In this document: one piece after another, positions 1 through 64,000 of the stretch | Position numbering within the stretch: the first letter of the stretch is position 1 | Layout of the letters: each line of letters opens with the position of its first letter | Source: an uncultured Acidobacteriota bacterium | Lineage (GTDB): Bacteria > Acidobacteriota > Terriglobia > UBA7540 | NCBI GenBank assembly: GCA_963804995.1 | Contig: CAWDSK010000003.1 | Location: forward strand, 128,001-192,000 | Direction of reading: 5' to 3' | DNA: 64,000 bases | The notes under the pieces: generated by a model | Seen by the model: only the letters and a program-made list of their open reading frames with translations | The model's database searches: none | What the model was told of the DNA's origin: nothing | Translations under genes and position numbers: made by a program

Positions 1-858
1 GACGGCGTCCCGAAGCTGGTCCTTTCCCCGACCTCGAGTGGCCTGAACTTCTATCCGGTGCAGGCCGAGAATGGGAAAATCCTTCTGGCGGACGTGCTGA
101 AACCTCCGCCCGTGGTTGCCCAAGGGCCACCCCAACAACCTACGCAACCAACCGTGCCCGCGCCTGGCACGCCCGCCACAACCGGACAGCCCACGCCGCC
201 TGCCGAGGAAGTTCCTGCGACGCCACCCGGCCCGCCCTTGCCAGTTGTGGTGCTCGACGCCGGACACGGTGGTACGGAAGTGGGGGGGCGGGGCCGCGAC
301 GGAGTGCTGGAGAAAGACCTGGTGGCCCAATACGTGGCCCGCGTCCGGTTGGCCCTGCTCTCCACGAATAAGTACCGCATCGTTTTGACCCGAACGGGTG
401 ACGCAACCGTAAGCTTCGAGCAGCGCGCCCTGGCAGCCAATATGGCAGGAGCGCTCTACTTCCTGAGTTTTCATGCCGGAGACCTGGGCTCAGCTTCACC
501 CCGGCTCACGGTTTTTAGTTTCGAGCCTTCTTCTCCCGCGGCGCCGGACGCCAGTGCAACGTCCCCACCAGCTTTCATCCCCTGGGCACAGGTCCAGCAA
601 GGGCACCTTGAGCAAAGCCGCCAACTCGCTGCCGCCTTGCAGCAGCAACTCACCCTCATAAACGGGGTCGAAGTCGACATGCCCGGGCAGGCGCCGGCAC
701 GCACGCTCCGCAACGTCAATGCCGCCGCCGTAGCGATCGAATTGGGGCGCCTGGCTCCAGATGCGGATTCCGCGCCGCTCACCAATCCCGTTTTCCAGCA
801 ACAGGTGGCCACGGCCATCGCGCAGGCGCTTGCCAACCTCAACAAGGGAGGCAACTAA
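1..858 (+). CDS. N-acetylmuramoyl-L-alanine amidase (Amidase_3), 5'-partial
   Basis: Frame open from base 1; VVLDAGHGG, LEKD, SFHA and IELG zinc-amidase motifs after a Pro-rich linker. Confidence 0.85.
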   Translation, partial: DGVPKLVLSPTSSGLNFYPVQAENGKILLADVLKPPPVVAQGPPQQPTQPTVPAPGTPATTGQPTPPAEEVPATPPGPPLPVVVLDAGHGGTEVGGRGRDGVLEKDLVAQYVARVRLALLSTNKYRIVLTRTGDATVSFEQRALAANMAGALYFLSFHAGDLGSASPRLTVFSFEPSSPAAPDASATSPPAFIPWAQVQQGHLEQSRQLAAALQQQLTLINGVEVDMPGQAPARTLRNVNAAAVAIELGRLAPDADSAPLTNPVFQQQVATAIAQALANLNKGGN

Positions 859-861
859 GCC

Positions 862-1461
862 GTGTCGAGGCGCGCCAAAATCTTTCTTGTCATACTGCTG
901 ATCGTGCTGGGAGCGGCCTCCTTCTACCTGCGGGCGCTGGTGCACCGCGTCTTTATTGAGCCCGCTCAGCACGCCGAGGAGACCGCGCGCGCCAGACTAA
1001 GTGAGTTCGCGCTGCAATCCCAGAAGAGCGTCAGCCAGACAGTCACCCTCTACTTCCCTTCCCTGGATGAGGGCCGGCTCATTCCTGAAAGCCGCTCGCT
1101 CACCTGGGCTGAGACGGACGGCGACCGCGTGCGTCAAATCGTGTTGGCGCTGGCGGAAGGTTCGCACCAGGGCCTGAGCCGCGTCTTGCCCGCTTCCACC
1201 AGCGTCCGCGCCGTCTTCCTGAACTCCGACGGCACCGCCTACGTCGACCTCTCGAACGAGGGCATGGGCGAGTTAGTGCCGGGCATCCAGGCAGAGAGTC
1301 TGGCCATTTATTCCATTGTTAATTCTATTACCATGAATATCCCCTCGGTGAAGAAGGTGCAATTCCTCATTCAGGGGCAGGAGGTGGAGACCCTGGACGG
1401 ACACGCGGACTTGACTGCCGCCTTTGCTCCGGATCCCACCCGCATCAAATCAGGCCCGTGA
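862..1461 (+). CDS. GerMN domain membrane protein
   Basis: N-terminal TM; VTLYFP...AYVDLS...SIVNSIT...VQFLIQG..TLDGH GerMN pattern. Confidence 0.85.
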   Translation: MSRRAKIFLVILLIVLGAASFYLRALVHRVFIEPAQHAEETARARLSEFALQSQKSVSQTVTLYFPSLDEGRLIPESRSLTWAETDGDRVRQIVLALAEGSHQGLSRVLPASTSVRAVFLNSDGTAYVDLSNEGMGELVPGIQAESLAIYSIVNSITMNIPSVKKVQFLIQGQEVETLDGHADLTAAFAPDPTRIKSGP

Positions 1462-1467
1462 GGTTCT

Positions 1468-2247
1468 ATGTCCACACCCCGTCCCTTGAGCGGTTTACTC
1501 TACCAGGGGGGCAAGCTGATCCGCCCCGACCAGCGCGCAGCTACGGATATGCGCCCGGTGGAGATCGTGCCGAACTTCATCTCCAGCGCCGAGGGTTCCG
1601 CCCTCATGCGCCTGGGCGAAACCCAAGTCATCTGCACCGCTTCGGTGGATGAAGGCGTTCCGCAGTTCCAAAAGGGGAGCGGGCGCGGCTGGCTGACCGC
1701 TGAATACGCCATGATTCCTCGCGCCACCCAAACCCGCACGGCGCGTGAATCCACCCGCGGACGCCAGGGTGGGCGCACCATGGAAATCCAGCGGCTGATC
1801 GGACGCTCGCTCCGCGCCGTAATGGATTTCACAGTGTTGGGGGAGCGCACGATCTGGATTGATTGCGACGTCATTCGCGCCGATGGCGGTACGCGCACGG
1901 CCTCAGTTACGGGCGCCTGGGTGGCGCTGGCGCTGGCGATACAGAAGGTCCAGGAACGGCGCGCGCTCAATCGCAATCCGCTCAAGGATTACCTGGCCGC
2001 TATCAGCGTCGGTATGGTGGGCGGTGAGTTGCTGCTCAACCTCGGCTACGCAGAGGATTCAAACGCCGAAGTTGATATGAATGTGGTGATGACCGGCGCG
2101 GGGCAGCTCGTCGAATCCCAGGCCACGGCGGAGGGGCGCGTGTTCAGCGTGGAGGACTTGAATAAGATGATCGAGTTGGCCCGCCCTGCCATCGGAAAAT
2201 TGATCGAAGTGCAGAAGTCGATAGTTAAACTCTCCGTGCCGCGCTAG
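1468..2247 (+). CDS. rph: Ribonuclease PH
   Basis: GWLTAEYAMIPRAT, GRTMEIQRLIGRSLR, ADGGTRTAS motifs. Confidence 0.97.
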   Translation: MSTPRPLSGLLYQGGKLIRPDQRAATDMRPVEIVPNFISSAEGSALMRLGETQVICTASVDEGVPQFQKGSGRGWLTAEYAMIPRATQTRTARESTRGRQGGRTMEIQRLIGRSLRAVMDFTVLGERTIWIDCDVIRADGGTRTASVTGAWVALALAIQKVQERRALNRNPLKDYLAAISVGMVGGELLLNLGYAEDSNAEVDMNVVMTGAGQLVESQATAEGRVFSVEDLNKMIELARPAIGKLIEVQKSIVKLSVPR

Positions 2248-2284
2248 GGTAGTCGGCAAAGGCAGGAGAGCTGGATAGCCACTT

Positions 2285-2932
2285 ATGGGAGCCCGGTCAC
2301 TCTATCTGGCCTCCTCCAACCCGGGAAAGTTGCGTGAATTCCGTGGGGCAGCGGCGGCGCGGGGCGTCGTGGTTGAAACTCTGCCGCACTTCGACGATTT
2401 GACAATCTGTGTCGAGGACGGTGCGACGTTCGAGGAGAACGCCCGCAAGAAAGCGGTGCACTATAGCCGCATCTTCCCGGGCCTGGTGTTCGCCGACGAT
2501 TCGGGCCTCTCGGTCGATGCCTTGGGCGGCAGGCCAGGCGTGTACTCCGCGCGTTTTGCCGGGCCTGATGCGACCGACGAGCAGAACAACGAGTGGTTGC
2601 TGGCAGAGTTGCACCGCGTCGAGGCAACCTGGCGCGCCCAGGCTGGCGCTTCACCTCAACCCCACGGGCGGTTTAATCGCGCCGCACACTACGATTGCGT
2701 CATCGCGCTGGCGGAACATGGCAAGGTGCTGACCGTCGTGGAAGGACGTGCGGCGGGCCTCATCATCGATGCGCCGCGCGGCTCCGGGGGCTTCGGCTAT
2801 GACCCGTACTTCTTCTACCCTCCCTTAGGCAAGACCTTCGCGGAAATCTCTCCGGATGAAAAATTCCCAGTCTCCCATCGTGGTGCAGCATTTCGCAAAC
2901 TGCTCGATTACTTCTGCCAGAACGGTGCGTGA
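2285..2932 (+). CDS. rdgB: Non-canonical purine NTP pyrophosphatase (RdgB/HAM1)
   Basis: ASSNPGKLRE, DDSGL, PGVYSAR, GFGYDP, SHRG motifs; follows rph. Confidence 0.95.
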   Translation: MGARSLYLASSNPGKLREFRGAAAARGVVVETLPHFDDLTICVEDGATFEENARKKAVHYSRIFPGLVFADDSGLSVDALGGRPGVYSARFAGPDATDEQNNEWLLAELHRVEATWRAQAGASPQPHGRFNRAAHYDCVIALAEHGKVLTVVEGRAAGLIIDAPRGSGGFGYDPYFFYPPLGKTFAEISPDEKFPVSHRGAAFRKLLDYFCQNGA

Positions 2933-3000
2933 TGCAGGCCTGCCTGAGAAGGCGGCAATGTTGTGCCTTGACCTGGCGGGGCGCAGGCTAAAGCCCGGCG

Positions 3001-5667
3001 CTACTTTGCTTCCTTCCAATTCTGGCCCACGCCCAGGTCGACTTTCAGCGGGACACGCATGGGGTAGGCGCCTTCCATTTCCGCACGCACAACTTCGGTG
3101 GCGCGTTCGAGTTCCTCCTGCGGAGCTTCGAAAACCAGCTCGTCATGCACGGTAAGGATCATGCGCGTTTGCATCTTCTCCTGCTTCAACCGCGCCTGGA
3201 CTTTCACCATGGCCAGCTTCATCAGGTCCGCAGCGGTGCCCTGGAGCGGCGTGTTCATGGCCTCCCGTTCGGCGCGATTGCGTGCTGCCACATCAGTACT
3301 ATGGATCTCAGGCGTCGGCCGAAGGCGGCCGAAGAGCGTGCGCACGCGGCCTGTCGAGCGCGCTTCCTGGACCAAACCGTCGAGGTACTCCTTCACTTTA
3401 CTGTAACGCTCAAAGTAGGCGTCGATGTAACGCTGCGCTTCGGTCCGGCTGGTGCCGGTGCGGCCCGCGAGACCAAACGAACTGAGCCCGTAAATGACTC
3501 CGTAGTTGATGGCCTTCGCCATGCGGCGGTGCTCATGATTCTGGAGGCCGGCGGGTACGCCGAAAATTTCCTGCGCCGTGCGCGCGTGGATGTCCTCGTT
3601 GCGCGTAAAGGCTTCGACTAGGCGAGGGTCTTCAGAAAGATGCGCGAGCACGCGGAGTTCAATTTGCGAGTAATCCGCAGAGATCATCCGCCAGCCAGGG
3701 TCAGCGACAAAGGCCGAGCGGATACGCAAACCGAACTCGTCGCCAATGGGTATATTCTGGAGATTGGGATTGGAAGAAGAAAGGCGCCCCGTGCGCGCCA
3801 CGGTCTGGTTGAAACTCGTGTGCAGGCGGCCGGTATCCGGTTGGATAAACCTGGGCAGCGCGTCGATGTAGGTGGACTTGAGCTTAGCGCGGGTACGGTA
3901 TTCGATGATCTTGCGTGGCAGGTCGTGCCCCTCGGCAAGCGCTTCGAGTACCGAGGCATCCGTTGAGTACTGGCCGCTTTTTTTCAAACGCTTCCCGCCC
4001 GGGAGCTTGAGTTTTTCAAACAGGATTTCTCCAAGCTGCTTGGGCGAATCGATGTCAAACGACGTGCCGGCCAAATCGTAAATCTCATGCGTCAGCGTGG
4101 TCAGTTCCTTATCGAATTCCCCTGACATGCGTGCAAGTATCACGGGGTCGATACGCACCCCCACGGCTTCAACCTCCGCGAGCACGGCGGCAAGCGGCAA
4201 TTCGATTTCCTGGTAAAGCTTCTGTAAATCCTCCCTCACGATTTCTGGACCGAACAACGTGGCGAGTTCCCGTGTGCGCTGAGCGGCCTCCGCAAGCGAG
4301 CCTGAAAGTTTGCGGCCCTGCCGTCTCAAGACCACGTCCGCAAGCGCATGGCTAGAGGCCAGCGGCTCCAGCAGGTAGGAGTTGAGCATGGTATCGTCAG
4401 CCACACCGGCAAGATCAATTCCCTGCTTGGCAAGGTGAAGTCCGAGCAGCTTGGAGTTGTGGACAGCTTTTGGCTGCGCGGCATCCCTGAGCACGGGGGC
4501 AAGAGCTACAAGTGGCTCGGGCGTACCTCCCAGTGGAATCATGGCGAGCCGCTGACCATCCGACAGGCCGAGTCCCGACAGACGGCCGGCAAAACCTTCC
4601 TCTCCGTCCACCGTCATGGCCACAGCCAGCGGCCCGCTGCCACCGCTCAGGTGCTTGGCCCAATCTGCGACGGACGCCTGCGTGTGCAGCTCTTCGGATG
4701 CGATGGCAGCTTCAGCCGGCGCGGGCGCTTCTTCCAGGAACTCGCGCAACAGCGTGGAGAATCCTAGCTCCTGACAGAGCGCCGTCAGTTCCGGAATATC
4801 CAAGGCCGCCACTTTGAGCTGATCGAGACTGGTTTCCAAGGACACGTCGGTGCGAATCGTGGCGAGCTCACGGCTGAGCAGCGCTTCGTTGCGGAAGTCG
4901 CGCAGGGCGTCGCGGTAGCTCTGCTTCTTTACCTGCTCGTAATTGGCAAGCACCTTTTCCAGGGTCCCAAATTGCTGGATCAGCTCCGTTGCCCCCTTGG
5001 GGCCGATGTAGCTGCGCTTCTTCTCGCCCTCCGCCAACACGGGTTCGTGGCCGGGCAGCGGACGGGCACCCGGGATGTTGTCGCTAGGGTCGCCCGTGAG
5101 CGCTAGCCAATCGACGACCTGCGCGGGCTCAACCCCCAGAATTTCTTTCACCTTCTCGACGCCACAAAGAGTCTCGCCATCGCTCGCGCCCCGTGAAGGC
5201 TTGAGCACACGGACGCGTTCGTTGACCAACTGAAACAGGTCCTCGTCGCCGGAAACAATCACGACTTCGGCGCCCTGCGCGGATCCGGCCTGGGCTAGCG
5301 TGCCAATCACATCGTCGGCCTCAAAGCCTTCGAGCTCAAGCAAGGACAATCCCAGGGCACGGCAGAATCTCCGCACGTAAGGAAGCTGGACGGCAAGGTC
5401 CTCCGGAAACTCCGGCCGGTTGGCTTTGTACTCCTCAAAAAGTTTGTCGCGAAACGTGGGGGCCGCGAGATCAAAGGCCACGGCCATGTAGCGAGGGTGA
5501 TGATCTTTGAGAAGCTTGCGGAGCGTGCGGACGAATATATAGATAGCCTTGGTGGGCATGCCGCTGGGCGCGACCAGCGCCATCTGCATGGGCGCAAAAA
5601 AGGCGCGGAAGACCAACGACATGGCGTCAATCAGAAACAACTTCTCGCCGGCCTCAGACAATGCCAC
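3001..5667 (-). CDS. polA: DNA polymerase I
   Basis: 5'-3' exonuclease N-terminus; TGRLSSSNPNLQNIP, DYSQIELR, KAINYGVIYG, VHDEL. Confidence 0.98.
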   Translation of the reverse strand: MALSEAGEKLFLIDAMSLVFRAFFAPMQMALVAPSGMPTKAIYIFVRTLRKLLKDHHPRYMAVAFDLAAPTFRDKLFEEYKANRPEFPEDLAVQLPYVRRFCRALGLSLLELEGFEADDVIGTLAQAGSAQGAEVVIVSGDEDLFQLVNERVRVLKPSRGASDGETLCGVEKVKEILGVEPAQVVDWLALTGDPSDNIPGARPLPGHEPVLAEGEKKRSYIGPKGATELIQQFGTLEKVLANYEQVKKQSYRDALRDFRNEALLSRELATIRTDVSLETSLDQLKVAALDIPELTALCQELGFSTLLREFLEEAPAPAEAAIASEELHTQASVADWAKHLSGGSGPLAVAMTVDGEEGFAGRLSGLGLSDGQRLAMIPLGGTPEPLVALAPVLRDAAQPKAVHNSKLLGLHLAKQGIDLAGVADDTMLNSYLLEPLASSHALADVVLRRQGRKLSGSLAEAAQRTRELATLFGPEIVREDLQKLYQEIELPLAAVLAEVEAVGVRIDPVILARMSGEFDKELTTLTHEIYDLAGTSFDIDSPKQLGEILFEKLKLPGGKRLKKSGQYSTDASVLEALAEGHDLPRKIIEYRTRAKLKSTYIDALPRFIQPDTGRLHTSFNQTVARTGRLSSSNPNLQNIPIGDEFGLRIRSAFVADPGWRMISADYSQIELRVLAHLSEDPRLVEAFTRNEDIHARTAQEIFGVPAGLQNHEHRRMAKAINYGVIYGLSSFGLAGRTGTSRTEAQRYIDAYFERYSKVKEYLDGLVQEARSTGRVRTLFGRLRPTPEIHSTDVAARNRAEREAMNTPLQGTAADLMKLAMVKVQARLKQEKMQTRMILTVHDELVFEAPQEELERATEVVRAEMEGAYPMRVPLKVDLGVGQNWKEAK

Positions 5668-5886
5668 CCCCCATACTGCTGAATTTGTGAACCAGCCATT
5701 CTACCCCAATCGAGGGCGGGCACGCGCCCGGATGATTATGACTATCCCGCTAATCCCCGCTAGTGCTCGCTAAAGGCCGGTGGCATCGATGCGACCAAAG
5801 TGTTGTACTTCTACCACACCAAACTGTTTCACCTCCTTTACAAGCCGCCCGTAACTTGTAGACATATAAAGGAGTAGGATTTTACA

Positions 5887-5915
5887 TTGACATGGCAAAT
5901 CAGGTGCAGTACAAG
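5887..5915 (+). promoter_or_regulatory. Putative sigma70 promoter of lpxC
   Basis: TTGACA-17 bp-TACAAG upstream of GGAGG RBS and TTG start. Confidence 0.45.
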
Positions 5916-5937
5916 GAGTTTACGTCGGGGAGGAATT

Positions 5938-6849
5938 TTGGGTCAACAGCAGACTCTGGCTTCCGCGGTATCATTATCGGGAATAGGCCTCCATACCGGC
6001 GTAACCGTCAACGTTCGGATTTGCCCGGCTCCCGCCAATTCCGGCGTCACCTTCAAGCGCACTGATTTGGACGGCTTCACCATCGAAGCGGAGTCTCGTC
6101 ACGTCGCCCGCGTAAGCTATGCGACGAGCCTAATGAAGAAAGGCGTGCTGATCTCCACGACCGAGCATTTGCTCTCGTCGCTCGCGGGTCTGGGGGTTGA
6201 TAACGCCCTCGTGGAAATCGACAACCTGGAACTGCCTATCGTCGATGGTAGCGCCTTGCCCTTCGTGAAGGTGATCCGGGGGGCAGGGTTGCGGCCACAG
6301 CGGGCCCGGCGCGCCTACGCCAAGATATTGAAACCCTTAGAAATTGTGGACGGCGTGAAGCGGATTGCCGTATTTCCCTCCGATACCTTCCGCATCAGTT
6401 ACTCGATCGCCTTCCCCCATCCCGTGATCGGGGCAGAATCACTCGACTTCATTCCTGGCGCCGGGAAGTACGAAGATGAAATTGCCCCGGCGCGTACCTT
6501 TGGATTTTTGGAAGAGGTCGAAATGCTGCTCAAGAGCGGGCTCGTGAAGGGCGGCTCACTCGAGAACGTGGTGGTTCTCAACCGCGAAGGCGTGATGAAT
6601 CCCGAAGGACTGCGCTTCCCCGATGAGTTCTGCCGGCACAAGATACTGGACCTGATTGGAGATATTTCCCTGCTCGGGCATCCCTTGATTGGACATGTGG
6701 TAGCCGACCGCGCCGGCCATGCCATGCACGCCCAGTTGGTCTCACAACTGCTCCGTCAAAAGCATTGCTGGACCCTCACCACCCACCCCGAAGCCGTTTC
6801 GAAAACCCCCGTCGTCCCGGCTACCGAACTTGCCACGAGTGGCGCGTAG
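5938..6849 (+). CDS. lpxC: UDP-3-O-acyl-GlcNAc deacetylase
   Basis: GIGLHTG, TEHLLS, ARTFGF, HKILDLIGD; start set at TTG 5938 after GGAGG. Confidence 0.96.
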   Translation: MGQQQTLASAVSLSGIGLHTGVTVNVRICPAPANSGVTFKRTDLDGFTIEAESRHVARVSYATSLMKKGVLISTTEHLLSSLAGLGVDNALVEIDNLELPIVDGSALPFVKVIRGAGLRPQRARRAYAKILKPLEIVDGVKRIAVFPSDTFRISYSIAFPHPVIGAESLDFIPGAGKYEDEIAPARTFGFLEEVEMLLKSGLVKGGSLENVVVLNREGVMNPEGLRFPDEFCRHKILDLIGDISLLGHPLIGHVVADRAGHAMHAQLVSQLLRQKHCWTLTTHPEAVSKTPVVPATELATSGA

Positions 6850-6920
6850 GTTTGGCGCTGGCTTTATCAACATCACCCCTTCATCGTCTTGTTAGCACAA
6901 CCCCTTTCTCGCTTCTTCAA

Positions 6921-7130
6921 CACCACCCCGGCGCGCAGCCCCGATCATCAATTTGGAAAGAACGCGCTATCGGGGCACGGCGCGCCACCCCTCCTCTTCA
7001 GCACCACCCCGGCGCTCAGCACGCCACCCCTCCTCATCTGAGGAGGGGAGTTCTGTACCAACTCCCCTCCTGATTCAGGAGGGGTGGCGCTCCGAGCGCC
7101 GGGGTGGTTATCGTTTGCGCCGGGGTGGTT
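6921..7130. repeat. Nested palindromic intergenic repeat (ACCACCCCGGCGC / CCCCTCC..GGAGGGG type)
   Basis: Two ACCACCCCGGCGC copies facing two GCGCCGGGGTGGT copies around CCCCTCC/GGAGGGG hairpins. Confidence 0.75.
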
Positions 7131-7296
7131 ATTTCCTTTACACAGCAGTTGTCTGCGGTGGGGCGTTTTTCCACCCTGCACTTAATAGAACCGTACTGAG
7201 CCATTTGCTATACTCTCCCCTGCACCGACGGGCATTTCAGCCTTGGGAATCTAGTCATCAGCGAGCGGTTTTCATGCTCGCGCTTGGGGGGGCGTT

Positions 7297-8562
7297 ATGA
7301 GCGTTCAGGAATCCGAGAAGGAACTGAGTGTCTACGAATCCATGGCGGTCAGGTTTGATGTGGCGGCCCGCAAACTGGGGCTCGACGAGGGATTGTTGAA
7401 GTATCTTCGTACCCCTAACCGCGAGATCATCGTCCACATTCCCGTGGCTATGGACAACGGCACACTGGGAGTATTCGATGGCTACCGCGTCCAGCACAGC
7501 ATCGCGCGCGGTCCCTGCAAAGGAGGGCTTCGCTACTCCCCCCACGTCACGCTGGATGAGATTCGCGGGCTCGCCGCTGAAATGACCTGGAAGTGCGCAG
7601 TCGTGAACATTCCCTTTGGCGGCGCCAAGGGTGGGGTTGTGTGCGACCCCTCTAAACTCTCCCTCGGCGAACTGGAACGGATTACGCGGCGCTACACGGC
7701 GGAGATTCTGGACTATATCGGGCCGGAGCGTGACGTGCCGGCCCCCGACATGAACACCAACGAGCAAACCATGGCCTGGATCATGGATACCTACTCCATG
7801 CACGTCCGCCACACGGTGACGGCCAGCGTGACCGGCAAACCGCTCGACTTGGGTGGCTCCGCAGGACGCCGCGAGGCGACGGGCCGCGGCTGCATGATTA
7901 CGGCGGACCAGGCGTTGGCACGCTTCGGCTGGAAGCGGGAAAGCACGCGGGTTATCGTGCAAGGATTTGGCAACGTGGGGTCGCAAGCGGCTCGCCTGAT
8001 GCATGAAGCGGGCTACAAAATTATCGGCGTCGCGGACATCACCGGCGGCGTGTTCAACACCTCGGGCATTGATATCCCCAGCTTGCTGGTGTACGTCGGC
8101 GAACATCGCACGCTGAAGGGCTTCGCGGGCGGAGAAAGCATTGGAACCCATGAAATCCTGGAACAAGATTGCGAAGTCTTGGTGCCCGCCGCCACGGAAA
8201 GCGTCATCACCAGCAAGAATGCCCATAAAGTGAAGGCGAAACTTCTGGTGGAAGGCGCTAACAGCCCCACCACGCCTCCCGCCGATGCCATTCTGTTTGA
8301 GCGCGGCGTGTTCGTGATTCCCGATATTCTGGCCAATGCCGGGGGCGTCACGGTTTCCTATTTCGAATGGGTGCAGGACCGGCAGGGTTACTTCTGGCCG
8401 GAAGATACCGTAAATGAGCGAATGAAACATATTATGATCTCCGCTTTTAACGACGTTGTGAGCTACGCCGAAAAACATAACGTCAATAACCGCATTGCCG
8501 CCTACATGCTGGCTATCGATCGCGTGGCGTTTTCGATTAAGCTACGCGGGATTTACGCCTGA
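7297..8562 (+). CDS. gdhA: Glu/Leu/Phe/Val dehydrogenase (glutamate dehydrogenase)
   Basis: [37 protein letters not shown]. Confidence 0.93.
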
Positions 8563-8813
8563 GGTTGCCGCGTCAGAATCAAATGCCGCTTCCCACGTGT
8601 TGTAAGACATTCACCTCAAGTCGTGGCGCGGAACAGGAGGGAGGACCCGCATAGGCGTTAAAATAAGCGCCGAATTGCTCTCGCGAGATTAAGGTACATT
8701 TTTCGAAAACAAGCCCACGTTGCGGAAACTTCCCTGGGTAGGCGGCTGCACGTCAAACTGAGCACGCGCAATGTTTCGGGTGCTCTGCCAAGACTAATTT
8801 CCTCGAAGCGGAG

Positions 8814-8966
8814 GTTGAGCTCTTCGCTCCGCTGCGCGGCCTTAATCTGGATTTTGAGCGCGAAAGGGACACCGGCCGGGATATCAACCTGTGAAGGGCT
8901 ATGCGGAACGTCAAGGACTTCGCCGGCCTCGGCGTCGTTCTCCTCAACCCCTGGGACGAGGCGTGA
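8814..8966 (+). pseudogene. Collapsed antitoxin/vapC remnant
   Basis: VELFAPLRGLNLDFERERDTGRDINL* (antitoxin-like C-terminus) overlaps GTG-KGY, followed out of frame by RNVKDFAGLGVVLLNPWDEA* (PIN toxin C-terminus). Confidence 0.7.
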
Positions 8967-9010
8967 ATCTTCAGGCCGCGGCGCTGCATTTATAGTGCGC
9001 TCGGCCCTCC

Positions 9011-9036
9011 CCACTAACCACTAGCCACTAACCACT
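9011..9036. repeat. Heptamer tandem repeat CCACTAR
   Basis: ccactaa ccactag ccactaa ccact. Confidence 0.75.
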
Positions 9037-9170
9037 TTCCTCATGACTCCGGACAGTTCTTTGTGTCGCTCTTCAGGCATCATTGTTCTTATAGAGCATC
9101 CGGCTTGCAGTTGCGGTACACTAAGGATTGAGATGGCTGGATCAATGCTCGTGGTCACACGAATCGACTC

Positions 9171-9458
9171 ATGGAATTTGAATGGGACGCCAAGAAAGCA
9201 GATTCGAACGTTGCGAAGCACGGCGTCACGTTCTCAGAAGCGATGACGGTGTTTGGGGACCCGCTGGAACTCGCGATTGCCGATCCAGAACACTCGGAGG
9301 ACGAATTCCGATTTCTCAGTATGGGCCAGTCGGCAATGGGACGCCTACTTGTAGTCGCCTACACTGAGCGCGAAGGCCGAACCCGAATCATCAACGCCCG
9401 GGAAGCGACTCCCCGAGAGCGGAGACAGTATGAATCAACACGTTCACCAAAACGATAA
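9171..9458 (+). CDS. brnT: BrnT family toxin
   Basis: MEFEWDAKKA..N..KHGVTF.EA..VF.DP...RIINAR.AT. Confidence 0.92.
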   Translation: MEFEWDAKKADSNVAKHGVTFSEAMTVFGDPLELAIADPEHSEDEFRFLSMGQSAMGRLLVVAYTEREGRTRIINAREATPRERRQYESTRSPKR

Positions 9459-9732
9459 CGACGAAATGCGGCCCGAGTACGACTTCTCGCACGGCGTTCG
9501 CGGGAAGCACTATGAGGCATACCGCGCCGGTACGAATGTGGTGTTTCTCGATCCCGATGTGGCCAAAGCGTTCGCCGATTCAGCTTCAGTCAATCAAGCC
9601 TTGCGCCTGCTCTTGCAGCTTGCCCGCACGAGCGCTCCCTTAGACATCCAATCTGGCAAGACGGTGCAGCCGAGTAACCGTGCCCCGCGCCGCGCCAAGA
9701 AGCCCAAGCCCCTTCGCGCCACTCGCGGGTAG
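9430..9732 (+). CDS. BrnA-type antitoxin
   Basis: EMRPEYDFS.GVRGK...VFLDPDVAKAF....VNQALR; overlaps brnT. Confidence 0.85.
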   Translation: MNQHVHQNDNDEMRPEYDFSHGVRGKHYEAYRAGTNVVFLDPDVAKAFADSASVNQALRLLLQLARTSAPLDIQSGKTVQPSNRAPRRAKKPKPLRATRG

Positions 9733-9734
9733 GC

Positions 9735-9955
9735 GCAGCAGGCAGTCTTGAATCTTGAATCCCGTGTCCCGCCTCTGACACCCGGCACCTGTGTTAGGCA
9801 GTAGGCAGCGGGCAGTAGGCAGTTTTTCCTAGCCCCCTGACACCCGGCACCGGACACCTTGCACTTAGCCCCCGAATCCCGAGTTCCGCACCTGGCACCC
9901 GACACCTGATACCTGCTTTTTCTTTCTCGCCACTCGCCACTAACCACTGGCCACT
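9735..9955. repeat. Cluster of mixed heptamer repeats (GGCAGTA, CACCYGR, CCACTVR)
   Basis: Period-7 tandem tracts visible across the interval. Confidence 0.7.
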
Positions 9956-10320
9956 GTTCTTACCCGTTCGAAATGCCGCGGACCTCACACGGCAGAGGTC
10001 CGCGCTAGGCTTGCTTGCTGGCAATCGCCAGCCAGCGGCGGTGCATTGGTTATGCATCACCAATGCTAGGGAGCGCAAATCTACGCCGCTTGCCTGGCCT
10101 CTCAGTGCTGAAAAAGAATCAATCGGAAGATATGGAAAGAAACGGGTGACAAAGCCGCGGCCCACCGCTAGAATAAAGCGCCGTCGGCGGGGCGACCAGG
10201 GAAGCCGCGGGCCTCGAGATACGTTGGTGATCTTTTATCAATAAATTCGCGAGGAGCAGGCCGCATTTCTAGAGGGGCGGTCGAACGCACGGATTCATCA
10301 CTGTTCAGCTTCCCAAGGAG

Positions 10321-10857
10321 GTGAGATTGAAAGCTAAGGCGAAAGCGTCAGCCGCGGTCATAAGCAGAGACGGAAAATATCGTTACAAGCTGTCCAGGCG
10401 TTGGACTCCGGGAAGTGATCGTGCTGTCTGGATCATGCTAAATCCGAGTACAGCAGACGCGATAGAAGATGATGCTACGATTCGACGGTGCATTTCATTT
10501 GCCAAGCGCTGGGGCTGCGACGGGATTGAAGTGTACAATCTTTTCGCATTACGATCGCGCCATCCGATCAGAATTGAGATAGTCGAGGATCCGGTGGGAC
10601 CGGACAATGACCTTTGGCTAAGCGTTGCGGCACAAACTACAGGAAAAGTAATTGCAGCATGGGGTGCATGCAATACACCGTTACAGTTGAGAAGAGCGAA
10701 TAAGGTGATCGAGTTCCTTCTCCGCGACCGGCGTGTTTTCGTATCCACTCTGGGCCTTACAAAGGGTGGCCAACCTCGACATCCACTTTACGTCCGAAAC
10801 GACACACCATTAACTCCCCTCGTTCACCCCCTAGGATTTAGCAAACAGTATCGATAA
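10321..10857 (+). CDS. DUF1643 domain protein
   Basis: YRY.L.R.W, IMLNPSTAD..DDATIRRC..FA, NLFALR, AAWG, PRHPLY. Confidence 0.9.
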   Translation: MRLKAKAKASAAVISRDGKYRYKLSRRWTPGSDRAVWIMLNPSTADAIEDDATIRRCISFAKRWGCDGIEVYNLFALRSRHPIRIEIVEDPVGPDNDLWLSVAAQTTGKVIAAWGACNTPLQLRRANKVIEFLLRDRRVFVSTLGLTKGGQPRHPLYVRNDTPLTPLVHPLGFSKQYR

Positions 10858-10954
10858 ACACGGATTTTCTGCCGACAAAAGGCGACGAAAGAGCTAAATT
10901 TGCGCAAATGCGAATCCCTAACTTATAGGAATGGAATGACTTACATTCTTAGTA

Positions 10955-11014
10955 ACAATATCTTACAAGTCCAAGATATTGTGCTTGACTTTCTTACAGT
11001 AATCGACGTAAGAT
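10955..11014 (+). promoter_or_regulatory. Promoter with two palindromic operators upstream of the six-gene operon
   Basis: ACAATATCTT-N8-AAGATATTGT (10955-10982); TTGACT-18-TAAGAT overlapped by TCTTAC-N10-GTAAGA (10992-11013). Confidence 0.65.
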
Positions 11015-11020
11015 TTGTTC

Positions 11021-11356
11021 ATGAATGCAGGAGAATTGACCCAAACACCGATTAAGACCCAACCCCAGGCAGTGCCAAGGATTGACCCTCTTGAGGTTCT
11101 GCGCGAGGTGCTCGAATTGCAACGCGAGAGTAGCCCGGAATTGGACGTCGAAGGGATGCTGGCCTTCGCGGTCGCAAATCCGACCACAGAAGTAGTGGAT
11201 TCGCTGGGCGCAGTAAGTATCGTTTGTGTTCTCTTCGGTGCGTACAAGCCTGACAATCTTATCCCGCAAAATCTTTTGACTCACGAGAACTTTAGCACGT
11301 TGAACGGACTAAGAAATGTTGTCAGAGAACTGAAGAAAAATCAAGGCAAACCATGA
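11021..11356 (+). CDS. Acyl-carrier-protein-like small protein
   Basis: VVDSLGAVSIV phosphopantetheine-site-like motif and C-terminal LTHENFSTL typical of ACPs; stop overlaps next ATG. Confidence 0.6.
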   Translation: MNAGELTQTPIKTQPQAVPRIDPLEVLREVLELQRESSPELDVEGMLAFAVANPTTEVVDSLGAVSIVCVLFGAYKPDNLIPQNLLTHENFSTLNGLRNVVRELKKNQGKP

Positions 11357-12327
11357 TGTCACCTGTTCGTTTAACCGATCTCACTCTGGAAATCACAAAT
11401 GCCTGCCATCATCGATGCGTGCATTGCAGTACGTATGGTGGGATACCTCGCGAAAACGAACTGACCCAAGATGAGCGACTCGATGTTTTGCGGCAAGCTT
11501 GCGCACTTGGTCTAATAGAGCTGCGCTTGCTTGGAGGGGAGCCGCTCTTACGCAAGGAAGACACATTCGAACTACTTGCGGAAGCCAATCGGCTTGGCGT
11601 GAAAAAAGCTCTGATATACACTTCTGCCGCTGAGAACGACTTTGGGTGGCTGACGACGTTACGCAACTTTGCTCCCATGGAAGTCTCCGCCGAAGCGAGT
11701 ATATACTCGGCGACGCAAGCAGTACACGATGGAATCACGGTAAAACCGCTCTCATTTGAGCGGCTACTCTCCAATTCCAAAGAGGCAGTGCAGGTCGGAT
11801 TCGATTTGAATTGGAACTTCGTTTGGATGAAACCGAATTTTTGGGAATTGGGACCTGTAATAGCACTAGCCTCGAAGATTGGTATTAGAAGAGTGCGGAT
11901 CCTGCGCTTAATGCTGAATGGGCGGGCGCGAGAAAACAGGGACACGTTGGAACTGCCGGCCGAAATGGAAATCCAGTGCGAGACGATTCTTAATTTGTTA
12001 ACCTCTCGCTATCCGGACGTTTTCATAGCTCATTCGAAACCACTTGTATTTCAGCTTGGGAGAAGCAACCACGATCATGTGGCTTCCTGCAGCGCCGGTA
12101 AAGGCCAGATTATCCTGCAGGCAGACGGTAGAGTCCTTCCTTGCATCGGGATGAAGGACACGCCGCAGCTTGAAATTGGAAATGTACGCATCGAAACTAT
12201 CGAAGACATTTTCTCACGCGCTCGCGGAATGAATTTCCCAGGAATGTCACAAGAGTATCGGGAATGTCCGGCGATCCAATTTCAAAAAACGCCAGAACTA
12301 ATCCAACTAACTCCAGGGAGGATTTAG
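11353..12327 (+). CDS. Radical SAM protein with SPASM/Twitch-like C-terminus
   Basis: CHHRCVHC (CxxxCxxC), GGEPLL, C-terminal CSAG...DGRVLPC...IGNV...ECP. Confidence 0.9.
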   Translation: MMSPVRLTDLTLEITNACHHRCVHCSTYGGIPRENELTQDERLDVLRQACALGLIELRLLGGEPLLRKEDTFELLAEANRLGVKKALIYTSAAENDFGWLTTLRNFAPMEVSAEASIYSATQAVHDGITVKPLSFERLLSNSKEAVQVGFDLNWNFVWMKPNFWELGPVIALASKIGIRRVRILRLMLNGRARENRDTLELPAEMEIQCETILNLLTSRYPDVFIAHSKPLVFQLGRSNHDHVASCSAGKGQIILQADGRVLPCIGMKDTPQLEIGNVRIETIEDIFSRARGMNFPGMSQEYRECPAIQFQKTPELIQLTPGRI

Positions 12328-12329
12328 GA

Positions 12330-12767
12330 ATGTCACCAAAGAGGGACATTGAACGTACGCTTAGCAGTGATCAGGAGCGTGCCTATCTTGCCCAGAAACT
12401 CAGAGAGGCTCGCGAGTACCTGGGACTGTCGCAGGAATACGTCTCGCAGCAAACGAATATGACGCGGCCGGCCATTTCTGAAGCAGAGGCTGGCAGACGG
12501 AAGGTCGAGAGTCTTGAACTAAAAAGACTAGCAACCCTCTATGGCCGCCCCCTTAATTATTTCTTGCCGGATCAAAATGGGATTGATCTCGACGGGTCTC
12601 GCGACGGGGTTTCCGAAAAAATAAATAGTGATCAGACCGAAATAAAACTACGAAACCTAACGAGGGACTTGCCATCCGAAGATAGGGAAGAGATTATCCG
12701 ATTCGCCGAATACTTGCGCCACAAGAAACAAGTGTCACAAACGCGCCGGGGCGTTGCTGCAAGATAG
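12330..12767 (+). CDS. XRE-family HTH transcriptional regulator
   Basis: LREAREYLGLSQE...ISEAEAGRRK; start moved to ATG 12330 after RBS. Confidence 0.9.
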   Translation: MSPKRDIERTLSSDQERAYLAQKLREAREYLGLSQEYVSQQTNMTRPAISEAEAGRRKVESLELKRLATLYGRPLNYFLPDQNGIDLDGSRDGVSEKINSDQTEIKLRNLTRDLPSEDREEIIRFAEYLRHKKQVSQTRRGVAAR

Positions 12768-12774
12768 GGATCCT

Positions 12775-13740
12775 ATGACTCGAGCCCAGTTGGTCACGGC
12801 TGCCAGCGGTGCAGCCTTGCTTGCCCATCGGAGGCACCATGTTGACCGCCAAAGGCGGATCGACGTGTTCGATATCCTCCGAGAGGTATCGAGCGAGGTT
12901 TTCTTTAGGCCGCTGCGAAAGGTGTGTGGTGCGTACCTTCCTAGTGACGGTCCTGTTCCTGCTGTCCTGATCAATTCGAATATGCCACTGAGTCGCCAAC
13001 GGTACACTGCTGCTCACGAGTTTGGCCATCTATTCTTAGGGCACAAAGTTGTAAGTCTTGATCAAGTAGTTGGCACCAGTTTTGAAGAACGTAAGAACTG
13101 GACCGATGAAGAGAACATCGCCGAAACGTTTGCTGCTTTCTTCTTAATGCCCCAGGGTTTAGTGGAGACCAGTCTACGTGAACTTAACGAAACGGAGATA
13201 ACCCCACAGACCGCTTACCTTCTGTCGCTGAAAATGGGCACTAGTTACTTGGCGACGGTCAATCACCTCCAAACTTTGAAGAAGCTGAATTATGCTGAGG
13301 CTGCCGAATTCCGAAAAATACAACCAAAAACGATAAAGGCGGAAATAATTCCCAGCGTTGCCAATAGGCACGACGTGTGGATTTTGGACGAGCGATGGAA
13401 TGATCAACCAATATACCCTGCGGTGGAGGACACGATTGTTGTTCGATTGGCTGAAACTCCCACTTCAGGGTATACGTGGGTTTGGCACAGGGACCCCGAA
13501 AGCCTTCGCGTCTTACAGGACGGATTCGCCGACGAACCCACACAGGAAATTGGGGGTGCCCGTGTACGCGAACTGGTAACGGAAGTATCGTCCGATGCCC
13601 ATGCTGAAAGAATCGATTTGGAACGGCGGCAACCGTGGGATGACAATGGCGAACCGTCAGCTCACTTCAGCGTGAATCTCTTCCCGCAGCAAATGAGGAA
13701 GAGCGGGCCTCTGGTCTTGCCGACGCTGGCCGCGAGCTGA
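12775..13740 (+). CDS. ImmA/IrrE metallopeptidase with C-terminal chagasin (I42)-like domain
   Basis: RQRYTAAHEFGH (HExxH), E..AETFAAFFLMP; C-terminal TIVVRLAETPTSGYTW...IGG...RRQPW resembles the I42 NPTTGYxW...GGG...RPW motifs. Confidence 0.85.
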   Translation: MTRAQLVTAASGAALLAHRRHHVDRQRRIDVFDILREVSSEVFFRPLRKVCGAYLPSDGPVPAVLINSNMPLSRQRYTAAHEFGHLFLGHKVVSLDQVVGTSFEERKNWTDEENIAETFAAFFLMPQGLVETSLRELNETEITPQTAYLLSLKMGTSYLATVNHLQTLKKLNYAEAAEFRKIQPKTIKAEIIPSVANRHDVWILDERWNDQPIYPAVEDTIVVRLAETPTSGYTWVWHRDPESLRVLQDGFADEPTQEIGGARVRELVTEVSSDAHAERIDLERRQPWDDNGEPSAHFSVNLFPQQMRKSGPLVLPTLAAS

Positions 13741-13743
13741 ATT

Positions 13744-14418
13744 ATGCACATAAGTGTTCGTGGTGCACAAACTGGCGTAAAAGACCAATATGACCGACCA
13801 ACATGTGTTGCTTTCGCGGTAACTGCTCTTCATGAGTACACCCACGACGTGTTGAAGGAGCTCAAAAAGGCGTCCGAGATCGACCTCTCTGAGGAATTTT
13901 TGTATTATCATTGCAAGCGACTTGACGGGTTAGGACCGAATTCCACTGGGACAACGATTTCGGCTGCTTCCACGTCACTTGCAGCGGATGGGCAATCCCT
14001 TGAGAGTTTGTGCCCGTACAAGGTGTCGTGCCCACCGGGGTTAATTACTCCCCCAGATCCCGGCGCTTTTGCTGATGGAAAAGCCCGGCGCCTCTTGGGC
14101 CTTCAGCAGCTAAACCTCTCCCTGTCGAGCATCCAGAACTCTCTCACTCTTTCGAAGCCAGTAATCGCAGTGTTGGATTGGTTTTCTAACGCGTATGTCA
14201 CCCAACTTGGCCGAATCGAAATTCCACGGACAACGGACCGCCTCCTTGGACGGCATGCCGTACTGATAGTTGAACTTGAAGAGGAGCCACGGGCTGGATT
14301 GTGCTTGATCACTTTCAAGAATTCTTGGGGTGCTAAATGGGGCGATAGCGGCTATGGTAGCTTCGGATTGGATTACTTCAGTGCATATGCGCGAGAAATC
14401 TGGGGAGTGAGCACCTAA
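13744..14418 (+). CDS. Papain-like (C1) cysteine peptidase, no signal or propeptide
   Basis: DQYDRPTCVAFA (Gln/Cys), LSEEFLY, RHAVLIV (His), KNSWGAKWGDSGYG (Asn). Confidence 0.9.
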   Translation: MHISVRGAQTGVKDQYDRPTCVAFAVTALHEYTHDVLKELKKASEIDLSEEFLYYHCKRLDGLGPNSTGTTISAASTSLAADGQSLESLCPYKVSCPPGLITPPDPGAFADGKARRLLGLQQLNLSLSSIQNSLTLSKPVIAVLDWFSNAYVTQLGRIEIPRTTDRLLGRHAVLIVELEEEPRAGLCLITFKNSWGAKWGDSGYGSFGLDYFSAYAREIWGVST

Positions 14419-14433
14419 AAGGAGAAGACCAAC

Positions 14434-15204
14434 TTGAGTAAGTTTTTTTCTTCGGCAACTTGCGCACATGCATGGGCCGACGCCATGGAGCACCTCATTG
14501 AATGTGAAGGGGGGAAGGATTTCAATCTTGTGATTGCGATCCAGAATCCGTGCGTTGAGATCCCAGAAGCAACGCGGGTTATAGATGAACTTGCTAAAGC
14601 CTGTGACCTAAAAGGCACGATGGAAAACGCAAACGCGATTTGGCCGTCGTTCTTCGCACGACCAAATAGGAAGAGCACTGAAGTGTTTGCTGACATTGAA
14701 CGCTTCGCGGTCCCGGCAATTAAGGCAGCGTGCAAGAATCGCCATGACTCCTATGTAGAGCGCCTAGTTGCTTGGCGAAGCGCAGATTCCAGCGAACCGG
14801 TTCCTCAGCTTCAGAACGTTTTGGCGCGACTTAAAAACGAGATTGGGAATCATGCCCCTAAGAGTTCGTCGTATGAAGTCTCAATTTATTCACCAGGTCT
14901 TGATGCGGGCTACATGAGTTTTCCATGTCTTTCTCACCTGTCCTTCAAATACGCTCACAATTGCGGCCTTCTTCATTTAACGGCCCTTTATCGGAATCAC
15001 GCCTACCTCAGCCACGCCTATGGAAATTTCATTGGATTGGGGAGGATGATGCAGTTTGCCTGCCGAGAGACGGGAACCCACCCAGGGGAACTCGTCTCAA
15101 TAAGCACCCACGCCGATTCAGAGATTGGTTCGGGGCGAAAATCTCGGACGCGTGAGGCGATTGTTCGCGTGAAGGAAATTTTATCCAAGCACCAGCAACC
15201 GTAG
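14434..15204 (+). CDS. Diverged thymidylate-synthase-fold protein
   Basis: FPCLSHLSF (catalytic PC), LTALYRNH...YGNFIGL aligning to ThyA QRSCD...PFN; TTG start after AGGAG. Confidence 0.7.
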   Translation: MSKFFSSATCAHAWADAMEHLIECEGGKDFNLVIAIQNPCVEIPEATRVIDELAKACDLKGTMENANAIWPSFFARPNRKSTEVFADIERFAVPAIKAACKNRHDSYVERLVAWRSADSSEPVPQLQNVLARLKNEIGNHAPKSSSYEVSIYSPGLDAGYMSFPCLSHLSFKYAHNCGLLHLTALYRNHAYLSHAYGNFIGLGRMMQFACRETGTHPGELVSISTHADSEIGSGRKSRTREAIVRVKEILSKHQQP

Positions 15205-15239
15205 CGCGGACCTGTTTTGCAGGTCCGCGGCTTTTTGTT
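15205..15239 (+). terminator. Intrinsic terminator closing the operon
   Basis: CGCGGACCTG-ttttg-CAGGTCCGCG 10-bp stem, then GCTTTTTGTT. Confidence 0.85.
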
Positions 15240-15554
15240 GTCGATGGGGGACGAGCCCGCTTTGGCCCGATTTCTGTTCATCATCGCGAACTCATAATTC
15301 ACCTTTCACCATTCACTCTTCACAATTCTCCCCGCCCATGCGAATATTCCCATCCAACCGCCAAGACCGAGGTTCAAACCATGGCCAACCCGGAGGAGCA
15401 GTGACAAGTGGCAACTACGATGGCAGGTGAGATTGGGTAGAACTGCGCCACCACCCGATTAATGGGAAGGTGAGCATGTTTGGTGCTACAATGATGAAAG
15501 GAAGCCCTGTGCTAGCAAGAAGCCACTTGGCCCAGGGGTTGCAGAGACGAATCC

Positions 15555-15782
15555 ATGACGATCACGGCAAAATATGAAGATGGCGTCTTCAAGCCCTTGG
15601 AGAACGTGCGCATCATCGAAGGGACGATAGTTGAGGTCCGCGTGCCCTCCGACGCCGGCCGTCCCGAGAACAAGGCGCAGTCGGTTGGGGATTTCGCCTT
15701 CTACGGCATGTGGAAGGACCGGACGGACATCGGTGACAGCGTGGAATACATCAGCAATCTCCGTCGTAATCTTCGGGGCTGA
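15555..15782 (+). CDS. AF2212/DUF104-like antitoxin
   Basis: MTITAKYEDGVFKPLE.V.I.EGT.VEV...FYGMWKDR.DI.DSVEYI. Confidence 0.8.
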   Translation: MTITAKYEDGVFKPLENVRIIEGTIVEVRVPSDAGRPENKAQSVGDFAFYGMWKDRTDIGDSVEYISNLRRNLRG

Positions 15783-15802
15783 AAGCTTCTTTCCAACTTT
15801 CC

Positions 15803-15845
15803 ATGCCTTACTTGATAGACAGCGATGTCCTGATTGACATATCAG
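15803..15845 (+). pseudogene. Truncated vapC (PIN) N-terminus
   Basis: MPYLIDSDVLIDIS PIN start motif downstream of an antitoxin; similarity is lost afterwards. Confidence 0.65.
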
Positions 15846-16225
15846 CGCCATCACGGGATTGCGCCTGGAAATTCCTGGTTACTAGCGCGACTTTGCCTTC
15901 CACCCTCCAAAACCGGTTAGTACCGCGCGGCGACGCCGCAACCAAAATCTTGGTCCAGGTCCAGGCCAAAGCGCCCAGACTTTCAGCTACACCGCGCCGC
16001 GAATTCCAAGCGATCCACCTGGCTGGTTAGACGCCAAGCCATGGACGTGCCCCGTGCACTCAAGCTCCCCGGGGTTCTGGGAATCAGCTCCTGGGTTGCC
16101 GCCCCAGCGTTTACCGATCCACGCAACTCTGGACGGTTGACGGGGGAAAACAAATCACCTGGCCGGTAACGGCAGGGGTGCGAGGCGCCTCCAGTCCGGC
16201 TTATTTTAACGCCTATGGAGGACCC

Positions 16226-16942
16226 GTGAGGGGGAAGTCAGGCTCCGCACTAAGAATTCATTACCTGCAACACGTTCCCTTTGAAAAACCCGCCAGAATC
16301 GCTACCTGGGCTCGCCGCCAAGGGCACACTTTCAAAGGGTCAGGCCTCTATCGCGGAGAACCTCTCCCTTCACTCGCTGATTTCGACTGGCTGGTTATCA
16401 TGGGCGGGCCGATGAGCGTGCACGACGAAGGCCTCTATCCCTGGCTTACCGATGAGAAAAAGCTGATCGAACGCGCCATAAAAGCACGCAAGCGAATTCT
16501 GGGCGTTTGCCTGGGCGCCCAGCTCCTTGCGGATGTTTTGGGAGCGAAGGTCTACCGGAATCCGCACAAGGAAATCGGCTGGTTTCCTGTAAATCTGACT
16601 CCTCACGCTACACCGTCAAGTCTGCTGGCTGACTTCCCGGAAAGCTTTAGGGCCTTCCACTGGCACGGGGAGACATTTGAACTTCCTAGGGGCGCACGGC
16701 ATCTGGCCACTAATCACGCCTGCAAGAATCAAGCCTTCGAATTCGACGGGACCGCGCTGGGCGTGCAATTCCACCTGGAGGTTACTCCGAGTGTCGTGCG
16801 GGCGTTAATCCAGAACTGTCGAGCTGACATCGGCTCAGGCCAATATCAGCAAACCCCTGATCAAATACTGGCGCGCCCTGAAGAGTTTGGTATGATTAGG
16901 CGGCTCTCGTATAGAATGCTCGATCGGCTTGCTGCGTCTTGA
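16226..16942 (+). CDS. Type 1 glutamine amidotransferase (GMP-synthase-like)
   Basis: IHYLQHVPFE, MGGPM, GVCLGAQ, HWHGE, QFHLE; GTG start at the edge of the TSD. Confidence 0.9.
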   Translation: MRGKSGSALRIHYLQHVPFEKPARIATWARRQGHTFKGSGLYRGEPLPSLADFDWLVIMGGPMSVHDEGLYPWLTDEKKLIERAIKARKRILGVCLGAQLLADVLGAKVYRNPHKEIGWFPVNLTPHATPSSLLADFPESFRAFHWHGETFELPRGARHLATNHACKNQAFEFDGTALGVQFHLEVTPSVVRALIQNCRADIGSGQYQQTPDQILARPEEFGMIRRLSYRMLDRLAAS

Positions 16943-17016
16943 GGCTGACAGCCGGCAAAACAGATATTCTCATCATCGAGCGAACATTTACGCAAAACAT
17001 CTGAAGGAGAGAAAGC

Positions 17017-17916
17017 ATGGCAGATCTTGAAGGCGAAAAAGAAACAAAGAATTTTTTCCTGGATGTTCCCTTTGAAAACCAGGCCTTTTTCCTGCGGGGC
17101 GCCGGAGCGCTCGATTGGGGCATGCAGAACCGGCTGGCCAAAATCTTCAGTCCGGCATCCGGGCGCACCGTGATGCTGGCGATCGATCATGGCTACTTCC
17201 AGGGCCCCACCACGGGTTTGGAGCGCGTGGACGTCAGCATCGTTCCCCTCCTTCCCTACACCAACGCCTTGATGTTGACGCGCGGCATGTTGCGAACCAC
17301 GATTCCCTCGGCTTTTTCCCAGGGGGTTGTGCTCCGGGCGAGCGGCGGCCCCAGCATCCTCAAGGAACTTTCCAACGAGCAAATCGCCATGGACGTCGAA
17401 GATGCGGTCCGGCTTAATGCGTGCGCCATGGCGGTGCAGGTCTTCATCGGCGGCGAATATGAGACGCAATCCATCCACAACATGACGCGCCTCGTGGACG
17501 CGGGCTTGCGCTGCGGTATTGCCACGCTGGGCGTGACCGCGGTGGGCAAGGATATGGTGCGCAATGCCAAGTACTTCCGCCTGGCCTGCCGCATCTGCGC
17601 GGAATTAGGGGCGCAAGTTGTGAAAACCTATTACGTGCCGGAAGGCTTCGAGACGATCACCGCCTCCTGCCCGGTGCCGGTGGTAATGGCGGGCGGCAAG
17701 AAACTGCCCGAACTCGAGGCTCTGACCATGGCTTACCGCGCGGTCAGTGAAGGCGCTGCGGGAGTCGATATGGGCCGCAACATCTTCCAGTCTGACGCGC
17801 CCGCTGCGATGATCCAAACCGTGGGAAAGGTCGTTCACGAACTCATGAAGCCTGAGCAGGCCTACGATTTCTATCAAACGCTCCGGCACGAGAAGCCGGA
17901 AACCATGGCGAAATAA
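17017..17916 (+). CDS. lsrF: LsrF thiolase / class I aldolase
   Basis: [38 protein letters not shown]. Confidence 0.93.
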
Positions 17917-17923
17917 GAAGGCG

Positions 17924-18016
17924 GGAGTCAGGAGCCAGAATCGAAACTCGAAATTCGAAACTCGAAACTCGGCGTGTAAATTGCGAGTTTCGTCACTCCC
18001 GAGACTCCCGACTCCT
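17924..18016. repeat. Inverted heptamer-array hairpin (GGAGYCA / TCGAAAY)
   Basis: tcgaaac/tcgaaat tandem facing cgagtttcg, bracketed by ggagtc..gactcc. Confidence 0.7.
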
Positions 18017-18032
18017 CTTAACGAGGGACGGC

Positions 18033-18761
18033 ATGCCAAATCCCAAAGGTCTCGAACTGCTGCGCGACGCGGCGCCGACGGTCAGCGTGGGCGTGGTTAC
18101 GGCCAACCTTCTCTCCCTGGGATCGGAGATTAACCTCCTGGAGGGGACGGGCGTGAAGTTGGCGCACATCGACGTGATGGACGGGTGCTTTTGCCCCATG
18201 ATGACGGTGGGGCCGCCATTCATCAAGGCCATCAAGACTTCCCTGCTCAAAGACGTGCACCTGATGATTGACGAACCGCTCGAAAAGGTGGCGGAGTACG
18301 TCGCCGTGGGGGCGGACATCGTCACCTTTCATGTGGAAGCCTGCACGCACGTGCATCGAGTATTGCAAAAGTTGCGGACCCTCACGAACGCGAACGACCC
18401 GGAAAGAGGGATCGTGCGCGGCGTGGCGCTGAACCCCGGAACGCCACTGGAAACGCTCGACCCGCTCCTTGAGGAACTGGAACTCATCCTGCTGCTGGCT
18501 GTGAACCCGGGCTGGGGTGGCCAAAAATATAGCCCCTCCACTAATCGGCGCATCGCCCGGGTGCAACGCATGATCGCCGACTCAGGAAAGGAAATCATTC
18601 TCTGCGTCGATGGTGGCATTACCAAAGAAAACATCGCGGAGGTTGCTGCCACTGGGGCCGACTTAATCGTTACCGGCAGCGCGGTGTTCGACGGCAAAAC
18701 GCCAGAGGCCAATGCGCGCTTTATGCTGGAGGCCGTGGCGGCGGCAAGCCGCCGGCGCTAG
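18033..18761 (+). CDS. rpe: Ribulose-phosphate 3-epimerase family (LsrE-like)
   Basis: HIDVMDG, DVHLM, NPGTP, VDGGI, VTGSAVF. Confidence 0.9.
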   Translation: MPNPKGLELLRDAAPTVSVGVVTANLLSLGSEINLLEGTGVKLAHIDVMDGCFCPMMTVGPPFIKAIKTSLLKDVHLMIDEPLEKVAEYVAVGADIVTFHVEACTHVHRVLQKLRTLTNANDPERGIVRGVALNPGTPLETLDPLLEELELILLLAVNPGWGGQKYSPSTNRRIARVQRMIADSGKEIILCVDGGITKENIAEVAATGADLIVTGSAVFDGKTPEANARFMLEAVAAASRRR

Positions 18762-18804
18762 AAGCGTAGGGCGGCGGGGCCGCAACCAACGCGTCTCGTA
18801 GGGG

Positions 18805-19514
18805 CATAGGCGTTAACCTAAGAGTTCGATGCGTCCGAAAGCCCGCAAAGCGGGCGTAAGGTCGTAGCCCACTGCGTAAGCGGTGGGTAAAGAAATCGTG
18901 TAAAATTCCCGCCCAGCCCCGGAGGGGCGAAAGGACATGTCGCACACCTACACCAACCTGCTAACGCACGTTATTTTCAGCACCAAGTACCGCGAGCCAT
19001 TGATTACCTCGGCACTCCAAGACGATCTGCTCGGCTACGTGGGCGGAATTGTGCGCGAACTGGGCGGGGCGCTCCGGGCCGCGAACGCCCGACCGGACCA
19101 CGTGCACCTGCTCTGCTCGCTGCCGCCCACGGTTGGGACGGCGGACGCCTTGCGGGTCGTGAAGACCAATTCCTCACGTTGGCTACACCGCAGCCGGGGT
19201 TTTCCCCGATTCGACTGGCAAACCGGCTATGGAGCGTTCAGCGTCAGTCATTCCCTCGCACCCGCCGTTGTGCGGTACATTCGCGAGCAGGAGAAACACC
19301 ATCGCCGCGTAACGTTTCAGGAAGAATTCATAGACTTTCTGAAGAAGAACGGCATTGCGTATGATGAGCGCTACATTTGGGCGTGAATCCTTTCGCCCCT
19401 GGCGGGGCTTAGGGGAGAGAGGCGCGTCTTTTCCCACGGCTTACGCCGTGGGCTACGACCTTTCGCCCGCTTTGCGGGCTGTCAGCATTTCTGAGAGTTA
19501 GGTTAACGCCTATG
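18805..19514. mobile_element. TIR-bounded element enclosing an IS200-like tnpA and its palindromic ends
   Basis: CATAGGCGTTAACCTAA (18805-18821) and exact reverse complement (19498-19514); inner imperfect inverted arms 18840-18935 and 19388-19480. Confidence 0.8.
18937..19386 (+). CDS. tnpA: IS200/IS605-family Y1 transposase (REP-associated type)
   Basis: HVIFSTK.R, PDHVHL (HUH), WQTGYGAFSVS, YIREQEKHH. Confidence 0.92.
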   Translation: MSHTYTNLLTHVIFSTKYREPLITSALQDDLLGYVGGIVRELGGALRAANARPDHVHLLCSLPPTVGTADALRVVKTNSSRWLHRSRGFPRFDWQTGYGAFSVSHSLAPAVVRYIREQEKHHRRVTFQEEFIDFLKKNGIAYDERYIWA

Positions 19515-19666
19515 CCCACGAGGGGTGCCCCTACGAGACGTGCAAATTGTTTGCTAAAAGAACAAGGATTTACGGTATTGCATTGTAGAGGCCTCCTTTA
19601 GAGGGCATCAATTGTTGAAGGCTCGGAGACAGTTGTTTATTCAACCCTGACCACCTTGAGACTCCC

Positions 19667-21775
19667 ATGAAAAACCGTTGGTCTGATCAAGACGCCCATC
19701 AATTCGTGGCGCAATACGGCACCCAGTGGGGAGAAGATCTGGCTTTACGGACGTACACCACGCGCTTGCTCGGCAGCGATGCGGCGCTCGTGCTGCACGG
19801 TGGTGGCAATACTTCCGTGAAGGCAACTTATCGGAATGTCTTTGGCCAGGCTATGCCGGCGCTCTTCATGAAGGCGTCGGGGTTCAATATGGCCAAGATC
19901 GAACCTCCGGGCCACACCCCGCTTGACCTTGAATATTTGAAACGGCTGTGCGCCTTGCCGGAGCTCTCCGATGACGCGATGGCCGGCGAGTTCCTCTTGC
20001 ATCGCCTGGATCCGGAAGCCGCGCCGCCCTCGATCGAGACCCTTTCGCACGCTTATCTCCCCGCCAAATTCATCGACCACACGCACGCAGACGCCATCCT
20101 GGTGCTGACCAATCAGCCCGAGGGCGATAAGCTGATTCGCGAAGCGCTGGGCGACGGCGTAGCGCTGGTGGACTACTTCAAGCCCGGATTCAAACTGGCC
20201 AAGGCCGTGATCGCCGCTTACGATTCGAACCCAGGGTGCCGGGCTCTGGTGTGGTTGCGGCACGGAATCATGACTTGGGGCGCGACGGCACAAGCCTCCT
20301 ACGAAGCCATGATTGATTTGGTGACACGCGCCGAGGAATTCGCGGCCCGGCGCGCTTCAAAGCCGCTAGTAGTGGTAGTCCATACGCCGCTTGCCGAAGC
20401 GGAAAAACGACTAGTGGAAATTGTCCCAGTAGTGAGGGGTTTGATGGGACGTCGCGCGCTAGAGCGCGCGGAGCCGCAACGTCGTCGCGTAATAGTGCGA
20501 CATATTGTCAATCCCAGCATCCTGGATTTTCTTGCGTCTGACCGCGGGAAAGAACTGGCGCTGACACCCACGCTGACGTCCGACCATCTGATCCGCACCA
20601 AGGCCCTGCCCCTCTGGATCGATGACCCTGACTACAGCGACCCCGTGAAGCTGCGCGCCCAGCTCACCAAGGGGTTCGAAGAGTATGCCCTCCAGTACCA
20701 GGCTTATCTCGCCAGGCACGCCGCGCTGATGCCCCCGGGCATGCAGCCTTTCGATTCCCTGCCCCGAGTGGTTTTGCTGCCCGGTCTCGGAGCCCTATGC
20801 GCCGGCAAGGATGTTTACGCAGCCAACATCGCCCGCGACATCACGGCGCAGACGCTCGCGGCCAAGGCCAAAATTGCCGCGATGGGAACCTACCAAGGGC
20901 TCGACGAGCGGCACCTTTTTGAGGTGGAATACTTCACCTTGCAGCACGCCAAACTGCGCACCGATGAGCCTCCCCTGGGGCGCGAGGTCGCGATTGTAAC
21001 CGGAGCGGCGGGGGCGATTGGTTCAGCCATTGCGGAGGGGCTTCTCAAGCAAGGGTGTCACGTGGCGCTGACCGACTTGCCGGGCGCGGCGCTCGACAAA
21101 CTCGGCGCAGAACTCAGTTCTCAATACGGTGACCGAGTCGTCACCGCGCCCCTGGACGTGACTGATCCCGCTTCCGTCACGCAGGGCTTCGAGGCGGTAA
21201 TCAGAACCTGGGGGGGCGTCGACCTGGTGATTATCAACGCCGGCATCGCCATGGTCTCACCCCTGGAGCAGATGGACCTCCAGGCTTTCCAGCGCGTCGA
21301 GCGGGTCAATACCGATGGAACGCTGCTGCTGTTGCGCGAATCGGCGCGCCACTTCCGACTGCAAGGGACAGGCGGCGATATCATCCTGGTATCGACCAAG
21401 AACGTTTTTATGCCGGGCGCAAAGTTCGGCGCGTACAGCGCCACCAAAGCCGCGGCTCACCAGTTGGCGCGCATCGCCAGCCAGGAAATGGCGGAGTTGG
21501 ATGTGCGCGTCAACATGGTGGCTCCGGACGCGGTCTTTTCACATGGCAGTCGCCGGTCCGGGCTGTGGGCGGAAGTCGGCCCCGACCGGATGCGCGCGCG
21601 GGGGCTGGATGAAAAAGGTCTGGAAGAATACTACCGGTCACGCAATCTTTTGAAGGCGGCGGTGACCGCCCAGCACGTTTCGCGCGCCGTGCTGTTCTTC
21701 GCCACACGGCAAACTCCCACCACCGGCGCCACAATTCCCGTGGACGGCGGGTTGCCCGACGCGACGCCAAGGTAG
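19667..21775 (+). CDS. Bifunctional class II aldolase / short-chain dehydrogenase
   Basis: HGGGNTS.K, PSIET..H, HTH; C-terminal TGAAGAIG, NAG, YSATK, VDGG. Confidence 0.92.
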   Translation: MKNRWSDQDAHQFVAQYGTQWGEDLALRTYTTRLLGSDAALVLHGGGNTSVKATYRNVFGQAMPALFMKASGFNMAKIEPPGHTPLDLEYLKRLCALPELSDDAMAGEFLLHRLDPEAAPPSIETLSHAYLPAKFIDHTHADAILVLTNQPEGDKLIREALGDGVALVDYFKPGFKLAKAVIAAYDSNPGCRALVWLRHGIMTWGATAQASYEAMIDLVTRAEEFAARRASKPLVVVVHTPLAEAEKRLVEIVPVVRGLMGRRALERAEPQRRRVIVRHIVNPSILDFLASDRGKELALTPTLTSDHLIRTKALPLWIDDPDYSDPVKLRAQLTKGFEEYALQYQAYLARHAALMPPGMQPFDSLPRVVLLPGLGALCAGKDVYAANIARDITAQTLAAKAKIAAMGTYQGLDERHLFEVEYFTLQHAKLRTDEPPLGREVAIVTGAAGAIGSAIAEGLLKQGCHVALTDLPGAALDKLGAELSSQYGDRVVTAPLDVTDPASVTQGFEAVIRTWGGVDLVIINAGIAMVSPLEQMDLQAFQRVERVNTDGTLLLLRESARHFRLQGTGGDIILVSTKNVFMPGAKFGAYSATKAAAHQLARIASQEMAELDVRVNMVAPDAVFSHGSRRSGLWAEVGPDRMRARGLDEKGLEEYYRSRNLLKAAVTAQHVSRAVLFFATRQTPTTGATIPVDGGLPDATPR

Positions 21776-21778
21776 GAC

Positions 21779-21878
21779 AGTGGCTAGTGGTTAGTGGCTG
21801 GAAAAGGCTGAAATTCGAAAATCGAAACTCGAAAATCGTGGCGAGTTTCGAATTTCGATTTTCGAGTTTCGGCTTTCG
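21779..21878. repeat. Heptamer arrays AGTGGYT and inverted TCGAAAN
   Basis: agtggct agtggtt agtggct; ttcgaaaatcgaaactcg...cgagtttcgaatttcgattttcg. Confidence 0.7.
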
Positions 21879-21982
21879 GGTGCAACGCACAACCAACGTC
21901 TTCCGGCCCACCGATCCCCCTGCGCAAACCCGCCGCCGGATGTTACAATCCTTCCGAATGGTCCGGAACGTCCCAGGAGACA

Positions 21983-22483
21983 ACGCGCGTCATTGGCATC
22001 GACCCGGGGTTGAATATCACCGGGTATGGGGTGGTGGAAAGCTGCGCCAGTGAAGTCAAACTTGTGGAGGCCGGCGTGATTCGGCTGCCCCCCAGCCAGG
22101 GGGAAAATCTGGCGGCGCGGTTGGAATCGCTGTTCAATGAGCTTCAACAAGTGATCAAGGAGTTCAACCCGCGGGCCATGTGTCTGGAGGAAGTTTACAG
22201 CCATGCCGATTACCCCCGGACAGCAATTCTGATGGGCCACGCGCGTGGGGTTATTTGCCTGGCGGCGCAACTGGCGGGAATCCCGGTGCTGAGTTTTTCC
22301 GCCAAACGCGTCAAGCAGTCGGTGACGGGCAATGGCAATGCCTCGAAACTTCAAGTGCAGCGCTCGGTGCAGCACTTCTTTTCGCTCAATCGAACGCCGC
22401 ACCCACCGGATGTGGCCGATGCGCTGGCGGTGGCTCTGTGTTATGTGAACGCCACCCGCTACGCGAGGAATGGGAAGCGATAG
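21983..22483 (+). CDS. ruvC: Holliday junction resolvase RuvC (start uncertain)
   Basis: RVIGIDPGLNITGYG (extends upstream of the ORF-track start), LEEVY, VK..VTG.GNA.K.QV, DVADALAVA. Confidence 0.9.
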   Translation, partial: TRVIGIDPGLNITGYGVVESCASEVKLVEAGVIRLPPSQGENLAARLESLFNELQQVIKEFNPRAMCLEEVYSHADYPRTAILMGHARGVICLAAQLAGIPVLSFSAKRVKQSVTGNGNASKLQVQRSVQHFFSLNRTPHPPDVADALAVALCYVNATRYARNGKR

Positions 22484-22562
22484 GTGCCGGGTGTCAGGTG
22501 CCAGGTGTCAGCAAAACCCTAGCATCCAACACCTGATACCTGGTACCTGACACCTGATACCT
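22482..22562. repeat. Inverted heptamer arrays RGGTGYC / ACCTGAY
   Basis: aggtgccgggtgtcaggtgccaggtgtc facing acacctgatacctggtacctgacacctgatacct. Confidence 0.75.
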
Positions 22563-22579
22563 TAGGGAGGAAACACACC

Positions 22580-23224
22580 CTGATCTCCGAAATAACCGGC
22601 GAAGTACTCTACGACCGCATCCAACGCCACTCACTCCTAGTGAGAGTGGAATCGCTTTGCTACGAGATTTTCGTGCCCTCGGGCATTGCCTCGCGCCTGC
22701 GAACCACGCCGGGCCCGGAACGCCGCAATCCCCTGACCTTTTACACGATTTATTACATCGACGGCGGCCTGGGCGGGGGCCACCTGACGCCCAAGCTGGT
22801 CGGCTTCCTCAACCCCCTGGACCGGGAGTTTTTCGAAACCTTCACGACGGTACCGGGTGTGGGTTTTATGAAGGCGTTGAAGTGCCTAATCCGACCAATC
22901 AATGAAATTGCACGCGCGATCGAGCGGGGGGACTCCGCCTTCCTGCGGGGGTTACCATCCGTGGGCCCTAAAATCGCGGAGCGACTCATCACCGAGCTGC
23001 GTGGCAAGATGGCCAAGTTTGCGCTGGCACCTAGCGAAGAACCACTTTCTGTCGAAGAAGAATCCGTATCTCAGATAAGGGTAGAAGCGGTGCATGCACT
23101 TGAGCAGATCGAATTCCCACATGCAGAAGCAGAGCGCATCGTGGCGCAAATCTTCAGTCAGAATAAGAACCTGAACTCAGTGGAGGATTTCCTACGAAAG
23201 GTGTTTGAACAAAAGGAATCATGA
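22580..23224 (+). CDS. ruvA: Holliday junction DNA-binding protein RuvA (CTG start)
   Basis: GGAGG then CTG-ISEITGEV; VPGVG and LPSVGPKIAERLITELRGK HhH motifs; lies between ruvC and ruvB. Confidence 0.85.
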   Translation: MISEITGEVLYDRIQRHSLLVRVESLCYEIFVPSGIASRLRTTPGPERRNPLTFYTIYYIDGGLGGGHLTPKLVGFLNPLDREFFETFTTVPGVGFMKALKCLIRPINEIARAIERGDSAFLRGLPSVGPKIAERLITELRGKMAKFALAPSEEPLSVEEESVSQIRVEAVHALEQIEFPHAEAERIVAQIFSQNKNLNSVEDFLRKVFEQKES

Positions 23225-24513
23225 AGGAAAAGCGTACAAGGCACCGCTCGCGGGAGCTAGATCAACGGAAGCCGGCTTCACTAGCATCACCTTCGGCGCT
23301 TGGCAGCCAGAATGATGCTATGTCAGAAGACGGACTCGTAACTGGTGCCCTGTTATCAGAAGGCAAGAACGAGCGAGCAAAGCGGCAGAAATTCGTGGTC
23401 AGGCGCATTGAGCCCGGCACTATCGATAATCCGAACCTCAAAACACCTGCCAAGGAAGCCACGCTGGGCCGGCAGCGATTGGTCACGCCTGCCGCGATTT
23501 CGAAAGAAGAGGAAACATTCAATCAAAGTCTCCGCCCTCCCACGCTCCGGGAGTACGTCGGCCAGAAGACCGTTGTGGAAAAGCTCGAAATTGCACTTGA
23601 GGCCGCGAAACAGCGCCGAGAACCGTTGGAGCACGTACTCTTTCACGGGCCGCCGGGTCTTGGCAAGACAACCCTAGCCTACATTATCGCCCACTGGATG
23701 GGATCTAAGATCGTTACTACGTCTGGACCGGCCCTCGAGCGTACGCACCAACTAATGGGTGTTCTCACTAACCTAAACCAAAATGATGTGTTGTTTATCG
23801 ACGAAATTCATCGTTTGCCAGTAAATATTGAGGAGTTTTTGTACCCTGCAATGGAAGATTTTAGATTAGACATCCCAGTAGATAAAGGACCTTTCGCGAG
23901 GATCATGACGTACCCGCTTAAGAGATTCACACTTGTTGGTGCTACTACCCGCGCGGGGACTGTATCAGCCCCGCTTCGAAACAGATTCGGGCTCTCTTAT
24001 CACTTGGATTTCTATGGTGTGGACGAACTGCAAAACATCGTCCTCCGCTCAGCACGCATCTTAAAAGTAAAAATCAACCGTGCAGGGGCAAGCGAGATCG
24101 CACGCCGCGCCCGTGGTACGCCGCGCATTGCAAACCGCTTATTGCGCCGCGTCCGGGATTTCGCCCAGGTAAAGAAAAAAGGGCTTATTAGTCCGAAGGT
24201 CGCCGGGGAAGCTTTGGACCTCGAAGGTATCGATCAGAAAGGCTTGGATGCGCTCAACCACAATTTCCTCCTGACCATTATCCAACATTACAACGGTGGG
24301 CCGGTCGGTGTCGAAGCGCTCTCTGCTACGCTTAATGAAGAAGTGGACACGCTTGTGGACATGGTTGAACCATACCTATTGCAGCAGGGGTTCATTAGCC
24401 GCACCAAAAGCGGTCGCAAAGCAAATAAACCAGCCTACGAACACTTGGGCATTCGACCACTCACCAATATGGAAGTGGAGTTACCATTTGAGAAACCGGA
24501 TCCGATTGATTAA
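23221..24513 (+). CDS. ruvB: Holliday junction branch-migration helicase RuvB
   Basis: SLRP, GPPGLGKTT, FIDEIHR, GATTRAG, RGTPRIANRLLRRVRDFA. Confidence 0.96.
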   Translation: MKEKRTRHRSRELDQRKPASLASPSALGSQNDAMSEDGLVTGALLSEGKNERAKRQKFVVRRIEPGTIDNPNLKTPAKEATLGRQRLVTPAAISKEEETFNQSLRPPTLREYVGQKTVVEKLEIALEAAKQRREPLEHVLFHGPPGLGKTTLAYIIAHWMGSKIVTTSGPALERTHQLMGVLTNLNQNDVLFIDEIHRLPVNIEEFLYPAMEDFRLDIPVDKGPFARIMTYPLKRFTLVGATTRAGTVSAPLRNRFGLSYHLDFYGVDELQNIVLRSARILKVKINRAGASEIARRARGTPRIANRLLRRVRDFAQVKKKGLISPKVAGEALDLEGIDQKGLDALNHNFLLTIIQHYNGGPVGVEALSATLNEEVDTLVDMVEPYLLQQGFISRTKSGRKANKPAYEHLGIRPLTNMEVELPFEKPDPID

Positions 24514-24520
24514 GCCAGAG

Positions 24521-25702
24521 GTGGGCTTGTCACCAAGGCAACGTGATGTGCCCGAACGGGAGCCAGTGCGCCATCCCCTTGGGTTTGCGGAAATTGTTGG
24601 CCAAACGACCGCGATTCAGCGATTGAAGGAATTCGTCGCTTTGTATTACCAATCTGGAAAACCACCGGGGCATGTCTTACTCACAGGAGTCGAGGGCATT
24701 GGAAAACGAACGCTCGCCCGTGCCTTCGCGGCGGAATACTCCAGCACCCTCAAGGAGATTGATTCCAAGGCACAGAAGAAAACTTTTGACATTTTAGGAA
24801 TCCTAACGAATCTCGGTGACGGGGATTCCCTTTTGGTTAGCGATGTCGCGAGGATTCCCAAGAATCTCATGAGTTTCTTCGTGCCGTGTTTGACAGAGTT
24901 CGGCTGCGATTTCGTTATAGATAAGGGCATGTTCGCCAGGACCGTAAAGATCCCACTTAAACGGTTTACCTGCCTTGCTACTGCACGTTCAAAAACAGAA
25001 TGCCCACCCGAATTGGTCGAGGCTTTTCCACTGATCATCCCCCTTCAGGGTTATTCACAAAAGGAGATGGTAGGTATTTGCGAGCAATTGGTACAGCGGA
25101 GAGGTATTACCATCACGCCGGTGGCAGCGGATCTCGTAGCAGGGGCATCGGCGGGCACTCCCCACCACATCGAGGTGTTGGTTGACCGGCTAGTTCAATT
25201 AGGACGAACTACGATTTCGGCGGAGGATATTGCTCAAGTCGCTTCGCTCCTCGGTTTGAACACAGGCGAGACTGGCTCGGGTTCACCTGGTGAGATTGAC
25301 TCAATCTCCGGAGTAGACTTTGAAAAGGTTGTTGCCGCGCTTTTGCGTGCAATGGGCTTTCAGACTGAAATGACCGAGGTCACAGGTGACGGCGGTATTG
25401 ACATTGTAGCGACCCTCAACAAGCCGTTAATTGGTGGGCGTTTCCTAATCCAATGCAAGAGGTTCGCTCCCGATAAGCTCGTCGGCGCCGCGACCGTTCG
25501 GGACTTCTACGGCGCTGTTACTGCCGACCGTTCGGCTGTTAAGGGGATTCTGATTACAACGTCAGGTTTTACGTCGCAGGCTCTGGCTTTCGCTCAACGA
25601 CTACCAATTGAACTTATTGGCGGCCCGCAGTTACGATCGCTTCTTGCCCAACATGGGATTTCACCAGAAAGTCAGAATGGGCCACATTCCCTCTTTGAGT
25701 GA
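24521..25702 (+). CDS. Degenerate RuvB-like AAA+ domain fused to Mrr-type restriction endonuclease
   Basis: FAEIVGQ, HVLLTGVEGIGKRT, LKRFT, GTP; C-terminal FEKVVAALL, GDGGIDI, IQCKR, VRDFYG; start uncertain (24506/24521/24548). Confidence 0.8.
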   Translation: MGLSPRQRDVPEREPVRHPLGFAEIVGQTTAIQRLKEFVALYYQSGKPPGHVLLTGVEGIGKRTLARAFAAEYSSTLKEIDSKAQKKTFDILGILTNLGDGDSLLVSDVARIPKNLMSFFVPCLTEFGCDFVIDKGMFARTVKIPLKRFTCLATARSKTECPPELVEAFPLIIPLQGYSQKEMVGICEQLVQRRGITITPVAADLVAGASAGTPHHIEVLVDRLVQLGRTTISAEDIAQVASLLGLNTGETGSGSPGEIDSISGVDFEKVVAALLRAMGFQTEMTEVTGDGGIDIVATLNKPLIGGRFLIQCKRFAPDKLVGAATVRDFYGAVTADRSAVKGILITTSGFTSQALAFAQRLPIELIGGPQLRSLLAQHGISPESQNGPHSLFE

Positions 25703-25731
25703 AACCGTCATGCTGCCTAACCAGGGTTTCC

Positions 25732-26268
25732 ATGTTACCTGAAACGAATGCTTCCGCACCGCCCCGTCGCGATGAACTGAAGCAGGTTTACCTGTCGCTG
25801 GGATCGAATATCGGCGATCGGGTGGCAAACCTTCGCAAAGCCATCGAAGAGCTCGACAAGGTCCGGGTCAAGGTTCAAGGGGTATCGTCGTTTTACCGGA
25901 CTGAGCCGGTGGATTTCAGTCCCCAGGCCTGGTTCCTGAATTGCGTAGTGGAGGCCACGACCGAATTGATGCCTCTGCAACTTCTCAAGGCGGTGAAATC
26001 CGCGGAGCGGGCCGTGGGGCGTCGACCGGGAGTCAGCAAGGGCCCTCGACCGATTGACATTGATATCCTGCTTTACGAAAATGTAGTGGTTCGCTCCTCC
26101 GTCTTGACGATTCCTCATGCGCGCATGAGCGAAAGACGGTTTGTGCTGGTCCCCTTGCGCGAATTAGCGCCCGCGGCGCGTCACCCGGTGACCCGGCGGA
26201 CCGTGCTTGAGATGCTTCAGGAGACGAGGGACCTTAGTCAGGTGGTTCGATTCAGAGTTGAGTCATAG
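25732..26268 (+). CDS. folK: 2-amino-4-hydroxy-6-hydroxymethyldihydropteridine diphosphokinase
   Basis: YLSLGSNIG, FLN.V, GPR.IDIDIL, PH....RRFVL.PL. Confidence 0.95.
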   Translation: MLPETNASAPPRRDELKQVYLSLGSNIGDRVANLRKAIEELDKVRVKVQGVSSFYRTEPVDFSPQAWFLNCVVEATTELMPLQLLKAVKSAERAVGRRPGVSKGPRPIDIDILLYENVVVRSSVLTIPHARMSERRFVLVPLRELAPAARHPVTRRTVLEMLQETRDLSQVVRFRVES

Positions 26269-26339
26269 GCCGCGATATAGTAGCATTTTGGAGCGTCAAT
26301 TCAGGGCCGGCGGGTTGGTGCGGCCCTATGAGGTAAGCG

Positions 26340-27005
26340 GTGTCAAAACCCCGGGATCGCGAGCCCCTACGCTTCCTCGCCATTGAAGGTCCGATTCGTG
26401 TCGGCAAGACCAGTCTCGCCGACCTGCTGGCGGACTCTCTCCACGCGGAGCGCATCCGCGACGTTGAAGACAATCCGTTTCTGGAATCCTTTTATGGCGA
26501 TAAGCCCGGAGCGGCATTTCCCGCCCAGTTCCACTTTCTCATGCAACGGTTCAAGCAGTTGCGCTCACTCGATGTGGCGGCTCATCCCAATCGTCTGATC
26601 ATCAGCGATTACATTTTTGAAAAAGATAAAATCTTTGCGTATCTGAACCTCAACGACACCGAGCTGAAGCTCTACGACCAGTATTATGAGGTGTTTGCCG
26701 AACAGACCCCCATCCCGGATTTGGTGATATACTTGCAAGCGAAGCCGGAAGCGCTGAAGAAGCGGATCGAGAAGAAGGATGTGCCGTTTGAACACAGCAT
26801 TTCTGACGATTATCTGGAAGCTGTAGTGAACGCTTACGAGCACTTCTTCTTCCATTACAAGTCCAGTGATTTGCTGGTGATCGAAACCTCCGAAATCGAT
26901 TTTGTCGACCGGAAGGAAGATTTGCAGCAACTCCTGGACCGCTTGAGCCAGCCGGTTAAAGGCACGCAGTATTTCTTGCCGCTTGGATCCGCCTCGGCGG
27001 ACTGA
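26340..27005 (+). CDS. Deoxynucleoside kinase family protein
   Basis: IEGPIRVGKTSLA P-loop, NPFLE.FY, PDLVIYLQA. Confidence 0.9.
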   Translation: MSKPRDREPLRFLAIEGPIRVGKTSLADLLADSLHAERIRDVEDNPFLESFYGDKPGAAFPAQFHFLMQRFKQLRSLDVAAHPNRLIISDYIFEKDKIFAYLNLNDTELKLYDQYYEVFAEQTPIPDLVIYLQAKPEALKKRIEKKDVPFEHSISDDYLEAVVNAYEHFFFHYKSSDLLVIETSEIDFVDRKEDLQQLLDRLSQPVKGTQYFLPLGSASAD

Positions 27006-27084
27006 GACGGTCGAAGCCCGCGGAATGTGTCCTGTCCAGCCCGTGTAGCGATGCACGGGCGAGCAGAGGCTAGAAGAGTTTCAG

Positions 27085-27180
27085 ACCCTCTCTGTCCAGG
27101 CGAGTGGAGGCCCGCACGGGCCCCCCGGACGCTACGTGATGAGCGCCGGAATTACTTCCTGTGACCGAGAGGTTTTTTTA
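27085..27180 (+). ncRNA. Candidate structured panB leader RNA
   Basis: ACCCTCTCTGTCCAGG pairs with CCTGTGACCGAGAGGT, enclosing two hairpins, then a T-run, upstream of panB. Confidence 0.4.
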
Positions 27181-27262
27181 TTTGAAAGACCCGGCGGTCG
27201 CCGGACGCCCATTCGTTACGATTGATGTGAAGGTTTTAAATCTCCCTCAAGGAGGAAACGCC

Positions 27263-28135
27263 ATGGACCCCAACTCTCAGGCCGTGAGCAAAGTAACCGT
27301 TCCCGTCATCCTGGAAAGAAAGCTGCGAGGGGAGAAGATTACCTGCCTGACTGCCTACGACTACCCCACGGCCCGGCTGGTGGACGAAGCCGGATTCGAC
27401 ATGATTCTGGTAGGAGACTCGCTTGCGCAGACCGTTTTGGGTTATAATTCTACAGTACCTGTAACTGTGGAGGAGATGCTACATCATACACGGGCGGTAC
27501 GCCGGGCGGTTCGACGGGCCTTACTGATTGCCGATCTGCCGTTTGGCGCTTATCACGTGGACGACGACCAGGCGGTGGCCTGTTCCGTGCGTTACCTCAA
27601 GGAAGGCGGCGCGGAAGCCGTCAAGCTCGAGGGTGGACAAAGGCGCGCCGCCCTGGTGCGACGGCTGGTGCAAGCGGAGATCCCCGTGATGGGCCACATT
27701 GGCCTGACGCCCCAATCGATCCATGCCCTGGGCGGCTATCGGGTCCAAGGGAGGACGATGGACTCCGCGAACGAACTGCTGGCCGACGCCGAAGCCCTGG
27801 AAGAAGCCGGCGCCTTTGCCATTGTTCTGGAAGGCATGCCGCGCGAACTGGCCGCCAAGCTCACCCGCCGCCTGCGAGTTCCCACCATCGGGATCGGCGC
27901 CGGACCCGACTGCGATGGGCAGGTGCTGGTGGTCAATGACCTGGTGGGTTTAAGTTTTGGACGGCCGGCAAAGTTCGTACGGACGTACGCAAACCTCGCG
28001 GAGACCATGCGCCAGGCTTTTTCAAGTTTTCGCAATGACGTGATAGAGGGCCGCTATCCCAACGATGACGAGTCGTACCACTGGCCCGCCGCCCTGCGCG
28101 AGCAGGTTGAAAAGGAAATGATCGGCCCAGCCTGA
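27263..28135 (+). CDS. panB: 3-methyl-2-oxobutanoate hydroxymethyltransferase
   Basis: LTAYD, LVGDS, VKLEGG, GHIGLTPQ, GIGAG; ATG after GGAGG. Confidence 0.97.
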   Translation: MDPNSQAVSKVTVPVILERKLRGEKITCLTAYDYPTARLVDEAGFDMILVGDSLAQTVLGYNSTVPVTVEEMLHHTRAVRRAVRRALLIADLPFGAYHVDDDQAVACSVRYLKEGGAEAVKLEGGQRRAALVRRLVQAEIPVMGHIGLTPQSIHALGGYRVQGRTMDSANELLADAEALEEAGAFAIVLEGMPRELAAKLTRRLRVPTIGIGAGPDCDGQVLVVNDLVGLSFGRPAKFVRTYANLAETMRQAFSSFRNDVIEGRYPNDDESYHWPAALREQVEKEMIGPA

Positions 28136-28238
28136 CCCATTCTCTCCAGGCGCCCGCTGGCCTGCCGCCCAGCCCCGCCTACTCAGTATTCCAAAACGGC
28201 ACCTCTGCCGGGCCGGCACGCAGGTGAACGCGTCCACC

Positions 28239-29795
28239 ATGAGCACACGACTGATCTCGACGGTCGCTGAATTCCAAACCTACTCGCGCGAAGTGCGGTC
28301 GCGCGGAAAGTCGTTGGCCTTGGTGCCCACCATGGGTGCGTTGCATGAGGGGCACATGAGCCTGGTCCGCCAGGCCAAGCACCAATGCGATACGGTGGTG
28401 GTTTCCATCTTTGTAAATCCCAAACAATTTAGCCCGGGAGAGGATTTCAACCGCTACCCAAGAAACCTCGAGAAGGACGCGGAGCTTCTCCGCTCCCTCA
28501 ACGTGGACGCCATCTTCACTCCATCGAGCGAAGAGATATACCCGCCGGAGTTTGACACCTTTGTTAGGCCCGGAAAGCTCGCCCAGTCTCTGGAAGGCGC
28601 CACGCGGCGTGGACATTTCCAGGGAGTTACCACCGTAGTCCTGAAGCTCTTCAACATTGTCCACCCTGACGTCGCCTACTTCGGCCAGAAGGATTTCCAA
28701 CAGGTTCAAGTGATCCGCAGGCTGGTGGAAGATTTGAACCTGAGCGTGCGCCTGGTCATCTGCCCCATTGTGCGTGAGCCCGATGGCCTGGCGCTGAGCT
28801 CTCGCAACACTTACCTTGGCCCCGCGGCCCGCGCCGCCGCGGTAGTTCTCCATCACTGCCTGAAACGCGGGGAAGAGCTGGTCCACGGCGGCGAGGTGGA
28901 AGCGAAGGTCCTGCTGGAAGAGATGCGGCAGGTTATAGCGGGTGAGCCTCTGGCGAAGCTCGATTATCTGGCGCTCGTCGACCCCGTCGACCTCGCGCCT
29001 GTGGAGCGCGTGGCAGCAGGCACCGTGGCTCTGGTGGCGGCGCGAGTAGGAACCGTCCGCCTGATCGACAACCTGATCTTCGGGCCACGCGGGGCAAGCC
29101 CGGACCTCCTGCTGCAACTGGCCTTCACCTCCCGGCCCGTCATGGATTTGGGGGCGCGAATTCCCGGCCTTGAAGCGGAAGCTCTGCGCAAGCGGATTGA
29201 AAGCTGTCGCGATTGCGCCGCAATTTCTGCCGTGCAGATTCCTCCCCGCGAATTCCTCGCCAAGTATTTGAAGCGTGACTACCCGGACTTAAACCGCGTT
29301 CGCGTGGTGGTCATCGCCCGGGACGCGCCCATGGTTGCGGACGACTATTTCTATCGACGCCCTGAAACACCCACCGCCTTCGCCGTGGCGCTCTACGAGT
29401 TGTTGGGCATCAACGGCTTTCAGGAATTCAAGACGGCCTGTGTTTTGACGGACGCTCTGCGTTGTCATATCCAGGCTGACCACGCCTCAGAAAGGGCTCT
29501 GGGCTATTGCGCGCGGCATCTCCGTGATGAGTTGAAGCAATTCCCCAACTTGCGGACTGTGATAATTATAGGAGAGGATGCCTACCTACAATTCCAACGA
29601 GACGTGCTCGGCCGCCCGCCGGAGGAAATCAAGCCTTTTGAAGAACTCCTCCGGCAGGAAAGTTGGGCGAAGGAAGATGTTCAACTCCCCCTCGTGAAGG
29701 CCGGGCCCATTCAGGTGATTTACTGCTATCACCCGACCTGGGGGTACAAACGCAGCCCCTCCCTTGCCCCCTTGTTCCAATTGCTCCCGAAATAA
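28239..29795 (+). CDS. panC: Pantoate-beta-alanine ligase with extra C-terminal UDG-like domain
   Basis: PTMGALHEGH, FGQKD, ALSSRN, RLIDN; then about 230 aa with CRDC, TDALRC, C..HL.DEL, IIGEDA, YHPT. Confidence 0.9.
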   Translation: MSTRLISTVAEFQTYSREVRSRGKSLALVPTMGALHEGHMSLVRQAKHQCDTVVVSIFVNPKQFSPGEDFNRYPRNLEKDAELLRSLNVDAIFTPSSEEIYPPEFDTFVRPGKLAQSLEGATRRGHFQGVTTVVLKLFNIVHPDVAYFGQKDFQQVQVIRRLVEDLNLSVRLVICPIVREPDGLALSSRNTYLGPAARAAAVVLHHCLKRGEELVHGGEVEAKVLLEEMRQVIAGEPLAKLDYLALVDPVDLAPVERVAAGTVALVAARVGTVRLIDNLIFGPRGASPDLLLQLAFTSRPVMDLGARIPGLEAEALRKRIESCRDCAAISAVQIPPREFLAKYLKRDYPDLNRVRVVVIARDAPMVADDYFYRRPETPTAFAVALYELLGINGFQEFKTACVLTDALRCHIQADHASERALGYCARHLRDELKQFPNLRTVIIIGEDAYLQFQRDVLGRPPEEIKPFEELLRQESWAKEDVQLPLVKAGPIQVIYCYHPTWGYKRSPSLAPLFQLLPK

Positions 29796-29811
29796 AGGGT
29801 AGCGCGGCGCC

Positions 29812-30270
29812 TCAGGATTTCAAGGCGGCCAGGACTTCCTGCGCGTGGCCCTCTACCTTCACCCTCAGGAAGACATGCCGGATGCTACCGTCCGGATCGA
29901 TGAGGTACGTGGTGCGCACGACGCCCATGGACTTTCGGCCGTAAAGATTCTTCTCCTGCCAGACTCCATAGGCCTCGAGCATCTTGTGGGATGTATCACC
30001 CGCCAGGGGAAAGTTCAGCTTGTACTTGTCCCTGAACTTTTGCAGTTGTTCGACCGTATCCCCGCTCACCCCCAGAACTCTTGCACCCAGCTTGTCCAGT
30101 TCTTTTTTGGCGTCACGGAACTGGTTCGCCTCGCTGGTTCAACCCGGAGTATCCGCTTTGGGAAAGAAGAAGAGGACCACATGTTTCCCTTTAAATGCCC
30201 CCAGGCTGACTTGCTCCCCCGAATCCGAGGGCAAGGAAAAGTTTGGCGCTTTGTCTCCCACGTTGAGCAT
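29812..30270 (-). CDS. bcp: Peroxiredoxin Bcp/PrxQ, selenoprotein (UGA at codon 44)
   Basis: MLNVGDKAPNF...FFPKADTPG-TGA-TSEA; UGA (30139-30141) at the peroxidatic Cys position, frame continues to VRTTYLID. Confidence 0.9.
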
Positions 30271-30326
30271 AAGTGAATCCTTCCGTCAGAATTTGTATCT
30301 CTCGGTTACGGGTCACGTCGTCTTTT

Positions 30327-30376
30327 TGTAGCGGCGGTCTATGACCGCCGGTCGGCGCTCATAGAGCGCCGCTACA
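30327..30376. repeat. GTAG-type REP doublet
   Basis: TGTAGCGGCGGTCTATGACCGCCG-GT-CGGCGCTCATAGAGCGCCGCTACA. Confidence 0.8.
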
Positions 30377-30388
30377 ACCAACCGACCA

Positions 30389-31849
30389 TCACCCCAACTC
30401 TTTCTTGAGCGTCTCTTGCACTACTTGAGGATTTGCTTGGCCGCGCGTTGATTTCATGACCTGCCCTACAAACCAGCCGAGCGTGGCCGTTTTCCCGCTG
30501 CGATATTGTTCCACCTGCTTGGGGTTGGCGGCCATGATCTCACGCACGACCTCTGCAATGCGGCCCGCGTCGCTGATCTGGGTCAGACCCTTTTCACTGA
30601 CCAATTGCGCGGCGCTCTTCCCTGTCGAAAACATCTCCGCCAGGATTTCCTTCGCCATCTTACCGGAGACGGACCCTTTCTGGATCATCGCCAGCAATTC
30701 CGCGAGGCGTTCCGCGGACACGGGCGACTCGGTGATTTCTTTATTGGCTTCCTTCAAGAGATAGAGCAATTCACTGAGAACCCAATTGGCGACGAGTTTG
30801 GGCTCGCCACTCGCCTTCGCGACCTGCTCAAAGTATTCCGCTAGATCCTTGGAGAGGATCAATTGCCCGGCGTCGTACTCAGGAAGTCCATATTCCCGGA
30901 TAAAGCGCTGCCGGCGGGCGTCTGGAAGCTCGGGCAGTGCCCTCCGCGCTTCTTCCTTCCACTCCTCCGTAATCACCAGGGGCAGCAGATCGGGCTCCGG
31001 GAAGTAGCGATAATCATGCGCAAATTCCTTCGAGCGCATTCCATACGTCCGCTGCTCGCGGCTATCCCAGAGGCGGGTTTCCTGTTGAATCGTTCCTCCC
31101 TTCTCCACAATCTCAATCTGCCGTTCGATTTCGTAGGCCAGGGCCTTATGCAGGAAGCGGAAGGAGTTCAGGTTCTTGACCTCGGTCTTGACGCCGAAAT
31201 CCGACGCACCCGCCAGGCGCACGCTCACGTTGGCGTCGCAGCGCAGACTTCCCTCCTCCATGTTGCAATTGGAGACTTCCAGGTACGACAGAATCGTTTT
31301 AAGGCGGGTCACATATTCATAGGCCTCGTCGGGAGTCCGCAGATCCGGCTCGCTGACAATTTCAATCAGGGGCACGCCGGAGCGGTTTAAATCGATATAA
31401 GACTTGCGGTCGGAATCCGGAAAGCCCTCATGCAGGGATTTGCCCGCGTCCTCTTCCATGTGCACGCGCGTGATCCCAATGCGCTTTCTGGTCTTGTCGA
31501 CTTCGATCTCGATCCATCCGTTCTCGGCGAGGGGCTCATCGTATTGCGATATCTGGTAACCCTTGGGGAGATCCGGATAGAAGTAATTTTTGCGGGCAAA
31601 ACGCGAGCGCGGATTGATGGCACAGTTGAGTGCCAGTGCCGCCTTCATCGCCATGGTTACGGCCTCCCGGTTTAACACCGGGAGCGCTCCGGGCAGGCCC
31701 AGACAGACCGGGCACACGTTCGAATTCGGAGGATCGCCAAAATGCGTCGAGCAGGAACAGAAGATTTTTGATTTGGTAAGAAGCTGGAGGTGCACTTCCA
31801 GGCCAATCACCGCCTCGTATTTCGTGCCCGCTACTACGGAAGCATTCAT
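30389..31849 (-). CDS. gatB: Asp/Glu-tRNA amidotransferase subunit B
   Basis: [43 protein letters not shown]. Confidence 0.98.
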
Positions 31850-32216
31850 GAATCGATTCCTTGTTTTCGATGACGCCTGACCAGCCGATTATTATACACG
31901 CTTCCGGAATAGGTCGGAGCGCCCGTGCGTGGGGGGTACGGGTCCCTCAAGGGCGGCACGCCGCAGCCCCATCGGCTCGACAACTAGAACGAAAACTTTA
32001 GTGCTAAATGGATACCGCGTGGACCGCCTCCCCCGATAAAAGGATTGCCTTCTCCCACGTCACCCGTGGCTGTGTGGGCAGGAAGCCCTGACACGCACCG
32101 CTGCTGGAGAGCCCATTGGCGCCGCAATCGGCAAAGAAGGTCGGTCGTGGTCCTGGAAGACGAATAGGAGAGCGGACAACAGGGACGGAGAGGGGTCCGC
32201 GTCCTAGCTCAAGTGC

Positions 32217-33746
32217 TTACTCCACTCGGAATGCCAACAGGCCGGCATTTCTCAAGATGAATTTGAATCGCACCACTTGGCCACGCAGGTTGCTAAGATC
32301 CGGATGTTGCGCCCAGGAGACGGTCCGTCGCGCGCTCTCTCCGCGCAAGGGGGCGCACTCCTCCGCCGTATAGCCAGGGATAGGCCGCTCGAATTCGTCC
32401 AGCACCTCCACCCTCACATCGCCCTCCCCATCCTTGACTTTGCTGAAGAGGCCGGCCCAGGCCGGATCCACCTTCCCCGCCTTATCGCGAAACGTGTAAG
32501 TTGCCGCGGTGACACTCAACGCCTTACCCTGCAGCCGCAGGGGCCGCGTCACCACGGTGCCCTCGGAGGTCGCGTTCAACGAGGTAATCTCGTCCTCAGG
32601 CATCGACGCCGCCCCGATCTGCCCCACGCCATCGGCGTAAGTATCGACGAACTTGCCCATCGCCGCGTTATGCTTGACATCAAACCCCGAATAGAAGAAC
32701 CAGAGCCGGCCGCCTTGGACAACCGGTGGCGCGACCGCCATAATCATCTCGCTGTCAAACGCCTTGCCGGCATAGTCGAGTTTCACAAACCCCAGGGGCA
32801 TGAACACCCGGCGGTGGGCACTCCGCTCCCAGCGCCTCCCGTCCCGGCTGGAGACAAGTTGCATATCGATCTGCTGAACATAAGTGTGAAGCACCCAGAG
32901 CAATCCCAGATACTGATCGCCGTAGGGGAAGGGGGACATCCCGTAAAATTCCGTGTCGGACTGGTCGCGATCATCCGGCTCGAGGATCAGTTCGTCATCC
33001 CGCCAGTTCACGAAATCGTCGCTCACCATCCGCGAAACTTTCCGCACGGGAAATATGGAGGGCTTGTGGTACATCCAGAACTGGCCTGTCGCCGGGTCCT
33101 GCATGACGCAAAACGTATCGCTGCTCGCGGCCATCGGCACCACCGGATTCGGCCGTATGCTCCACCGGACGCCATCCGCCGAAAACGCGACCCACACTCC
33201 CTCCTTCCCTTTAGCGAGCCAGTTCCAGTAAGCCAGTTTGTATCGCCGCGACGGATCCCTTTCGCGCCAGTCCTTGATGACGCTCATCGTCCAGGAGCAC
33301 TGTTTCAGGAGGATGTTATTCTTCTTCGAACCTCTGAACTCCACCAGGTTCAATTCCGGCCGAGTCCAGTGAATTCCGTCGGGTGAGGTGGCGTAGCAGA
33401 TGAACTCCTCGATGTCCGGCTGGCTGGTTGTGGGGAGGCTGTTGTACCACATCTTGAAGAGGTGTTCCTCCTGGTCGTACAACACCGTGCCCGGCTGCAG
33501 AACCAGGCTGCCTTCCCAATCCCGCTCGGGCTTCAGCACCGGATTCTCCGCGGCTCGCTCCGGGTTGTGGAGCGTCCATACCACGTTGTCCATGCGCTCG
33601 ATCAGCCGGTCGTCCACGAAGAATTGCGGGGCGGTGCCGAGTAGGATCGGCGCCGGCCCCTGGCTCTTGACGGTTTGCGGCAGCGCCAGCCTCCCTGCGA
33701 GACTACAGAAGAGTAAGAGCGTGCAAACGTGAGCTGACGTTTTCAT
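32217..33746 (-). CDS. Secreted glycoside-hydrolase-like beta-propeller protein
   Basis: Signal peptide; NPVL, FKMWY, YATSPDGIHW and SxDGxxW repeats; start at ATG after GAGGAG. Confidence 0.65.
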   Translation of the reverse strand: MKTSAHVCTLLLFCSLAGRLALPQTVKSQGPAPILLGTAPQFFVDDRLIERMDNVVWTLHNPERAAENPVLKPERDWEGSLVLQPGTVLYDQEEHLFKMWYNSLPTTSQPDIEEFICYATSPDGIHWTRPELNLVEFRGSKKNNILLKQCSWTMSVIKDWRERDPSRRYKLAYWNWLAKGKEGVWVAFSADGVRWSIRPNPVVPMAASSDTFCVMQDPATGQFWMYHKPSIFPVRKVSRMVSDDFVNWRDDELILEPDDRDQSDTEFYGMSPFPYGDQYLGLLWVLHTYVQQIDMQLVSSRDGRRWERSAHRRVFMPLGFVKLDYAGKAFDSEMIMAVAPPVVQGGRLWFFYSGFDVKHNAAMGKFVDTYADGVGQIGAASMPEDEITSLNATSEGTVVTRPLRLQGKALSVTAATYTFRDKAGKVDPAWAGLFSKVKDGEGDVRVEVLDEFERPIPGYTAEECAPLRGESARRTVSWAQHPDLSNLRGQVVRFKFILRNAGLLAFRVE

Positions 33747-33887
33747 GTAACTCCTCTTATTCGACGGCGGGGGCGAGCCGCATCCAGAGGCGGAGGCTCG
33801 CGGCCCCGCATATTCAGTAAAGCCAGTCATGCAATGCCTGTGCCGAATTATACGCCCTGGCCGAGGCGGGCGAGTGACGCAGTCGGA

Positions 33888-33916
33888 TTGAGTTATACAC
33901 GAGATTCGTGTACACT
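33888..33916 (+). promoter_or_regulatory. TA promoter with palindromic operator
   Basis: TTGAGT-17-TACACT with TACACGA-gat-TCGTGTA between the boxes; ATG 8 nt downstream (leaderless-like). Confidence 0.6.
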
Positions 33917-33924
33917 CAGTTCGT

Positions 33925-34143
33925 ATGAAAAACATCACCCTCAGTGCGGATGAAGACCTGATTGAGCAGGCGCGGCTTATTGCCCACGCTCAACGCGAGA
34001 CTCTCAATGCGGCGTTCCGCAAGTGGCTTTTGCAGTATACGGCGCAGGGGGGGAGTGTGCGTGAGGTGGAATCCTTGATGAAACGCTTACGCCATGTCAA
34101 GGCGGGCCGCCACTTTACGCGGGATGAGATGAATGAACGATAG
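33925..34143 (+). CDS. Antitoxin (RHH-like)
   Basis: MKNITLSADEDLIEQAR...FTRDEMNER, overlapping the PIN gene. Confidence 0.8.
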   Translation: MKNITLSADEDLIEQARLIAHAQRETLNAAFRKWLLQYTAQGGSVREVESLMKRLRHVKAGRHFTRDEMNER

Positions 34144-34555
34144 GTTCTTCCTTGACACCAACATCTTTGTTTACTGCTTTGACCGAACCGCGCCTGCGAA
34201 AGCCCGCCGCGCCTTGCAATTGATCCGCACCGCGGTGGAAACCCGCAAGGGTATCATCAGCTACCAGGTCGTTCAAGAGTTCTTCAACGTCGCGCTGCGG
34301 CGGTTTGTGCAACCGATGACCATCGCTGACGCAGAACAGTACCTGTCCACGGTTTTTCGCCCTTTATTGGCCATCCATTCTTCCCCGGCCCTTTACGGAG
34401 ATGCCCTCCGCCTCAGCGCCCAGCTCCGGTCTTCCTGGTACGATTCGCTCATCGTTGCTGCGGCCATCCAAGGTCAATGCACTATCCTGTACAGTGAAGA
34501 CCTCCAATCTGGCCAACGCATCGGGGATCTGGAGATCAAGAATCCTTTCTTGTAA
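34133..34555 (+). CDS. PIN-domain (VapC) toxin
   Basis: FLDTNIFVY, QVVQEF, WYDSLIVAAA, LYSEDLQ, NPF. Confidence 0.92.
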   Translation: MNDRFFLDTNIFVYCFDRTAPAKARRALQLIRTAVETRKGIISYQVVQEFFNVALRRFVQPMTIADAEQYLSTVFRPLLAIHSSPALYGDALRLSAQLRSSWYDSLIVAAAIQGQCTILYSEDLQSGQRIGDLEIKNPFL

Positions 34556-34688
34556 GCCCGAAGTGCTTCCCACCACCCGTCCCTTTGGCCGAGCATTCTT
34601 CCCTATTGTACCAAGCAGGGGGAAAGGCCGCCGCTACAGCAACTGACCCGCTACCGACGTTCCGCGACCAGGAAATTCGCCGACGCGG

Positions 34689-34816
34689 AAGTCTTAGGGC
34701 GCGACCCAGGTGACCCGCGGCCGGCCGCTGGAGGGATTCTTATCAACGAGGACGGGGGTGCGGAAGGCCTTGCTCAACAAATCCGCCTGGAAAACGTCCT
34801 CCGGCTTTCCCTGGCG
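34689..34816 (-). repeat. Duplicate of the btuD 3' end (other copy 35587-35714)
   Basis: 128-bp direct repeat with 9 mismatches, all synonymous in the btuD frame. Confidence 0.9.
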
Positions 34817-34828
34817 AGGGACCCGAAT

Positions 34829-35239
34829 TTACTTAGACCAATCCTCCCAGGACAGACCCTTGACTCTCGCAAACTCCTTAACATTTGCGGTCACCAAGGT
34901 AAAATTGCGCTGCAGCGCCTGGCCTGCAATCAGCAAATCATACGCCCCAATCGGGTTGCCACGAACCTCCAATGCCGCCCGAATCGCGCCCGCCGACTGG
35001 GCGTCCTCGTCGTCAAAAGCCAGGAGAGCAACGGGGGCGGCGATGAATGCTCGGAGGCGCTGGCGGTTGGCTTCCGGCTGCGAACTTTTGCTAACACCAT
35101 ACCAGAGCTCGAAAGCCACGATCGAAGAGACGAATACTTTGCCACCCGCAGCGACGGCCGTTCGGAATCGGGTGCGGACGGAGGCAGGCTCGCCCTTGAT
35201 CAGCGCGATGCAGGCGTTCGTGTCGAGAAGAAAGTTCAC
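34829..35239 (-). CDS. vapC: VapC toxin
   Basis: MNFLLDTN, ELWYG, IGAYDLLIAGQA, LVTANVKEF; GTG overlaps the vapB stop. Confidence 0.93.
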   Translation of the reverse strand: MNFLLDTNACIALIKGEPASVRTRFRTAVAAGGKVFVSSIVAFELWYGVSKSSQPEANRQRLRAFIAAPVALLAFDDEDAQSAGAIRAALEVRGNPIGAYDLLIAGQALQRNFTLVTANVKEFARVKGLSWEDWSK

Positions 35240-35481
35240 TTGAAGATCTCGCGGCGCGGGGTCCGGGGCTGCTTTCGCCCCTTTTCCATGAAAGGCACGG
35301 CAGCCCATCGGTCCAATTCTTCAAACCACTTGTCGGGGTCGGCTACGAACGGCTCCAGAAGAACCCCCCCTGGAACCCGCCGCACCCGCACCCGGTCCCC
35401 CTCAAAGCGGAACTCCTGGGGAAGCCGAACAGCCTGGCTTCGTCCATTGCGAAACAGCTTGGCGACTCCCGTTTTGGCCAT
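35236..35481 (-). CDS. vapB: VapB (AbrB-like) antitoxin
   Basis: AKLFRNGRSQAVRLPQEFRF. Confidence 0.93.
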   Translation of the reverse strand: MAKTGVAKLFRNGRSQAVRLPQEFRFEGDRVRVRRVPGGVLLEPFVADPDKWFEELDRWAAVPFMEKGRKQPRTPRREIFK

Positions 35482-35502
35482 GGTATTTTCCCTTCCGACT
35501 GA

Positions 35503-35523
35503 GTATAGATCACTAGACTATAC
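35503..35523 (-). promoter_or_regulatory. vapBC operator palindrome
   Basis: GTATAG-N9-CTATAC upstream of vapB. Confidence 0.5.
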
Positions 35524-35591
35524 CCGGCAAGGGGAAAGACCGCCCCTCGGCCCGGCATTCTGCAACCATGAGAGGGGCCGACGAGCAAGTC

Positions 35592-36404
35592 TTACGGCGC
35601 GACCCAGGTCACTCGGGGGCGGCCGCTGGAGGGATTCTTGTCGACGAGTACGGGGGTGCGGAAGGCCTTGCTCAGCAAATCCGCCTGGAAAACGTCCTCC
35701 GGCTTTCCCTGGCGGAGACAATCTCCCTCATGCAATAGCGCAACGTAATCCGCCATTTCCGCCGCCAGATTGAGTTCATGAGTCACGACGACGCCCACAA
35801 AGTTTTCAGAAGCGGCAAGCCGGCGAAGCAGACGGAACATCTCCACCTGATAACCGATGTCCAGATTCGCGGTGGGCTCGTCCAGCAGGACCAGGCGCGG
35901 CCGTTGCGCCAGCGTCCGGGCCAGGACGGCGCGCTGGAACTCTCCGCTGCTCATTTCCATCACCCGTCGCCGCGCGAATTCCTGCAAGCAGGTCTTTTCG
36001 ATTGCCCACTCAACCCAGCGTTCGTCTTCCGGGCTCTCAAACAAGCTGTTGCCCAGATGCGGGTGCCGCCCTTGACGAACGAACTCTCGCACTTCAAACG
36101 AGAAGAGCAGAATCGTCTCCTGCCGCGCCAGCCCCACTCTTCGGGCGCGCTCCCGCGGGACGAGACTGTGCAGGTTCTGGCCGTCGAGATAAACACCGCC
36201 CGCCCGGGGCTTCAGGTGTCCACTGAGGATCTCAAGCAGCGTGGACTTCCCTGACCCGTTGGGCCCAAGAATGGCGGTAAGTTGGCCCGCGCGAGCCTGG
36301 AAACTGACAGGAGCCAGCGCAAAGTGCGGGTAGCGGAAGGTCACGGAATCGACAATCAGCTCCGCCGGCGTGTTTGCCACGATTTGTGCTGTGGGGCTCG
36401 TCAT
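35592..36404 (-). CDS. btuD: Cobalamin/iron-chelate ABC transporter ATPase
   Basis: GPNGSGKST, MSSGE, LLDEPT, VTHELNLA; in riboswitch-led operon. Confidence 0.85.
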   Translation of the reverse strand: MTSPTAQIVANTPAELIVDSVTFRYPHFALAPVSFQARAGQLTAILGPNGSGKSTLLEILSGHLKPRAGGVYLDGQNLHSLVPRERARRVGLARQETILLFSFEVREFVRQGRHPHLGNSLFESPEDERWVEWAIEKTCLQEFARRRVMEMSSGEFQRAVLARTLAQRPRLVLLDEPTANLDIGYQVEMFRLLRRLAASENFVGVVVTHELNLAAEMADYVALLHEGDCLRQGKPEDVFQADLLSKAFRTPVLVDKNPSSGRPRVTWVAP

Positions 36405-36411
36405 ACCCAAT

Positions 36412-36631
36412 CGGTGTCAGGTACCGGAAAAAACGAAACTCGCGTTGCAAGGAAAAACGAAATTCGAAAATCGAAATTCGAAACTCGCCGCATCAGGAAA
36501 GAACGAAACTCGAAAATCGAAACTCGCGGCGTTGGGAAGCGGCGGAACTCGAAAGTTGAAATTAGAAACTCGCAACGATTTTCGAGTTTCCGTCTTTCCC
36601 TTTTGCCTTTTGCCTTTTGCCTTTTGCCTTG
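36412..36631. repeat. Heptamer arrays TCGAAAN and (CCTTTTG)x4
   Basis: Period-7 tracts inserted between btuC and btuD. Confidence 0.75.
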
Positions 36632-36643
36632 CTCTTCCCCCCT

Positions 36644-37645
36644 TCACCCCGTAGTCCGTCGCAGCAGATAGATAAAAACGGGCGCTCCCGCCACCGCCGT
36701 CACCGCGCCCACCGGCAGCTCTGCGGGCGCCACCACGGTCCGCGCCAAGGTATCGCAGAGCACCAGCATGATGGCGCCGCCAAATGCCGCCGTGGGGATG
36801 AGGGTTCGATGATCGTTTCCCACCAGCATGCGCCCCAGGTGGGGCACTAGTAATCCGAGGTATCCGATGGCTCCGCTGACCGACACCGCCAACCCCGTAA
36901 GCAGTGACGCGAGCAGGTAAACCGCCGTTTCAACCCGGGCGACGTTTACTCCCAGGTGAGCAGCTTCCTCCTCACCCAACAGCAGAACATTGAGGTCTTT
37001 TGAAAACGCGTAAAGCACCACGATGGCGATGAGGATGGTGGGAACCAGGAAACGGATTTGCACGTCCGTGACCACGCTCAGGTCCCCCATCAGCCAGAAC
37101 GCCGTGCCGCGCACGTCGCGCGTGGAAAGCAGCGTCAGGACGAAGAGAATCACGGCAGAAAGGAAGGAAGCGGTCACCACTCCCGCCAGGAGCAGCGTGT
37201 AACTTGAGAGACGCCCCGCGCGCCGTCCCAACAAGTAAACCCAGGACATGGTAAGGACGGCGCCTGCAAATGCGGTAAGCGGTGACAGGGCGGCCACGCG
37301 TCCGCCCACATAAAGAGCGACGATGGCGCCCAGCGCTGCGCCGCTTGAAATCCCCAACACGTAAGGATCGGCCAGGGGATTGCGCAGCAGAGCTTGCAGG
37401 CCGGTTCCGGAAACCGCCAGGGCCGCACCCACCAGCATGGCCAGAATGATGCGCGGAAGGCGGATCTGGCGAACAATCACACTGGCCTCCGAGGCCGATG
37501 AACGTCCCAGCAAACCTGACCAAACTTCACCAAGGGAAAGGTGAACTCCGCCCAGTGCCAGCGACAACAAATCCACCAGGATCAGCGCCGCAGCCAACGC
37601 GAGCAGCAGTTGTCCCACATTTTTCCGCGTAGCAGGCAGGGTCAT
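36644..37645 (-). CDS. btuC: Cobalamin ABC transporter permease (FecCD family)
   Basis: IRLPR, RNPLADPYVLGISSGA, GEEEAAHLGV, GLLVPH. Confidence 0.9.
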   Translation of the reverse strand: MTLPATRKNVGQLLLALAAALILVDLLSLALGGVHLSLGEVWSGLLGRSSASEASVIVRQIRLPRIILAMLVGAALAVSGTGLQALLRNPLADPYVLGISSGAALGAIVALYVGGRVAALSPLTAFAGAVLTMSWVYLLGRRAGRLSSYTLLLAGVVTASFLSAVILFVLTLLSTRDVRGTAFWLMGDLSVVTDVQIRFLVPTILIAIVVLYAFSKDLNVLLLGEEEAAHLGVNVARVETAVYLLASLLTGLAVSVSGAIGYLGLLVPHLGRMLVGNDHRTLIPTAAFGGAIMLVLCDTLARTVVAPAELPVGAVTAVAGAPVFIYLLRRTTG

Positions 37646-38595
37646 GGCAATTTCTTTGTGGCGGGGTGCAGAATCCCGGCCAGATTTTCCAGCGCGTCAA
37701 TCAATCGAGGACAGGGCCGCATGATGGTCTCTGAAACAAAGTAGACTCGCTGATTTTTGACGGCGGGCATATCCCTCCACCCCGGCAGGTTTTGAAATTC
37801 ATCGAGACCGGGCGCGAAGGCTTCGGTCTGAGGAAAAAGAATGACGTCCGGATTGCGCTTCAGAACTTCCTCCAGACTCAGGTGCGGCCATTCACCCCTC
37901 AGATCATTGCTGATTGAAATGCCTCCGGCGCGAAGGATGACATCGGCAATGAAGGTCTGGCTTCCCGCCGTGATGAGGGGGCGATACCAAACCGCGAATA
38001 GCACTTTGGGCTTCGGCTGGCCTTCGACCCGCTTTTCAATAGCCGCCGCTCTCTCCCTGAGGCGAGCAACCAGCTCTTGAGTTTGTTGCTGCGCCCCCAG
38101 AATGTTTCCCAAGTCCGCGAGGGATTGGATGGTTCCATCGACCGTATGGGCAGTCACTCCGTAAAGCGGAATGCCGAGGCTCGCGAGTTGGTCCGCGGTC
38201 TCCCGCCGGTTGGCTTCATCGGTGCCCAAGACGAGGTCGGGTTTCAGCGCTACGATTCTTTCCAGACTGGGATTGATCATCGCGCCCACGTGCGGCTTGG
38301 AGCGAGCCTCCTCAGGGTAGTCACAATAATCCGTATCCCCCACCAGCCGGTCGGCGAGCCCCAAGGCGTAAAGCGTCTCGGTAATGCTGGGCGCAAGAGA
38401 AATAATGCGCTGCGGATGGTCAGGAACGTTGACGTGCCGGCCGGTCTGGTCAATCACCTCGCGCGCTGGGGCCAGCCGCACTGACAGGAGGATTGCGAAG
38501 GCAAAGACCCACAGGGGTCGCACGAATCCGCGGTGTTGGCACGGCGAGCCCGGCAATCCGTATTCATGAAAGCTTCCGATCACAACCCGGCGCAT
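37642..38595 (-). CDS. btuF: Cobalamin-binding periplasmic protein
   Basis: PQRIISLAPSITETLYALG, CDYP, ERIVALKPDLV, RP.PRL; start estimated (38595 or 38523). Confidence 0.85.
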   Translation of the reverse strand: MRRVVIGSFHEYGLPGSPCQHRGFVRPLWVFAFAILLSVRLAPAREVIDQTGRHVNVPDHPQRIISLAPSITETLYALGLADRLVGDTDYCDYPEEARSKPHVGAMINPSLERIVALKPDLVLGTDEANRRETADQLASLGIPLYGVTAHTVDGTIQSLADLGNILGAQQQTQELVARLRERAAAIEKRVEGQPKPKVLFAVWYRPLITAGSQTFIADVILRAGGISISNDLRGEWPHLSLEEVLKRNPDVILFPQTEAFAPGLDEFQNLPGWRDMPAVKNQRVYFVSETIMRPCPRLIDALENLAGILHPATKKLP

Positions 38596-38610
38596 CCCGT
38601 CAAACTCCAC

Positions 38611-38684
38611 AATAAAAAAGCTCCGCACACTCTTGAGAAGGGCGGAGCTGGCTCCTCCCACTCTTTCTCGCGAAGAGTGTGCGG
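38611..38684 (-). terminator. Riboswitch expression-platform terminator
   Basis: 12-bp stem CCGCACACTCTT/AAGAGTGTGCGG followed on the minus strand by AGCTTTTTTATT. Confidence 0.65.
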
Positions 38685-38723
38685 CGGGAACGATCATCGC
38701 GAAAACGCGACGCATCCCGATGA

Positions 38724-38930
38724 ACCCAGGCAGGTCTCCTGACTCGCGGCGTAGTAACGGCCCTGCAACGCCTTCCCACCCAATTCCAGCTTCTGCTGAC
38801 TTGAGCAGTGGCTTCGTCCGGCAAACCCTCCGCCGGTCGAACCCGCAGGGCCCACCGCTTACAGTGGCGGGACCGTGGCCGATTTGCACGGCCTTCCCTC
38901 TTGTTCCTCGCCGGCAGCGAGAACCTGGGT
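38724..38930 (-). ncRNA. Cobalamin riboswitch
   Basis: AGGGAA, GTGCAAATC, CCCGCCACTGT, AGCCACTG, GGGAAGGC and B12 box AGTCAGGAGACCTGCC upstream of btuFCD. Confidence 0.95.
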
Positions 38931-39068
38931 CTGTGCTGCAAAACCGCATTTCGAGCCATTCCAGCGCCCTGCGCAAGCGGCGGCATGCTGACTCGAAGCG
39001 GGTCATCAGTCTAAGGCGCGAGATTTTGTTTGTCAAACCTCTACGCCTCGTCAACAATAGGCAGTGCC

Positions 39069-40034
39069 ATGCGACGCTGCATCCTAGCTGCCATTCTGAT
39101 ATCACTCATGGGCGTTTCCCTGCCCCTCCCTGCCAGCGCTCAAGAGGTCAAATTGCCACCGGGGGTCGGATGGATCTATTTGCAAACCGGGTCCCGCACC
39201 ATGGTTCCCGGGTCCGGCTCACTGAAAGGCAAAACAGTTAAGATCGGCCAGGGAAGCCTTGTCCCTGTGTTCAACACCAGGACGAAGGATGGAGTCAAGT
39301 CAGCTCTCGTCCGAATCTTCGATCTGGGCACGGCCAATCTGCAGGTTGGATGGGTGGAGGTGGCGCAAACTGACGTCCTGCCGCTGGATTCCTACCCGAC
39401 CGACTCTGACTTGCTGCGACAACTCGGCGAACCCTATTTGGATGATTTCACGGCTGCGCACACGCACTTGGCAAGATTCCTGCTCCGGCAAGGTCCGAAC
39501 CCGCCGATCCTACTTTGCTACGTGTACGCGAACCCGTTGCCCGTGGCGAAACTCGTAGCTTTTACGCCCAGCCAGGGAAAATTCCTTCTCAGCGCTTCAC
39601 TCGACTACTCCATCAGTAATTTTAAGGCGGGGATAATCCTGATGGATATCCGCGATCTCCTGGGTGATGGGGAAGAATGTTTAATCACCCACGAACCCTT
39701 TCAGGAGGGGCCCGACTCCACGGGTACGAACGTGGTCATCAGGAGGATTGAAGGAAACAAGTTTCAGACCCTCTGGCAGGCGCCCATGGGATATCGAAAC
39801 TTCTCGGTATTTACCTCAAAGATACAAATTCTTCAACCCCCGGAAAAGAACATCGGAGCGCCCGGCACGGTGACCGCCGGCGATGTCACATTCCGCCCCC
39901 AGGGAAAGGGGCAGGCGCCGGTCTGGAAAGGCAAGGTCGAGTTTTTCGCCTTCGGCCGCGAAAAACCTGTCGATTCGGTGTCTATCGAAAAAATGTGCCC
40001 CTGGGACGGAAAACAGTTTACGCCGTTGCGGTGA
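39069..40034 (+). CDS. Hypothetical secreted protein
   Basis: Signal peptide ending ASA-Q, long ORF with native-like composition. Confidence 0.7.
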   Translation: MRRCILAAILISLMGVSLPLPASAQEVKLPPGVGWIYLQTGSRTMVPGSGSLKGKTVKIGQGSLVPVFNTRTKDGVKSALVRIFDLGTANLQVGWVEVAQTDVLPLDSYPTDSDLLRQLGEPYLDDFTAAHTHLARFLLRQGPNPPILLCYVYANPLPVAKLVAFTPSQGKFLLSASLDYSISNFKAGIILMDIRDLLGDGEECLITHEPFQEGPDSTGTNVVIRRIEGNKFQTLWQAPMGYRNFSVFTSKIQILQPPEKNIGAPGTVTAGDVTFRPQGKGQAPVWKGKVEFFAFGREKPVDSVSIEKMCPWDGKQFTPLR

Positions 40035-40153
40035 GGGTCAGGCGCGTGAAATTTGTGGGATATCTGAATTATAATCTGGCGCGCTGGCGATTGCCGCTGA
40101 CCCTCAGGGCGCGCCGCTGAGAAGGTTGAAGTCATCGCGCCCGGAGCCTTCCC

Positions 40154-40801
40154 ATGGAGGAAAACCTACTACCGCTGTTTCCCCTTGAACTCGTACTCCT
40201 TCCCGAAGAACCCCTGCCGCTTCACATTTTTGAAGAACGCTACAAAACGCTGATTGGCGAATGCCTGGAGGCGAAGGCTACGGGAAAAGGCCAACAGGAA
40301 TTCGGAATCGTCCTCCTGCGGGGCCAGGAGTTGAGCAGCGTCGGCTGCACCGCGCGTATCGTCAACCTCACACGCAAATATGAAGACGGGCGTATGGACA
40401 TACTCACCATCGGCAAACAGCGCTTTGAGATTCTGCTGACCAATGAGGAAGCACCCTACCTGCGAGGCGCCGTGGATTATTTCAGCGACAACGAAGGGAA
40501 AGATGCGCCTGACGATGCGGAGGCGGATCAGGCCATCGAGCGCTTTCGGGAAGTCATTAGAAAATTGCGCCATGCCTCCGAGATGCCCATCCATCTGCCT
40601 CGCCCCTACCGCTATCTATCCTTCCGCCTGGCGGCCTCACTCCCCCTCGAGGTTGAATTCAAGCAGCAACTACTCTCCCTTCGCAACGAGCCCGAGCGTC
40701 TCAACCTTGTGGTCAGCGCCATGGATATGCTGATGAATCAGCTTGAGCGCGTACAGAAGGCACAAAAAAAGGCGGGCGGGAATGGGAACGTCCACCCCTG
40801 A
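40154..40801 (+). CDS. LON peptidase substrate-binding domain protein
   Basis: LPLFPL...PLPLHIFEERYK, DGR.DIL..G..RF, KQQLL. Confidence 0.9.
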   Translation: MEENLLPLFPLELVLLPEEPLPLHIFEERYKTLIGECLEAKATGKGQQEFGIVLLRGQELSSVGCTARIVNLTRKYEDGRMDILTIGKQRFEILLTNEEAPYLRGAVDYFSDNEGKDAPDDAEADQAIERFREVIRKLRHASEMPIHLPRPYRYLSFRLAASLPLEVEFKQQLLSLRNEPERLNLVVSAMDMLMNQLERVQKAQKKAGGNGNVHP

Positions 40802-40859
40802 CTTGCTGGCTCTCCAAAGAGGCGTTGAGAATTAATCCCGCGCCCCTACCCGTTCATTG

Positions 40860-41169
40860 GGTAGTGTCCTAGTTTGGAAAAAAGCCCCAAGTGACCCCTC
40901 ACCCGTCCCGCCCCGGCTGATGAAAACGCCGGCTGCGGTCCACCCTCTCCCCTCGGAGAGGGCGGTTGCTCAAGGTAAGGTGCGGCCCCGTAGCCACCCT
41001 GAGATCATAGCCTTCTCCCTAGGGGTCGCAGATCCGCCGTGGCGGAAGAAGGTGGCTGACGTAGGAGGCCAGATGAGGGGTTACTTACACCCGCAGGGCG
41101 TCGAAACAATTTGCAACTTATAAATTCAAAAACCATTAGCCCGGCGCTACGTCAAACTAGGACACTACC
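40860..41169. mobile_element. 310-bp MITE with 17-bp TIRs and 8-bp TSD
   Basis: GGTAGTGTCCTAGTTTG ... CAAACTAGGACACTACC flanked by GTTCATTG (40852-40859, 41170-41177). Confidence 0.9.
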
Positions 41170-41223
41170 GTTCATTGAGTTAGCTTGCGGCCTGCCTTAT
41201 AATGAAGGTGGGGCTAAGGGCAA

Positions 41224-42690
41224 ATGCAAAAACCAATAACGCTGGGCGAGCTGAAGAAGTCTCCGTATCGAAGTGTCAGTATCAAGGATGAGATGCGCGC
41301 GAATCTCCTCCGCAAACTCGCGGCGGGAGAAACCATCTTCCCCGGTATCATCGGGTTCGACGATACGGTCACTCCGCAAATCGTCAACGCCATCCTCTCG
41401 AAACACAATTTTATCTTGCTGGGGCTGCGGGGCCAGGCCAAGAGCCGGATTCTGCGCTCGCTGGTTGCCTTGCTCGATGAAGCGGTGCCCATCGTCGCGG
41501 GTTGCGAAATCAACGACGACCCGCTTAAGCCCATCTGCCGAGCCTGCCACGAACGCCTGCAGGAGTTAGGGGATGCGACGCCGATCGATTACCTTCCGCC
41601 TGACCAGCGTTACGTGGAGAAGCTGGCGACACCGGACGTGACGATTGCCGATATCATCGGCGACCTTGATCCCATCAAGGCGGCGCGGGGCGGGCACACG
41701 TTGGCCAGCGAACTAACGATTCATTACGGCTTGCTGCCTCGGGCCAACCGCGGCATCTTCGCCATCAACGAATTGCCTGATTTGGCGGGCAAAATTCAGG
41801 TGGGCCTCTTCAACATCATGCAGGAGGGCGACGTCCAGATCAAAGGCTATCCGGTGCGCCTGCCGCTCGATGTCGCATTGGTCTTCACTGCCAATCCGGA
41901 GGACTACACGGCGCGCGGCAAGATCATAACTCCCCTCAAGGATCGCATCGGCTCCGAAATCCGCACCCACTATCCCGCCACGCTCGAGCAGGGAATCGAA
42001 ATCACCACGCAGGAAGCCTGGACTGACCGCAACGGAGAAAAGCCGCTGGTGATTCCGCAGTTCATGCGGGAAGTCATCGAAGCGATTGCCTTTGAAGCGC
42101 GCGCCGATAAGCGCGTCGACAAACGCAGCGGCGTCAGCCAGCGTATGCCCATTACCTGCCTGGAAAATGCGGTCAGCAGCGCTGAGTACCGCGCCCTTAA
42201 GAATCGTGAGACAAAAGCCGTTCCGCGGCCTTCTGACATTTACGCTGCCCTGCCCTCTCTTACCGGCAAGCTGGAACTTGAATATGAGGGCGAACTTCGG
42301 GGACCTGACACCGTGGCGCGGGAAATCATTCGCCAGGCGATGGCCAAAGTATTCAAAAGGTACTTCGACAATGTTCCTCTCCACTCCGTTGTGCAATGGT
42401 TCGAGCTTGGGGGAGCATTGAAGTATTCACCCCAATCCTCCTCCGAGGATCTTTTCCAGCAATTCAAGAAAATCCAAGGACTGCTTGAGAAGACCCAGAG
42501 TTTGGGCCTAAAAGCCAAGGATGACCCTTGCCTGCTGACCTCGGGTGCGGAGTTTATTCTGGAAGGACTGTACGCGCTGAAACGCATCAGCCGCAACGAG
42601 GAATTGGGTTACCACACGGAACATCGTGCACCCGAGAAATCTGACGAGGAGCCCACCCCGTTGAGTCCGCGACGCCGTCCTTTGAATTGA
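41224..42690 (+). CDS. Magnesium-chelatase-like AAA+ ATPase
   Basis: GLRGQAKS, INELPDL, FTANPEDYT.RG.IITPLKDR; upstream of a VWA gene. Confidence 0.85.
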   Translation: MQKPITLGELKKSPYRSVSIKDEMRANLLRKLAAGETIFPGIIGFDDTVTPQIVNAILSKHNFILLGLRGQAKSRILRSLVALLDEAVPIVAGCEINDDPLKPICRACHERLQELGDATPIDYLPPDQRYVEKLATPDVTIADIIGDLDPIKAARGGHTLASELTIHYGLLPRANRGIFAINELPDLAGKIQVGLFNIMQEGDVQIKGYPVRLPLDVALVFTANPEDYTARGKIITPLKDRIGSEIRTHYPATLEQGIEITTQEAWTDRNGEKPLVIPQFMREVIEAIAFEARADKRVDKRSGVSQRMPITCLENAVSSAEYRALKNRETKAVPRPSDIYAALPSLTGKLELEYEGELRGPDTVAREIIRQAMAKVFKRYFDNVPLHSVVQWFELGGALKYSPQSSSEDLFQQFKKIQGLLEKTQSLGLKAKDDPCLLTSGAEFILEGLYALKRISRNEELGYHTEHRAPEKSDEEPTPLSPRRRPLN

Positions 42691-42765
42691 GGCGCCCGGG
42701 ACCCGGCGTGAGATAAGGACGAAACTCGCTAACCGTCCGGCGATTTTCGATCTTCGAGTTTCGGT

Positions 42766-44022
42766 ATGAAATACGTCAAGTACTCCAAATACGTTGCCGA
42801 CCTCTTCGATGATTTGAGCGCGGAAGATCTGCTTCAAATGCTGCAGGACTTCCTTCTCGACAGTGGATTCTACGAACAGTTTCAGAGCATCTATGAGATG
42901 GACCCCGAGCGGACCATGGAGCAGCTCCACCAGGCATTGCTGGAGGCCCTGCGCGAACAGGGAAAGATCCCTGACGAGCTTCTGCAACAAATGCTGCAAA
43001 ACTGGGAGGATTATCAGAAGTCCGAGTTGGCGGAGAAGATCAATAAGCTGCTTGAGCGCCTTGCCGAAGAGGGTTACGTCACCATTGAACCGCCCAATCC
43101 CAGCCAGGGAGAATTGATGGAGCGAGCCAATCAGGGCATGGCCGGGCCCGAAGGTAAGGCCAAGTTTGAAGTCACCGACAAGGCGCTGGATTTTCTCGGG
43201 TTCAAAACCCTGCGGGACTTGATGGGTTCACTCGGCAAGTCCAGCCTGGGCCGGCATGATACGCGCGAACTCGCCACGGGGGTCGAGTCCGAAGGCTCCA
43301 GCCGCCGTTACGAGTTTGGCGATACCATGAACCTGGACGTCAACGCGACCCTGCTCTCAGCGATTCAACGCAATGGGCTGCAAGTCCCACTTGACCTCGA
43401 TTACCAGGACTTGCAGGTCCACCAGTGCGAATATCAGAGCTCTTGCGCGACTGTCTTGATGCTGGATTGCAGCCACAGCATGATCCTGTACGGTGAGGAC
43501 CGCTTTACACCCGCCAAGAAAGTTGCGCTCGCCTTAAAGCACCTGATCCAAACCCAGTACCCTGGCGACACCTTACACTTGGTGCTCTTCCACGACTCAG
43601 CGGAGGAAATGCCGCTTTCGGAGCTGGCCAGAATTAAAGTGGGCCCCTATTACACGAATACTCGCGAAGGCCTGCGGCTCGCGCAGCGCATCCTTTCACG
43701 GCAGAAGAAAGACATGCGCCAGATCGTGATGATCACCGATGGCAAGCCCTCGGCTCTCACCCTCGAGGACGGCAGGATATACAAGAACGCCTTCGGACTT
43801 GATCCCTTGGTCGTATCTGAGACCCTGCATGAGGTGGCTCGTTGCCGCCGCAACGGTATCCTGATCAATACCTTTATGCTTGCTTCCGACTATGGATTGG
43901 TGAACTTCGTTCAGAAGGTCACGGAAATCTGCCGGGGCAAAGCCTACTTCACCACCCCTTATACCCTTGGGCAATACCTCCTGATGGATTACATGAAAAA
44001 GAAGGTTAAACATATCCATTAG
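42766..44022 (+). CDS. VWA domain protein
   Basis: MIDAS LDCSHSM, TNT, ITDGKP. Confidence 0.88.
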
Positions 44023-44037
44023 CTCGGGAAGAAGCCT

Positions 44038-44547
44038 ATGCCTACGCTGACCGCAGGTAAGACCGCACCAACCTTCCAGCTTGCCACGATAACCGGGGAA
44101 ACACTGTCCTTGCAGGTGGCGCTTGCCAAAGGGCGGGTTCTAGTGGCCTTCTTTAAGGTATCCTGCCCGACCTGCCAATATACGTTCCCGTATTTGGAAC
44201 GCCTCCACCAGCAGTTTCGCGGGCAGGGCGTCCAAATCTGGGGAGTCGTACAGGATAAAGCGCAAGACGCCGAGAAATTTGCGGCAGCCTTGGGAGTGAC
44301 CTTCCCGATCCTGGTCGACGATTACCCTTACAAGACCTCGCGGGAATACAACTTGAAGTATGTTCCCACCCTATTCTTGATCGGGCCTGATGGCCGCGTC
44401 GAGATGTCCAGCGAGGGCTTCTGCAAGTCAGACCTCCTGGCGATGCAGAAATCTTTGGGCCAGGCGCTGTCGATAACACCCTCCCCGCTCTTCCTCCCCT
44501 CGGAAAGAGTCCCCGAATACAAACCTGGCTGAGGGTCGAAAAGCTAG
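44038..44547 (+). CDS. TlpA/AhpC-TSA-like thioredoxin-fold protein, likely C-terminal selenocysteine (PG-U-GSKS)
   Basis: CPTC redox motif, VPTLFLI; TGA 44530-32 followed by GGG TCG AAA AGC TAG and a SECIS-like hairpin. Confidence 0.75.
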
Positions 44548-44566
44548 GCTTGGTTCAAGCCTTTTT
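44546..44566 (+). promoter_or_regulatory. SECIS-like hairpin / possible terminator
   Basis: AGGCTTG-GTT-CAAGCCT then TTTT; loop 20 nt after the UGA. Confidence 0.55.
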
Positions 44567-44623
44567 CACAAAAGACGCGGATGGGGAATAGGGGCGGGTA
44601 CGGTGCGTGCTGCATCGCAATGA

Positions 44624-44788
44624 CTATGGAATCTCTACGTCCGCCAGTCCCTCGCGCTTTTTATGTTTGGGTTGCTTCTTGCGACGGTCCTGGTGACGTT
44701 GCACCGGGGGCGGAGATCCCACCTGTGCTCGTGCCAGTCGCTTGACTTCCTTCGTAGCCTGGAAACGCTTGCGCTTTGCTGGTTTCAT
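44624..44788 (-). CDS. Small basic hypothetical protein (54 aa)
   Basis: MKPAKRKRFQATKEVKRLARAQVGSPPP...KPKHKK-like; ATG just downstream of selC. Confidence 0.55.
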   Translation of the reverse strand: MKPAKRKRFQATKEVKRLARAQVGSPPPVQRHQDRRKKQPKHKKREGLADVEIP

Positions 44789-44825
44789 TGTTCTAGAAAG
44801 AAGGCAAATCTCGGGCGCAAAAAAT

Positions 44826-44920
44826 TGGCGGAAGTGTGTCGGAATCGAACCGACCGGTCCACCAAAGGCAGACCCACAGGATTTGAAGTCCCGGACGGAC
44901 ACCAGCCCGCATGCACTTCC
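44826..44920 (-). tRNA. selC: tRNA-Sec (anticodon UCA)
   Basis: 95 nt; 6-bp D stem with 4-nt loop, CTTCAAA anticodon loop, long variable arm, GGTTCGATTCC, GCCA end. Confidence 0.95.
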
Positions 44921-44970
44921 GCCTTGATTTTAGGCGACTCGAATCTCAGCGTCAACTTCGGGGCGCCGGT

Positions 44971-45080
44971 GGTAGTGGTACAGTTTGGTGTAGAGGGGGC
45001 GGCATTCATCCCGATCTTATTGGGGACTCCGCCATATGGCGAGGTAAACTCGCCGCTACGAGATCAATCTCAACCACCAC
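44971..45080. repeat. Degenerate MITE end plus GTAG...CTAC REP-like hairpin
   Basis: GGTAGTGGTACAGTTTG resembles the 40860 TIR, followed by GTAGAGG...CCGCTAC. Confidence 0.45.
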
Positions 45081-45089
45081 GCCGGCGCG

Positions 45090-46610
45090 CTATTTGGAAC
45101 TCACCAGCTCCTTGGTGGTGGGAAGTTTCGAGGTATCCCATCCCCCGCCCAGGGCTTCGATCAGAAGGACGCTGGCGCTCATGCGGCGAGTCAGGATGTT
45201 CAGCGCTTGCACCTGGTCTTGCAGAAGAATGGCTTGCTCGGTGATGACGCTTAGGTAGTTCACGGTGCCGGCCTTGTACTGATAAGTGGAAATATCCAGC
45301 GAACTCTGAGCTGCCGCCACGGCCTCGTTCTCAGCTTGCGCTTCTTTCTCCAGGACGCGCAACGCCGCCAGACTATCCTCAACCTGCTGGAAACCTACCA
45401 GAACGGTCTGGCGATAATTTGCCACCGTCGCGTCATAGGCCGCCAGCGACTGATTAACAGCGGCGCGGCGCTTGCCCGCATCGAAGATGGTTTCCGCCAA
45501 CTCGGGGCCCACGGACCAGGCACGGCTTGGCCAGGAGATCCACTTCAAAAAGTCGGCGCTTCCAAGACCCACCCCGGTGCCGTTGGCGAGGGTGAGGTTT
45601 GGGTAATAGGCCGCTTTGGCGATGCCGATTTGCTCGTTGGCCTGGGCCATTTGCCGTTCGGCAGCGGCGATATCAGGACGTCGTTCCAGCAGTGTGGAAG
45701 GAACCCCCACCGGCACAGGCGGGGGTGTGATCTTGATGGCACTGTAAGAAATGGAAAGTTCCGCGGGAGGCTTGCCCGTCAGGACGGCGATGGCGTGCTC
45801 ATACTGCGCCCGCGCCACATCATAATCGATCAACTGGGCCCGCGCCGTGTTCAATTGGGTCTGCGCTTGAGCCACGTCCGCGCCCGACGCCACACCATTG
45901 GCAAACCTGTCCTGCGTGAGCTTGAGGTAATCCTGATAGGACTTCACGGTAGTTTCAAGCAATTGCTTTTCGCCATCCGTGCCCCGCAACTCGAAGTAAT
46001 CTTGCGCAAGTTCCGCCTGGTAAGACAGTCGCGCGTTCTCCAGTTGGGCGTCACTGGCTTGAGCAGCCTCGGCGCTCGCCTGAATACTGTGCCGGATACT
46101 CCCCCAGATATCGGCTTGATACGACACATCCACCGGAAGTTCGAAGGTGTTATACGCCTTTCCGTTATTGGTACCAGACGTTCGCGAGTTCACGATGGAA
46201 GGAGCGGCGGAAACGGTGGGGTACAGGTTCGAGCGCGAAATCCGCACGGCGAATTTGGCCTCGCGAAATTGCGCTTCCGCCGCGATGAGATTCTGGTTGG
46301 AGACACTCACCTGCTCTTCCAGGGCATTGAGCTCCGGATCGTTGTAGATTTCCCACCATTTGCCACGCGCCAGGGCGTCACTGGGTTGGGCAGCCTTCCA
46401 CTCCGGCATGTCGGGGGAATTATCCGGAGGAAATTCCTTATAGGCGGAGGGAACCGGCGCCGGTGGGCGCTTGTAATCCGGACCCACGCGGCAGGAAGAT
46501 GCGAACAGGAGCGTTCCTGCTGCCACCAGGAAAATGAGATTATGCAGGGGTGTCCCGCCCAGCTTATTTGAACCAGCGGGTTGGGCGGCCTTCGGAAGTT
46601 TCGATGGCAT
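45090..46610 (-). CDS. RND efflux outer-membrane lipoprotein (NodT family)
   Basis: Lipobox-like C-RVGPDYKRP, WWEIY.DPELN.L, PS.LLERRPDI, ALGGGW. Confidence 0.92.
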   Translation of the reverse strand: MPSKLPKAAQPAGSNKLGGTPLHNLIFLVAAGTLLFASSCRVGPDYKRPPAPVPSAYKEFPPDNSPDMPEWKAAQPSDALARGKWWEIYNDPELNALEEQVSVSNQNLIAAEAQFREAKFAVRISRSNLYPTVSAAPSIVNSRTSGTNNGKAYNTFELPVDVSYQADIWGSIRHSIQASAEAAQASDAQLENARLSYQAELAQDYFELRGTDGEKQLLETTVKSYQDYLKLTQDRFANGVASGADVAQAQTQLNTARAQLIDYDVARAQYEHAIAVLTGKPPAELSISYSAIKITPPPVPVGVPSTLLERRPDIAAAERQMAQANEQIGIAKAAYYPNLTLANGTGVGLGSADFLKWISWPSRAWSVGPELAETIFDAGKRRAAVNQSLAAYDATVANYRQTVLVGFQQVEDSLAALRVLEKEAQAENEAVAAAQSSLDISTYQYKAGTVNYLSVITEQAILLQDQVQALNILTRRMSASVLLIEALGGGWDTSKLPTTKELVSSK

Positions 46611-46627
46611 GGTCTAATTTCTCAATC

Positions 46628-49600
46628 CTACATCTCCGGGGCTAGACGGCGTGCCTCATGAGGATCCTTCCCTTGGATCCTGTACCACCAGTATTGCAGC
46701 CTGTCGAAATAGAGATATACGACCGGAGTCGTGTACAAAGTCAGCAACTGGCTTACCAGCAAACCACCGATGATGGCGATACCGAGCGGACGGCGAAACT
46801 CCGAGCCGGTACCGGTGCCAAGCGCCAGCGGCAGGGCGCCCAGCATCGCGGCCATGGTAGTCATCAGGATGGGGCGGAAGCGCAATAAGCACGCCTCATA
46901 GATGGAATCGCGCGAACTCTTGCCTTCGTTGCGCTCGGCGGCCAGAGCAAAATCAATCATCAGGATGGCATTCTTCTTCACGATTCCGATCAGGAGAATG
47001 ATACCGATGATGGCGATCACCGTGAGGTCGGTCCGTGTGAGCATGAGCGCCAGCAGTGCACCCACCCCGGCGGAAGGAAGCGTAGAAAGAATCGTGATGG
47101 GGTGAATGTAACTTTCGTACAGGACACCAAGCACGAGATAAACCGAAACGAGCGCTGCCGCGATCAGGAGAGGCTCACTCCCCAGCGAATCCTGGTAGGC
47201 TTGGGCCGTTCCGGAAAACCCCGTACGGACGGTAGGTGGAAGACCGATTTTGGAGGCGGCAGCGTTGATGGCATCGACAGCATCTCCGAGCGCCACCCCG
47301 GGCTGAAGGTTAAAAGAAACCGTGACAGCGGGAAAAAGGCCCTGGTGGTTTACAGAGAGAGGAGCAGTGATGGAGTTATAACGTGTAAAGGCGCTCAGGG
47401 GAACCTGTTGCCCGCTCGGAGAGCGCACGTAGAGTTGGCGCAGGGTGAGCGGATTCTGCCAATATTCGGGCGCCGTCTCCATAACCACATGGTATTGATT
47501 CAGCGGGGTGTACATGGTTGAGACCTGCCGCTGGCCGAAGGCATCGTAGAGCGTGTTGTCAATCAACTGGGGCGAAATGCCGAAGCGCGCGGCGGTGGCA
47601 CGATCATACTTCAGATAAGCCTGCAGCCCACGGTCCTGCTGGTCGCTGTTCACGTCCGCGATCAGACGGATGCCCCGCAACTCGTTTAACATCCGGGGAG
47701 CAAAATCCTGGAGGTCCTGGAGATTGTCGCCACTCATGGTGTACTGATACTGGGCGGCGCCAAACCGCCCCCCCACGCGCACATCCTGCGATGCCTGCAT
47801 GTAGAGTGCAGCGCCTGGCACCCGGGCCAGCTTGGGGCGGAGCCTCGCGATGATAAGATCGGCACTGACCTTTCTCTCCGCGAGCGGCTTCAGGGAGATG
47901 AACATCTGCGCGCTGTTCTGGGAGCCGCCCCCGCGACCACCTCCCCCCGTGAACCCATTGACGGTATCGACGGCCGGGTCGGCGTCCACGATGTCGATCA
48001 TCTGCCGCAAAATCCCGTCCATGGCTTGAAACGAGGTGTCCTGGTCAGCTTGAATCGCGCCCATGATTCGTCCGTTGTCCTGCTGGGGAAAGAATCCTTT
48101 GGACACGTGGATGTAGAGATAGATGTTCAGCGCAATGGTTGCCAGCAGCACCGCCAGGGTGATGGCCGGGAATGCCAACACTTTGGATAAGGTTCTCCCG
48201 TAAGCCCTCACCACTGCGTTGAAAGCTCGCTCCGAAGCGAGGTAGAGCCAACCATGGGACTCGTGTTCCTGCAGAAGATGAGCGCACATGGCAGGGGTGG
48301 CGGTGAGCGAGACCACCATCGATACCATAATGGCGACGGAGAGCGTTACTGAAAACTCGCGAAACAGGCGGCCCACCACGCCTCCCATCAGCAGCAGCGG
48401 GATGAACACCGCTACCAGCGAGATGCTGATGGTGAGGACGGTAAAACCAATTTCCCGCGCGCCGGTGAGCGCTGCTTGGAAAGGTTTCATGCCCTTTTCG
48501 AGATAGCGCGTGATGTTTTCAATCACCACAATCGCATCGTCAACCACAAAGCCTGTCGAGATACAGAGCGCCATCAAGGAAAGATTGTCCAGGCTGTAGC
48601 CCAGCAGATACATGACTCCGAAGGTTCCCACTAATGACACGGGAACCGCCACGCTCGGGATGAAGGTGGTCCGGGCGCTGCGCAGAAAAACAAAAACCAC
48701 CACGATAACCAGGAGCACGGAGATCAGCAGGGTTCTTTCCACATCGTGCACGGAGGCACGGATAGTGACGGTCTGATCCATGGCCACGCGCATATCGATG
48801 GTGGGTGGGATGTCCGCCTTAAGCTGGGGAAGCAGGGCACGGACGTTGTCGACGGTGTCGATAATGTTGGCCCCGGGCTGACGGAAGAGGATGAGTAGAA
48901 CGGAGGGCTTGCCGTTGGCATAGCCCGAGGCCATGATGTTCTCCGGCGCGTCCCGCGCCTCACCGATGTCCGAGATCCGAACGGCAGACCCCTTCCGGTA
49001 AGCCACGATCAGCGGCATGTAGTCAACCGCCTGGAAGAGCTGGTCGTTGGCGCCCACCTCCCACATGCGGTAACCATCCGAAAAGTGCCCCTTGGGGGTG
49101 TTGGCATTTGAGCCACTCAGGACGGTCCGGACCTGCTCGATCCCGATGCCGTATTTGTCCAGCTTGGCGGGATTCAGTTCGATTCGAACCCCCGGCAGGG
49201 CGCCTCCGCCCACGATCACCTGGCCTATCCCGCTCACCTGCGAAAGCTTCTGCGCCATGATCGTAGAAGCCGCGTCGTACATCCGGCTCTTACTGAGCAC
49301 GTCAGAAGTGAGCGCGATCATGAAAATGGGAGAATCGGCCGGATTCACCTTCCGGTAGGTGGGGTTATTGGGAAGGTTCGTGGGCAGGTAGCCCCGGGCA
49401 GCGTTGATGGCAGCCTGCACATCGCGGGCTGCTGCGTCAATGTTCCGGTTCAAGTCGAATTGCAAGGTTACGCTGGATGATCCCAGGGCACTGGAAGAAG
49501 TCATCTCCGTAACCGCCGCGATGCGGGAGAACTGACGCTCCAGGGGTGTTGCCACGGCGGAGGCCATGGTCTCAGGGCTGGCCCCTGGCAACCCGGCCCC

Positions 49601-49741
49601 CACCGAAATCGTCGGAAAATCCACTTGGGGCAGGGGTGAAACAGGGAGAAGGCGGAAGGCTACGGATCCGGCCAGGGCAATGGCGATGACCAGCAGCGTC
49701 GTAGCAATCGGTCTGTGGATGAACGGCTCGGAGATGCTCAT
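46628..49741 (-). CDS. mdtC: RND efflux permease MdtC-like
   Basis: [41 protein letters not shown]. Confidence 0.9.
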   Translation of the reverse strand: MSISEPFIHRPIATTLLVIAIALAGSVAFRLLPVSPLPQVDFPTISVGAGLPGASPETMASAVATPLERQFSRIAAVTEMTSSSALGSSSVTLQFDLNRNIDAAARDVQAAINAARGYLPTNLPNNPTYRKVNPADSPIFMIALTSDVLSKSRMYDAASTIMAQKLSQVSGIGQVIVGGGALPGVRIELNPAKLDKYGIGIEQVRTVLSGSNANTPKGHFSDGYRMWEVGANDQLFQAVDYMPLIVAYRKGSAVRISDIGEARDAPENIMASGYANGKPSVLLILFRQPGANIIDTVDNVRALLPQLKADIPPTIDMRVAMDQTVTIRASVHDVERTLLISVLLVIVVVFVFLRSARTTFIPSVAVPVSLVGTFGVMYLLGYSLDNLSLMALCISTGFVVDDAIVVIENITRYLEKGMKPFQAALTGAREIGFTVLTISISLVAVFIPLLLMGGVVGRLFREFSVTLSVAIMVSMVVSLTATPAMCAHLLQEHESHGWLYLASERAFNAVVRAYGRTLSKVLAFPAITLAVLLATIALNIYLYIHVSKGFFPQQDNGRIMGAIQADQDTSFQAMDGILRQMIDIVDADPAVDTVNGFTGGGGRGGGSQNSAQMFISLKPLAERKVSADLIIARLRPKLARVPGAALYMQASQDVRVGGRFGAAQYQYTMSGDNLQDLQDFAPRMLNELRGIRLIADVNSDQQDRGLQAYLKYDRATAARFGISPQLIDNTLYDAFGQRQVSTMYTPLNQYHVVMETAPEYWQNPLTLRQLYVRSPSGQQVPLSAFTRYNSITAPLSVNHQGLFPAVTVSFNLQPGVALGDAVDAINAAASKIGLPPTVRTGFSGTAQAYQDSLGSEPLLIAAALVSVYLVLGVLYESYIHPITILSTLPSAGVGALLALMLTRTDLTVIAIIGIILLIGIVKKNAILMIDFALAAERNEGKSSRDSIYEACLLRFRPILMTTMAAMLGALPLALGTGTGSEFRRPLGIAIIGGLLVSQLLTLYTTPVVYLYFDRLQYWWYRIQGKDPHEARRLAPEM

Positions 49742-49744
49742 GAA

Positions 49745-52700
49745 TTATTCCGCCGGAGCAGGCTCTGCACCAGGCAGGGCCACATGCTCGCCGGAGAACC
49801 GTTTGGCCAGACGATCGAACCAGAGATAGATGACCGGAGTGGTATAGAGCGTCAACATCTGGCTGAAAATCAGGCCCCCGACGATACTGATGCCCAAAGG
49901 CCGGCGGAGCTCCGACCCGGTGCCGGTACCCAGCGCCAGGGGAACACCACCCAGCAGCGCCGCCATGGTGGTCATGATGATCGGCCGAAAACGCAGCAGG
50001 CAAGCCTGGTAGATGGCGTTGATCGGCGTCAAGCCTTCCTTTCGTTCCGCTTCCAGGGCAAAATCGATCATCATGATGGCGTTTTTCTGTACAATGCCAA
50101 TCAACAGCACCAGGCCAATCAAGGCAATAACACTGAAATCGTTGCGGGTAAGCCAAAGGGCCAGCAGTGCCCCTACGCCCGCGGAGGGCAGCGTGGAAAG
50201 AATGGTTATGGGGTGAATATAGCTTTCATACAAAACCCCCAGAATGATATAGACCGTAACCACCGCGGCCAGAATCAGCCAGAGCTCATCCGCCAACGAG
50301 GCTTGGAAGGCCTGGGCCATGCCCTGGAACGACGGCTGGATACTCGCCGGCAGGCCCAGAGCCGGATCATCTTTCACCCGATTGACGGCCTTGACGGCGT
50401 CGCCCAAGGAAGCATCTTGTGCCAGGTTGAAGGAGAGCGTGACCACGGGAAACTGGCCTTGATGATTGACGGTAATCGGCACATTGATCGGCACGACATG
50501 GGTAAAAGCCGCCAAGGGCACTTGATTACCGGTTAGAAACACACCTGTTGAGGAGATCGATTTCCCTCCGAAGGCATTGTTCGAAGAGATCGAACTCAAG
50601 CTGCTGAGTGAGGAGGTGGTTGTAGACAGGCTGGCACTCGCCACGCTGGCCGAGCTGGAGGGTCCAAAGATCTGACTCGTCGCCGTCCCGCCTGCCACCA
50701 GTCCCGTGGCACCGCTGGGGGCTCCCGTCCCCGTCCTGATGTACAGGTCGCGCAGATCCAAGGGGTTCTGCTGAAAGTTGTTTTTCACTTCCAGGACCAC
50801 GTGGTATTGATTCAATTGGGTGAAGATCGTCGAAACTTCCCGCTGGCCATACGCATCATAGAGCGTCTGGTCAATAGCGGAGGGCGTGATCCCCAGGCGA
50901 TAAGCGGTTTCACGATCAAAGACCACTTGGGCGCGCAGGCCCTGGTCCTGCTGGTCGCTCGCCACGTTGCGCAGCTCGGGCTGCTTCCTCAACTCCTCCA
51001 CCATTTTGGGCGCGAACGCATTCAGCTCATCGACGTTGGGATCTTCGAGGGTGTACTGAAACTGCGTACGGCTCACCCGGTCCTCAACGGTTATATCCTG
51101 CACCGGTTGCATGAACAGGGTGATTCCTGCCACTTTGGCTAATTCCGGCTGCAAGCGCCGAATGACATCGCTGGCACTGACTTTGCGTTCGGAGAGTGCT
51201 TTCAGATTGATGAGTATGCGCCCGCTATTCAGTGTGGTGTTCGTGCCGTCGATTCCGATAAAAGAGGAGAGGTTATCCACGGCCGGATCTTGCAGAATGA
51301 CATTCGCCAGCGCCTGCTGTTCCCTGGACATCTCAGGGAAGGAAACGGTCTGCGCCGATTCCGAAACACCCTGAATGACCCCGGTATCCTGAATCGGAAA
51401 AAAACCTTTGGGGATATAAATGTAAAACAGCGCGGTGCAAGCCAGGGTGGCAATGGCCACGAGCAGAGTCGTGGTCTGATGGCGTAACACCACTTGGAGG
51501 GTGCGGTCATACAGTGCCAGCAACCCGTTCCACCCTGCCTCAATCGTGCGGTACAACCTCCCTTGCTCAGCAGCGGTATGGTGCCGCAAGAGTTTGGAGC
51601 ACATCATGGGCGTCAGGGTCAGCGAAACGATACAGGAAACCAGGATGGTCACCGCCAAGGTAACGGCAAATTCCCGGAAGAGGCGCCCGACAATGTCCCC
51701 CATGAACAACAAAGGGATGAGGCCGGCAATCAGGGAGATGGTCAGCGAAACAATGGTGAAACCTATCTGCTCCGATCCTTTGAGCGCGGCTCGCAGCGGC
51801 GCATCGCCCTCCTCGATGTAGCGCATGATGTTCTCAATCATCACGATCGCATCATCGACCACGAAACCCGTCGAAATGGTCAAGGCCATCAGGCTCAAAT
51901 TGTTCAAGCTATAGCCGAGCATGTACATGACGCCGAAAGTCCCCACCAGGGACAAGGGAACAGCAACACTGGGTATCACGGTGGCAGCCAGGTTGCGCAA
52001 GAACAGGAAGATCACCATCACCACCAGCGCAATCGCCAGGAGAAGCGAGAATTGCACATCGGTAACCGAGGCCCGGATCGTGTTGGTCCGGTCGGTCAGA
52101 ATGCTGACCTTGACGGAGGAGGGCATGGTGCTGGTGAGCTGGGGAAGAAGCAACTTGATGCGGTCGGCAACCGAGATGATATTCGCGCCCGGCTGCCGCT
52201 TGATGTTGACGATTACGGCAGGAACGTCGTTCATCCAGGCCGCTTGGCGAAGGTTCTCGGCGTCGTCGGAAATTTCCGCAACATCCGTTAATTTCACCGG
52301 GGAGCCGTTCCGGTAAGCAATGACCAACGGAGCGTAATCGGCGCTGGAGAGAAGCTGGTCGTTGGCGCCAATCTGGTAGGACTGCCGCGGCCCATCAAAG
52401 TTGCCCTTCGCCAGGTTAACATTGGCTGCCACGATGGTGCTGCGCAAATCCTCCAGGTTGAGCCCGAAGGCTGCCAGCGCCGTGGGATTGGCACGGATGC
52501 GGACCGAGGGTTTCTGGCCACCGCTGATGCTGACCAGCCCGACTCCCGGCAACTGTGAAATCTTCGGAGCCAGCCGCGTGTCGGCAAGGTCTTCGACTTT
52601 GGTGAGCGGAAGATTCTTGGAAGTCAGGGCCAGGGTCAGAATAGGAGCGTCGGCAGGATTGCTTTTGCTATAGATGGGTGGCGTCGGAAGGTCAGGGGGA

Positions 52701-53056
52701 AGGTAGGTTCCCGAAGCATTGATGGACTGCTGTACTTCCTGTTCCGCAACGTCAATATTGAGGCTGAGGTTGAATTGCAGGGTGATGACCGAGCTTCCGT
52801 CGGAGCTGACGGAGGTCATCTGCTGGAGCCCCGGCACCTGGCCAAATTGGCGCTCCAGCGGAGCCGTGACCGAAGACGCCATCACATCCGGGCTGGCCCC
52901 GGGATAAAACGTGATGACCTGAATGGTCGGGTAATCCACCTCCGGCAAGGCCGATACCGGCAACTGCTTGTATGCTACTGCGCCCGCCAGGAGGATGCCG
53001 ACCATGAGCAAAGAGGTCGCCACGGGTCGGAGGATGAATATCCGTGACGGGCTCAT
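49745..53056 (-). CDS. mdtB: RND efflux permease MdtB-like
   Basis: [31 protein letters not shown]. Confidence 0.9.
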
Positions 53057-54327
53057 GAACTTCCCTTCTGGGTCCTTTCGTCGTTCATCTGCACTTTAAC
53101 CTTGGTCCCCTCTTGGAGTTTGTCCACACCAGTCATGACCACTACATCACCCGGGGATAGACCCGCGGTAACCTCGGATTCGTCACCTTCCGTGGTGCCA
53201 ATGCTGATGGGCCGAATCGTCACACTGGAATCGCCTTTCACCACAAAAGCGTAAGCGGTTTGGGAGTTCCTCTGCACTGTAGCGGTAGGGATCAGGGTCA
53301 CGCCTTGCTTCTCCTCCACCAATAAGCGCACGTTGACAAACTGGTTGGGGAACAAGCTCCCATTCCGATTGTCGAAGTTCGCGCGCAGTTTAATGGTACC
53401 GGTGGTCGGATCGATTTGATTATCAATTGTCTCCAGCCAACCTTGTGCGATTTTGACCTTCTTATCCGGGTCAACCGCCTCCACTCCTAGCCGCTTCCCA
53501 CCGCGGAATTTTTGGAGGACAGTAGGAAGCTGGCCTTCCGGGAGGGTGAATATTACGCTGATGGGTTCAACTTGCGTGATGACCACTAACCCGGTGGCGT
53601 CGTTCGCCGTCACGTAGTTCCCCGGATCAATGAGGCGCAACCCCACGCGGCCGGTAATCGGGGCAGTAATATGACAATAAACGAGGTCTAGCTTGGCGTT
53701 ATCGATCTGGGCTTGATCAGATTTGACGACTCCCTCAATCTGCTTCACCATGGCGGTTTGCGTCGCCAATTGCTGCTCGGGAATTGCCTTCAGGGGCGCC
53801 AGAGTCGCATAGCGAGCGAGATCCACTCGGGCGTTGTCCAGATTGGCCTGGTCACGCGCCAATCCCGCTTCGGCTTGCTCCAACATAACCTGATAGGGCC
53901 GCGGGTCGATTTCCGCCAGTAAGTCACCCGTGTGGACCGTGTCACCCTCCTTGTAGAGGACGTTCATCAGATATCCACTCAGTTGACTTTTGATAGTAAC
54001 CGTGTAAATCGGGGTCACCGTGCCCAAACCTGTGAAAAACACGCCGATGTCGCCCTGATGAGCGCGCGCCGCAACCACGGGAACTACGCCCGAGCCTCGT
54101 CCGGACTTGCTGCCTGGCGATTGGGCAGAAGCAGTGGCCGCCTTGGCAGAATTTGCATGAGAGCGGAAATAATAATAGACGCCCGCCCCGACCAAAACTA
54201 AAATCACCACCCACAGCCATCCATATCCCTTGGGTTTTCCCGGAGGGGGGGACTCTGTCATCCGAAAGCTCGGCATGGTTTCCTGCAGGTCATGCCGATC
54301 GAGCGTGTTGGGTTTTTCCAGATTCAT
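53053..54327 (-). CDS. mdtA: RND membrane fusion protein MdtA-like
   Basis: TM anchor, [35 protein letters not shown]. Confidence 0.9.
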
Positions 54328-54840
54328 AGTCTATAGGCCTCTGCTATTGCTGAGGAAAACGGACGGGATCTCGCCGGATGTGCGTTTTCGCAAGAGAGGG
54401 CTTTTCTCGCTGCCAGTGGCGCCTCGGCGCCTCCTCAAGCCGAAGGCGGTACCCTTTATGCCGTCGTAGGAAGTATGGTCTGGGATGGCTAAGTATCAGT
54501 CTTCCGTAGTCCTTCCGGACGTGCCACCACTCCGATCCCTATCCCAGGAAACAGCTTTATTGCGCCTTACAAATTTAACAAGATAATTCGACGATACAGG
54601 AACACTCCTGGTTACCTCTTACGACCCCCGTGGCTTCATTTAACTACGGTGCTCCACCCGCTATACTCATCATTCCGCACCTACTGTTACCCCTGGAGGG
54701 GGTATTGTAAAGAATCGATTCCCTTGCGCCCATGGGATCCCACCACCGACTACCACGGCGGCCAGAATATCATAAGTGGTAATTCCAGAATACCTTCCCC
54801 GAAGTGGCTCCGAATGGCAGTCCCGGAAAGTACCCAGGGC

Positions 54841-55557
54841 TCACAATTTCCCGATATGAAAGACAATTCCTGCCGTGTATTCCAAATTGTGAGCACGCCC
54901 GGTCACGGGAAAAATCGCTTCACTTTGCGGGTTCGGCAGGCCGAAAGCGGGCGAGCTGGTAATGTGATCTCGCACGTCAAGGCGGAGTGTAACCCGCTTC
55001 ATGATTTTGCGATCCAGGCCGCCTCCAAAGTTTAATCCGAATTTATTGTTGGCGTTGATTGCTGCCGTGCTCACCGCGCCGAATCCCTGGTTTTTGGCAG
55101 TGGTGATAGCCGCGGGCGTGGGACTGAACCGGTCGTCCTCAGCTCCCGCCTCCCCATAAGGCCGCAGGCCATGGAAGGCGAAGGGCGCGTGGAAAACCGC
55201 ACTCATGCTGCCCATATAATCGCGGACCGGGTACACCACTCCTACGTGTGGAAACACATTGGTATTGGTCACTACCAAATTATTCGGTCCGTACGAGTAC
55301 GCTGCCTCGATGCTGAGAATCTTATTGTAAGGTACTGCCACACCCAGGTTAAACTTGGGGCCCAGGTCATATCGCGAATGGTACTGCCTTTCCGCGGATT
55401 GAAAATACTCCGCATCGACAAGGGTTGACGCCCCTCCCAGCAAAAAGACATCAAACTGCATATTCTTCGTGAGATCTCGGGCTTGCGCCCCGGCTGTGCT
55501 CAATAACAAAGCCGTCAGCACCATCAACCTCTGCAGCGTTCTCTTCACCATGATCAA
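54841..55557 (-). CDS. Outer-membrane beta-barrel protein
   Basis: Signal peptide, alternating beta-strands, NFGGG, LRLDVRD. Confidence 0.75.
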   Translation of the reverse strand: MIMVKRTLQRLMVLTALLLSTAGAQARDLTKNMQFDVFLLGGASTLVDAEYFQSAERQYHSRYDLGPKFNLGVAVPYNKILSIEAAYSYGPNNLVVTNTNVFPHVGVVYPVRDYMGSMSAVFHAPFAFHGLRPYGEAGAEDDRFSPTPAAITTAKNQGFGAVSTAAINANNKFGLNFGGGLDRKIMKRVTLRLDVRDHITSSPAFGLPNPQSEAIFPVTGRAHNLEYTAGIVFHIGKL

Positions 55558-55990
55558 ATGAACCTCCTGGGCATCTTAAACCGGGGAATTTAGGCTCTCT
55601 TCGGGCGACGCTTCTTCTCTGGCGCGGGTTGCGGCTTCGAATCTGCGCGGGGGGGGCTGACCCGAAGGTTTGAACTTACCCGCCCATCCCCGAGCGCCCG
55701 TCAGGATTGGCAGGCGCCAGGGTTTGATGCCGGCCGCCTTTAGCCAGTTGGATTGACCATCCCACCGAGTGGAGATTACCGCACGCTATCCGTTCGATAG
55801 CGCAGTGATCTGTTTAGCATTCCTTGCACCTTCGCCGCGCACCGAATCTCGACGAAATAGTTTACTACGCATAGGGACCAAGGGCCTAGATCCGTGATGC
55901 AATAACCCGGCGCCCTCCAACCTACCTTTTGACGGCTCACCCCAGGCTCGCTATAATTTAGCTTAGGGCGGAATTGAAAGGAAGGTGTGC

Positions 55991-56302
55991 TTGCCGCTTT
56001 ACGAATATCAGTGCAAAAAGTGCGGACAACGCATTGAAAAAATCCAGAAATTCTCCGACTCCATACTAACCACCTGTGGAGAATGTGGAGGAAAACTGGA
56101 ACGTTTGCTTTCATCACCCGCCATTCGGTTCAAGGGTTCCGGGTGGTACGTCAATGACTACGCACGCGGCTCTTCACCAGGTTCCAACTCCCGCTCGCCA
56201 GATCCTTCCGAGGGAGCAGCCAAAAAATCTGGGGAATCGAGCCAAGCCAGTGAACCCGCGAAGTCCACCGAACCCGCCAAGCCCACTCCCAGCAAGGATT
56301 GA
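55991..56302 (+). CDS. FmdB-family zinc-ribbon protein
   Basis: PLYEYQCKKCG...CGECG...FKGSGWY.NDY. Confidence 0.9.
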   Translation: MPLYEYQCKKCGQRIEKIQKFSDSILTTCGECGGKLERLLSSPAIRFKGSGWYVNDYARGSSPGSNSRSPDPSEGAAKKSGESSQASEPAKSTEPAKPTPSKD

Positions 56303-56393
56303 TTCTCTTCCCCGAATACCCTGAGCCAGCCGGCAGAGCCAGACCCTTCGCCACCCTCAAGTCGACAGGTTCAAAAGCGTCTTCAGCAAATTG

Positions 56394-57272
56394 TTAAAGA
56401 TGGAGCGATTTAAGGTACCGCCGAAAAGCTCTGCCCATGTCCGGACGGTTCAGGGCCATTTCAACCGTCGCCTGAAGAAAACCAAGCTTGTCACCCGCGT
56501 CGAATCGCTTACCCTCAAAGACATAACCGTAGATCGGTTCCGTCGAGAGCAGCCCCCGTAAGGCATCCGTGAGTTGGATCTCTCCCCCCGCGCCTGCTGT
56601 CGTAGCAGAGAGCTCTTTGAAAATTGTCGGGGTCAGGATATAGCGCCCGATGACTGCCAAATTCGAGGGGGCTTCCTTAGGAGAAGGTTTTTCGATCATA
56701 TCCTGGATAGCATACAGGCGGCCGTCCCAATCGCGGCCCGGCACCAGATGCCCCCGAATGATCCCATAGCTCAAGACGGCCTTCCGCGGAACCCTCTGGA
56801 TGGCAATCACGCTTCGCCCATAGCATTCGAAGACCTTCAGCATCTGTTTCAGGCAGGGAACCTTACTCACAATGACGTCGTCTGAAAGCAGCACGGCAAA
56901 GGGTTCGTCTCCCACCAAATCACGCGCGGTCAGGATGGCATCGCCCAAGCCGCGCGGAATCTGCTGCCGAATATAGGCGAACCGCAGCATGCTGGAAATC
57001 CTGCGCAGTTGCTCGCGCAACTGTTCCTTCCCTCTTCCCGCCAACTCCTGTTCCAGCTCCGCCGAAACATCAAAATGATTTTCAATGGCCTGTTTGCCGC
57101 GCCCCGTCACGAAGACCGCCATGGGAATGCCGGAGGCCGCAACTTCCTCCACCGCGTACTGCACGAGTGGCTTGTCCACGATGGGCAGCATTTCTTTCGG
57201 TTGAGCCTTGGTCGCCGGCAGAAAACGTGTGCCTAATCCTGCCACAGGCAATACGGCTTTTTGAATCGTCAT
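56394..57272 (-). CDS. galU: UTP-glucose-1-phosphate uridylyltransferase
   Basis: KAVLPVAGLGTRFLPATKAQPKEML, GEIQLTDA. Confidence 0.96.
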   Translation of the reverse strand: MTIQKAVLPVAGLGTRFLPATKAQPKEMLPIVDKPLVQYAVEEVAASGIPMAVFVTGRGKQAIENHFDVSAELEQELAGRGKEQLREQLRRISSMLRFAYIRQQIPRGLGDAILTARDLVGDEPFAVLLSDDVIVSKVPCLKQMLKVFECYGRSVIAIQRVPRKAVLSYGIIRGHLVPGRDWDGRLYAIQDMIEKPSPKEAPSNLAVIGRYILTPTIFKELSATTAGAGGEIQLTDALRGLLSTEPIYGYVFEGKRFDAGDKLGFLQATVEMALNRPDMGRAFRRYLKSLHL

Positions 57273-57715
57273 GATCCCTCTTGCACCATCAGGCATTGCA
57301 GCAATCAAACTTCCCAATTCACGCTCAGTGTATCCTCTCACCTCCCGCCGCGTCAAAGAGTGTCCTTTGACTGCTTAGTGTGGCGGAACCACCCATGAAA
57401 AGTCAGGGGGGGGAAAACGCATGAAGATGAGGAAATTGGTGAGAACTAGCCCGCTATACCCCGCTAAAAGCAACAAATTGGACATGTCCCACAATGACAA
57501 ATAGTCGGAGGCCTGCAAAAGTGGTATGGGCGAGAACCCAACGCCGGGCCCGACTTCGTCACCCCTCGCCGCAGCGGGCGTGCCCCATTTCCACCTCCGG
57601 CTCTCACCCCAATTCTGTTAACACATCCGAATCTCAACGCAAGGGCGCGGCGTGGGGGAGCGACAACCCAACGAGCACGCCATTCTTATGTTCGTATTAA
57701 CCAGATCCTTGCTAA

Positions 57716-59730
57716 CCGAACTTTCGCACTTCAGGGTGTTGAGTTGGGTTAACTCGCTTCTTTTCAGTACAGGCATTGCCAAGGTCTGGCCTACAAACGC
57801 AGCATTCCAGCAGGAAAGATTTCCGGCTGGACCGTGATCCTGGGCGGTGGCTGAGTGGGGAGCACGAGCTGCAGTTCGTGCAACAGGAGCTTTTGTTCGG
57901 GTGTCGGCTCGGTGTAGCGGGGCATCACTAATCGGCGCCCATCCGTGGTCGGGAAAGACACATCGAGCATCTGCATGCCCGCCAGCTTCTCCAGCACCGC
58001 TTTCGGCGTCAGGCCCGGAGCGTGGGCCTGCAGACGCTGTTTCAGCGTCACCCACAAGCCGTACGCCAGAAAGGCAATGAGGATGTGGGCCTCGACGCGA
58101 TGTTCTATTTGATGATAAATCGGCCGAATTCCCAGCTCACTCTTCAAACACTTAAAGGCCGCTTCGATCTGCGCCAGTTGCATGTAGCGGTCCCACAACA
58201 CCTCGGGATTTTCCCCCGTCAGATTGGTGCGCAACAGATAATGTCCATCGCGCCGCTCCGCTTCCTCCAACTTGCTGCGCTCGAGCCGGAACTGGAAGGT
58301 CTGGCGAGTCACTTCTTCCTGGGCCTTGGGCACGCTGATCTTCACGAAACCGAAGGCCCGTCCGGCTTCACTCTTGGCTGCTCCGATCTTCATCAGCAAC
58401 GCATCACGCGTCGGACACACGCGCCGCAAGGCCCGCAGCCTCCACAACAGCCGTGCCAGCTTGCGTCGACGGATGGCCATCTCTTTCGCCTGGCGGCCTG
58501 CGCTCTTCGCCAGCACATACAACTCGCCTTCCTCCGCGAACAGTTTCACCTCTACCGACTCGCGCACCTTCCGCCACGGCAGTTCCGTCCACTTCGCTTC
58601 GTACTGCCGGATCTTGCCCCGTGGCGTCCCCACCAGGTAAAACATCTCCCGCCCCGGGGTGCGCATCTCCGCCAGCAGTTCTTCACTGGGAACTCCCCGA
58701 TCCATCATCCACACCCGCCGTGCCTTGCCGTACACGCTCTCGATCTTGTCCAGAAAACCGCGCAAGCTGTTCCGGTCGGAAGTATTCCCCTCCATCACTT
58801 CGTAGGCCAGCGGGAAACCTTCCGGCGTCAGCACCAGGGCGATCACCACCTGCCGACAGTCGAACCGCCCGTCCCGGCTGTAACCGTGGCGGGCTTTGGG
58901 AATCGCTTCCGCCTCTCCTTCCACATAGGTGCTGGTGAGATCGTAGAGGAGCAGATCAAAGCGCGCCGCAAAGAGGTCTTGCCACCGCAGCCGCAGGTGC
59001 TGGAACAACTCCGCCTTGTGCGCCAGTATTCGATCCAGACAACGATAGAGCCGGTCCTTCTCGGCCACCGCGAAGTTCACTGCCAGCAACTCGGCCATGG
59101 CGGTCTGATCGAACCAGTGCCGATGCACACGGAATTCGCTGCCCGGCTCGATCAACCGGTTCACCACCAGCAGCCGTAGCACCTTCTCCCACGGAACTCC
59201 CTCGCGCCCTTCCGGCAACCTCGCCTGCCAGAACTCGTCCAGCTTCAACTGGCGCCACAGCTCGCAGCCCAACCAACAGCCACCGAAGGTGCGCGGCCGC
59301 TCAACGCGCATTTCACTCAACTTCACTTGTACGCCGTCCACAGCATCCGCAGGAAGTTCGCGGTCCTCCGGGAAGAGGCTCAGGGACGCGAGGACGCGAC
59401 GGTCCTCGTCAAAAACCTCCAGCGTCTTGCGCCACGCGGATTGTTGGCTGTCGTTGATTTCGCCCAGATACAGCACCGTCCGATGCACGACCTTCGAGCG
59501 CGACACGCGCCGACTCTCGACGATGCTGAAATAACGATGTTCCTTGCCGTCCTTTTTGCGTCGATGAATCTTCAGGTGCACGCCCCAGAATGCCAGACCT
59601 TCGCGCCCCAGAAAAGAGGGTAGGTCGGGCCTACAAGCACTCTTCAACCCGCGCCCATTGAAGGCAAAGACCTTGTGCACCGCAAGCTGCCAAAATCAGC
59701 CCGGTAGCGGGTGGAAGTGCGAAAGGCAGG
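57716..59730 (-). mobile_element. IS1634-family insertion sequence
   Basis: Imperfect 17-bp TIRs CCGAACTTTCGCACTTC / GAAGTGCGAAAGGCAGG with CTAA on both flanks. Confidence 0.85.
57791..59581 (-). CDS. IS1634-family DDE transposase
   Basis: YDLTSTY.EG, GYSRD.R.D..Q, MDRG, IE.AFK.LK, RP.YHQ...RV.AH. Confidence 0.92.
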   Translation of the reverse strand: MHLKIHRRKKDGKEHRYFSIVESRRVSRSKVVHRTVLYLGEINDSQQSAWRKTLEVFDEDRRVLASLSLFPEDRELPADAVDGVQVKLSEMRVERPRTFGGCWLGCELWRQLKLDEFWQARLPEGREGVPWEKVLRLLVVNRLIEPGSEFRVHRHWFDQTAMAELLAVNFAVAEKDRLYRCLDRILAHKAELFQHLRLRWQDLFAARFDLLLYDLTSTYVEGEAEAIPKARHGYSRDGRFDCRQVVIALVLTPEGFPLAYEVMEGNTSDRNSLRGFLDKIESVYGKARRVWMMDRGVPSEELLAEMRTPGREMFYLVGTPRGKIRQYEAKWTELPWRKVRESVEVKLFAEEGELYVLAKSAGRQAKEMAIRRRKLARLLWRLRALRRVCPTRDALLMKIGAAKSEAGRAFGFVKISVPKAQEEVTRQTFQFRLERSKLEEAERRDGHYLLRTNLTGENPEVLWDRYMQLAQIEAAFKCLKSELGIRPIYHQIEHRVEAHILIAFLAYGLWVTLKQRLQAHAPGLTPKAVLEKLAGMQMLDVSFPTTDGRRLVMPRYTEPTPEQKLLLHELQLVLPTQPPPRITVQPEIFPAGMLRL

Positions 59731-59834
59731 CTAAGACAACAAGGAATTGCGCTATTTCACTTTAAGGCGCACGCCATGACGGACGCCGGGGCGGAATTCC
59801 AGGTTGTGCTAACATGAAAACCGAGGGCCTTTGC

Positions 59835-60962
59835 ATGTTGGTGTTGGGCATTGAATCGAGCTGCGATGAAACTGCCGCCGCGGTGGTGGCAGACGGCGTG
59901 GAAATTCGTTCGAGCGTAGTCGCCTCACAGGTTCTTACGCATGAGAAATTTGGGGGTGTCGTACCCGAGCTCGCCTCGCGCGAACACTTGTGCAAAATCG
60001 TGCCGGTCGTCGACGAAGCCTGCCGCCAGGCTCACGTGGCTCTCGGCGACGTGGATGCCATTGCGGTTACCGAGGGCCCGGGCTTGATCGGTTCGCTCCT
60101 GGTCGGATTGGTTTACGGCAAGGCGCTGGCCCTCGCGCTCCACAAACCGCTGATTGGGGTGAACCATCTGGAAGGCCACATCCACGCCGTCATGCTCGAG
60201 AATAAAACGGACCGTGCGGCTGGGAAAACGGTTCCGGAAGCACAACTCCCCGCCGTCACTCTGGTAGTCTCCGGCGGTCACACCAGCTTGTTTCGTGTGG
60301 CGGCCAATTCTTCCGATTCCCCTGCGTTCACTTACTCCCAGCTCGGTCACACTCGCGACGATGCCGCAGGCGAAGCTTTCGACAAGGTCGCGAAGCTGCT
60401 GGCTCTGGGATACCCGGGCGGGCCGATTATTGACAAGCTTGCGCGCTTTGGAAATCCCCGGGCGGTGGAGTTCGGCCACGTCAAGATGAAAGGCAATCCG
60501 CTGGATTTCAGTTTCTCCGGCATCAAAACCGCCGTGCTCTACCGCGTGCGCGGCACTCACTTTGCCCGGGAAGCGGAGGAGCGCCGCGCCTGGCGCCAAA
60601 CCGTCGAGCGCCCCAGCATCGATGATCTTCGCTCCCATTGTTCCCAGGAAACGCTCAACCTCGTGGCGAGCTTTCAAAGTGCCGTGGTCGAGGATTTGCT
60701 TGAGCGCACACTTGCCGCCGCGGACGCCTGCCGCCTCGACACCGTCTTCGTCTCGGGAGGCGTGGCGTCCAATTCCCTGCTCCGTCAGCGCTTTGCCGAG
60801 GCCAGCAAACGACAGGGCCTCGAATGCTTCTTCCCTTCCCCCGCCCTATCGACCGACAACGCCGCCATGATTGCCGCCGCCGGCTATTGCAAACTTCTGG
60901 CCGGTGAGCGGGCCGGCATCTCGCTTACCGCTCACGCTTCGTTCCCATTGGGCACTACTTAG
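59835..60962 (+). CDS. tsaD: tRNA N6-adenosine threonylcarbamoyltransferase
   Basis: LGIESSCDET, HLEGH, SGGHT, DDAAGEAFDK, TDNAAMI. Confidence 0.97.
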   Translation: MLVLGIESSCDETAAAVVADGVEIRSSVVASQVLTHEKFGGVVPELASREHLCKIVPVVDEACRQAHVALGDVDAIAVTEGPGLIGSLLVGLVYGKALALALHKPLIGVNHLEGHIHAVMLENKTDRAAGKTVPEAQLPAVTLVVSGGHTSLFRVAANSSDSPAFTYSQLGHTRDDAAGEAFDKVAKLLALGYPGGPIIDKLARFGNPRAVEFGHVKMKGNPLDFSFSGIKTAVLYRVRGTHFAREAEERRAWRQTVERPSIDDLRSHCSQETLNLVASFQSAVVEDLLERTLAAADACRLDTVFVSGGVASNSLLRQRFAEASKRQGLECFFPSPALSTDNAAMIAAAGYCKLLAGERAGISLTAHASFPLGTT

Positions 60963-61755
60963 CGGGGCGACTACATAGCAGCTAGTTCCGCTCACGGCCT
61001 CTCGGGACGGTGAAGGTTCCATTTCCGGTTTGGCGACTAGAACAGCCAAGTGACGAGGGCGATGTTGATCCTTCCCACGCATGGAAGGGCGTTTTTCGTT
61101 CCAAATCCGCGTTTGCAGTTTGTCTCACCTCCGGCCACATTCGGTGAGCCGACAAGTAAGCCAGAACTTCGGTATACACCTACCGCCAAGCGCGAGGCCT
61201 ACGGCCCCGAAAGTCTGAGCTGGAATCAGCCAAATCGAGGCGGCAACGTCTGTGTCCCTTTTTGAGCAGACAGTCTGCCGCTAGCGGGGATGCGGATGGC
61301 GTATTCCCGACCCCACATTTCCAGCGCCTCGTAGACTTCCGGCTTGGCAAAGGCTGCGTCCCCCCGGAAGGCGAATTCCTTGGGATGAGCAATTTTGACC
61401 AGAGCGGTGAGCAGTCCCGAACTGACACGGAAGCAAGCCCATAATACAAGGGTTTATGGATCTCGGCCCTAATCCAGCGCACCGCGCCGGCGACATGTTC
61501 AAGTACAACCCAGATCCGACTTGGACGCCAGCAAAAGAGCAAGAATGATGCCGAGAGGCCGCGTGTGAGGGAAGGCCTTGGTGATTCCGTGCCGCAACCC
61601 TAAGCAAGTGGCTAGCCCATTACGCAATCCCGAACCATCGATCTCCACTTTACCGTTTACGGGCATTCTATGAAACCTTTCGCCCAAAGACTCCGGAGGA
61701 CACGGTGATGCAGATGCTAAACGAAATATTTCGTTCCAGGGAAAAAGGGCACTCC

Positions 61756-63756
61756 ATGAGACTTTTTCGTCAACGCCTGGTTGGTTTTATGTTTGTAGTG
61801 GGTACCTTAATGGTTGGGTCCAGCCTCGTGGGCCAGCAATCCAAGCCCACGGAGGTGGCTGCGCCCGTTCAGTCTGCCGATATGAAATTCGGCAATACCC
61901 GGTGGTTTCCGACGTTCTGGGAACCTTATTTCACGCCCATGGTCCCCGAGCCGAAAATGAGTAACTCTGAGCGTTTGCAATCGCTCCTGAGCGACGGGAA
62001 GCTGCATCTTTCCGTCCAGGATGCCATCACACTGGCGCTCGAGAACAATCTCGACATTGCCGTAGCGCGATACAACATCGCTTACTCCCAGACCGATATC
62101 CTTCGCACTCAGGGCGGCGGGGCGGCGCGCGGGTTTTCTGGATCGTTCACTTCGGGAGCGTTATTTGCAGGCGCCATTGGCGGCGGTGTCAACGCCAGCG
62201 GTGGGGGTGGCGGGGGGCGTGCTGGCGGGATCTCTGGCAGCGCGGGCGCCACGCAATTGGGGGGTGGGACTTTCGACCCCGCCGTCTCCTTTTCGATGGG
62301 CTGGGATCAAAACACCTCACCCCTTGGCACCACGGTGGTTACAGGCGTTCCCTTCGTCACGTCACAGGGGACAAGTTATTCGTCGAACTTGACGCAGGCC
62401 TTTCAGACCGGCACCAGCTATGAAGTGATCTTGGGGGGCTCGCGAGGGACCACGACATCGCTCACCTCCTCATATAACCCCCAGGTGAACGCTTTCATGG
62501 GCATAGGCTTTACCCAGCCCCTCCTGAATGGCTTTGGCCGTCGCGCCAATGCAGCGCAAATCCGTATCGCCAAGAATGACCGCAAGGTTGCGGACTCGGT
62601 GTTCCGCCAACAGGTCATCACTACCATCGCTCAAATTCTGAACTACTACTGGGATTTCGTGACGTTCGAGGAGAATATCCGCGTGGCACAGCAAGCTCTG
62701 GTCTATGCCAGGAAGTTGCTTTCCGACAACCAACGTCAAGTCCAAGCCGGCACACTGGCGCCCATCGAGGTGGTCCGTGCGGATTCCGAAGTTGCGGCTC
62801 GGCTGCAGGACCTGATTGTGGCACAAACCACCATGCAGCAGCAGGCTGAACTGATCAAGACGGCCCTCTCCAAACAGGTCGGCCCCGAATTGGCGGATGC
62901 CCAACTGGTCCCCGACGACAAGTTTCCTGAACCCCAACCGGATGACGTTCCGCCCCTCGCGGAAGCACTGCGAGTGGCTTTTGCCAACCGCCCTGAAATC
63001 GAACAAGTGGATTTGAAATTCAATGATCAGGACATCACAATTCAGGCTCGGCGCAACTCGCTGCTCCCCTCGTTGAATGTCTTTGCGAGCTATATTGCCA
63101 CGGGCTTGTCAGGGAACCAGTTGCTGTGTCCGCCGGGAGACACGCGCCACGGCAACGCCTGCTCTGTTCCCAACGACGGGTTGGTACCGCCGATCGGAAC
63201 GTTCATGGGCGGAGTTAATCAGGCTTTCACTCAGACTTGGCAAGGCCACTACCCTGATCATTCATTTGGCGTAAACCTCAGCATTCCGATTCGCAATCGC
63301 GCGGCGCAGGCTGACGCCGCCCGTGCGCTCCTGGAGCGGCGCCAGCTGGTGACCCAGCTCCAGCAATTCAAGAACAATATCGCCCAACAGGTGCGTAGCG
63401 CAGAGATTGGCGTCATCCAGGCCAAAGTTCAAATCGAAGCCGCTGTGAAAGGCACACAACTCGCCCAGCAGACCCTCGATGCTGAGCGCGAGAAATTTCA
63501 GTACGGCGGATCCACCGTCTTTCTGGTTATCCAGGCCCAACGAGACCTGGCTACCGCGGAGGGCAACGAAGTGAAGGCTCGTTCAACCTACGCCAAGGCC
63601 CTTACGCAGTTCCAGCAGCAGACCGCTACAATCCTGCAAAAGTACGGCGTGGAAATGTCGGACGCGGTTTCTGGAAAGGTGGAACGTACACCCAATATCC
63701 CCGGCTCGGCTGAGCACCCGCAGCCCCAGAAGCTCGAGACGCCGCCGCAAAGCTAG
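61756..63756 (+). CDS. TolC-family outer-membrane protein
   Basis: Signal peptide, DAITLALENNLDI, QPLL.GFG, NRPE, IPIRNR.AQAD, helical OEP repeats. Confidence 0.85.
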   Translation: MRLFRQRLVGFMFVVGTLMVGSSLVGQQSKPTEVAAPVQSADMKFGNTRWFPTFWEPYFTPMVPEPKMSNSERLQSLLSDGKLHLSVQDAITLALENNLDIAVARYNIAYSQTDILRTQGGGAARGFSGSFTSGALFAGAIGGGVNASGGGGGGRAGGISGSAGATQLGGGTFDPAVSFSMGWDQNTSPLGTTVVTGVPFVTSQGTSYSSNLTQAFQTGTSYEVILGGSRGTTTSLTSSYNPQVNAFMGIGFTQPLLNGFGRRANAAQIRIAKNDRKVADSVFRQQVITTIAQILNYYWDFVTFEENIRVAQQALVYARKLLSDNQRQVQAGTLAPIEVVRADSEVAARLQDLIVAQTTMQQQAELIKTALSKQVGPELADAQLVPDDKFPEPQPDDVPPLAEALRVAFANRPEIEQVDLKFNDQDITIQARRNSLLPSLNVFASYIATGLSGNQLLCPPGDTRHGNACSVPNDGLVPPIGTFMGGVNQAFTQTWQGHYPDHSFGVNLSIPIRNRAAQADAARALLERRQLVTQLQQFKNNIAQQVRSAEIGVIQAKVQIEAAVKGTQLAQQTLDAEREKFQYGGSTVFLVIQAQRDLATAEGNEVKARSTYAKALTQFQQQTATILQKYGVEMSDAVSGKVERTPNIPGSAEHPQPQKLETPPQS

Positions 63757-64000
63757 GCCGCAGTTCGAAACCGTAAAGAAATTGACACGCCACGGCCGCC
63801 GGCAGTGAGCGCCAGCGTTGTGGTGCTTCCGGCTTAAAAGAACTTCATCGGACTGATTCTTTAGAAGCTGTGGATCTGGTTGCGCGCTGCAAGCGCTATT
63901 CGGAGCGCAACGCTTCGATGGGATCGAGATAGGCAGCCTTTCTCGCAGGGTAATAGCCAAAGCTGATTCCGACCAGAGCAGAGAAAAAGACCGCGAGCAT

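Follow-up and report, generated by a model that had tools for sequence, protein, structure and literature searches.

Mobile insertion cassettes (MICs) are described as two inverted repeats (IRs) around one or more coding sequences, without a transposase (PMC6199540). In that account MICs have a conserved region adjoining the left IR, their reported sizes are about 0.7-3 kb, and MIC231s are moved in trans by the IS231 transposase (PMC6199540). The IS231 subgroup is listed with ends of the form CAT-------AA--TAA--- and with 10-12-bp direct repeats, IS10 with 9-bp and IS50 with 8-9-bp direct repeats (PMC2266710, Table 1). MITEs have IS-type ends but are non-autonomous and can be moved by a cognate transposase, and transporter ISs (tISs) carry passenger genes (PMC3129680).

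The window analysed here, a 64,000-nucleotide stretch from an uncultured Acidobacteriota bacterium, very probably holds at positions 8650-16217 a 7,568-bp non-autonomous transposon without a transposase, a mobile insertion cassette of the MIC231 type (E1; Table 1). The element type itself is already known. Perfect 19-bp inverted repeats and, immediately outside them, a perfect 9-bp direct repeat had been claimed in an initial annotation, and both were located exactly. The inverted-repeat match ends after 19 bp, and chance matches to the 19-mer averaged 0.00 in 100 shuffles. G+C is 0.46-0.53 in the interior at 10.4-15.4 kb versus 0.58-0.62 in the flanks; the interior is a mosaic, with host-like G+C at 8.65-10.2 kb and a low-G+C core between REP-like copies. 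Short copies of these REP-like sequences are numerous in the genome, and at one locus both arms match, in opposite orientations; the right copy is taken as a repeat because contig depth is very high there in peat runs. Some repeat segments of E1 also occur in other genomes.

Table 1. Features of E1 and its flanking genes, in window positions.
Feature	Position	Strand	Basis or remark
Glutamate dehydrogenase gene (gdh), left flanking host gene, outside E1	7297-8562	+	Pfam ELFV_dehydrog 3e-76
Target duplication, left copy, GAGGACCCG	8641-8649		Single homologous copy in G015, G007
Left terminal inverted repeat, 19 bp, CATAGGCGTTAAAATAAGC	8650-8668	+	Fits IS231-subgroup end signature
Conserved left end, ~163-165 bp	8650-8812	+	Common to five other genome places
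BrnT-type toxin gene	9171-9458	+	Pfam PF04365 6e-25
100-aa ORF overlapping brnT, partner-antitoxin position	9430-9732	+	No family match
REP-like repeat copy, left border of low-G+C core	9970-10015		Inverted pair with right copy
DUF1643 gene	10321-10857	+	Pfam PF07799 3e-39
Operon gene 1, 113 aa, without family	11015-11356	+	Pfam, NCBIfam searched
Radical SAM/SPASM enzyme	11353-12327	+	Pfam Radical_SAM 3e-13, SPASM 9e-6
HTH (Xre-type) regulator, weakly CapH-like	12264-12767	+	Pfam HTH_3 9e-10
M78 (IrrE-like) peptidase fused to chagasin-type inhibitor domain, CapP-like	12754-13740	+	Pfam, PADLOC
Papain-family cysteine peptidase	13744-14418	+	Pfam Peptidase_C1 1e-8
256-aa protein, weak thymidylate-synthase-like match only	14434-15204	+	NCBIfam; no Pfam match
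REP-like repeat copy, right border of low-G+C core	15194-15258		Inverted pair with left copy
AF2212-like small protein	15555-15782	+	Pfam PF01954 1e-9
Conserved right end, ~148 bp	16070-16217	-	Common to five other places; two small deletions
Right terminal inverted repeat, 19 bp	16199-16217	-	Exact match
Target duplication, right copy, GAGGACCCG	16218-16226		Comparison with G015, G007
Class-I glutamine amidotransferase gene, right flanking host gene, outside E1	16226-16942	+	Pfam GATase 9e-21

At least five sibling cassettes, E1 among them, occur in this genome, alike in their ends but not in their cargo. The 7.55-Mb genome contains CATAGGCGTTAA at 18 places, and 12 of these occurrences are ends of one family, in which E1, E2 (3842 bp), E3 (4090 bp) and E4 (2788 bp) are complete, while E5 (right end truncated) and a solo end of each type, left and right, are not. 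Members have in common a left end of ~163-165 bp and a right end of ~148-160 bp, at 88-98% identity (73-82% for one divergent member). By blastn, identity of the E1 left end is 95-96% to the E2 and E4 left ends and 94% to the solo one; for the E1 right end, compared with those of E2 and E4 and with the solo one, it is 88-89%. Likeness between cassettes is confined to the ends in blastn and the cargo is unrelated, and blastp of 416 stop-to-stop frames found no shared protein beyond the translated ends and small toxin-antitoxin (TA)-like ORFs. Each of the four complete cassettes pairs a left-type with a right-type end and is flanked by a perfect direct repeat (11 bp in E2, E3 and E4, 9 bp in E1), the sequence of which differs among the four. 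As the conserved 160-bp ends were found in only this one of 29 genus genomes, the cassette family has no independent witness elsewhere.

About 11 genes are carried by E1. The DUF1643 and AF2212-like genes and the six-gene operon of the initial annotation are borne out, the latter as six same-strand genes at 11015-15204. Its brnTA pair is upheld for BrnT, whereas the ORF in the expected BrnA place matched zero Pfam or NCBIfam families; on contig C5, an ORF adjacent to the solo right end is 39% identical to it. The "TA remnants" also listed there were not confirmed as such. In the operon, the radical-SAM protein is far under the cut-off of all NCBIfam radical-SAM families and has a weak PADLOC match to pVip (5e-10), while the best PADLOC match of the regulator is RmrA (5e-10), with capH at 1e-5. 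The peptidase fusion matches Peptidase_M78 (3e-10) and Inhibitor_I42 (1e-9) in Pfam and capP (1e-17) in PADLOC, and the 256-aa protein scores 37.9 bits on NCBIfam TIGR03283, the cut-off of which is 174.6.

The place of insertion can be read from relatives. The gdh gene is syntenically placed across the genus genomes listed, and the amidotransferase gene is beside it in only two of the nine relatives checked. An empty gdh-amidotransferase junction with a single target homologous to GAGGACCCG, as expected from the initial annotation, was found in G007 and G015; it is homologous and not identical because these relatives share just ~80% gene identity. In G015, both the left flank (22/26) and the right flank (52/68) align to a single uninterrupted stretch, the two alignments overlapping on a single target copy, and G007 has the same layout. 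Right-flank homology in both begins at window position 16217 (query base 8921), the final base of E1. By homology the amidotransferase gene starts with the GTG at 16226, from where the N-termini in G007 and G015 align. The insertion falls in the ribosome-binding site of this gene, and the duplication restores it: the right copy of GAGGACCCG supplies the site, its final base being the G of the start codon. The sequence formerly upstream of the amidotransferase gene is now separated from it.

This assembly (92% complete) contains no IS with the exact 19-bp termini. Near-identical termini are present on three IS4-family ISs of the same genome, and exact ones on an IS in the same-genus genome G018. 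The termini of the three agree with those of E1 at 14-15 of 19 positions and differ at 4-5 (for one, 15 agree and 3 differ of the 18 read), and two of the ISs make 11-bp duplications. The 1390-bp IS, with ends CATATGCGCTAGAATAAGA and CATAGGCGCTAGAATAGCT, is present in six copies of 97.9-99.9% mutual identity, all six with 11-bp duplications. Its 369-aa protein has a YREK motif and matches DDE_Tnp_1 (1e-14) and, as its best NCBIfam match, NF033592 "IS4 family transposase" (6e-30; 104.4 bits, under the curated cut-off of 115). In a ~48-copy repeat, the base after CACCCCCCAGCCC is the junction point for two copies of this IS and for the two solo cassette ends alike. Another IS, of 1338 bp, has the ends CATAAGCGCTAAGATAAG and is flanked by an 11-bp duplication, and the IS at C6:1908453-1909782 has no direct repeat. 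In G018, the exact termini and an 11-bp duplication flank a 1304-bp IS with its transposase. Termini of the CATAGGCG type are those on the three ISs of this genome and this 1304-bp IS, all IS4-type. Duplications are 11 bp in all eight ISs having one, and the transposases of related ISs are 337-383 aa. Judged by their sequences, the same-genome IS4-family ISs are candidate helpers for cassette movement.

By record titles, loci with the same termini occur in Acidobacteriota, Armatimonadota and proteobacterial MAGs. Seven of 81 such ends in other genomes enclose an IS-like transposase; in the 11-nt flank of these 81 ends, G/C is 0.74-0.91 at positions 1-4 and 8-11 versus 0.57 overall, with the central positions at background. 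Small gene-less elements with these termini are found in the genus (116, 289 and 326 bp), and three of four relatives' elements examined (6.2 kb in G036, 1.8 kb in G008 and 326 bp in G010) have no direct repeat.

Five lines support the earlier claim that a transposase-free unit was inserted whole by a DDE enzyme: the siblings combine the same ends with different cargo and have target duplications of their own, IS4-family DDE ISs of the same genome have near-identical termini and 11-bp duplications, an exact-terminus IS exists in the genus, two relatives have uninterrupted sites, and the boundary of E1 is the break in synteny. We infer that E1 moved in trans, as well as which enzyme moved it. 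An IS4-family DDE transposase from elsewhere would bind the two 19-bp termini, excise the cassette and join its 3' ends at staggered positions of a target rich in G/C runs, and repair of the stagger would yield the flanking direct repeat. Such cut-and-paste chemistry is established for IS4-family elements (IS231A, Tn5, Tn10). Counterpoints are the 9-bp duplication of E1 versus 11 bp in three sibling cassettes and eight ISs, the absence of an exact-terminus IS from this assembly, the sub-cut-off NF033592 score of the 1390-bp IS transposase, and the lack of a direct repeat at several related elements: the C6 IS, the three in relatives and the 710-bp unit around the Y1 gene in this window. The suggestion of a recent event, drawn in the initial annotation from the intact repeats, is weakly founded, given the divergence and two small deletions of the right end, in contrast to the near-uniform copies of the candidate helper IS.

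No transposase or integrase is recognisable inside E1, as first annotated. Pfam (23 ORFs) and NCBIfam (15 ORFs) named none, in sets that also took in genes of the flanks and an ORF belonging to another element; the NF033592 model had 54 matches genome-wide and 0 within C3:136650-144217, where E1 lies, and tblastn of six IS4-type transposases against the whole of E1 gave nothing below E 0.1. The sibling cassettes are likewise without a detectable transposase. Seven or more internal ORFs have no family match, and one of them (such as 14434-15204, 11015-11356 or the ORFs at 8658-10165) might be an unrecognised transposase that makes E1 autonomous. This is very unlikely, however, since siblings with the same ends and target duplications of their own have no protein in common with E1 except translated ends and small TA-like ORFs, two further genomes of the genus contain the six-gene operon (76-80% identity) on short contigs in which these termini were not found, and the transposases of ISs that end in them are ordinary IS4-type DDE enzymes.

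Somewhat less probable still is movement of the island by the Y1 (IS200-like, REP-associated) transposase encoded 2.6 kb away at 18937-19386 (Pfam Y1_Tnp 1e-20). Its gene is bracketed by inverted repeats that have the first 12 bases, CATAGGCGTTAA, in common with the cassette ends, and a perfect 20-nt inverted repeat around it, GGGCATAGGCGTTAACCTAA, is at 18802-18821 and 19498-19517; a further match to CATAGGCGTTAAAATAAGC, with 3 mismatches, is at 18805-18823. HUH Y1 transposases (IS200/IS605, RAYTs) act on single-stranded DNA hairpins and make no target duplication, whereas the cassettes have duplications of 9-11 bp. Moreover, Y1 paralogs are flanked by hairpins matching Rfam Acido-Lenti-1 and not by the CATAGG motif, CATAGG-type ends are near only one of five Y1 genes, and the same termini and duplications are found on DDE ISs.

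Integration by a site-specific recombinase supplied in trans, with E1 as a defective integrative element and the direct repeat as att core, would suit a low-G+C island with toxin-antitoxin and defence-like cargo, but has hardly any probability, as the direct repeats differ among the complete cassettes, tRNA genes in 5000-22000 number 0, the ends are inverted and not direct, and Pfam and NCBIfam found no integrase. Equally improbable, despite the mosaic interior of REP-like copies around a low-G+C core and the repeat segments shared with other genomes, is a chance pair of repeats, or relics of two unrelated insertions, around a block that never moved as a unit: zero 19-mer matches are expected by chance, the two end types are paired in four complete copies, each with its perfect direct repeat, and relatives have the uninterrupted site, homology resuming at the final base of E1.

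The transposase-free cassette E1 is like Tn5 and Tn10 (IS50, IS10) in its proposed IS4-family DDE enzyme, short terminal repeats, 9-bp duplications and cargo between the ends (PMC2266710). However, Tn5 and Tn10 are composite, bounded on both sides by a whole IS, while E1 has a single terminus per end and no IS copy, and their termini begin CT or CW, those of E1 CAT. MITEs are without genes and tISs retain a transposase, unlike E1 with its gene cargo. The qnrD and qnrS2 MICs on small plasmids likewise have a passenger gene in a MIC; as described, they hold single resistance genes on Proteeae or Aeromonas plasmids, whereas E1 is chromosomal and has no resistance gene. The closest likeness in layout is to MIC231 of the Bacillus cereus group (IS231 subgroup, IS4 family), although the host here is an uncultured peat or wetland bacterium and not a Firmicute, the cassettes are 2.8-7.6 kb as opposed to the sizes reported for MICs (PMC6199540), ~150-165 bp of DNA is conserved at both ends, and the E1 repeat is 9 bp. 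Movement in trans by IS231 is described for MIC231 (PMC6199540), and here a comparable mobilisation is proposed. As described for MIC231, there are IS-type IRs, passenger genes and no transposase, conserved DNA beside the repeat is common to cassettes with different cargo, and a symmetric G/C-rich target is preferred. The likeness to IS231 is drawn from termini, duplications and layout: the ends of E1 agree with the published IS231-subgroup signature at 8 of 8 fixed positions, and the 11-bp repeats of its siblings lie within the published range (PMC2266710).

E1, the 7568-bp island, is best classed as an IS4-type mobile insertion cassette (MIC), an element of a kind already known. The initial annotation had read it as a transposase-free transposon that probably moved as one unit, an interpretation supported by sibling cassettes with their own target duplications, by insertion sequences (ISs) with matching ends and by an empty site in relatives. 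The perfect 19-bp repeats and 9-bp duplication it claimed are exact: the 19-mer CATAGGCGTTAAAATAAGC lies at 8650-8668 (+) and 16199-16217 (-), the inverted repeat stopping after these 19 bases, and GAGGACCCG stands in direct orientation immediately outside, at 8641-8649 and 16218-16226. No match to CATAGGCGTTAAAATAAGC appeared in 100 dinucleotide-preserving shuffles; a third match, with 3 mismatches, is found at 18805-18823. The BrnT, DUF1643 and AF2212 cargo named in that annotation has a Pfam match at the expected place in each case (table), and the interior is indeed devoid of a recognizable transposase or integrase. None was found among the E1 ORFs submitted to Pfam and NCBIfam, none of the 54 matches in a six-frame genome scan with the NCBIfam model NF033592 ('IS4 family transposase', curated cut-off 115 bits) falls inside E1, and tblastn of six IS4-type transposases against E1 gave nothing below an E value of 0.1. 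Searches of the cassette ends for transposase remnants, and of both E1 ends for a sigma-70-like promoter site, were likewise negative. The core of E1 (10.4-15.4 kb) has a G+C content of 0.46-0.53, against 0.58-0.62 outside.

Positions of the cassettes, the E1 cargo and the flanking host genes (plain numbers, window positions; C-numbers, contigs)
Feature	Position	Length	Direct repeat	Content or evidence
E1	C3:136650-144217	7568 bp	GAGGACCCG, 9 bp	
E2	C3:837399-841240	3842 bp	GGAGGCAGGCG, 11 bp	Transgly_assoc and BON-domain genes
E3	C6:599931-604020	4090 bp	GGGGGACGGGC, 11 bp	one 1107-aa ORF
E4	C6:1929309-1932096	2788 bp	GGGGTTAGGGG, 11 bp	AAA_21 ATPase and DUF4276
E5	C6:1048368 to about 1053903	about 5.5 kb		LexA-like protein, 824-aa N6 methylase, HNH protein
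Solo left cassette end	C6:1082498			
Solo right cassette end	C5:247302			
Glutamate dehydrogenase gene (gdh)	7297-8562			host, left flank of E1; Pfam
BrnT	9171-9458			E1 cargo; Pfam
DUF1643	10321-10857			E1 cargo; Pfam
Radical SAM/SPASM enzyme	11353-12327			E1 cargo; Pfam
HTH protein, weakly CapH-like	12264-12767			E1 cargo; Pfam
CapP-like M78 peptidase fused to chagasin-type inhibitor domain (I42)	12754-13740			E1 cargo; Pfam
Papain-family (C1) peptidase	13744-14418			E1 cargo; Pfam
AF2212-like protein	15555-15782			E1 cargo; Pfam
Class-I glutamine amidotransferase gene				host, right flank of E1; Pfam

Within the cargo, the six-gene operon at 11015-15204 has, besides the radical SAM/SPASM, HTH, M78 and papain-family genes of the table, one for a 256-aa protein with a weak thymidylate-synthase-like match; the operon may be a regulated module for defence or peptide modification. 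A REP-like repeat with dozens of genomic copies is present in two inverted copies (9970-10015 and 15194-15258) that bracket exactly the low-GC 5.18-kb core of DUF1643 and the operon.

The window corresponds to C3:128001-192000 of an assembly of 9 contigs and 7.55 Mb. The core of the terminus, CATAGGCGTTAA, occurs 18 times in this assembly, and 12 of these occurrences are ends of one cassette family, in which the right end of E5 is truncated (its last ~52 bp are missing). By blastn, likeness between the elements is limited to about 160 bp per end. Left ends are 95-98% identical among elements and right ends 88-98%, with E3 divergent at 73-82%. Any likeness of left ends to right ends is confined to the terminal 19 bases. 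Five elements have a sharp junction on the right side, following ...AACCCCG; a further 30-35 bp on both sides are common to E2 and E5, which nevertheless carry wholly different genes. A blastp comparison of all 416 stop-to-stop frames of the elements found nothing in common beyond the translated ends and small TA-like ORFs. As only the ends are alike and no protein is common, the copied unit is two ends plus whatever lies between, and no cassette of the family brings its own enzyme.

The cargo itself is found elsewhere in the genus. PADLOC identified the E4 genes (HEC-01A, 4e-154; HEC-01B, 1e-73) as a complete HEC-01 candidate defence pair, which is kept at 82-89% identity in 6 other genus genomes, and the E1 operon is kept in two (80% in G006, contig C102; 76% in G015, contig C70). 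Cassette ends were not found beside any of these copies in the other genus genomes. The sole gene of E3 (1107 aa, L002 1330-4653) had no Pfam, NCBIfam or PADLOC match. The conserved ~160-bp ends were found neither in the other 28 genomes of the genus nor, among the matches listed, in 81 19-mer ends from other genomes; many genomes of the genus contain short stretches matching E4 positions 128-220 and 2574-2695, of which this genome has only a handful of copies. The genes flanking E4 are adjacent without it in the relatives G007 and G015, at an identity (~75%) too low for the junction to be aligned; in three other relatives the site is taken up by 2.9-4.5 kb of different DNA.

The empty site of E1 can be read more closely. 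The gdh gene and a downstream DeoC-type aldolase gene are syntenic across the genus, and E1 was not present at this locus in any of the 30 relatives searched. In seven of nine relatives checked the amidotransferase is absent from this place; G007 and G015 keep it between gdh and the aldolase gene. Homology of both genomes to the right flank begins at query base 8921, equal to window position 16217, the final base of E1. In G015 a continuous stretch in which GTCGAGGCGAGGAACATGGGGGAGGATCA stands directly before GTGAGC is identical to the left flank (8620-8645) at 22 of 26 positions and, from GAGGA onward, to the right flank at 52 of 68, so that the two flank alignments overlap on a single copy of the target; G007 reads CCCGGAGGATTA before GTGAGC at the same junction. 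The relatives' genes in this comparison are only ~80% identical, and their target differs at 2-3 of 9 bases. A junction of this form, gdh next to the amidotransferase with a single target in relatives lacking the island, had been predicted, and since it is uninterrupted in both genomes, the objection that the initial annotation had raised against itself does not arise. The GTG is the start of the amidotransferase in G007 and G015, its equivalent in the window being 16226-16228, and the right copy of GAGGACCCG is the ribosome-binding site and spacer of that gene. The insertion therefore split the gene from its upstream region, and the duplication restored the binding site.

Metagenome reads agree with the assembly at the left junction, where a 151-nt read contig spans 8588-8738 with no differences. 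The best read run contained a fraction of 0.38 of the sampled words and covered E1 thinly. The joint of 8649 to 16218 was not seen among the 15 joints listed of 26, a result that speaks neither for nor against excision. Apparent skips from ~10015 to 15195 were rejected as a deletion form, the REP-like repeat being present at both places. This repeat has very high depth in peat metagenome contigs and yields false joints of this sort.

Three resident ISs combine termini resembling those of the cassettes with an IS4-family DDE transposase, and are candidate helpers. IS (a), of 1390 bp, is present in 6 copies (97.9-99.9% identical); its ends, CATATGCGCTAGAATAAGA and CATAGGCGCTAGAATAGCT, share 15 and 14, respectively, of the 19 bases of the cassette terminus, and all six copies have 11-bp duplications (GGGGCCGGGGG twice, CCCCCCAGCCC, CCCCAGGGGGG, CCCCCATCCCC and GGGCTGGGGGG). 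Its 369-aa protein matches DDE_Tnp_1 (1e-14), and its best NCBIfam family is NF033592 (6e-30), although its 104.4 bits fall short of the 115-bit cut-off. As defined in PMC2266710, the family motif is Y-(2)-R-(3)-E-(6)-K; it reads YRIRWQIELFFKRCK in this ORF and YRLRWQIERVFKRMK in a 383-aa ORF, one of the two transposases (374 and 383 aa) of the single-copy ISs. IS (b), on contig C1, has 1338 bp, ends CATAAGCGCTAAGATAAG, an 11-bp duplication GGCCGTTGGCC and an NF033592 score above the cut-off (140.2 bits), as does IS (c) (117.5 bits; 1330 bp, C6:1908453-1909782, ends CATAAGCGTTAACCTAAGA), which lacks a direct repeat. Several ends of the CATAGGCGTTAACCTAA type (C6:1903461, C6:2026239 and the IS (c) locus, L008) are preceded by a conserved ...CGGCAGGGCCGACTTCAGGGCACCCC..., and the flanks of IS (c) are inverted, not direct: this may be a further repeat favoured as target, or else the true inverted repeat extends beyond the bases assigned to it.

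IS (a) and the cassettes also meet at one site. A ~223-bp repeat with ~48 copies, starting TAGTGTGGTGTCCCGGTTAATATTTGACAAGG (for example C6:1082439-1082497, C5:647177-647338 and C5:648729-648789), is an insertion hotspot. Two IS (a) copies sit at one particular base of it, after CACCCCCCAGCCC, and the two solo cassette ends adjoin that base too, so that IS (a) and the cassettes have not only similar ends but also a target in common. Two further IS (a) copies have flanks that are alike and also share part of this repeat. A fourth IS type, with 4 near-identical copies plus variants, ends CAGTGCTGTCCCA and a 9-bp AT-rich duplication in the one copy checked, was rejected as helper because its termini are unrelated to those of the cassettes. 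Another abundant IS of the genome, with about 18 copies and an open frame of 593-634 aa, is represented in the window at 58052-59056 (-) (C3:186052-187056); its match to the IS4 model is weak (37.7 bits).

The initial annotation had proposed searching the genome for cassette ends enclosing a transposase. With the exact terminus no such IS was found in this assembly (92% complete), which has the near-terminus residents; a 1304-bp element of this kind lies in a genome of the same genus (G018:C24:455169-456472). Both ends of the latter are the E1 19-mer; it has an 11-bp duplication, GGTGGGAGCCC, and encodes an IS4-type transposase, a 337-aa DDE_Tnp_1 protein with 36-39% identity to that of IS (a) by tblastn. 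With the cassette ends it has only the 19-20-bp terminus in common.

The terminus is widespread. Its 16-mer is present in 13 of 29 genomes of the genus, and in a species-level genome collection the 19-mer lies at more than 114 places, many at contig ends, under record titles including Acidobacteriota, Bryobacterales, Fimbriimonadaceae, Chthonomonadaceae and 'delta proteobacterium'. An IS (a)-like transposase lies just inside 7 of 81 19-mer ends among these matches. In the 11 bases outside the 81 listed ends, positions 1-4 and 8-11 are G/C-rich (0.74-0.91, against 0.57 for the loci) and the centre is at background, a pattern that the duplications in this genome also have. Other species of the genus have a second cassette family with the same 16-base terminus, left and right subterminal sequences of its own and different cargo: a 6199-bp element (G036:C60, L172 501-6699) carries an HTH protein, an 843-aa SMC-like ATPase, a PIN protein and RmuC, and an 1803-bp element (G008:C2, L175 1001-2803) a methyltransferase. 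The scanned ORFs of these two included no transposase, and neither element has a direct repeat. The genus also has gene-less forms, 116, 289 and 326 bp long, the 289-bp one with an 11-bp duplication, CCCCGTGGGGG.

A different kind of transposase gene lies 2.6 kb from E1. A 716-bp unit (18802-19517) with a perfect 20-nt inverted repeat, GGGCATAGGCGTTAACCTAA, the first 12 bases of which are of the island terminus type, encloses a 149-aa Y1 (IS200-like) transposase gene at 18937-19386 (Pfam, 1e-20), with a hairpin-rich arm of 57 nt on either side. No direct repeat flanks the unit, whose outer flanks are inverted copies of each other; a Y1 gene seems to have been trapped between two IS4-type ends. 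This gene alone of five Y1 paralogs has island-type ends nearby. The arms, at 18840-18887 (-) and 19433-19480 (+), score 30.5 and 40 bits against Rfam RF01687, 'Acido-Lenti-1 RNA', whose gathering score is 37. The family has 37 matches in the genome, 14 above threshold; a tandem array with 121-nt spacing lies at C5:204676-205326, and matches lie within about 100 nt of four of the five Y1 paralogs. Acido-Lenti-1, filed as an sRNA and entered in Table 1 of PMC2864571, behaves here like the REP of a REP-associated tyrosine transposase; a search by name, at title and abstract level, found no paper stating such a role.

In the IS4 family (IS231A, Tn5, Tn10), a single-ORF DDE transposase binds short terminal repeats, excises the element and inserts it through cuts about one helix turn apart, according to PMC2266710. 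From copies at several sites that each have their own duplication, and from the empty site in relatives, we infer that the cassettes were moved by an enzyme supplied in trans, which would have acted by the same binding, excision and staggered-cut insertion. The helper may be one of the three resident relatives or an IS with the exact terminus that was lost or left unassembled, and we consider the two about equally probable. Both repeat lengths seen here fall within the family's range of about one helix turn (8-13 bp): 11 bp in all eight ISs that have a duplication and in E2, E3 and E4, versus 9 bp in E1. It is only a guess that E1 also began with 11 bp, its left flank reading GGGAGGACCCG, a good target by the family pattern, and the right copy standing without the first GG through loss of two bases from a G-run. 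The initial annotation had suggested a recent event from the intact repeats, but it need not have been recent, given that the right end of E1 is 88-89% identical to those of its siblings and has two small deletions. A REP/RAYT system, suggested by the neighbouring Y1 gene, was rejected in view of the duplication and of the absence from the island ends of the RF01687 hairpins that flank Y1. A composite transposon was likewise rejected: instead of a complete IS copy each end has a single terminus, and E1 contains neither an inner repeat nor a transposase.

Most of what is documented on mobile insertion cassettes concerns IS231 in the Bacillus cereus group, along with a few plasmid resistance genes. 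Here an uncultured peat bacterium hosts a whole family built on one pair of ends, with cargo of up to 7.6 kb that includes HEC-01, a candidate for defence, alongside a methylase/HNH module and a toxin-antitoxin with a regulated radical-SAM/protease operon. What stands out is the number of sibling cassettes, their size and the defence-type cargo in a poorly known soil lineage. A narrow search by title and abstract returned no paper on cassettes carrying defence genes, which is no proof of absence. The family suggests that small islands of accessory or defence genes that annotation pipelines would leave unexplained can be put down to cassettes without a transposase. It offers a concrete, testable pairing of cassette ends with candidate helper transposases and, in E1, a case of insertion inside a ribosome-binding site without destroying it. 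That the ~160-bp ends are more than relics of dead ISs, forming a reusable carrier whose cargo is swapped between fixed junctions, strikes us as improbable. Were it so, one pair of ends in a single soil bacterium would have successively taken up the toxin-antitoxin with the CapH/CapP-regulated operon, HEC-01, the methylase/HNH module and stress genes. Spreading this cargo to G/C-run targets would be the work of a helper IS4 transposase, and the carrier would be a transposon counterpart of the integron for defence genes.

Among known systems, the closest are IS231 and its cassettes. Table 1 of PMC2266710 gives the IS231 subgroup of IS4 the ends CAT-------AA--TAA--- and direct repeats of 10-12 bp. 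CATAGGCGTTAAAATAAGC fits all eight fixed positions (C, A and T at 1-3, A and A at 11-12, T, A and A at 15-17); the three siblings and the related ISs, at 11 bp, lie inside the repeat range and E1, at 9 bp, outside it. The likeness concerns the end signature and the repeat length of siblings and related ISs. The ISH8 subgroup (ends CAT-----------T-----, repeat 10 bp) has the same CAT start as the cassette ends, and the helper transposases may belong there instead. The same 2008 survey puts members of the IS231 subgroup at 1450-5400 bp, a range that it ascribes to passenger DNA, describes the subgroup as almost confined to Firmicutes, and states that no other subgroup of IS4 and no other family had shown such modular carriage of passenger DNA (PMC2266710). 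MICs, MITEs and solo inverted repeats are described as IS-related objects that a cognate transposase can activate (PMC3129680). MICs are defined in PMC6199540 as two inverted repeats without a transposase around one or more CDS, of 0.7-3 kb; ten MIC231s are known there, moved in trans by the IS231 transposase, with a conserved region beside the left repeat despite different cargo. E1 has the IS-type inverted repeats, no detected transposase and passenger CDS unrelated to transposition, and MIC231 is the same kind of object as the present family. The family differs from it in host, given the near restriction of the IS231 subgroup to Firmicutes in the 2008 survey, and in size, in having conserved DNA at both ends, in cargo and in its shorter related transposases.

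Follow-up and report, generated by a model that had tools for sequence, protein, structure and literature searches.

What does a compact, AT-rich run of six genes, set among toxin-antitoxin (TA) modules in an acidobacterial genome, do for its carrier? The locus lies in the 64,000-nt stretch of DNA analysed here (the window), and an initial annotation, made from the sequence alone, put it forward as a candidate for an undescribed conflict system. The ORF list agrees with the description of six co-directional genes separated by gaps or overlaps of 15 nt or less (-4, +2, +7, +3 and +15 nt, in order), and the locus is AT-richer than its surroundings as stated, with a GC content of 0.47-0.53 over 10501-15000 versus 0.54-0.65 in the flanks. 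The start codons of genes 1, 3 and 4 were adjusted to ortholog lengths of 111, 148 and 321 aa; residues of gene 1 are counted from a TTG at 11015, and the start of gene 3 is taken as ATG 12330, the longest ORF beginning at 12264. The features are:

9971-10015, no strand assigned: left REP-like palindromic repeat, with a GCGGACCT-N10-AGGTCCGC core at 9978-10003
10321-10857, plus strand: DUF1643 protein, 178 aa (Pfam PF07799, E 2.8e-39; PHROG 3230, E 5.6e-54)
10952-11014, plus strand: promoter with two candidate XRE operators (promoter scan, conservation, uniqueness)
11021-11356, plus strand: gene 1, small ACP-like carrier protein, 111 aa (ACP profile match, AF2/Foldseek, Ser63)
11353-12327, plus strand: gene 2, radical-SAM/SPASM enzyme, 324 aa (Pfam Radical_SAM and SPASM)
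12330-12767, plus strand: gene 3, XRE-family HTH repressor, 145 aa (Pfam HTH_3, 8.5e-10; PADLOC capH, 1.2e-5)
12775-13740, plus strand: gene 4, M78 (ImmA/IrrE) zinc metallopeptidase with a C-terminal chagasin (I42) domain, 321 aa (Pfam, PADLOC)
13744-14418, plus strand: gene 5, papain-family (C1) cysteine peptidase, 224 aa (Pfam Peptidase_C1, 9.8e-9)
14434-15204, plus strand: gene 6, thymidylate synthase (TS)-fold enzyme of a distinct family, 256 aa (AF2 fold, Foldseek, VIA-align)
15205-15239, plus strand: terminator-like hairpin with a T-run, 11-bp stem with 8 GC pairs, which is also the right REP-like repeat copy

The single promoter and single terminator assigned to the locus are both recognisable, the latter as the hairpin with its T-run and the former as a promoter-like TTGACT-18-TAAGAT found by promoter scan at 10985-11014, upstream of gene 1. 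Two candidate XRE operators, the imperfect palindrome GTAACAATATCTTAC at 10952-10966 and TCTTAC-N10-GTAAGA at 10992-11013, were described as overlapping the -35 TTGACT and -10 TAAGAT of this promoter; each palindrome occurs only once in the window, and the second was matched in none of 100 shuffles. The GCTTGACTT block, TTGACT -35 hexamer included, is the same in 8/8 acidobacterial upstream regions, and the CTTACA half-site next to it has four of its six positions invariant in these eight. We read genes 1-6 as one autoregulated operon.

TA modules do lie on both sides, BrnT at 9171-9458 and an AF2212-like antitoxin at 15555-15782. The claim that the locus is an element bounded by terminal inverted repeats (TIR) and a target-site duplication (TSD) has to be given up: the inverted repeats at 9971-10015 and 15194-15235 are two copies of one palindromic GCGGACCT...AGGTCCGC element, which occurs twice in the window and 79 times in the 7.55-Mb genome and so belongs to a dispersed REP-like family instead of forming island-specific ends, and no TSD was seen by eye in the locus flanks. 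Evidence for mobility nevertheless comes from an empty site in the congener G007, where the flanking genes gdh and GATase stand 340 bp apart versus 7.66 kb in the window genome, from the low GC, from 23 plasmid matches of cassette homologues (13 conjugative, one archaeal) and from a tree of TS-like proteins that mixes phyla. The island is found at other positions in G006, G013 and G015 and is patchy within the genus; cassette homologues were found in 0 of 50,697 phage records. The operon is real and horizontally acquired.

A search of 185,579 species genomes returned 188 matches, and the best 80 loci, which are those most like the query and include many kin, were examined with ORFs called crudely as longest ORFs and with several family HMMs built from the 80 loci themselves. 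The gene neighbourhood does recur. Among these best 80 of 188, 72 carry XRE plus IrrE, with the XRE gene immediately 5' of the IrrE gene, 67 the carrier protein, 51 the C1 peptidase gene, 50 the four core genes XRE, IrrE, C1 and TS-like, and eight all six window genes; the order carrier-XRE-IrrE-C1-TS-like is kept across many phyla and one archaeon. Most relatives also carry MazG, a 5-hmdU-DNA-kinase-family protein (HMUDK_hel) and a phosphopantetheinyl transferase (PPTase), with HMUDK_hel in 55/80 and MazG_C in 49/80 of the same best loci (111 of 115 HMM matches were submitted to Pfam as a check on these two), and PPTase, Tmk, PF00303 TS and dCTP deaminase recur in their loci. In the acidobacterial variant, MazG, HMUDK_hel and PPTase give way to a radical-SAM enzyme and, upstream, a DUF1643 gene. 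Neither HMUDK_hel nor MazG_C was found in the window genome (92% complete; two control genomes, searched in the same way, did yield HMUDK_hel), and the operon holds no dedicated PPTase, three PPTase-family genes lying elsewhere in the genome.

A base-recognising partner (HMUDK_hel, UDG or DUF1643) is present in 72 of the best 80 loci, UDG being the sole one in eight and DUF1643 occurring in nine. The six genes are real as a unit, but its proposed boundary is too narrow, because DUF1643 belongs to it: the DUF1643 gene stands upstream of the cassette in seven of the eight six-gene relatives (L001-L007), and it occurs again, in a separate clade, in L013 and L017, both loci of Bacillaceae. DUF1643, which may have a UDG-like fold, probably fills the slot of DNA-base-recognising partner held by HMUDK_hel or UDG proteins in relatives; comparison with UDG by hhalign gave a probability of 0.1%, and a search of the PDB with the DUF1643 profile found no relative. 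The whole gene set is matched by neither PADLOC nor NCBIfam, in line with the novelty suspected at the outset, and no published description of the architecture was found in the literature searched. The window locus is a lineage-specific (acidobacterial) variant of a larger, widespread, uncharacterised mobile cassette family.

All six domain assignments were upheld by profile and structure searches, including ACP-like for gene 1 and TS-fold for gene 6. In classical TS a set of Arg residues binds phosphate and an Asp lies at the folate site. Gene 6 matches no Pfam family, PF00303 included, and in NCBIfam reaches only TIGR03283 (1.3e-9, under the cut-off); its AF2 model (pLDDT 94.8) matches TS and MilA in Foldseek with E about 1e-10, and VIA-align gives Z scores of 18.2 for 9iqc, 16.5 for MilA, 16.3 for ThyA and 12.5 for T4 dCMP hydroxymethylase. 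The fold is thus common to ThyA, MilA, T4 dCMP hydroxymethylase and a flavin-dependent dCMP monooxygenase (PDB 9iqc/9iqu), at a sequence identity of only 9-16%. Gene 6 has kept two features of these enzymes, the nucleophile motif P-C and an Asn that aligns with the base-reading Asn of TS: P164-C165, R187 and G197-N198 are invariant among 72 sequences, catalytic Cys165 and Asn198 in 72/72. By HMM alignment one phosphate-binding Arg (R187) of classical TS is kept and the folate-site Asp is not, and retention of C165 and N198 without most of the phosphate Arg residues and the folate Asp points to C5/C6 activation that is probably folate-free. The family comprises 624 clusters at E<=1e-30, and its members on plasmids are annotated 'hypothetical protein'.

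The sequence of gene 1 by itself has no Pfam match; a profile of 44 homologues matches solved ACPs (E 4.7e-8), and the AF2 model (pLDDT 81) returns carrier proteins in all top Foldseek rows, at E only about 0.1. Ser63, invariant in 44/44 sequences, belongs to a VDS motif where helix 63-76 begins. Gene 2, whose 4-nt overlap with gene 1 couples the translation of the two, has a CxxxCxxC near residue 17 and matches Radical_SAM (2.7e-13) and SPASM (9.4e-6) in Pfam; its top NCBIfam match is PqqE (2.7e-27, far below the PqqE cut-off), and its pVip matches in PADLOC are weak. Its homologues adjoin TS-like genes in 11 of the best 80 loci.

Genes 3 and 4 form an XRE plus IrrE pair as in CapH/CapP, and the proposed likeness is supported by profile matches to capH (1.2e-5) and capP (1.3e-17); gene 4 also matches PDC-M69B (9.6e-15) in PADLOC, and Peptidase_M78 (3.1e-10) and Inhibitor_I42 (9.9e-10, above the cut-off) in Pfam. 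Its M78 residues H88, E89 and H92 (HExxH) and E120 are kept in 72/72 homologues. Chagasins carry the loop motifs NPTTG, GxGG and RPW, which the gene 4 loops TPTSGYTW, GG and RRQPW resemble, the loop-6 Trp being kept in 49/72 homologues. Gene 5 has no signal peptide and no pro-domain, and its catalytic set (C21 being the catalytic Cys) is retained in homologues: Q15 in 49/51, C21 in 50/51 and H171, N193 and W195 in 51/51. A chagasin Pfam match is present in 45/50 IrrE proteins with C1 in the locus and in 0/22 without, a co-variation that rests on few independent events, since the C1-less loci are confined to two separate parts of the tree, an 18-row actinobacterial clade (whose member L042 begins too near a contig end for scoring) and L036.

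With slightly better than even confidence, we propose that the cassette is an anti-phage or conflict system, inducible and protease-locked, with uracil-type nucleotides or DNA bases as its targets. By homology to ImmR/ImmA, DdrO/IrrE and CapH/CapP, on which the switch is modelled, the XRE repressor would bind the two TCTTAC/GTAAGA palindromes over the gene 1 promoter until a stress or infection cue leads the M78 domain of gene 4 to cleave it and derepress the operon. Gene 4 has its chagasin domain at the place of the GAF sensor domain of CapP and IrrE; domain content and co-variation suggest that this inhibitor domain blocks the active site of the gene 5 peptidase, and this pro-domain-less cytoplasmic enzyme would therefore be inactive until the switch fires. 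Gene 6 may then activate C5/C6 of a uracil-type base, nucleotide or DNA, with Ser63 of gene 1 bearing a phosphopantetheine and the carrier handing over or receiving the group concerned; the SPASM radical-SAM enzyme may replace the MazG and kinase enzymes of relatives, and DUF1643 could replace their HMUDK_hel or UDG. The pyrimidine pool or replicating phage DNA would be modified or poisoned as a result. Damage or phage induction, and any phenotype of the operon, are what we infer. By analogy, the proposal is supported by relatives that lie beside phage thymidine-hypermodification-type enzymes, some of which are found in the validated system DS-4. Genes with defence links near the cassette also speak for it: a restriction-modification fusion of HMUDK_hel in L048, restriction-type genes in L013 and on a Haloarcula plasmid, and SIR2 and Nmad3 in L011. 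The interpretation first given to the locus thus survives in its co-occurrence, its XRE/IrrE, carrier and TS calls and its want of a PADLOC or NCBIfam match, and fails in its TIR/TSD and its six-gene boundary.

The same enzymes could serve DNA hypermodification of a restriction-modification type, in which the host's or element's own thymine or uracil would be marked, linked nucleases would discriminate unmarked DNA and XRE/IrrE would only tune expression. HMUDK_hel, PF00303 TS, Tmk, MazG and dCTP deaminase of the relatives are the phage thymidine-hypermodification toolkit (PMC5889632, PMC8989533, in the portions available), one HMUDK_hel, in L048, forms a fusion with a restriction-modification enzyme of the MmeI/Eco57I type, and restriction-type genes adjoin the cassette in L013 (a helicase) and on a Haloarcula plasmid (a restriction endonuclease gene). 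We nevertheless hold it unlikely, since the window genome is without HMUDK_hel and MazG_C, no nuclease gene was found adjoining the operon, and a repressor/protease switch with an inhibitor lock suits an emergency response more than constitutive marking. The switch itself invites another explanation, that of a selfish addiction or regulatory module carried by a mobile element, with XRE/COG2856 as a TA-like pair, papain/chagasin as a second toxin-inhibitor pair and the enzymes as cargo without a role in immunity: XRE plus COG2856 pairs have been counted among mobile, TA-like modules for stress (PMC2701414, in the part available), TA genes flank the island, and the cassette is patchy within the genus and found on plasmids. 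Yet the gene order holds in many phyla and in one archaeon, and the TS-like active site is invariant, two facts that speak for a cassette built around its enzymes rather than one with exchangeable cargo and that make this explanation quite improbable.

A RiPP or small-molecule cluster, with the radical-SAM enzyme modifying the gene 1 product, the papain-like peptidase cutting a leader and an antibiotic or cofactor as product, would agree with the top radical-SAM matches, which are maturases of peptides or cofactors (PqqE and the enzymes for mycofactocin and sactipeptides), and with the overlap of genes 1 and 2. We consider it very unlikely: the product of gene 1 has the ACP fold and an invariant Ser and is no variable core peptide, the radical-SAM gene is far rarer than the carrier gene among the best 80 loci (11 versus 67), L062 and L072 pair it with TS-like and UDG genes without a carrier gene, and no transporter or immunity gene was found at the locus.

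The proposed protease-locked system shares with CapH/CapP, ImmR/ImmA and DdrO/IrrE an XRE HTH repressor and, directly behind it, a zinc peptidase of the M78 HExxH type, and such pairs derepress neighbouring operons via repressor cleavage after DNA damage (10.1101/2022.04.27.489752, 10.64898/2026.05.16.725639, in the sections available). The CapH/CapP pair is upstream of its operon, whereas the pair here is mid-operon, and gene 4 has a chagasin domain in the place of the GAF domain that the available text gives to CapP; with the regulators mid-operon and the ssDNA-sensing GAF replaced, the trigger may differ from that of CapH/CapP. Unlike CapP, the chagasin-bearing peptidase is always followed by a papain-like peptidase gene in the best 80 of 188 loci, and the available sections of these two papers make no mention of papain, chagasin or thymidylate synthase. 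In known chagasin/C1 terms, the operon-encoded target is a C1 peptidase with a full catalytic set; compared with known chagasin inhibitors, this one is built into a metalloprotease, and inhibitor and peptidase come from one operon and are cytoplasmic. Among the literature matches listed, as far as their text was available, none combined chagasin with IrrE, ImmA, M78 or COG2856.

In phage thymidine hypermodification, as set out in the available portions of PMC5889632 and PMC8989533, a dUMP hydroxymethylase, 5-HMUDK, aGPT-Pplase and a radical-SAM isomerase act, and carrier proteins find no mention there. The TS homologue, kinase, HMUDK_hel, MazG and dCTP deaminase families of that pathway are also found in cassette relatives, and its radical-SAM enzyme, which acts on modified thymidine, has a counterpart in the cassette variant, although the phage M6 enzyme is described there as SPL-like and gene 2 is of the SPASM/PqqE type. 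The cassette differs in being cellular or plasmid-borne and in its protease switch and carrier protein. DS-4 ('NTTI', DefensePredictor, DeWeirdt et al., Science 2026), which combines TS, a dNMP kinase, HMUDK_hel and Nmad2 and experimentally protects E. coli from phages (PMC13092281, in the part available), resembles cassette relatives, which carry HMUDK_hel, PF00303 TS, Tmk and Nmad3; in the available part of Table S8 it is without the XRE/IrrE switch, the papain/chagasin pair and the carrier protein, and its TS is of the PF00303 type, unlike gene 6. Because the window genome is without HMUDK_hel and MazG_C, the link to DS-4-type chemistry is one of family association, not of shared parts: DS-4 is the closest validated relative, and the TS fold is the only part that it has in common with the window locus.

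The six genes form a compact unit on the plus strand, with junctions of -4, +2, +7, +3 and +15 nt in order; start positions in this cassette were refined by the lengths of orthologs. The features of the locus and its flanks, in window positions, are as follows.

7297-8562, glutamate dehydrogenase gene (gdh)
9171-9458, BrnT gene
9978-10003, copy of a palindromic repeat
10321-10857, plus strand, DUF1643 gene
10952-10966, candidate XRE operator 1, a palindrome
10985-11014, plus strand, promoter-like site from a promoter scan
10992-11013, candidate XRE operator 2, TCTTAC-N10-GTAAGA
11021-11356, plus strand, gene 1, ORF for the ACP-like carrier protein
11353-12327, plus strand, gene 2, ORF for the radical-SAM/SPASM protein
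12330-12767, plus strand, gene 3, ORF for the XRE protein
12775-13740, plus strand, gene 4, ORF for the M78 (IrrE) peptidase with a chagasin domain
13744-14418, plus strand, gene 5, ORF for the papain-like C1 peptidase
14434-15204, plus strand, gene 6, ORF for the TS-like protein
15205-15239, plus strand, hairpin with an 11-bp stem and a T-run, 3' of gene 6
15206-15228, copy of the palindromic repeat
15555-15782, AF2212-like antitoxin gene
16178-16942, GATase gene
18937-19386, IS200-like Y1 transposase gene

GC content is 0.47-0.53 across 10501-15000 versus 0.54-0.65 on both sides, and the scan's remaining promoter-like matches, 5 where 3.6 are expected, do not rise above chance level. The flanks also hold a DeoC-type aldolase and a ribulose-phosphate epimerase, the surroundings being housekeeping genes and TA modules. 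The initial annotation had described six tightly packed genes, more AT-rich than their flanks, with a single promoter and a single terminator and with TA modules around them; this layout stands, and all six of its domain calls are upheld by Pfam, PADLOC, NCBIfam, profiles and AF2 models.

The locus represents one lineage's own form of a cassette that is widespread, mobile and uncharacterised. Searching contigs of a one-genome-per-species set with a profile of gene 6 gave 188 relatives, of which the best 80 loci were kept; in these, crude longest ORFs were compared with the window proteins by tblastn and phmmer. The proposal that the genes belong together is borne out in these loci, as all four core genes (XRE, IrrE, C1 and TS-like) occur in 50 of the 80 and all six in eight (L001-L008, all Acidobacteriota), seven of which have the upstream DUF1643 gene as well. 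Adjacent XRE and IrrE genes in the same order are found in 72 loci and are missing from eight, two of these cut by the contig end; the C1 peptidase is found in 51/80, the carrier protein in 67/80 (by family HMMs) and a radical-SAM homologue in 11/80. Hosts are Acidobacteriota, Actinomycetota, Bacillota, Pseudomonadota (alpha, beta and gamma), Myxococcota and Verrucomicrobiota, and further Planctomycetota, Nitrospinota, Chloroflexota, Bdellovibrionota, Binatota and Zixibacteria. A tblastn search with gene 6 matched 23 plasmids, 13 of them predicted to be conjugative and one from the archaeon Haloarcula. The presence of the TS-fold family of gene 6 in more than ten bacterial phyla, on conjugative plasmids and on an archaeal plasmid suggests that it is broadly useful to its hosts. 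Two annotated plasmids carry the order (PPTase)-hypothetical-HTH-ImmA/IrrE-C1-hypothetical, in which the TS-like gene is labelled 'hypothetical protein'. The Haloarcula marina plasmid NZ_CP100410.1 (locus L083) has the full cassette at 1618-7807 beside a restriction endonuclease gene, with genes for tmk, a nucleotide-kinase-domain protein, a PPTase, a small protein, HTH, ImmA/IrrE, C1 and TS-like proteins. In the Bryobacteraceae locus L008, the radical-SAM gene consists of two overlapping ORFs of 173 and 168 aa (3940-4916), possibly through a frameshift or an assembly error, and a gene for HMUDK_hel (a 5-hmdU-DNA-kinase-family protein) sits upstream where DUF1643 sits in the others. A sequencing-run search for the locus returned small-share DNA runs, with no RNA run among those listed.

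Genes 3 and 4 have the make-up of a repressor/protease switch. The product of gene 3 is an HTH protein of the XRE family that matches capH (Pfam, PADLOC), and its gene lies beside an M78 peptidase gene whose product has an HExxH motif and a third Glu ligand; by analogy with ImmR/ImmA, DdrO/IrrE and CapH/CapP, the gene 4 product would cleave the gene 3 repressor, a step that in CapH/CapP-type pairs follows DNA damage and de-represses the operon. In the eight acidobacterial upstream regions a GCTTGACTT block containing the -35 hexamer TTGACT is invariant, an adjoining CTTACA half-site is invariant at four of its six positions, and a GTAAGA-N3-TCTTAC-type palindrome is common to all. Both candidate operators are unique in the 64 kb, and operator 2 was matched in 0 of 100 shuffles. 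As read from the sequence, these candidate sites fit autoregulation by the XRE protein of a single promoter before gene 1. CapP is described as carrying at its C-terminus a GAF domain that forms an ssDNA-binding groove, the ssDNA lying between this domain and the peptidase, and as having a cysteine-switch loop (10.64898/2026.05.16.725639). Pfam finds no GAF domain in gene 4, whose C-terminal domain is instead the chagasin-type Inhibitor_I42; with the CapP-type GAF domain replaced, the trigger may differ.

The chagasin domain finds its likely target in the next gene. Gene 4 encodes Peptidase_M78 (residues 49-143, capP match 1.3e-17) followed by Inhibitor_I42 (residues 224-307; 39.0 bits against a cut-off of 27.2), and H88, E89, H92 and E120 are kept in 72/72 homologues. 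Its three inhibitory loops resemble what we take to be the chagasin loop motifs, and the loop-6 P-W pair is kept in 44-49 of the 72, the 21-22 gaps being proteins without the domain. Gene 5 encodes a Peptidase_C1 domain alone (36.0 bits against a cut-off of 20.7), with Q15, C21, H171 and N193, plus a Trp, kept in 49-51 of 51 homologues; its catalytic Cys is at residue 21 and leaves no place for a signal peptide or a pro-domain. Judged from these kept catalytic sets, both proteases look active, and a papain that lacks a pro-domain and stays in the cytoplasm must be kept in check by an inhibitor, for which the fused chagasin domain of gene 4 is the obvious predicted candidate. In line with this pairing, 45 of 50 IrrE proteins from C1-bearing loci have a chagasin domain by Pfam, as against none of the 22 from loci without C1, and the loop-6 Trp (kept in 49/72) can be aligned in four of the five proteins that Pfam missed. 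The C1-less loci occupy two parts of the tree only, an 18-row actinobacterial clade (in which L042 is cut by the contig end, so that C1 cannot be scored) and L036, which implies few independent events behind this co-variation.

Gene 6 has no Pfam match, PF00303 included, and a PDB search with its single sequence gave nothing useful; its match to the archaeal TS model TIGR03283 (NCBIfam) has E 1.3e-9 but, at 37.9 bits, lies below the cut-off of 174.55. The AF2 model (pLDDT 94.8) has a TS fold, with Foldseek matches to thymidylate synthases and MilA at E about 1e-10 and VIA-align Z scores of 18.2 to the flavin-dependent dCMP monooxygenase (9iqc), 16.5 to MilA, 16.3 to ThyA and 12.5 to T4 dCMP hydroxymethylase. 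P164-C165, R187 and G197-N198 are invariant across 72 family members, and in a profile alignment with L. casei TS these columns are the Pro-Cys, one Arg and the Asn, which we take to be the nucleophile, a phosphate-binding Arg (R187) and the base-reading Asn. The fold thus comes with a Cys in a Pro-Cys motif and the Asn, and of the four TS phosphate-binding Arg only one has a counterpart, R187; the two partner-subunit Arg and the folate-site Asp are unmatched in the profile alignment. Being below the family cut-offs and without the full Arg set, gene 6 encodes a TS-fold enzyme of a separate family and not a thymidylate synthase, and this family is probably a new one that works without folate. 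Searched against 1.84 billion representatives, its profile gives 624 clusters at E<=1e-30, rising to 1,259 at E<=1e-10, and every one of the top 150 measures 240-305 aa.

The assignment of gene 1 as a carrier protein comes mainly from a profile search. Its single sequence has no match in Pfam or in a PDB search, but the small proteins at its position in relatives give a 44-sequence alignment with one invariant Ser (Ser63, in VDS; 44/44), and the profile of this alignment matches solved acyl carrier proteins at E 4.7e-8 (PDB). The AF2 model is a helical bundle with helices at 25-39, 45-54, 63-76 and 96-110, so that Ser63 starts a helix as the Ser of a carrier protein's D-S-L-like motif starts helix II of its four-helix bundle; the best Foldseek rows of the model are all carrier proteins, at a weak E of about 0.1. 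The window operon does not have the PPTase gene that is common in relatives; the genome encodes three PPTase-family proteins at other places. A complex prediction with two copies of gene 6 and one of gene 1 scored 0.01 and gave no answer. Gene 2 encodes a radical-SAM/SPASM protein that matches PqqE-like maturases best, with every one of these matches falling far short of its cut-off; these SPASM-type models outscore that of prokaryotic viperin (pVip, NF038283; 29.5 bits, cut-off 180; NCBIfam). The DUF1643 protein matches phrog_3230, a PHROG without assigned function, at E 5.6e-54. We had presumed a UDG-like fold for DUF1643; hhalign of nine DUF1643 against three UDG sequences gave a probability of 0.1%, and neither its single sequence nor its profile has a meaningful PDB match. 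Papers on Stenotrophomonas phages and on SCCmec-type elements name the family, which marks it as a gene common on mobile elements and without an assigned role.

The company kept by the relatives gives an indication of a substrate. A MazG plus MazG_C protein is encoded in 49/80 loci, HMUDK_hel in 55/80, and MazG_C and/or HMUDK_hel in 62/80, as counted by running Pfam on 111 of the 115 HMM matches. A UDG-family gene replaces HMUDK_hel in eight loci and DUF1643 is found in nine, so that one of the three is present in 72/80; this partner label changes six times on a quick tree, where DUF1643 occurs in two separate clades, Acidobacteriota and Bacillaceae. The PPTase gene is frequent, and there are also genes for thymidylate kinase, for a PF00303 TS homologue and for dCTP deaminase; outside the acidobacterial clade the extra genes usually follow or flank the TS-like gene. 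MazG_C and HMUDK_hel are fused in L063, and defence-type neighbours include a restriction-type helicase (L013) and SIR2 with Nmad3 (L011). L048 encodes on the minus strand (8839-14013), convergent with its cassette, a 1,724-aa protein with an MmeI/Eco57I-type methylase, a target-recognition module and a C-terminal HMUDK_hel, which may be a restriction enzyme reading a modified thymine. L062 (6986-9903, adjoining an integrase and an ISL3 transposase) and L072 (859-3758) hold a three-gene form of TS-like, radical-SAM/SPASM and UDG-SocA/Panacea fusion genes without XRE, IrrE, C1 or carrier genes. No HMUDK_hel or MazG_C was found anywhere in the window's genome (92% complete), the same search recovering HMUDK_hel in two genomes known to have it; the window therefore carries a distinct variant, in which the radical SAM occupies the MazG/kinase place and DUF1643 the HMUDK_hel/UDG place.

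The initial annotation had placed the operon on an element with terminal inverted repeats and a target-site duplication, a transposon reading that has to be given up. Each of the two supposed ends is a copy of a palindromic repeat, GCGGACCT-N(3-14)-AGGTCCGC, that the 7.55-Mb genome contains 79 times (25 times on contig C3); belonging to this dispersed family, they are not element ends, and no target-site duplication is seen in the cassette flanks. The repeat and the Y1 transposase may form a REP/RAYT-type pair. A prophage origin is likewise dismissed, with no phage genes in the flanks and no gene 6 match by tblastn among 50,697 phage records. Mobility of the cassette is argued instead by an empty site in the congener G007, where gdh and GATase are 340 bp apart versus 7.66 kb in the window, by the congeners G006, G013 and G015, which have the island on other contigs and gdh close to the aldolase, by low GC and by the plasmid copies. 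The interval from gdh to GATase (8559-16217) is a variable hotspot that holds the BrnT gene, an ORF downstream of it without a Pfam match (9430-9732), the cassette and the AF2212-like antitoxin gene, and its dispersed repeats (e.g. 8647-8820, 15194-15394 and 16070-16218) recur elsewhere in the genus.

The regulators, the protease lock, the carrier protein and the TS-fold active site are clearly under selection, and the relatives' gene company points to an inducible, anti-phage chemistry that modifies DNA bases or nucleotides of the uracil or thymine type. The conflict system proposed in the initial annotation is a reasonable but unproven interpretation. If true, it would entail a two-protease licence, in which a repressor-cleaving zinc protease physically carries the inhibitor of a papain-like protease, the recruitment of a carrier protein (with its own PPTase in most relatives) to nucleotide or DNA-base chemistry, and a new TS-fold family of 624 clusters at E<=1e-30, and the enzymes may provide new pyrimidine-modifying activities of practical value. 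We also consider, as a long shot, that the phosphopantetheine thiol of the carrier traps the C5=CH2 exocyclic-methylene intermediate that the TS-like Cys165 would make on a 5-substituted uracil, in a nucleotide or in DNA, and so yields a carrier-protein-nucleobase conjugate on invading DNA or the nucleotide pool, to be trimmed by the released papain-like peptidase; in the window variant, a radical-SAM-modified Ser63 could be the trapping group instead. Were this so, protein-to-nucleobase conjugation would be an immune effector, licensed by a metalloprotease with a protease inhibitor in place of a sensor domain. The radical-SAM/DUF1643 variant reveals exchangeable parts, MazG/kinase for radical SAM and HMUDK_hel/UDG for DUF1643, which narrows the search for a common substrate.

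Among known systems, PADLOC matches just the two regulators (genes 3 and 4) and NCBIfam names none of the set, in agreement with the view that no named system has this gene content; in the literature searched, neither a chagasin-IrrE fusion nor the gene set is described. The accessible portions of two papers on phage thymidine hypermodification mention neither carrier proteins nor peptidases (PMC5889632, PMC8989533). According to the DefensePredictor paper, the MazG, MazG-C, aGPT-Pplase and UDG systems are predicted and untested, and DS-4 ('NTTI'), which combines a TS, a dNMP kinase, HMUDK_hel, a TIR/NDT-like protein and Nmad2, protects E. coli against phage (PMC13092281). The window locus falls outside DS-4, as its genome has no HMUDK_hel and its operon no kinase or Nmad domain by Pfam. 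DS-4 is the nearest validated system. It is built without the switch, the lock and the carrier protein, its TS is of the PF00303 type, and all that it has in common with the window locus is the fold of gene 6.

Follow-up and report, generated by a model that had tools for sequence, protein, structure and literature searches.

A chagasin-type domain on an M78 metallopeptidase as a probable tethered inhibitor of the adjacent propeptide-less papain in an operon of an uncultured Acidobacteriota bacterium

Chagasin-family inhibitors of bacteria have so far been viewed as exported tools against foreign proteases, and M78/XRE switches as single-protease sensors. A 64,000-nucleotide stretch of DNA from an uncultured Acidobacteriota bacterium (hereafter the window) appears to bring the two together and raises the question of what a cysteine peptidase inhibitor is doing at the C-terminus of an M78 metallopeptidase, immediately ahead of a gene for a papain-family (C1) peptidase. 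The original prediction, made from the sequence alone, was that the metallopeptidase holds the papain inactive, or is switched by it, in a two-protease circuit coupled to cleavage of an XRE repressor. The elements at the centre of this question are the following:

12775..13359, + strand: M78 zinc metallopeptidase domain (ImmA/IrrE/CapP-type) and helical linker, residues 1-195 (Pfam, PADLOC, fold)
13360..13740, + strand: chagasin-type I42 inhibitor domain, residues 196-321 (Pfam, Foldseek, loop conservation, predicted C1 contacts)
13744..14418, + strand: papain-family (C1) cysteine peptidase, without propeptide or signal peptide (Pfam PF00112, phmmer, catalytic residues, spacing)

The two domains are encoded by a single open reading frame on the forward strand (12775-13740, with its TGA stop codon at 13738-13740), whose product we refer to as M78-I42. 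Residues 42-136 matched Peptidase_M78 (PF06114; E 3e-10, 40.4 bits against a cut-off of 22), a family also matched by all 79 locus homologues tested. The domain carries the motif HEFGH (13015-13029) and a putative third ligand, E113; residues H81, E82, H85 and E113 were invariant among 54 aligned sequences. The capP profile of PADLOC matched the protein (1.3e-17), as did PDC-M69B (9.4e-15) and RmrA, and the partner genes belonging to the latter two are absent from this locus. In the AF2 model of the full-length protein (pLDDT 89.9, pTM 0.88) the N-terminal part resembled IrrE (3dti), CapP (7t5t) and PprI (8sln) according to Foldseek.

Chagasin-like loops had been proposed for the C-terminus of this protein, and all three motifs were found there together with a match to Inhibitor_I42 (PF09394; residues 217-300, E 9.4e-10, 39.1 bits against a cut-off of 27.2). 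These are ETPTSGYTW (loop L2, residues 227-235, positions 13453-13479), IGG (L4, residues 259-261, 13549-13557) and QPW (L6, residues 286-288, 13630-13638), which in a phmmer alignment paired with the corresponding loops of amoebiasin-2/EhICP2; across 54 family members G232 and W235 were invariant, and G260 and W288 were at least 90% conserved. When the modelled domain was checked for its Ig-like/I42 character, Foldseek identified an Ig-like beta-sandwich similar to EhICP2 (TM 0.87, rmsd 2.3 A), to chagasin (TM 0.81) and to the ICP of P. aeruginosa. Pfam, motifs and fold together confirmed that the C-terminal domain of the M78 protein is a chagasin (I42) inhibitor. The same Ig-like fold (TM 0.78-0.87) is found in the complexes 2nqd (chagasin-cathepsin L), 2oul (chagasin-falcipain) and 3pnr (PbICP-C-falcipain-2), in EhICP2 (3m86) and in the P. 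aeruginosa ICP (2wgn), and the three loop motifs are common to the family. Known chagasins, however, are free-standing small proteins, many of them exported or acting against the enzymes of other organisms, whereas the I42 domain described here ends a cytoplasmic metalloprotease and is probably aimed at an endogenous C1 peptidase that is translated together with it.

The C1 reading frame starts with an ATG at 13744, separated from the M78-I42 stop codon by the 3-nt spacer ATT, and ends at 14418. Its product matched Peptidase_C1 (PF00112; E 9.8e-9, 36 bits against a cut-off of 20.7), and phmmer returned dionain-1, ananain and cathepsin L. The catalytic residues Q15 (codon at 13786-13788), C21 (13804-13806), H171 (14254-14256) and N193 (14320-14322) were, together with W195, invariant in 40/40 aligned C1 homologues. 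In the window the C21 codon lies 64 nt past the M78-I42 stop, and in 58/58 evaluable loci the codon of the catalytic Cys was located 54-129 nt (median 72) past it, leaving no space for a signal peptide or an I29-type propeptide. The description of this gene in the original prediction (3 nt downstream, Q/C/H/N intact, no propeptide) thus held on every point. An N-terminal inhibitory propeptide and a signal peptide are typical of C1A peptidases but do not define the family, and intracellular prokaryotic C1A peptidases are mentioned in the consulted part of PMC10380794, in which chagasin is not. Export signals are absent from both M78-I42 and C1, and C1 matched none of the PADLOC defence models. 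As in I29-propeptide zymogens, a co-made polypeptide would block the active-site cleft until activation; here, however, the blocker is a domain of another enzyme with an unrelated fold. The I42 domain is expected to behave as a canonical, reversible inhibitor, so C1 cannot be activated in the usual way, by autocatalytic loss of a propeptide.

If the I42 domain is directed at the neighbouring peptidase, the two should travel together, and this was seen in a synteny sample consisting of the best 80 of 538 confirmed related loci from species-representative genomes. A C1 gene was present in 59/64 I42-bearing loci and in 0/16 I42-less loci of these best 80, and all 59 C1 genes were placed directly 3' of the I42-bearing M78 gene. 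The absence from 16/16 I42-less loci was established by hmmsearch --max with E up to 10, the contig ending just past the M78 gene in 1/16. The stop codon of M78-I42 and the start codon of C1 overlapped in 42/57 loci (by 4 nt in 33/57 and by 1 nt in 9/57), which points to translational coupling. The M78 proteins classed as I42-less retain a homologous beta domain (hhalign probability 95.4%, E 1.7e-8) in which a 7-residue gap falls exactly at loop L2. Five I42-bearing loci of the best 80 (L028, L044, L045, L046 and L064) were devoid of a C1 gene, L046 having kept a C-terminal C1 remnant, implying that the inhibitor domain can outlast its neighbour, for some time at least. On the M78 tree, loss of I42 required three changes on the best tree, only one of which is forced by well-supported branches, and an independent-pairs test of I42 against C1 yielded 1-3 usable pairs, too few for significance. 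The co-occurrence is therefore phylogenetically shallow, representing just 1-3 independent evolutionary events. The pairing of I42 with C1 is an optional regulatory add-on to an XRE/M78 switch within a larger cassette.

Modelling the two partners as a complex, as had been proposed, gave an ipSAE of 0.92 (0.93, 0.91 and 0.92 in three runs), and the best of three controls reached 0.00; the ipSAE mark used was reached by 116/157 solved complexes and 2/215 mismatched pairs, rough counts obtained with our own alignments. The runs shared at least 94% of contacts, with partner pLDDT of at least 86. The predicted interface comprises residues 15-22, 164-172 and 195-200 of C1 and residues 31-39 (L2), 60-68 (L4) and 89-94 (L6) of the I42 domain, whose loops are placed on Q15, C21, H171 and W195 of the C1 cleft, as in the complexes of the chagasin/ICP family. 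As chagasin-papain-type complexes have already been solved (2nqd, 2oul, 3pnr), the model may simply reproduce them, and it shows a likeness to known complexes, which is not proof of binding by the copy in the window. Together with three further independent lines, the conserved loops, the confinement of C1 to loci with I42 loops and the stop/start overlap, it nevertheless supports an action of I42 on the C1 peptidase next to it, and binding and inhibition appear well supported in silico. This part of the original prediction gained ground (loops, 59/64 versus 0/16, overlap, complex model), while a coupling to XRE cleavage would follow by analogy with ImmA, IrrE and CapP, and control between the two proteases may run either way. 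We favour, with some reserve, the reading in which I42 serves M78 as an integral domain that inhibits C1 while tethered, on an XRE/M78 switch that heads a mobile operon for the probable modification of pyrimidines or DNA bases.

The switch and the regulatory signals around it consist of the following elements:

12264..12767, + strand: XRE-family HTH repressor, CapH/DdrO/ImmR-like (Pfam HTH_3 8.5e-10; PADLOC capH 1.2e-5)
10955..11014, + strand: candidate operator and promoter, with a perfect 10-nt inverted repeat (10955-10964 / 10973-10982) and a sigma-70-like site (10985-11014)
15205..15229, + strand: intrinsic-terminator-like hairpin (11-bp stem, 8 GC pairs, T tail), directly past the last gene

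The capH profile covered residues 42-152 of the XRE protein (1.2e-5), the true start of which is possibly the ATG at 12330, right after the stop codon of the radical-SAM gene listed below. The XRE gene adjoins the M78 gene upstream in 78 of the best 80 loci, and contig ends cut the other two. The inverted repeat stands just ahead of the sigma-70-like site, a candidate for the operon promoter, and a TTGACTTTC.TACA block with upstream GTAAGA/TCTTAC-type half-sites was conserved among five aligned acidobacterial sequences; the consensus promoter scan overall gave 5 sites where 4.5 were expected, which does not exceed chance. Tight gene spacing, the conserved promoter block and the terminator at 15205-15229 give the cluster the character of an operon.

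IrrE(PprI)/DdrO of Deinococcus, ImmA/ImmR of ICEBs1 and phage phi105, and CapP/CapH of CBASS have in common with this locus the HExxH motif with a downstream Glu, the fold and an XRE gene upstream; the control of XRE proposed here is drawn by analogy with them. In those systems, in contrast to M78-I42, the C-terminus is a regulatory domain, which is here replaced by a protease-inhibitor domain, and a second protease has been added; the genes that would be under control encode a thymidylate-synthase (TS)-fold enzyme and nucleotide/DNA-modification functions, and not DNA repair, ICE excision or CBASS. A CD-NTase and effector, the CBASS genes, are absent from the operon; the likeness to CapH/CapP stays at the level of profiles.

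On these grounds a sequence of events can be proposed for a tethered inhibitor. The propeptide-less C1 would be translated in step with M78-I42 and captured at birth, the loops ETPTSGYTW, IGG and QPW filling its catalytic cleft, so that the metalloprotease and the latent cysteine protease would form a 1:1 complex in the cytoplasm. The position of I42, where IrrE, PprI and CapP have their regulatory C-terminal domain, makes it likely that the states of both proteases are coupled. If the switch works as in ImmR/ImmA, DdrO/IrrE and CapH/CapP, M78 would be activated by a signal from DNA damage, ssDNA or an invader, would then cleave the XRE repressor and would thereby de-repress the operon. We infer all of these steps: the inhibition, the cleavage of XRE, its trigger, and the release of C1 as an effector or its role as a gate. 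It speaks against this explanation that the route to active C1 is hard to see if the inhibitor is always present 1:1 and chagasin binding is tight.

The same coupling could belong to a toxin and its antidote. C1 would then act as a toxin, or as an effector of abortive infection, with M78-I42 as its antitoxin; the fusion would only secure co-expression, C1 would be freed upon degradation or shortage of the less stable M78-I42, and M78 catalysis would have no direct role over C1. COG2856/XRE pairs are often counted among type II toxin-antitoxin-like systems, tight translational coupling is typical of toxin-antitoxin pairs, the catalytic residues of C1 are invariant, BrnT and AF2212-like toxin-antitoxin genes border the island, and the NCBIfam model 'spr1629 family repressor/antitoxin' matched the M78 part (2.8e-8, far below its cut-off). 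However, the active site of M78 is invariant too and 78 of the best 80 loci include XRE, so M78 has a conserved job of its own in the cassette. Moreover, C1 and I42 disappear jointly from cassettes that are otherwise kept, which fits an accessory regulator equally well, and we regard a toxin-antitoxin pair as unlikely.

Control might also run in the opposite direction, with C1 as a regulatory subunit or sensor whose occupancy of the I42 loops sets the activity of M78 on XRE; M78 would be switched on, for example, when the catalytic Cys of C1 is lost, modified or oxidised, or when C1 is displaced by an invader protein. This would agree with the place of I42, which corresponds to that of the regulatory C-terminal domain in IrrE, PprI and CapP, with the confident inter-domain arrangement in the full-length model (pTM 0.88), and with the I42-less members, whose scaffold has been kept without the binding loop, suggesting that the scaffold itself matters to M78. 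Nevertheless, Q/C/H/N/W are all invariant (40/40), which argues that C1 still cleaves something, and renders such a reversal of roles improbable in our judgement.

A different role for C1 could be read from the cargo of the cassette, which in the window includes three further genes:

14434..15204, + strand: thymidylate-synthase-fold enzyme, 256 aa (AF2, Foldseek; TTG start preceded by AAGGAG)
11015..11356, + strand: small protein, 113 aa, with a VDSLG motif (no Pfam match; homologues in 5 of the best 80 loci)
11353..12327, + strand: Radical SAM / SPASM enzyme (Pfam Radical_SAM 2.7e-13, SPASM 9.4e-6; present in 7 of the best 80 loci)

The core cassette is formed by the XRE repressor, M78-I42, C1 and the TS-fold enzyme, the latter being its most constant cargo (71 of the best 80 loci). 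The model of the TS-fold protein (pLDDT 94.1) resembled ThyA, the dCMP hydroxylase AfhB and the CMP hydroxymethylase MilA (Foldseek probability 1.00, E about 2e-9). In a profile alignment to ThyA, C165 corresponds to the catalytic Cys (PC(H)), R187 to the QRS Arg and N198 to the base-reading Asn (FN); these three residues were invariant in the homologues, and most other ThyA ligand residues were without a match. The protein did not match PF00303 (E up to 0.1) and matched TIGR03283 of NCBIfam below the cut-off (1.3e-9, 37.9 bits against 174.55), placing it outside the curated ThyA families and inside the TS fold superfamily. It matched none of the PADLOC defence models.

The 113-aa protein may possibly be acyl/peptidyl-carrier-like, an atlas lead having pointed to an ACP-family cluster (score 0.90, rank 10). 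Among the best 80 loci, a small carrier-like protein of about 110 aa with a conserved DS motif precedes XRE in 32; the comparison of both proteins was centred on the DS motif (hhalign E 0.0017), and at a probability of 15% their membership in the same family was not established. The matches of the radical-SAM enzyme to maturase-type NCBIfam models were all far below the cut-offs. The operon of the window would read carrier-like protein, radical-SAM enzyme, XRE, M78-I42, C1 and TS-fold enzyme.

The best 80 loci further contain a MazG/MazG_C pyrophosphatase (53/80), a 5-hmdU-DNA-kinase-like protein (HMUDK_hel, PF18723; 55/80) and a phosphopantetheinyl transferase (32/80; none in the window), and a dCTP deaminase or UDG is sometimes found in the operons of relatives. 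This cargo suggests that the operon is a horizontally transferred module modifying pyrimidines or DNA bases. HMUDK_hel is absent from the window, and both HMUDK_hel and MazG_C are absent from the whole source genome (92% complete), so the 5-hmdU context is borrowed from the relatives. The original prediction dealt with the M78-I42/C1 pair, which stands; this wider cassette, with its TS-fold enzyme and its MazG and 5-hmdU-kinase-like neighbours, was not part of it.

Papain-type catalytic residues form acyl-thioester intermediates, an established chemistry, and C1 might accordingly be a pathway enzyme, an acyl/aminoacyl transferase or thioesterase that acts on a phosphopantetheinylated carrier protein in building a base modification, with I42 only timing its activity. 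The DS-motif protein upstream of XRE and the phosphopantetheinyl transferase (32/80 each, best 80 of 538) are in line with this. However, C1 is missing from 16 I42-less and 5 I42-bearing loci, most of which retain the TS-fold, MazG, kinase-like and carrier-like genes (XRE, TS, MazG, HMUDK and the small protein were found together in eight C1-less loci of the best 80), indicating that C1 is dispensable for the chemistry; in addition, a canonical protein inhibitor best suits a protease. We therefore consider a biosynthetic role of C1 very unlikely. That the I42 domain is aimed at foreign C1 peptidases of a phage, predator or host and lies next to a C1 gene incidentally, as proposed for secreted bacterial chagasin homologues (the known bacterial members of the family are located at the envelope or surface and are believed to target enzymes of the host, e.g., Cpi1 of Pseudomonas, an outer-membrane lipoprotein; 10.64898/2026.06.02.729523), is scarcely credible in view of the distribution of C1 (59/64 I42-bearing and 0/16 I42-less loci of the best 80, always 3' and mostly overlapping), the lack of export signals on either protein and the presence of a C1 relative in only 1/50,697 phage records.

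Returning to the tethered inhibitor, the cassette may be compared with DS-4 ('NTTI') of DefensePredictor, which, according to the sections of PMC13092281 consulted, is an anti-phage system validated in E. coli and comprises TS, a dNMP kinase, HMUDK_hel, an NDT/TIR-like protein and Nmad2. HMUDK_hel, a feature of clusters of the DS-4/thymidine-hypermodification type, is present in 55/80 of the related loci, and MazG_C in 53/80 (best 80 of 538). DS-4, in contrast, as described in those sections, has a bona fide PF00303 TS and is devoid of XRE, M78, I42 and C1 (PMC13092281); I42 and Peptidase_C1 do not appear in the supplementary tables of that paper as far as these were covered (PMC13092281). The TS-fold protein of the window belongs to a separate clade, and none of the 50,697 phage records contained a relative of it. 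Peptidase, papain and MazG were not found in the consulted portions of two papers on phage thymidine hypermodification (PMC5889632, PMC8989533).

More speculatively, the pair could act as a two-protease relay gating an inducible, mobile DNA/nucleotide-modifying immune or conflict system: the chagasin domain would keep C1 latent until, upon an invader or DNA-damage signal, M78 removes XRE and at the same time alters its grip on C1, C1 would make the switch irreversible or be a second effector, and the TS-fold, MazG and 5-hmdU-kinase-like enzymes would poison or re-mark replicating DNA. We hold this extended scheme to be possible, although rather doubtful. If true, this would be the first cytoplasmic chagasin-papain pair in bacteria whose target is endogenous, and the first M78 switch found to use a protease-inhibitor domain for its regulation.

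In the literature covered we found nothing linking chagasin to M78, IrrE or ImmA, or describing the cassette; Iyer et al. 2013 (NAR 41:7635), reportedly the first prediction of 5-HMUDK, lay outside this coverage and may treat bacterial neighbourhoods. The family unites an inhibitor domain, set at the regulatory position of a sensor protease, with a matched, dedicated propeptide-less papain, and offers a testable model for the wiring of one protease to another. It also represents an unstudied regulatory head for clusters of the TS/MazG/5-hmdU-kinase type, a class just shown to be anti-phage in the part of PMC13092281 consulted. If the cargo really makes modified pyrimidines on demand in cellular or plasmid DNA, phage-style hypermodification chemistry would be extended to bacteria.

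The family is widespread: a profile of the fused M78-I42 protein retrieved 776 clusters at 50% identity (E up to 1e-30), and species-representative genomes contain at least 538 related loci. These come from Acidobacteriota, Actinomycetota, Chloroflexota, Pseudomonadota, Planctomycetota and other phyla, which are intermixed on the M78 tree, and 27 plasmid records, 15 of them conjugative, carry members. In the window, GC content is 50-53% at 10-16 kb and 58-60% around it, and the region is flanked by the toxin-antitoxin genes BrnT (9171-9458) and an AF2212-like gene (15555-15782). A phage origin of the cassette was rejected: the 50,697 phage records contained one partial M78 match for M78-I42, one relative of C1 and none of the TS-fold protein. 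Directly upstream of the operon lies one more gene:

10321..10857, + strand: DUF1643 protein (Pfam PF07799 2.8e-39; PHROG 3230 5.6e-54)

It was found in four of the best 80 loci (L001-L004), the closest relatives only, and whether it belongs to the system is uncertain; considered as a counterpart of the plasmid-borne UDG, it gave no match to it in BLASTP (E 0.34). No RNA run was listed as containing the sequence, and small shares (0.05-0.11) of sampled words were present in five DNA metagenome runs.

The metallopeptidase gene of interest lies within a run of tightly packed genes, all on the + strand (10321-15204), whose features are listed below.

Features of the 10-16 kb region of the window
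10321-10857, +, DUF1643 protein, also matching PHROG 3230
10955-11014, sigma-70-like promoter with a perfect 10-nt inverted repeat 5' of it
11015-11356, +, 113-aa protein with a VDSLG motif
11353-12327, +, radical-SAM/SPASM enzyme
12264 or 12330 to 12767, +, XRE-type HTH protein
12775-13740, +, M78-I42 protein (ImmA/IrrE/CapP-type metallopeptidase with a C-terminal chagasin, or I42, domain)
13744-14418, +, C1 (papain-family cysteine peptidase)
14434-15204, +, 256-aa protein with a thymidylate-synthase (TS) fold and without a Pfam match
15205-15229, strong terminator-like hairpin directly 3' of the 256-aa gene

The original prediction of chagasin-like loop motifs in the IrrE C-terminus was borne out. 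Pfam recognized both Peptidase_M78 (3e-10) and Inhibitor_I42 (9.4e-10; 39.1 bits, cut-off 27.2), and the motifs ETPTSGYTW (227-235), IGG (259-261) and QPW (286-288) align with the matching loops of the I42 inhibitor EhICP2/amoebiasin-2. The AF2 model (pLDDT 89.9, pTM 0.88) comprises an IrrE/PprI/CapP-like N-terminal part and an Ig-like C-terminal domain that superposes on EhICP2 (TM 0.87, rmsd 2.3 A), chagasin (0.81) and the P. aeruginosa ICP. With PADLOC, the M78 protein matched capP (1.3e-17) and the XRE protein capH (1.2e-5).

The C1 protein was assigned to PF00112 and resembles papain-family enzymes from plants and animals, and the three properties previously ascribed to it were all found. 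Its ATG is separated from the TGA of the M78-I42 gene (13738-13740) by a single ATT; across loci, the two reading frames share 4 nt at the stop/start junction in 33 of 57 cases and 1 nt in 9. Q15, C21, H171 and N193, as well as W195, are invariant in 40/40 homologues, and with all its catalytic residues thus preserved C1 would be expected to cleave something once freed. Finally, the catalytic Cys codon lies only 54-129 nt past the upstream stop codon in all 58 evaluable loci, leaving no room for a signal peptide or a propeptide. We propose that the tethered I42 domain stands in for this missing propeptide, capturing C1 during its synthesis in what would be a 1:1 metalloprotease/cysteine-protease complex.

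A complex prediction from the C1 family and I42-domain alignments is consistent with this proposal. The ipSAE was 0.92 (runs of 0.93, 0.91 and 0.92), whereas the highest-scoring of three controls gave 0.00; 116 of 157 solved complexes score this high, as do 2 of 215 mismatched pairs, proportions that apply only roughly here because custom alignments were supplied. The runs had at least 94% of contacts in common and partner pLDDT values of at least 86. In the model the interface is of the canonical chagasin type: domain residues 31-39 (AETPTSGYT, loop L2), 60-68 (L4) and 89-94 (L6) meet C1 residues 15-22, 164-172 and 195-200, which include Q15, C21, H171 and W195. As chagasin-papain-type complexes have been solved (2nqd, 2oul, 3pnr), the high score may merely echo those structures. 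Control in the reverse direction, with C1 acting on M78, is a less probable alternative, and the direction is the most tentative element of our proposal.

Scoring was done on the six-frame ORFs of the best 80 related loci from species-representative genomes, out of at least 538 confirmed, using profiles iterated locally.

Occurrence of cassette genes among the best 80 loci
XRE, 78/80
I42 domain, 64/80
C1, 59/80
256-aa TS-fold gene, 71/80
MazG with MazG_C (PF18722), 53/80
~110-aa protein with a conserved DS motif, just 5' of XRE, 32/80
4'-phosphopantetheinyl transferase, 32/80
dCTP deaminase, 8/80
UDG, 6/80

All 59 C1 genes directly follow an M78 gene that bears I42, and they accompany 59 of the 64 such genes. 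No C1 gene was found in the 16 I42-less loci, one of which ends at a contig end, even in an unfiltered search that admitted E values up to 10. M78 proteins without I42 retain a homologous beta domain (hhalign probability 95.4%, E 1.7e-8), in whose alignment a gap of 7 residues falls precisely on loop L2. The I42-less loci all belong to the Actinomycetota; I42 loss required three changes on the best tree, one of them forced by supported branches, and significance in an independent-pairs test of I42 vs C1 was out of reach with so few events. The co-occurrence hence rests on few evolutionary events. Also weighing against a functional link are five I42-bearing loci without C1, three from Pseudonocardiales (L028, L044, L045), one with a C-terminal C1 remnant (L046, E 2e-5) and one with only a weak I42 domain (L064). 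We regard the pair as probably an optional regulatory add-on to the XRE/M78 switch; a plain toxin-antitoxin function is less likely, and an I42 domain aimed at a foreign target is improbable given the C1 gene next to all the other I42-bearing genes.

The TS-fold gene is the most constant cargo and is kept when I42 and C1 are absent. The AF2 model of its product (pLDDT 94.1) resembled ThyA, the phage dCMP hydroxylase AfhB and the CMP hydroxymethylase MilA in Foldseek (E about 2e-9); its Atlas neighbours bear the name thymidylate synthase family, and in a profile alignment the invariant C165, R187 and N198 correspond to the catalytic Cys, the QRS Arg and the base-reading Asn of ThyA. Model and alignment thus identify a divergent thymidylate-synthase-fold enzyme, which lacks most other ThyA ligand residues. 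Membership of the curated ThyA family was rejected, the score against NCBIfam TIGR03283 (1.3e-9) being far below the cut-off. No relatives occurred in 50,697 phage records.

Two unrelated plasmids share the order dCTP deaminase, small protein, HTH, ImmA/IrrE, C1 and hypothetical (TS-fold), with UDG and MazG next in convergent orientation. The DS-motif protein and phosphopantetheinyl transferase genes (e.g. L039:5154-5528, L073:5127-5762, L038:10344-10742, L039:4489-5139) hint at a carrier-protein-dependent step. That C1 is itself an enzyme of such a pathway agrees poorly with the loss of C1 and I42 while the enzymatic genes remain, from which we read C1 as a regulator or an additional effector rather than a step in the chemistry. 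The VDSLG of the window's 113-aa protein resembles the DS motif, a likeness at motif level. Flanking genes were examined in L006, L011, L020, L037-L039, L063 and others (e.g. L039:9446-10570, L037:8373-10364); in some Planctomycetota two of them are fused into one 650-aa protein.

The gene set is reminiscent of phage pathways for thymidine hypermodification (PMC5889632, PMC8989533) and of DS-4, an E. coli system validated as anti-phage in DefensePredictor and composed of TS, dNMP kinase, HMUDK_hel (a 5-hmdU-DNA-kinase-like protein), an NDT/TIR-like protein and Nmad2 (PMC13092281), whose supplements hold no I42 or Peptidase_C1 entries. HMUDK_hel and MazG_C are absent from the window's own genome (7.55 Mb, 92% complete). 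Gene content suggests that bacterial chromosomes and plasmids encode an inducible pathway resembling thymidine modification, the cargo being a pyrimidine or DNA-base-modifying enzyme set, probably of defence type. By analogy with the ImmA/ImmR, IrrE/DdrO and CapP/CapH switches, a signal of DNA damage, ssDNA or an invader would lead M78 to cleave XRE and so de-repress the operon. We consider it rather probable that the tethered inhibitor, the optional add-on and the base-modifying cargo hold jointly. The parts of the cassette all come from known families, and the M78-XRE and chagasin-papain logics are both established; what is new is the fusion, by which a protease inhibitor comes to occupy the regulatory position of an M78 sensor, a dedicated papain that is cytoplasmic and propeptide-less, and the place of this pair at the head of TS/MazG/5-hmdU-kinase-type clusters in bacteria and plasmids. 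No description of the pair turned up in the full texts searched, a set without Iyer et al. 2013, the paper likeliest to treat the neighbourhood.

A word-indexed search gave 92 clusters at 90% identity, nearly all with both Pfam domains. Searched exhaustively with the profile, 1.84 billion representatives yielded 776 proteins with E no higher than 1e-30, and the top 150 all cover the full two-domain profile. The best 80 loci come from Acidobacteriota, Actinomycetota, Chloroflexota, Pseudomonadota, Planctomycetota, Armatimonadota, Deinococcota, Nitrospirota, Myxococcota and others, and the mixing of phyla in the M78 tree indicates spread by horizontal transfer. A relative occurs on 27 plasmid records, of which 15 are conjugative, and in 16 the match extends over 80% or more of its length; among 50,697 phage records the lone match was partial and M78-only. 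In the gammaproteobacterial locus L017 a DDE transposase (8154-9305) splits the MazG/MazG_C gene into MazG (7631-8149) and a MazG_C remainder (9437-9790); this cassette is in decay.

In the window, GC is 50-53% across 10-16 kb vs 58-60% in the surroundings, and the neighbours are the housekeeping genes polA, lpxC and gdh, and rpe and deoC-like, together with the toxin-antitoxin genes BrnT and AF2212-like; from this composition and setting the region looks like an acquired island. Toxin-antitoxin-like genes lie on both sides, BrnT with a 100-aa ORF after it (9171-9732) and a small AF2212-like protein with a 75-aa ORF after it that lacks a Pfam match (15555-16030). An IS200/Y1-type transposase gene (18937-19386) lies a few kb 3' of the island, and the sole tRNA of the 64-kb window is a tRNA-Sec (anticodon TCA; 44826-44920, - strand). 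The DUF1643, 113-aa and radical-SAM/SPASM genes define a variant common to the four closest relatives (L001-L004), which also keep the promoter -35 block and flanking half-sites. The radical-SAM/SPASM gene, between the small protein and XRE in the same operon, recurs among the best 80 loci in L008, L058 and L064; its product matched none of the curated maturase families searched above cut-off. The DUF1643 gene is directly 5' of the operon in the window's genome and these four relatives; in the plasmid cassettes an annotated uracil-DNA glycosylase, showing no similarity to the DUF1643 protein by pairwise BLASTP, adjoins in its place.
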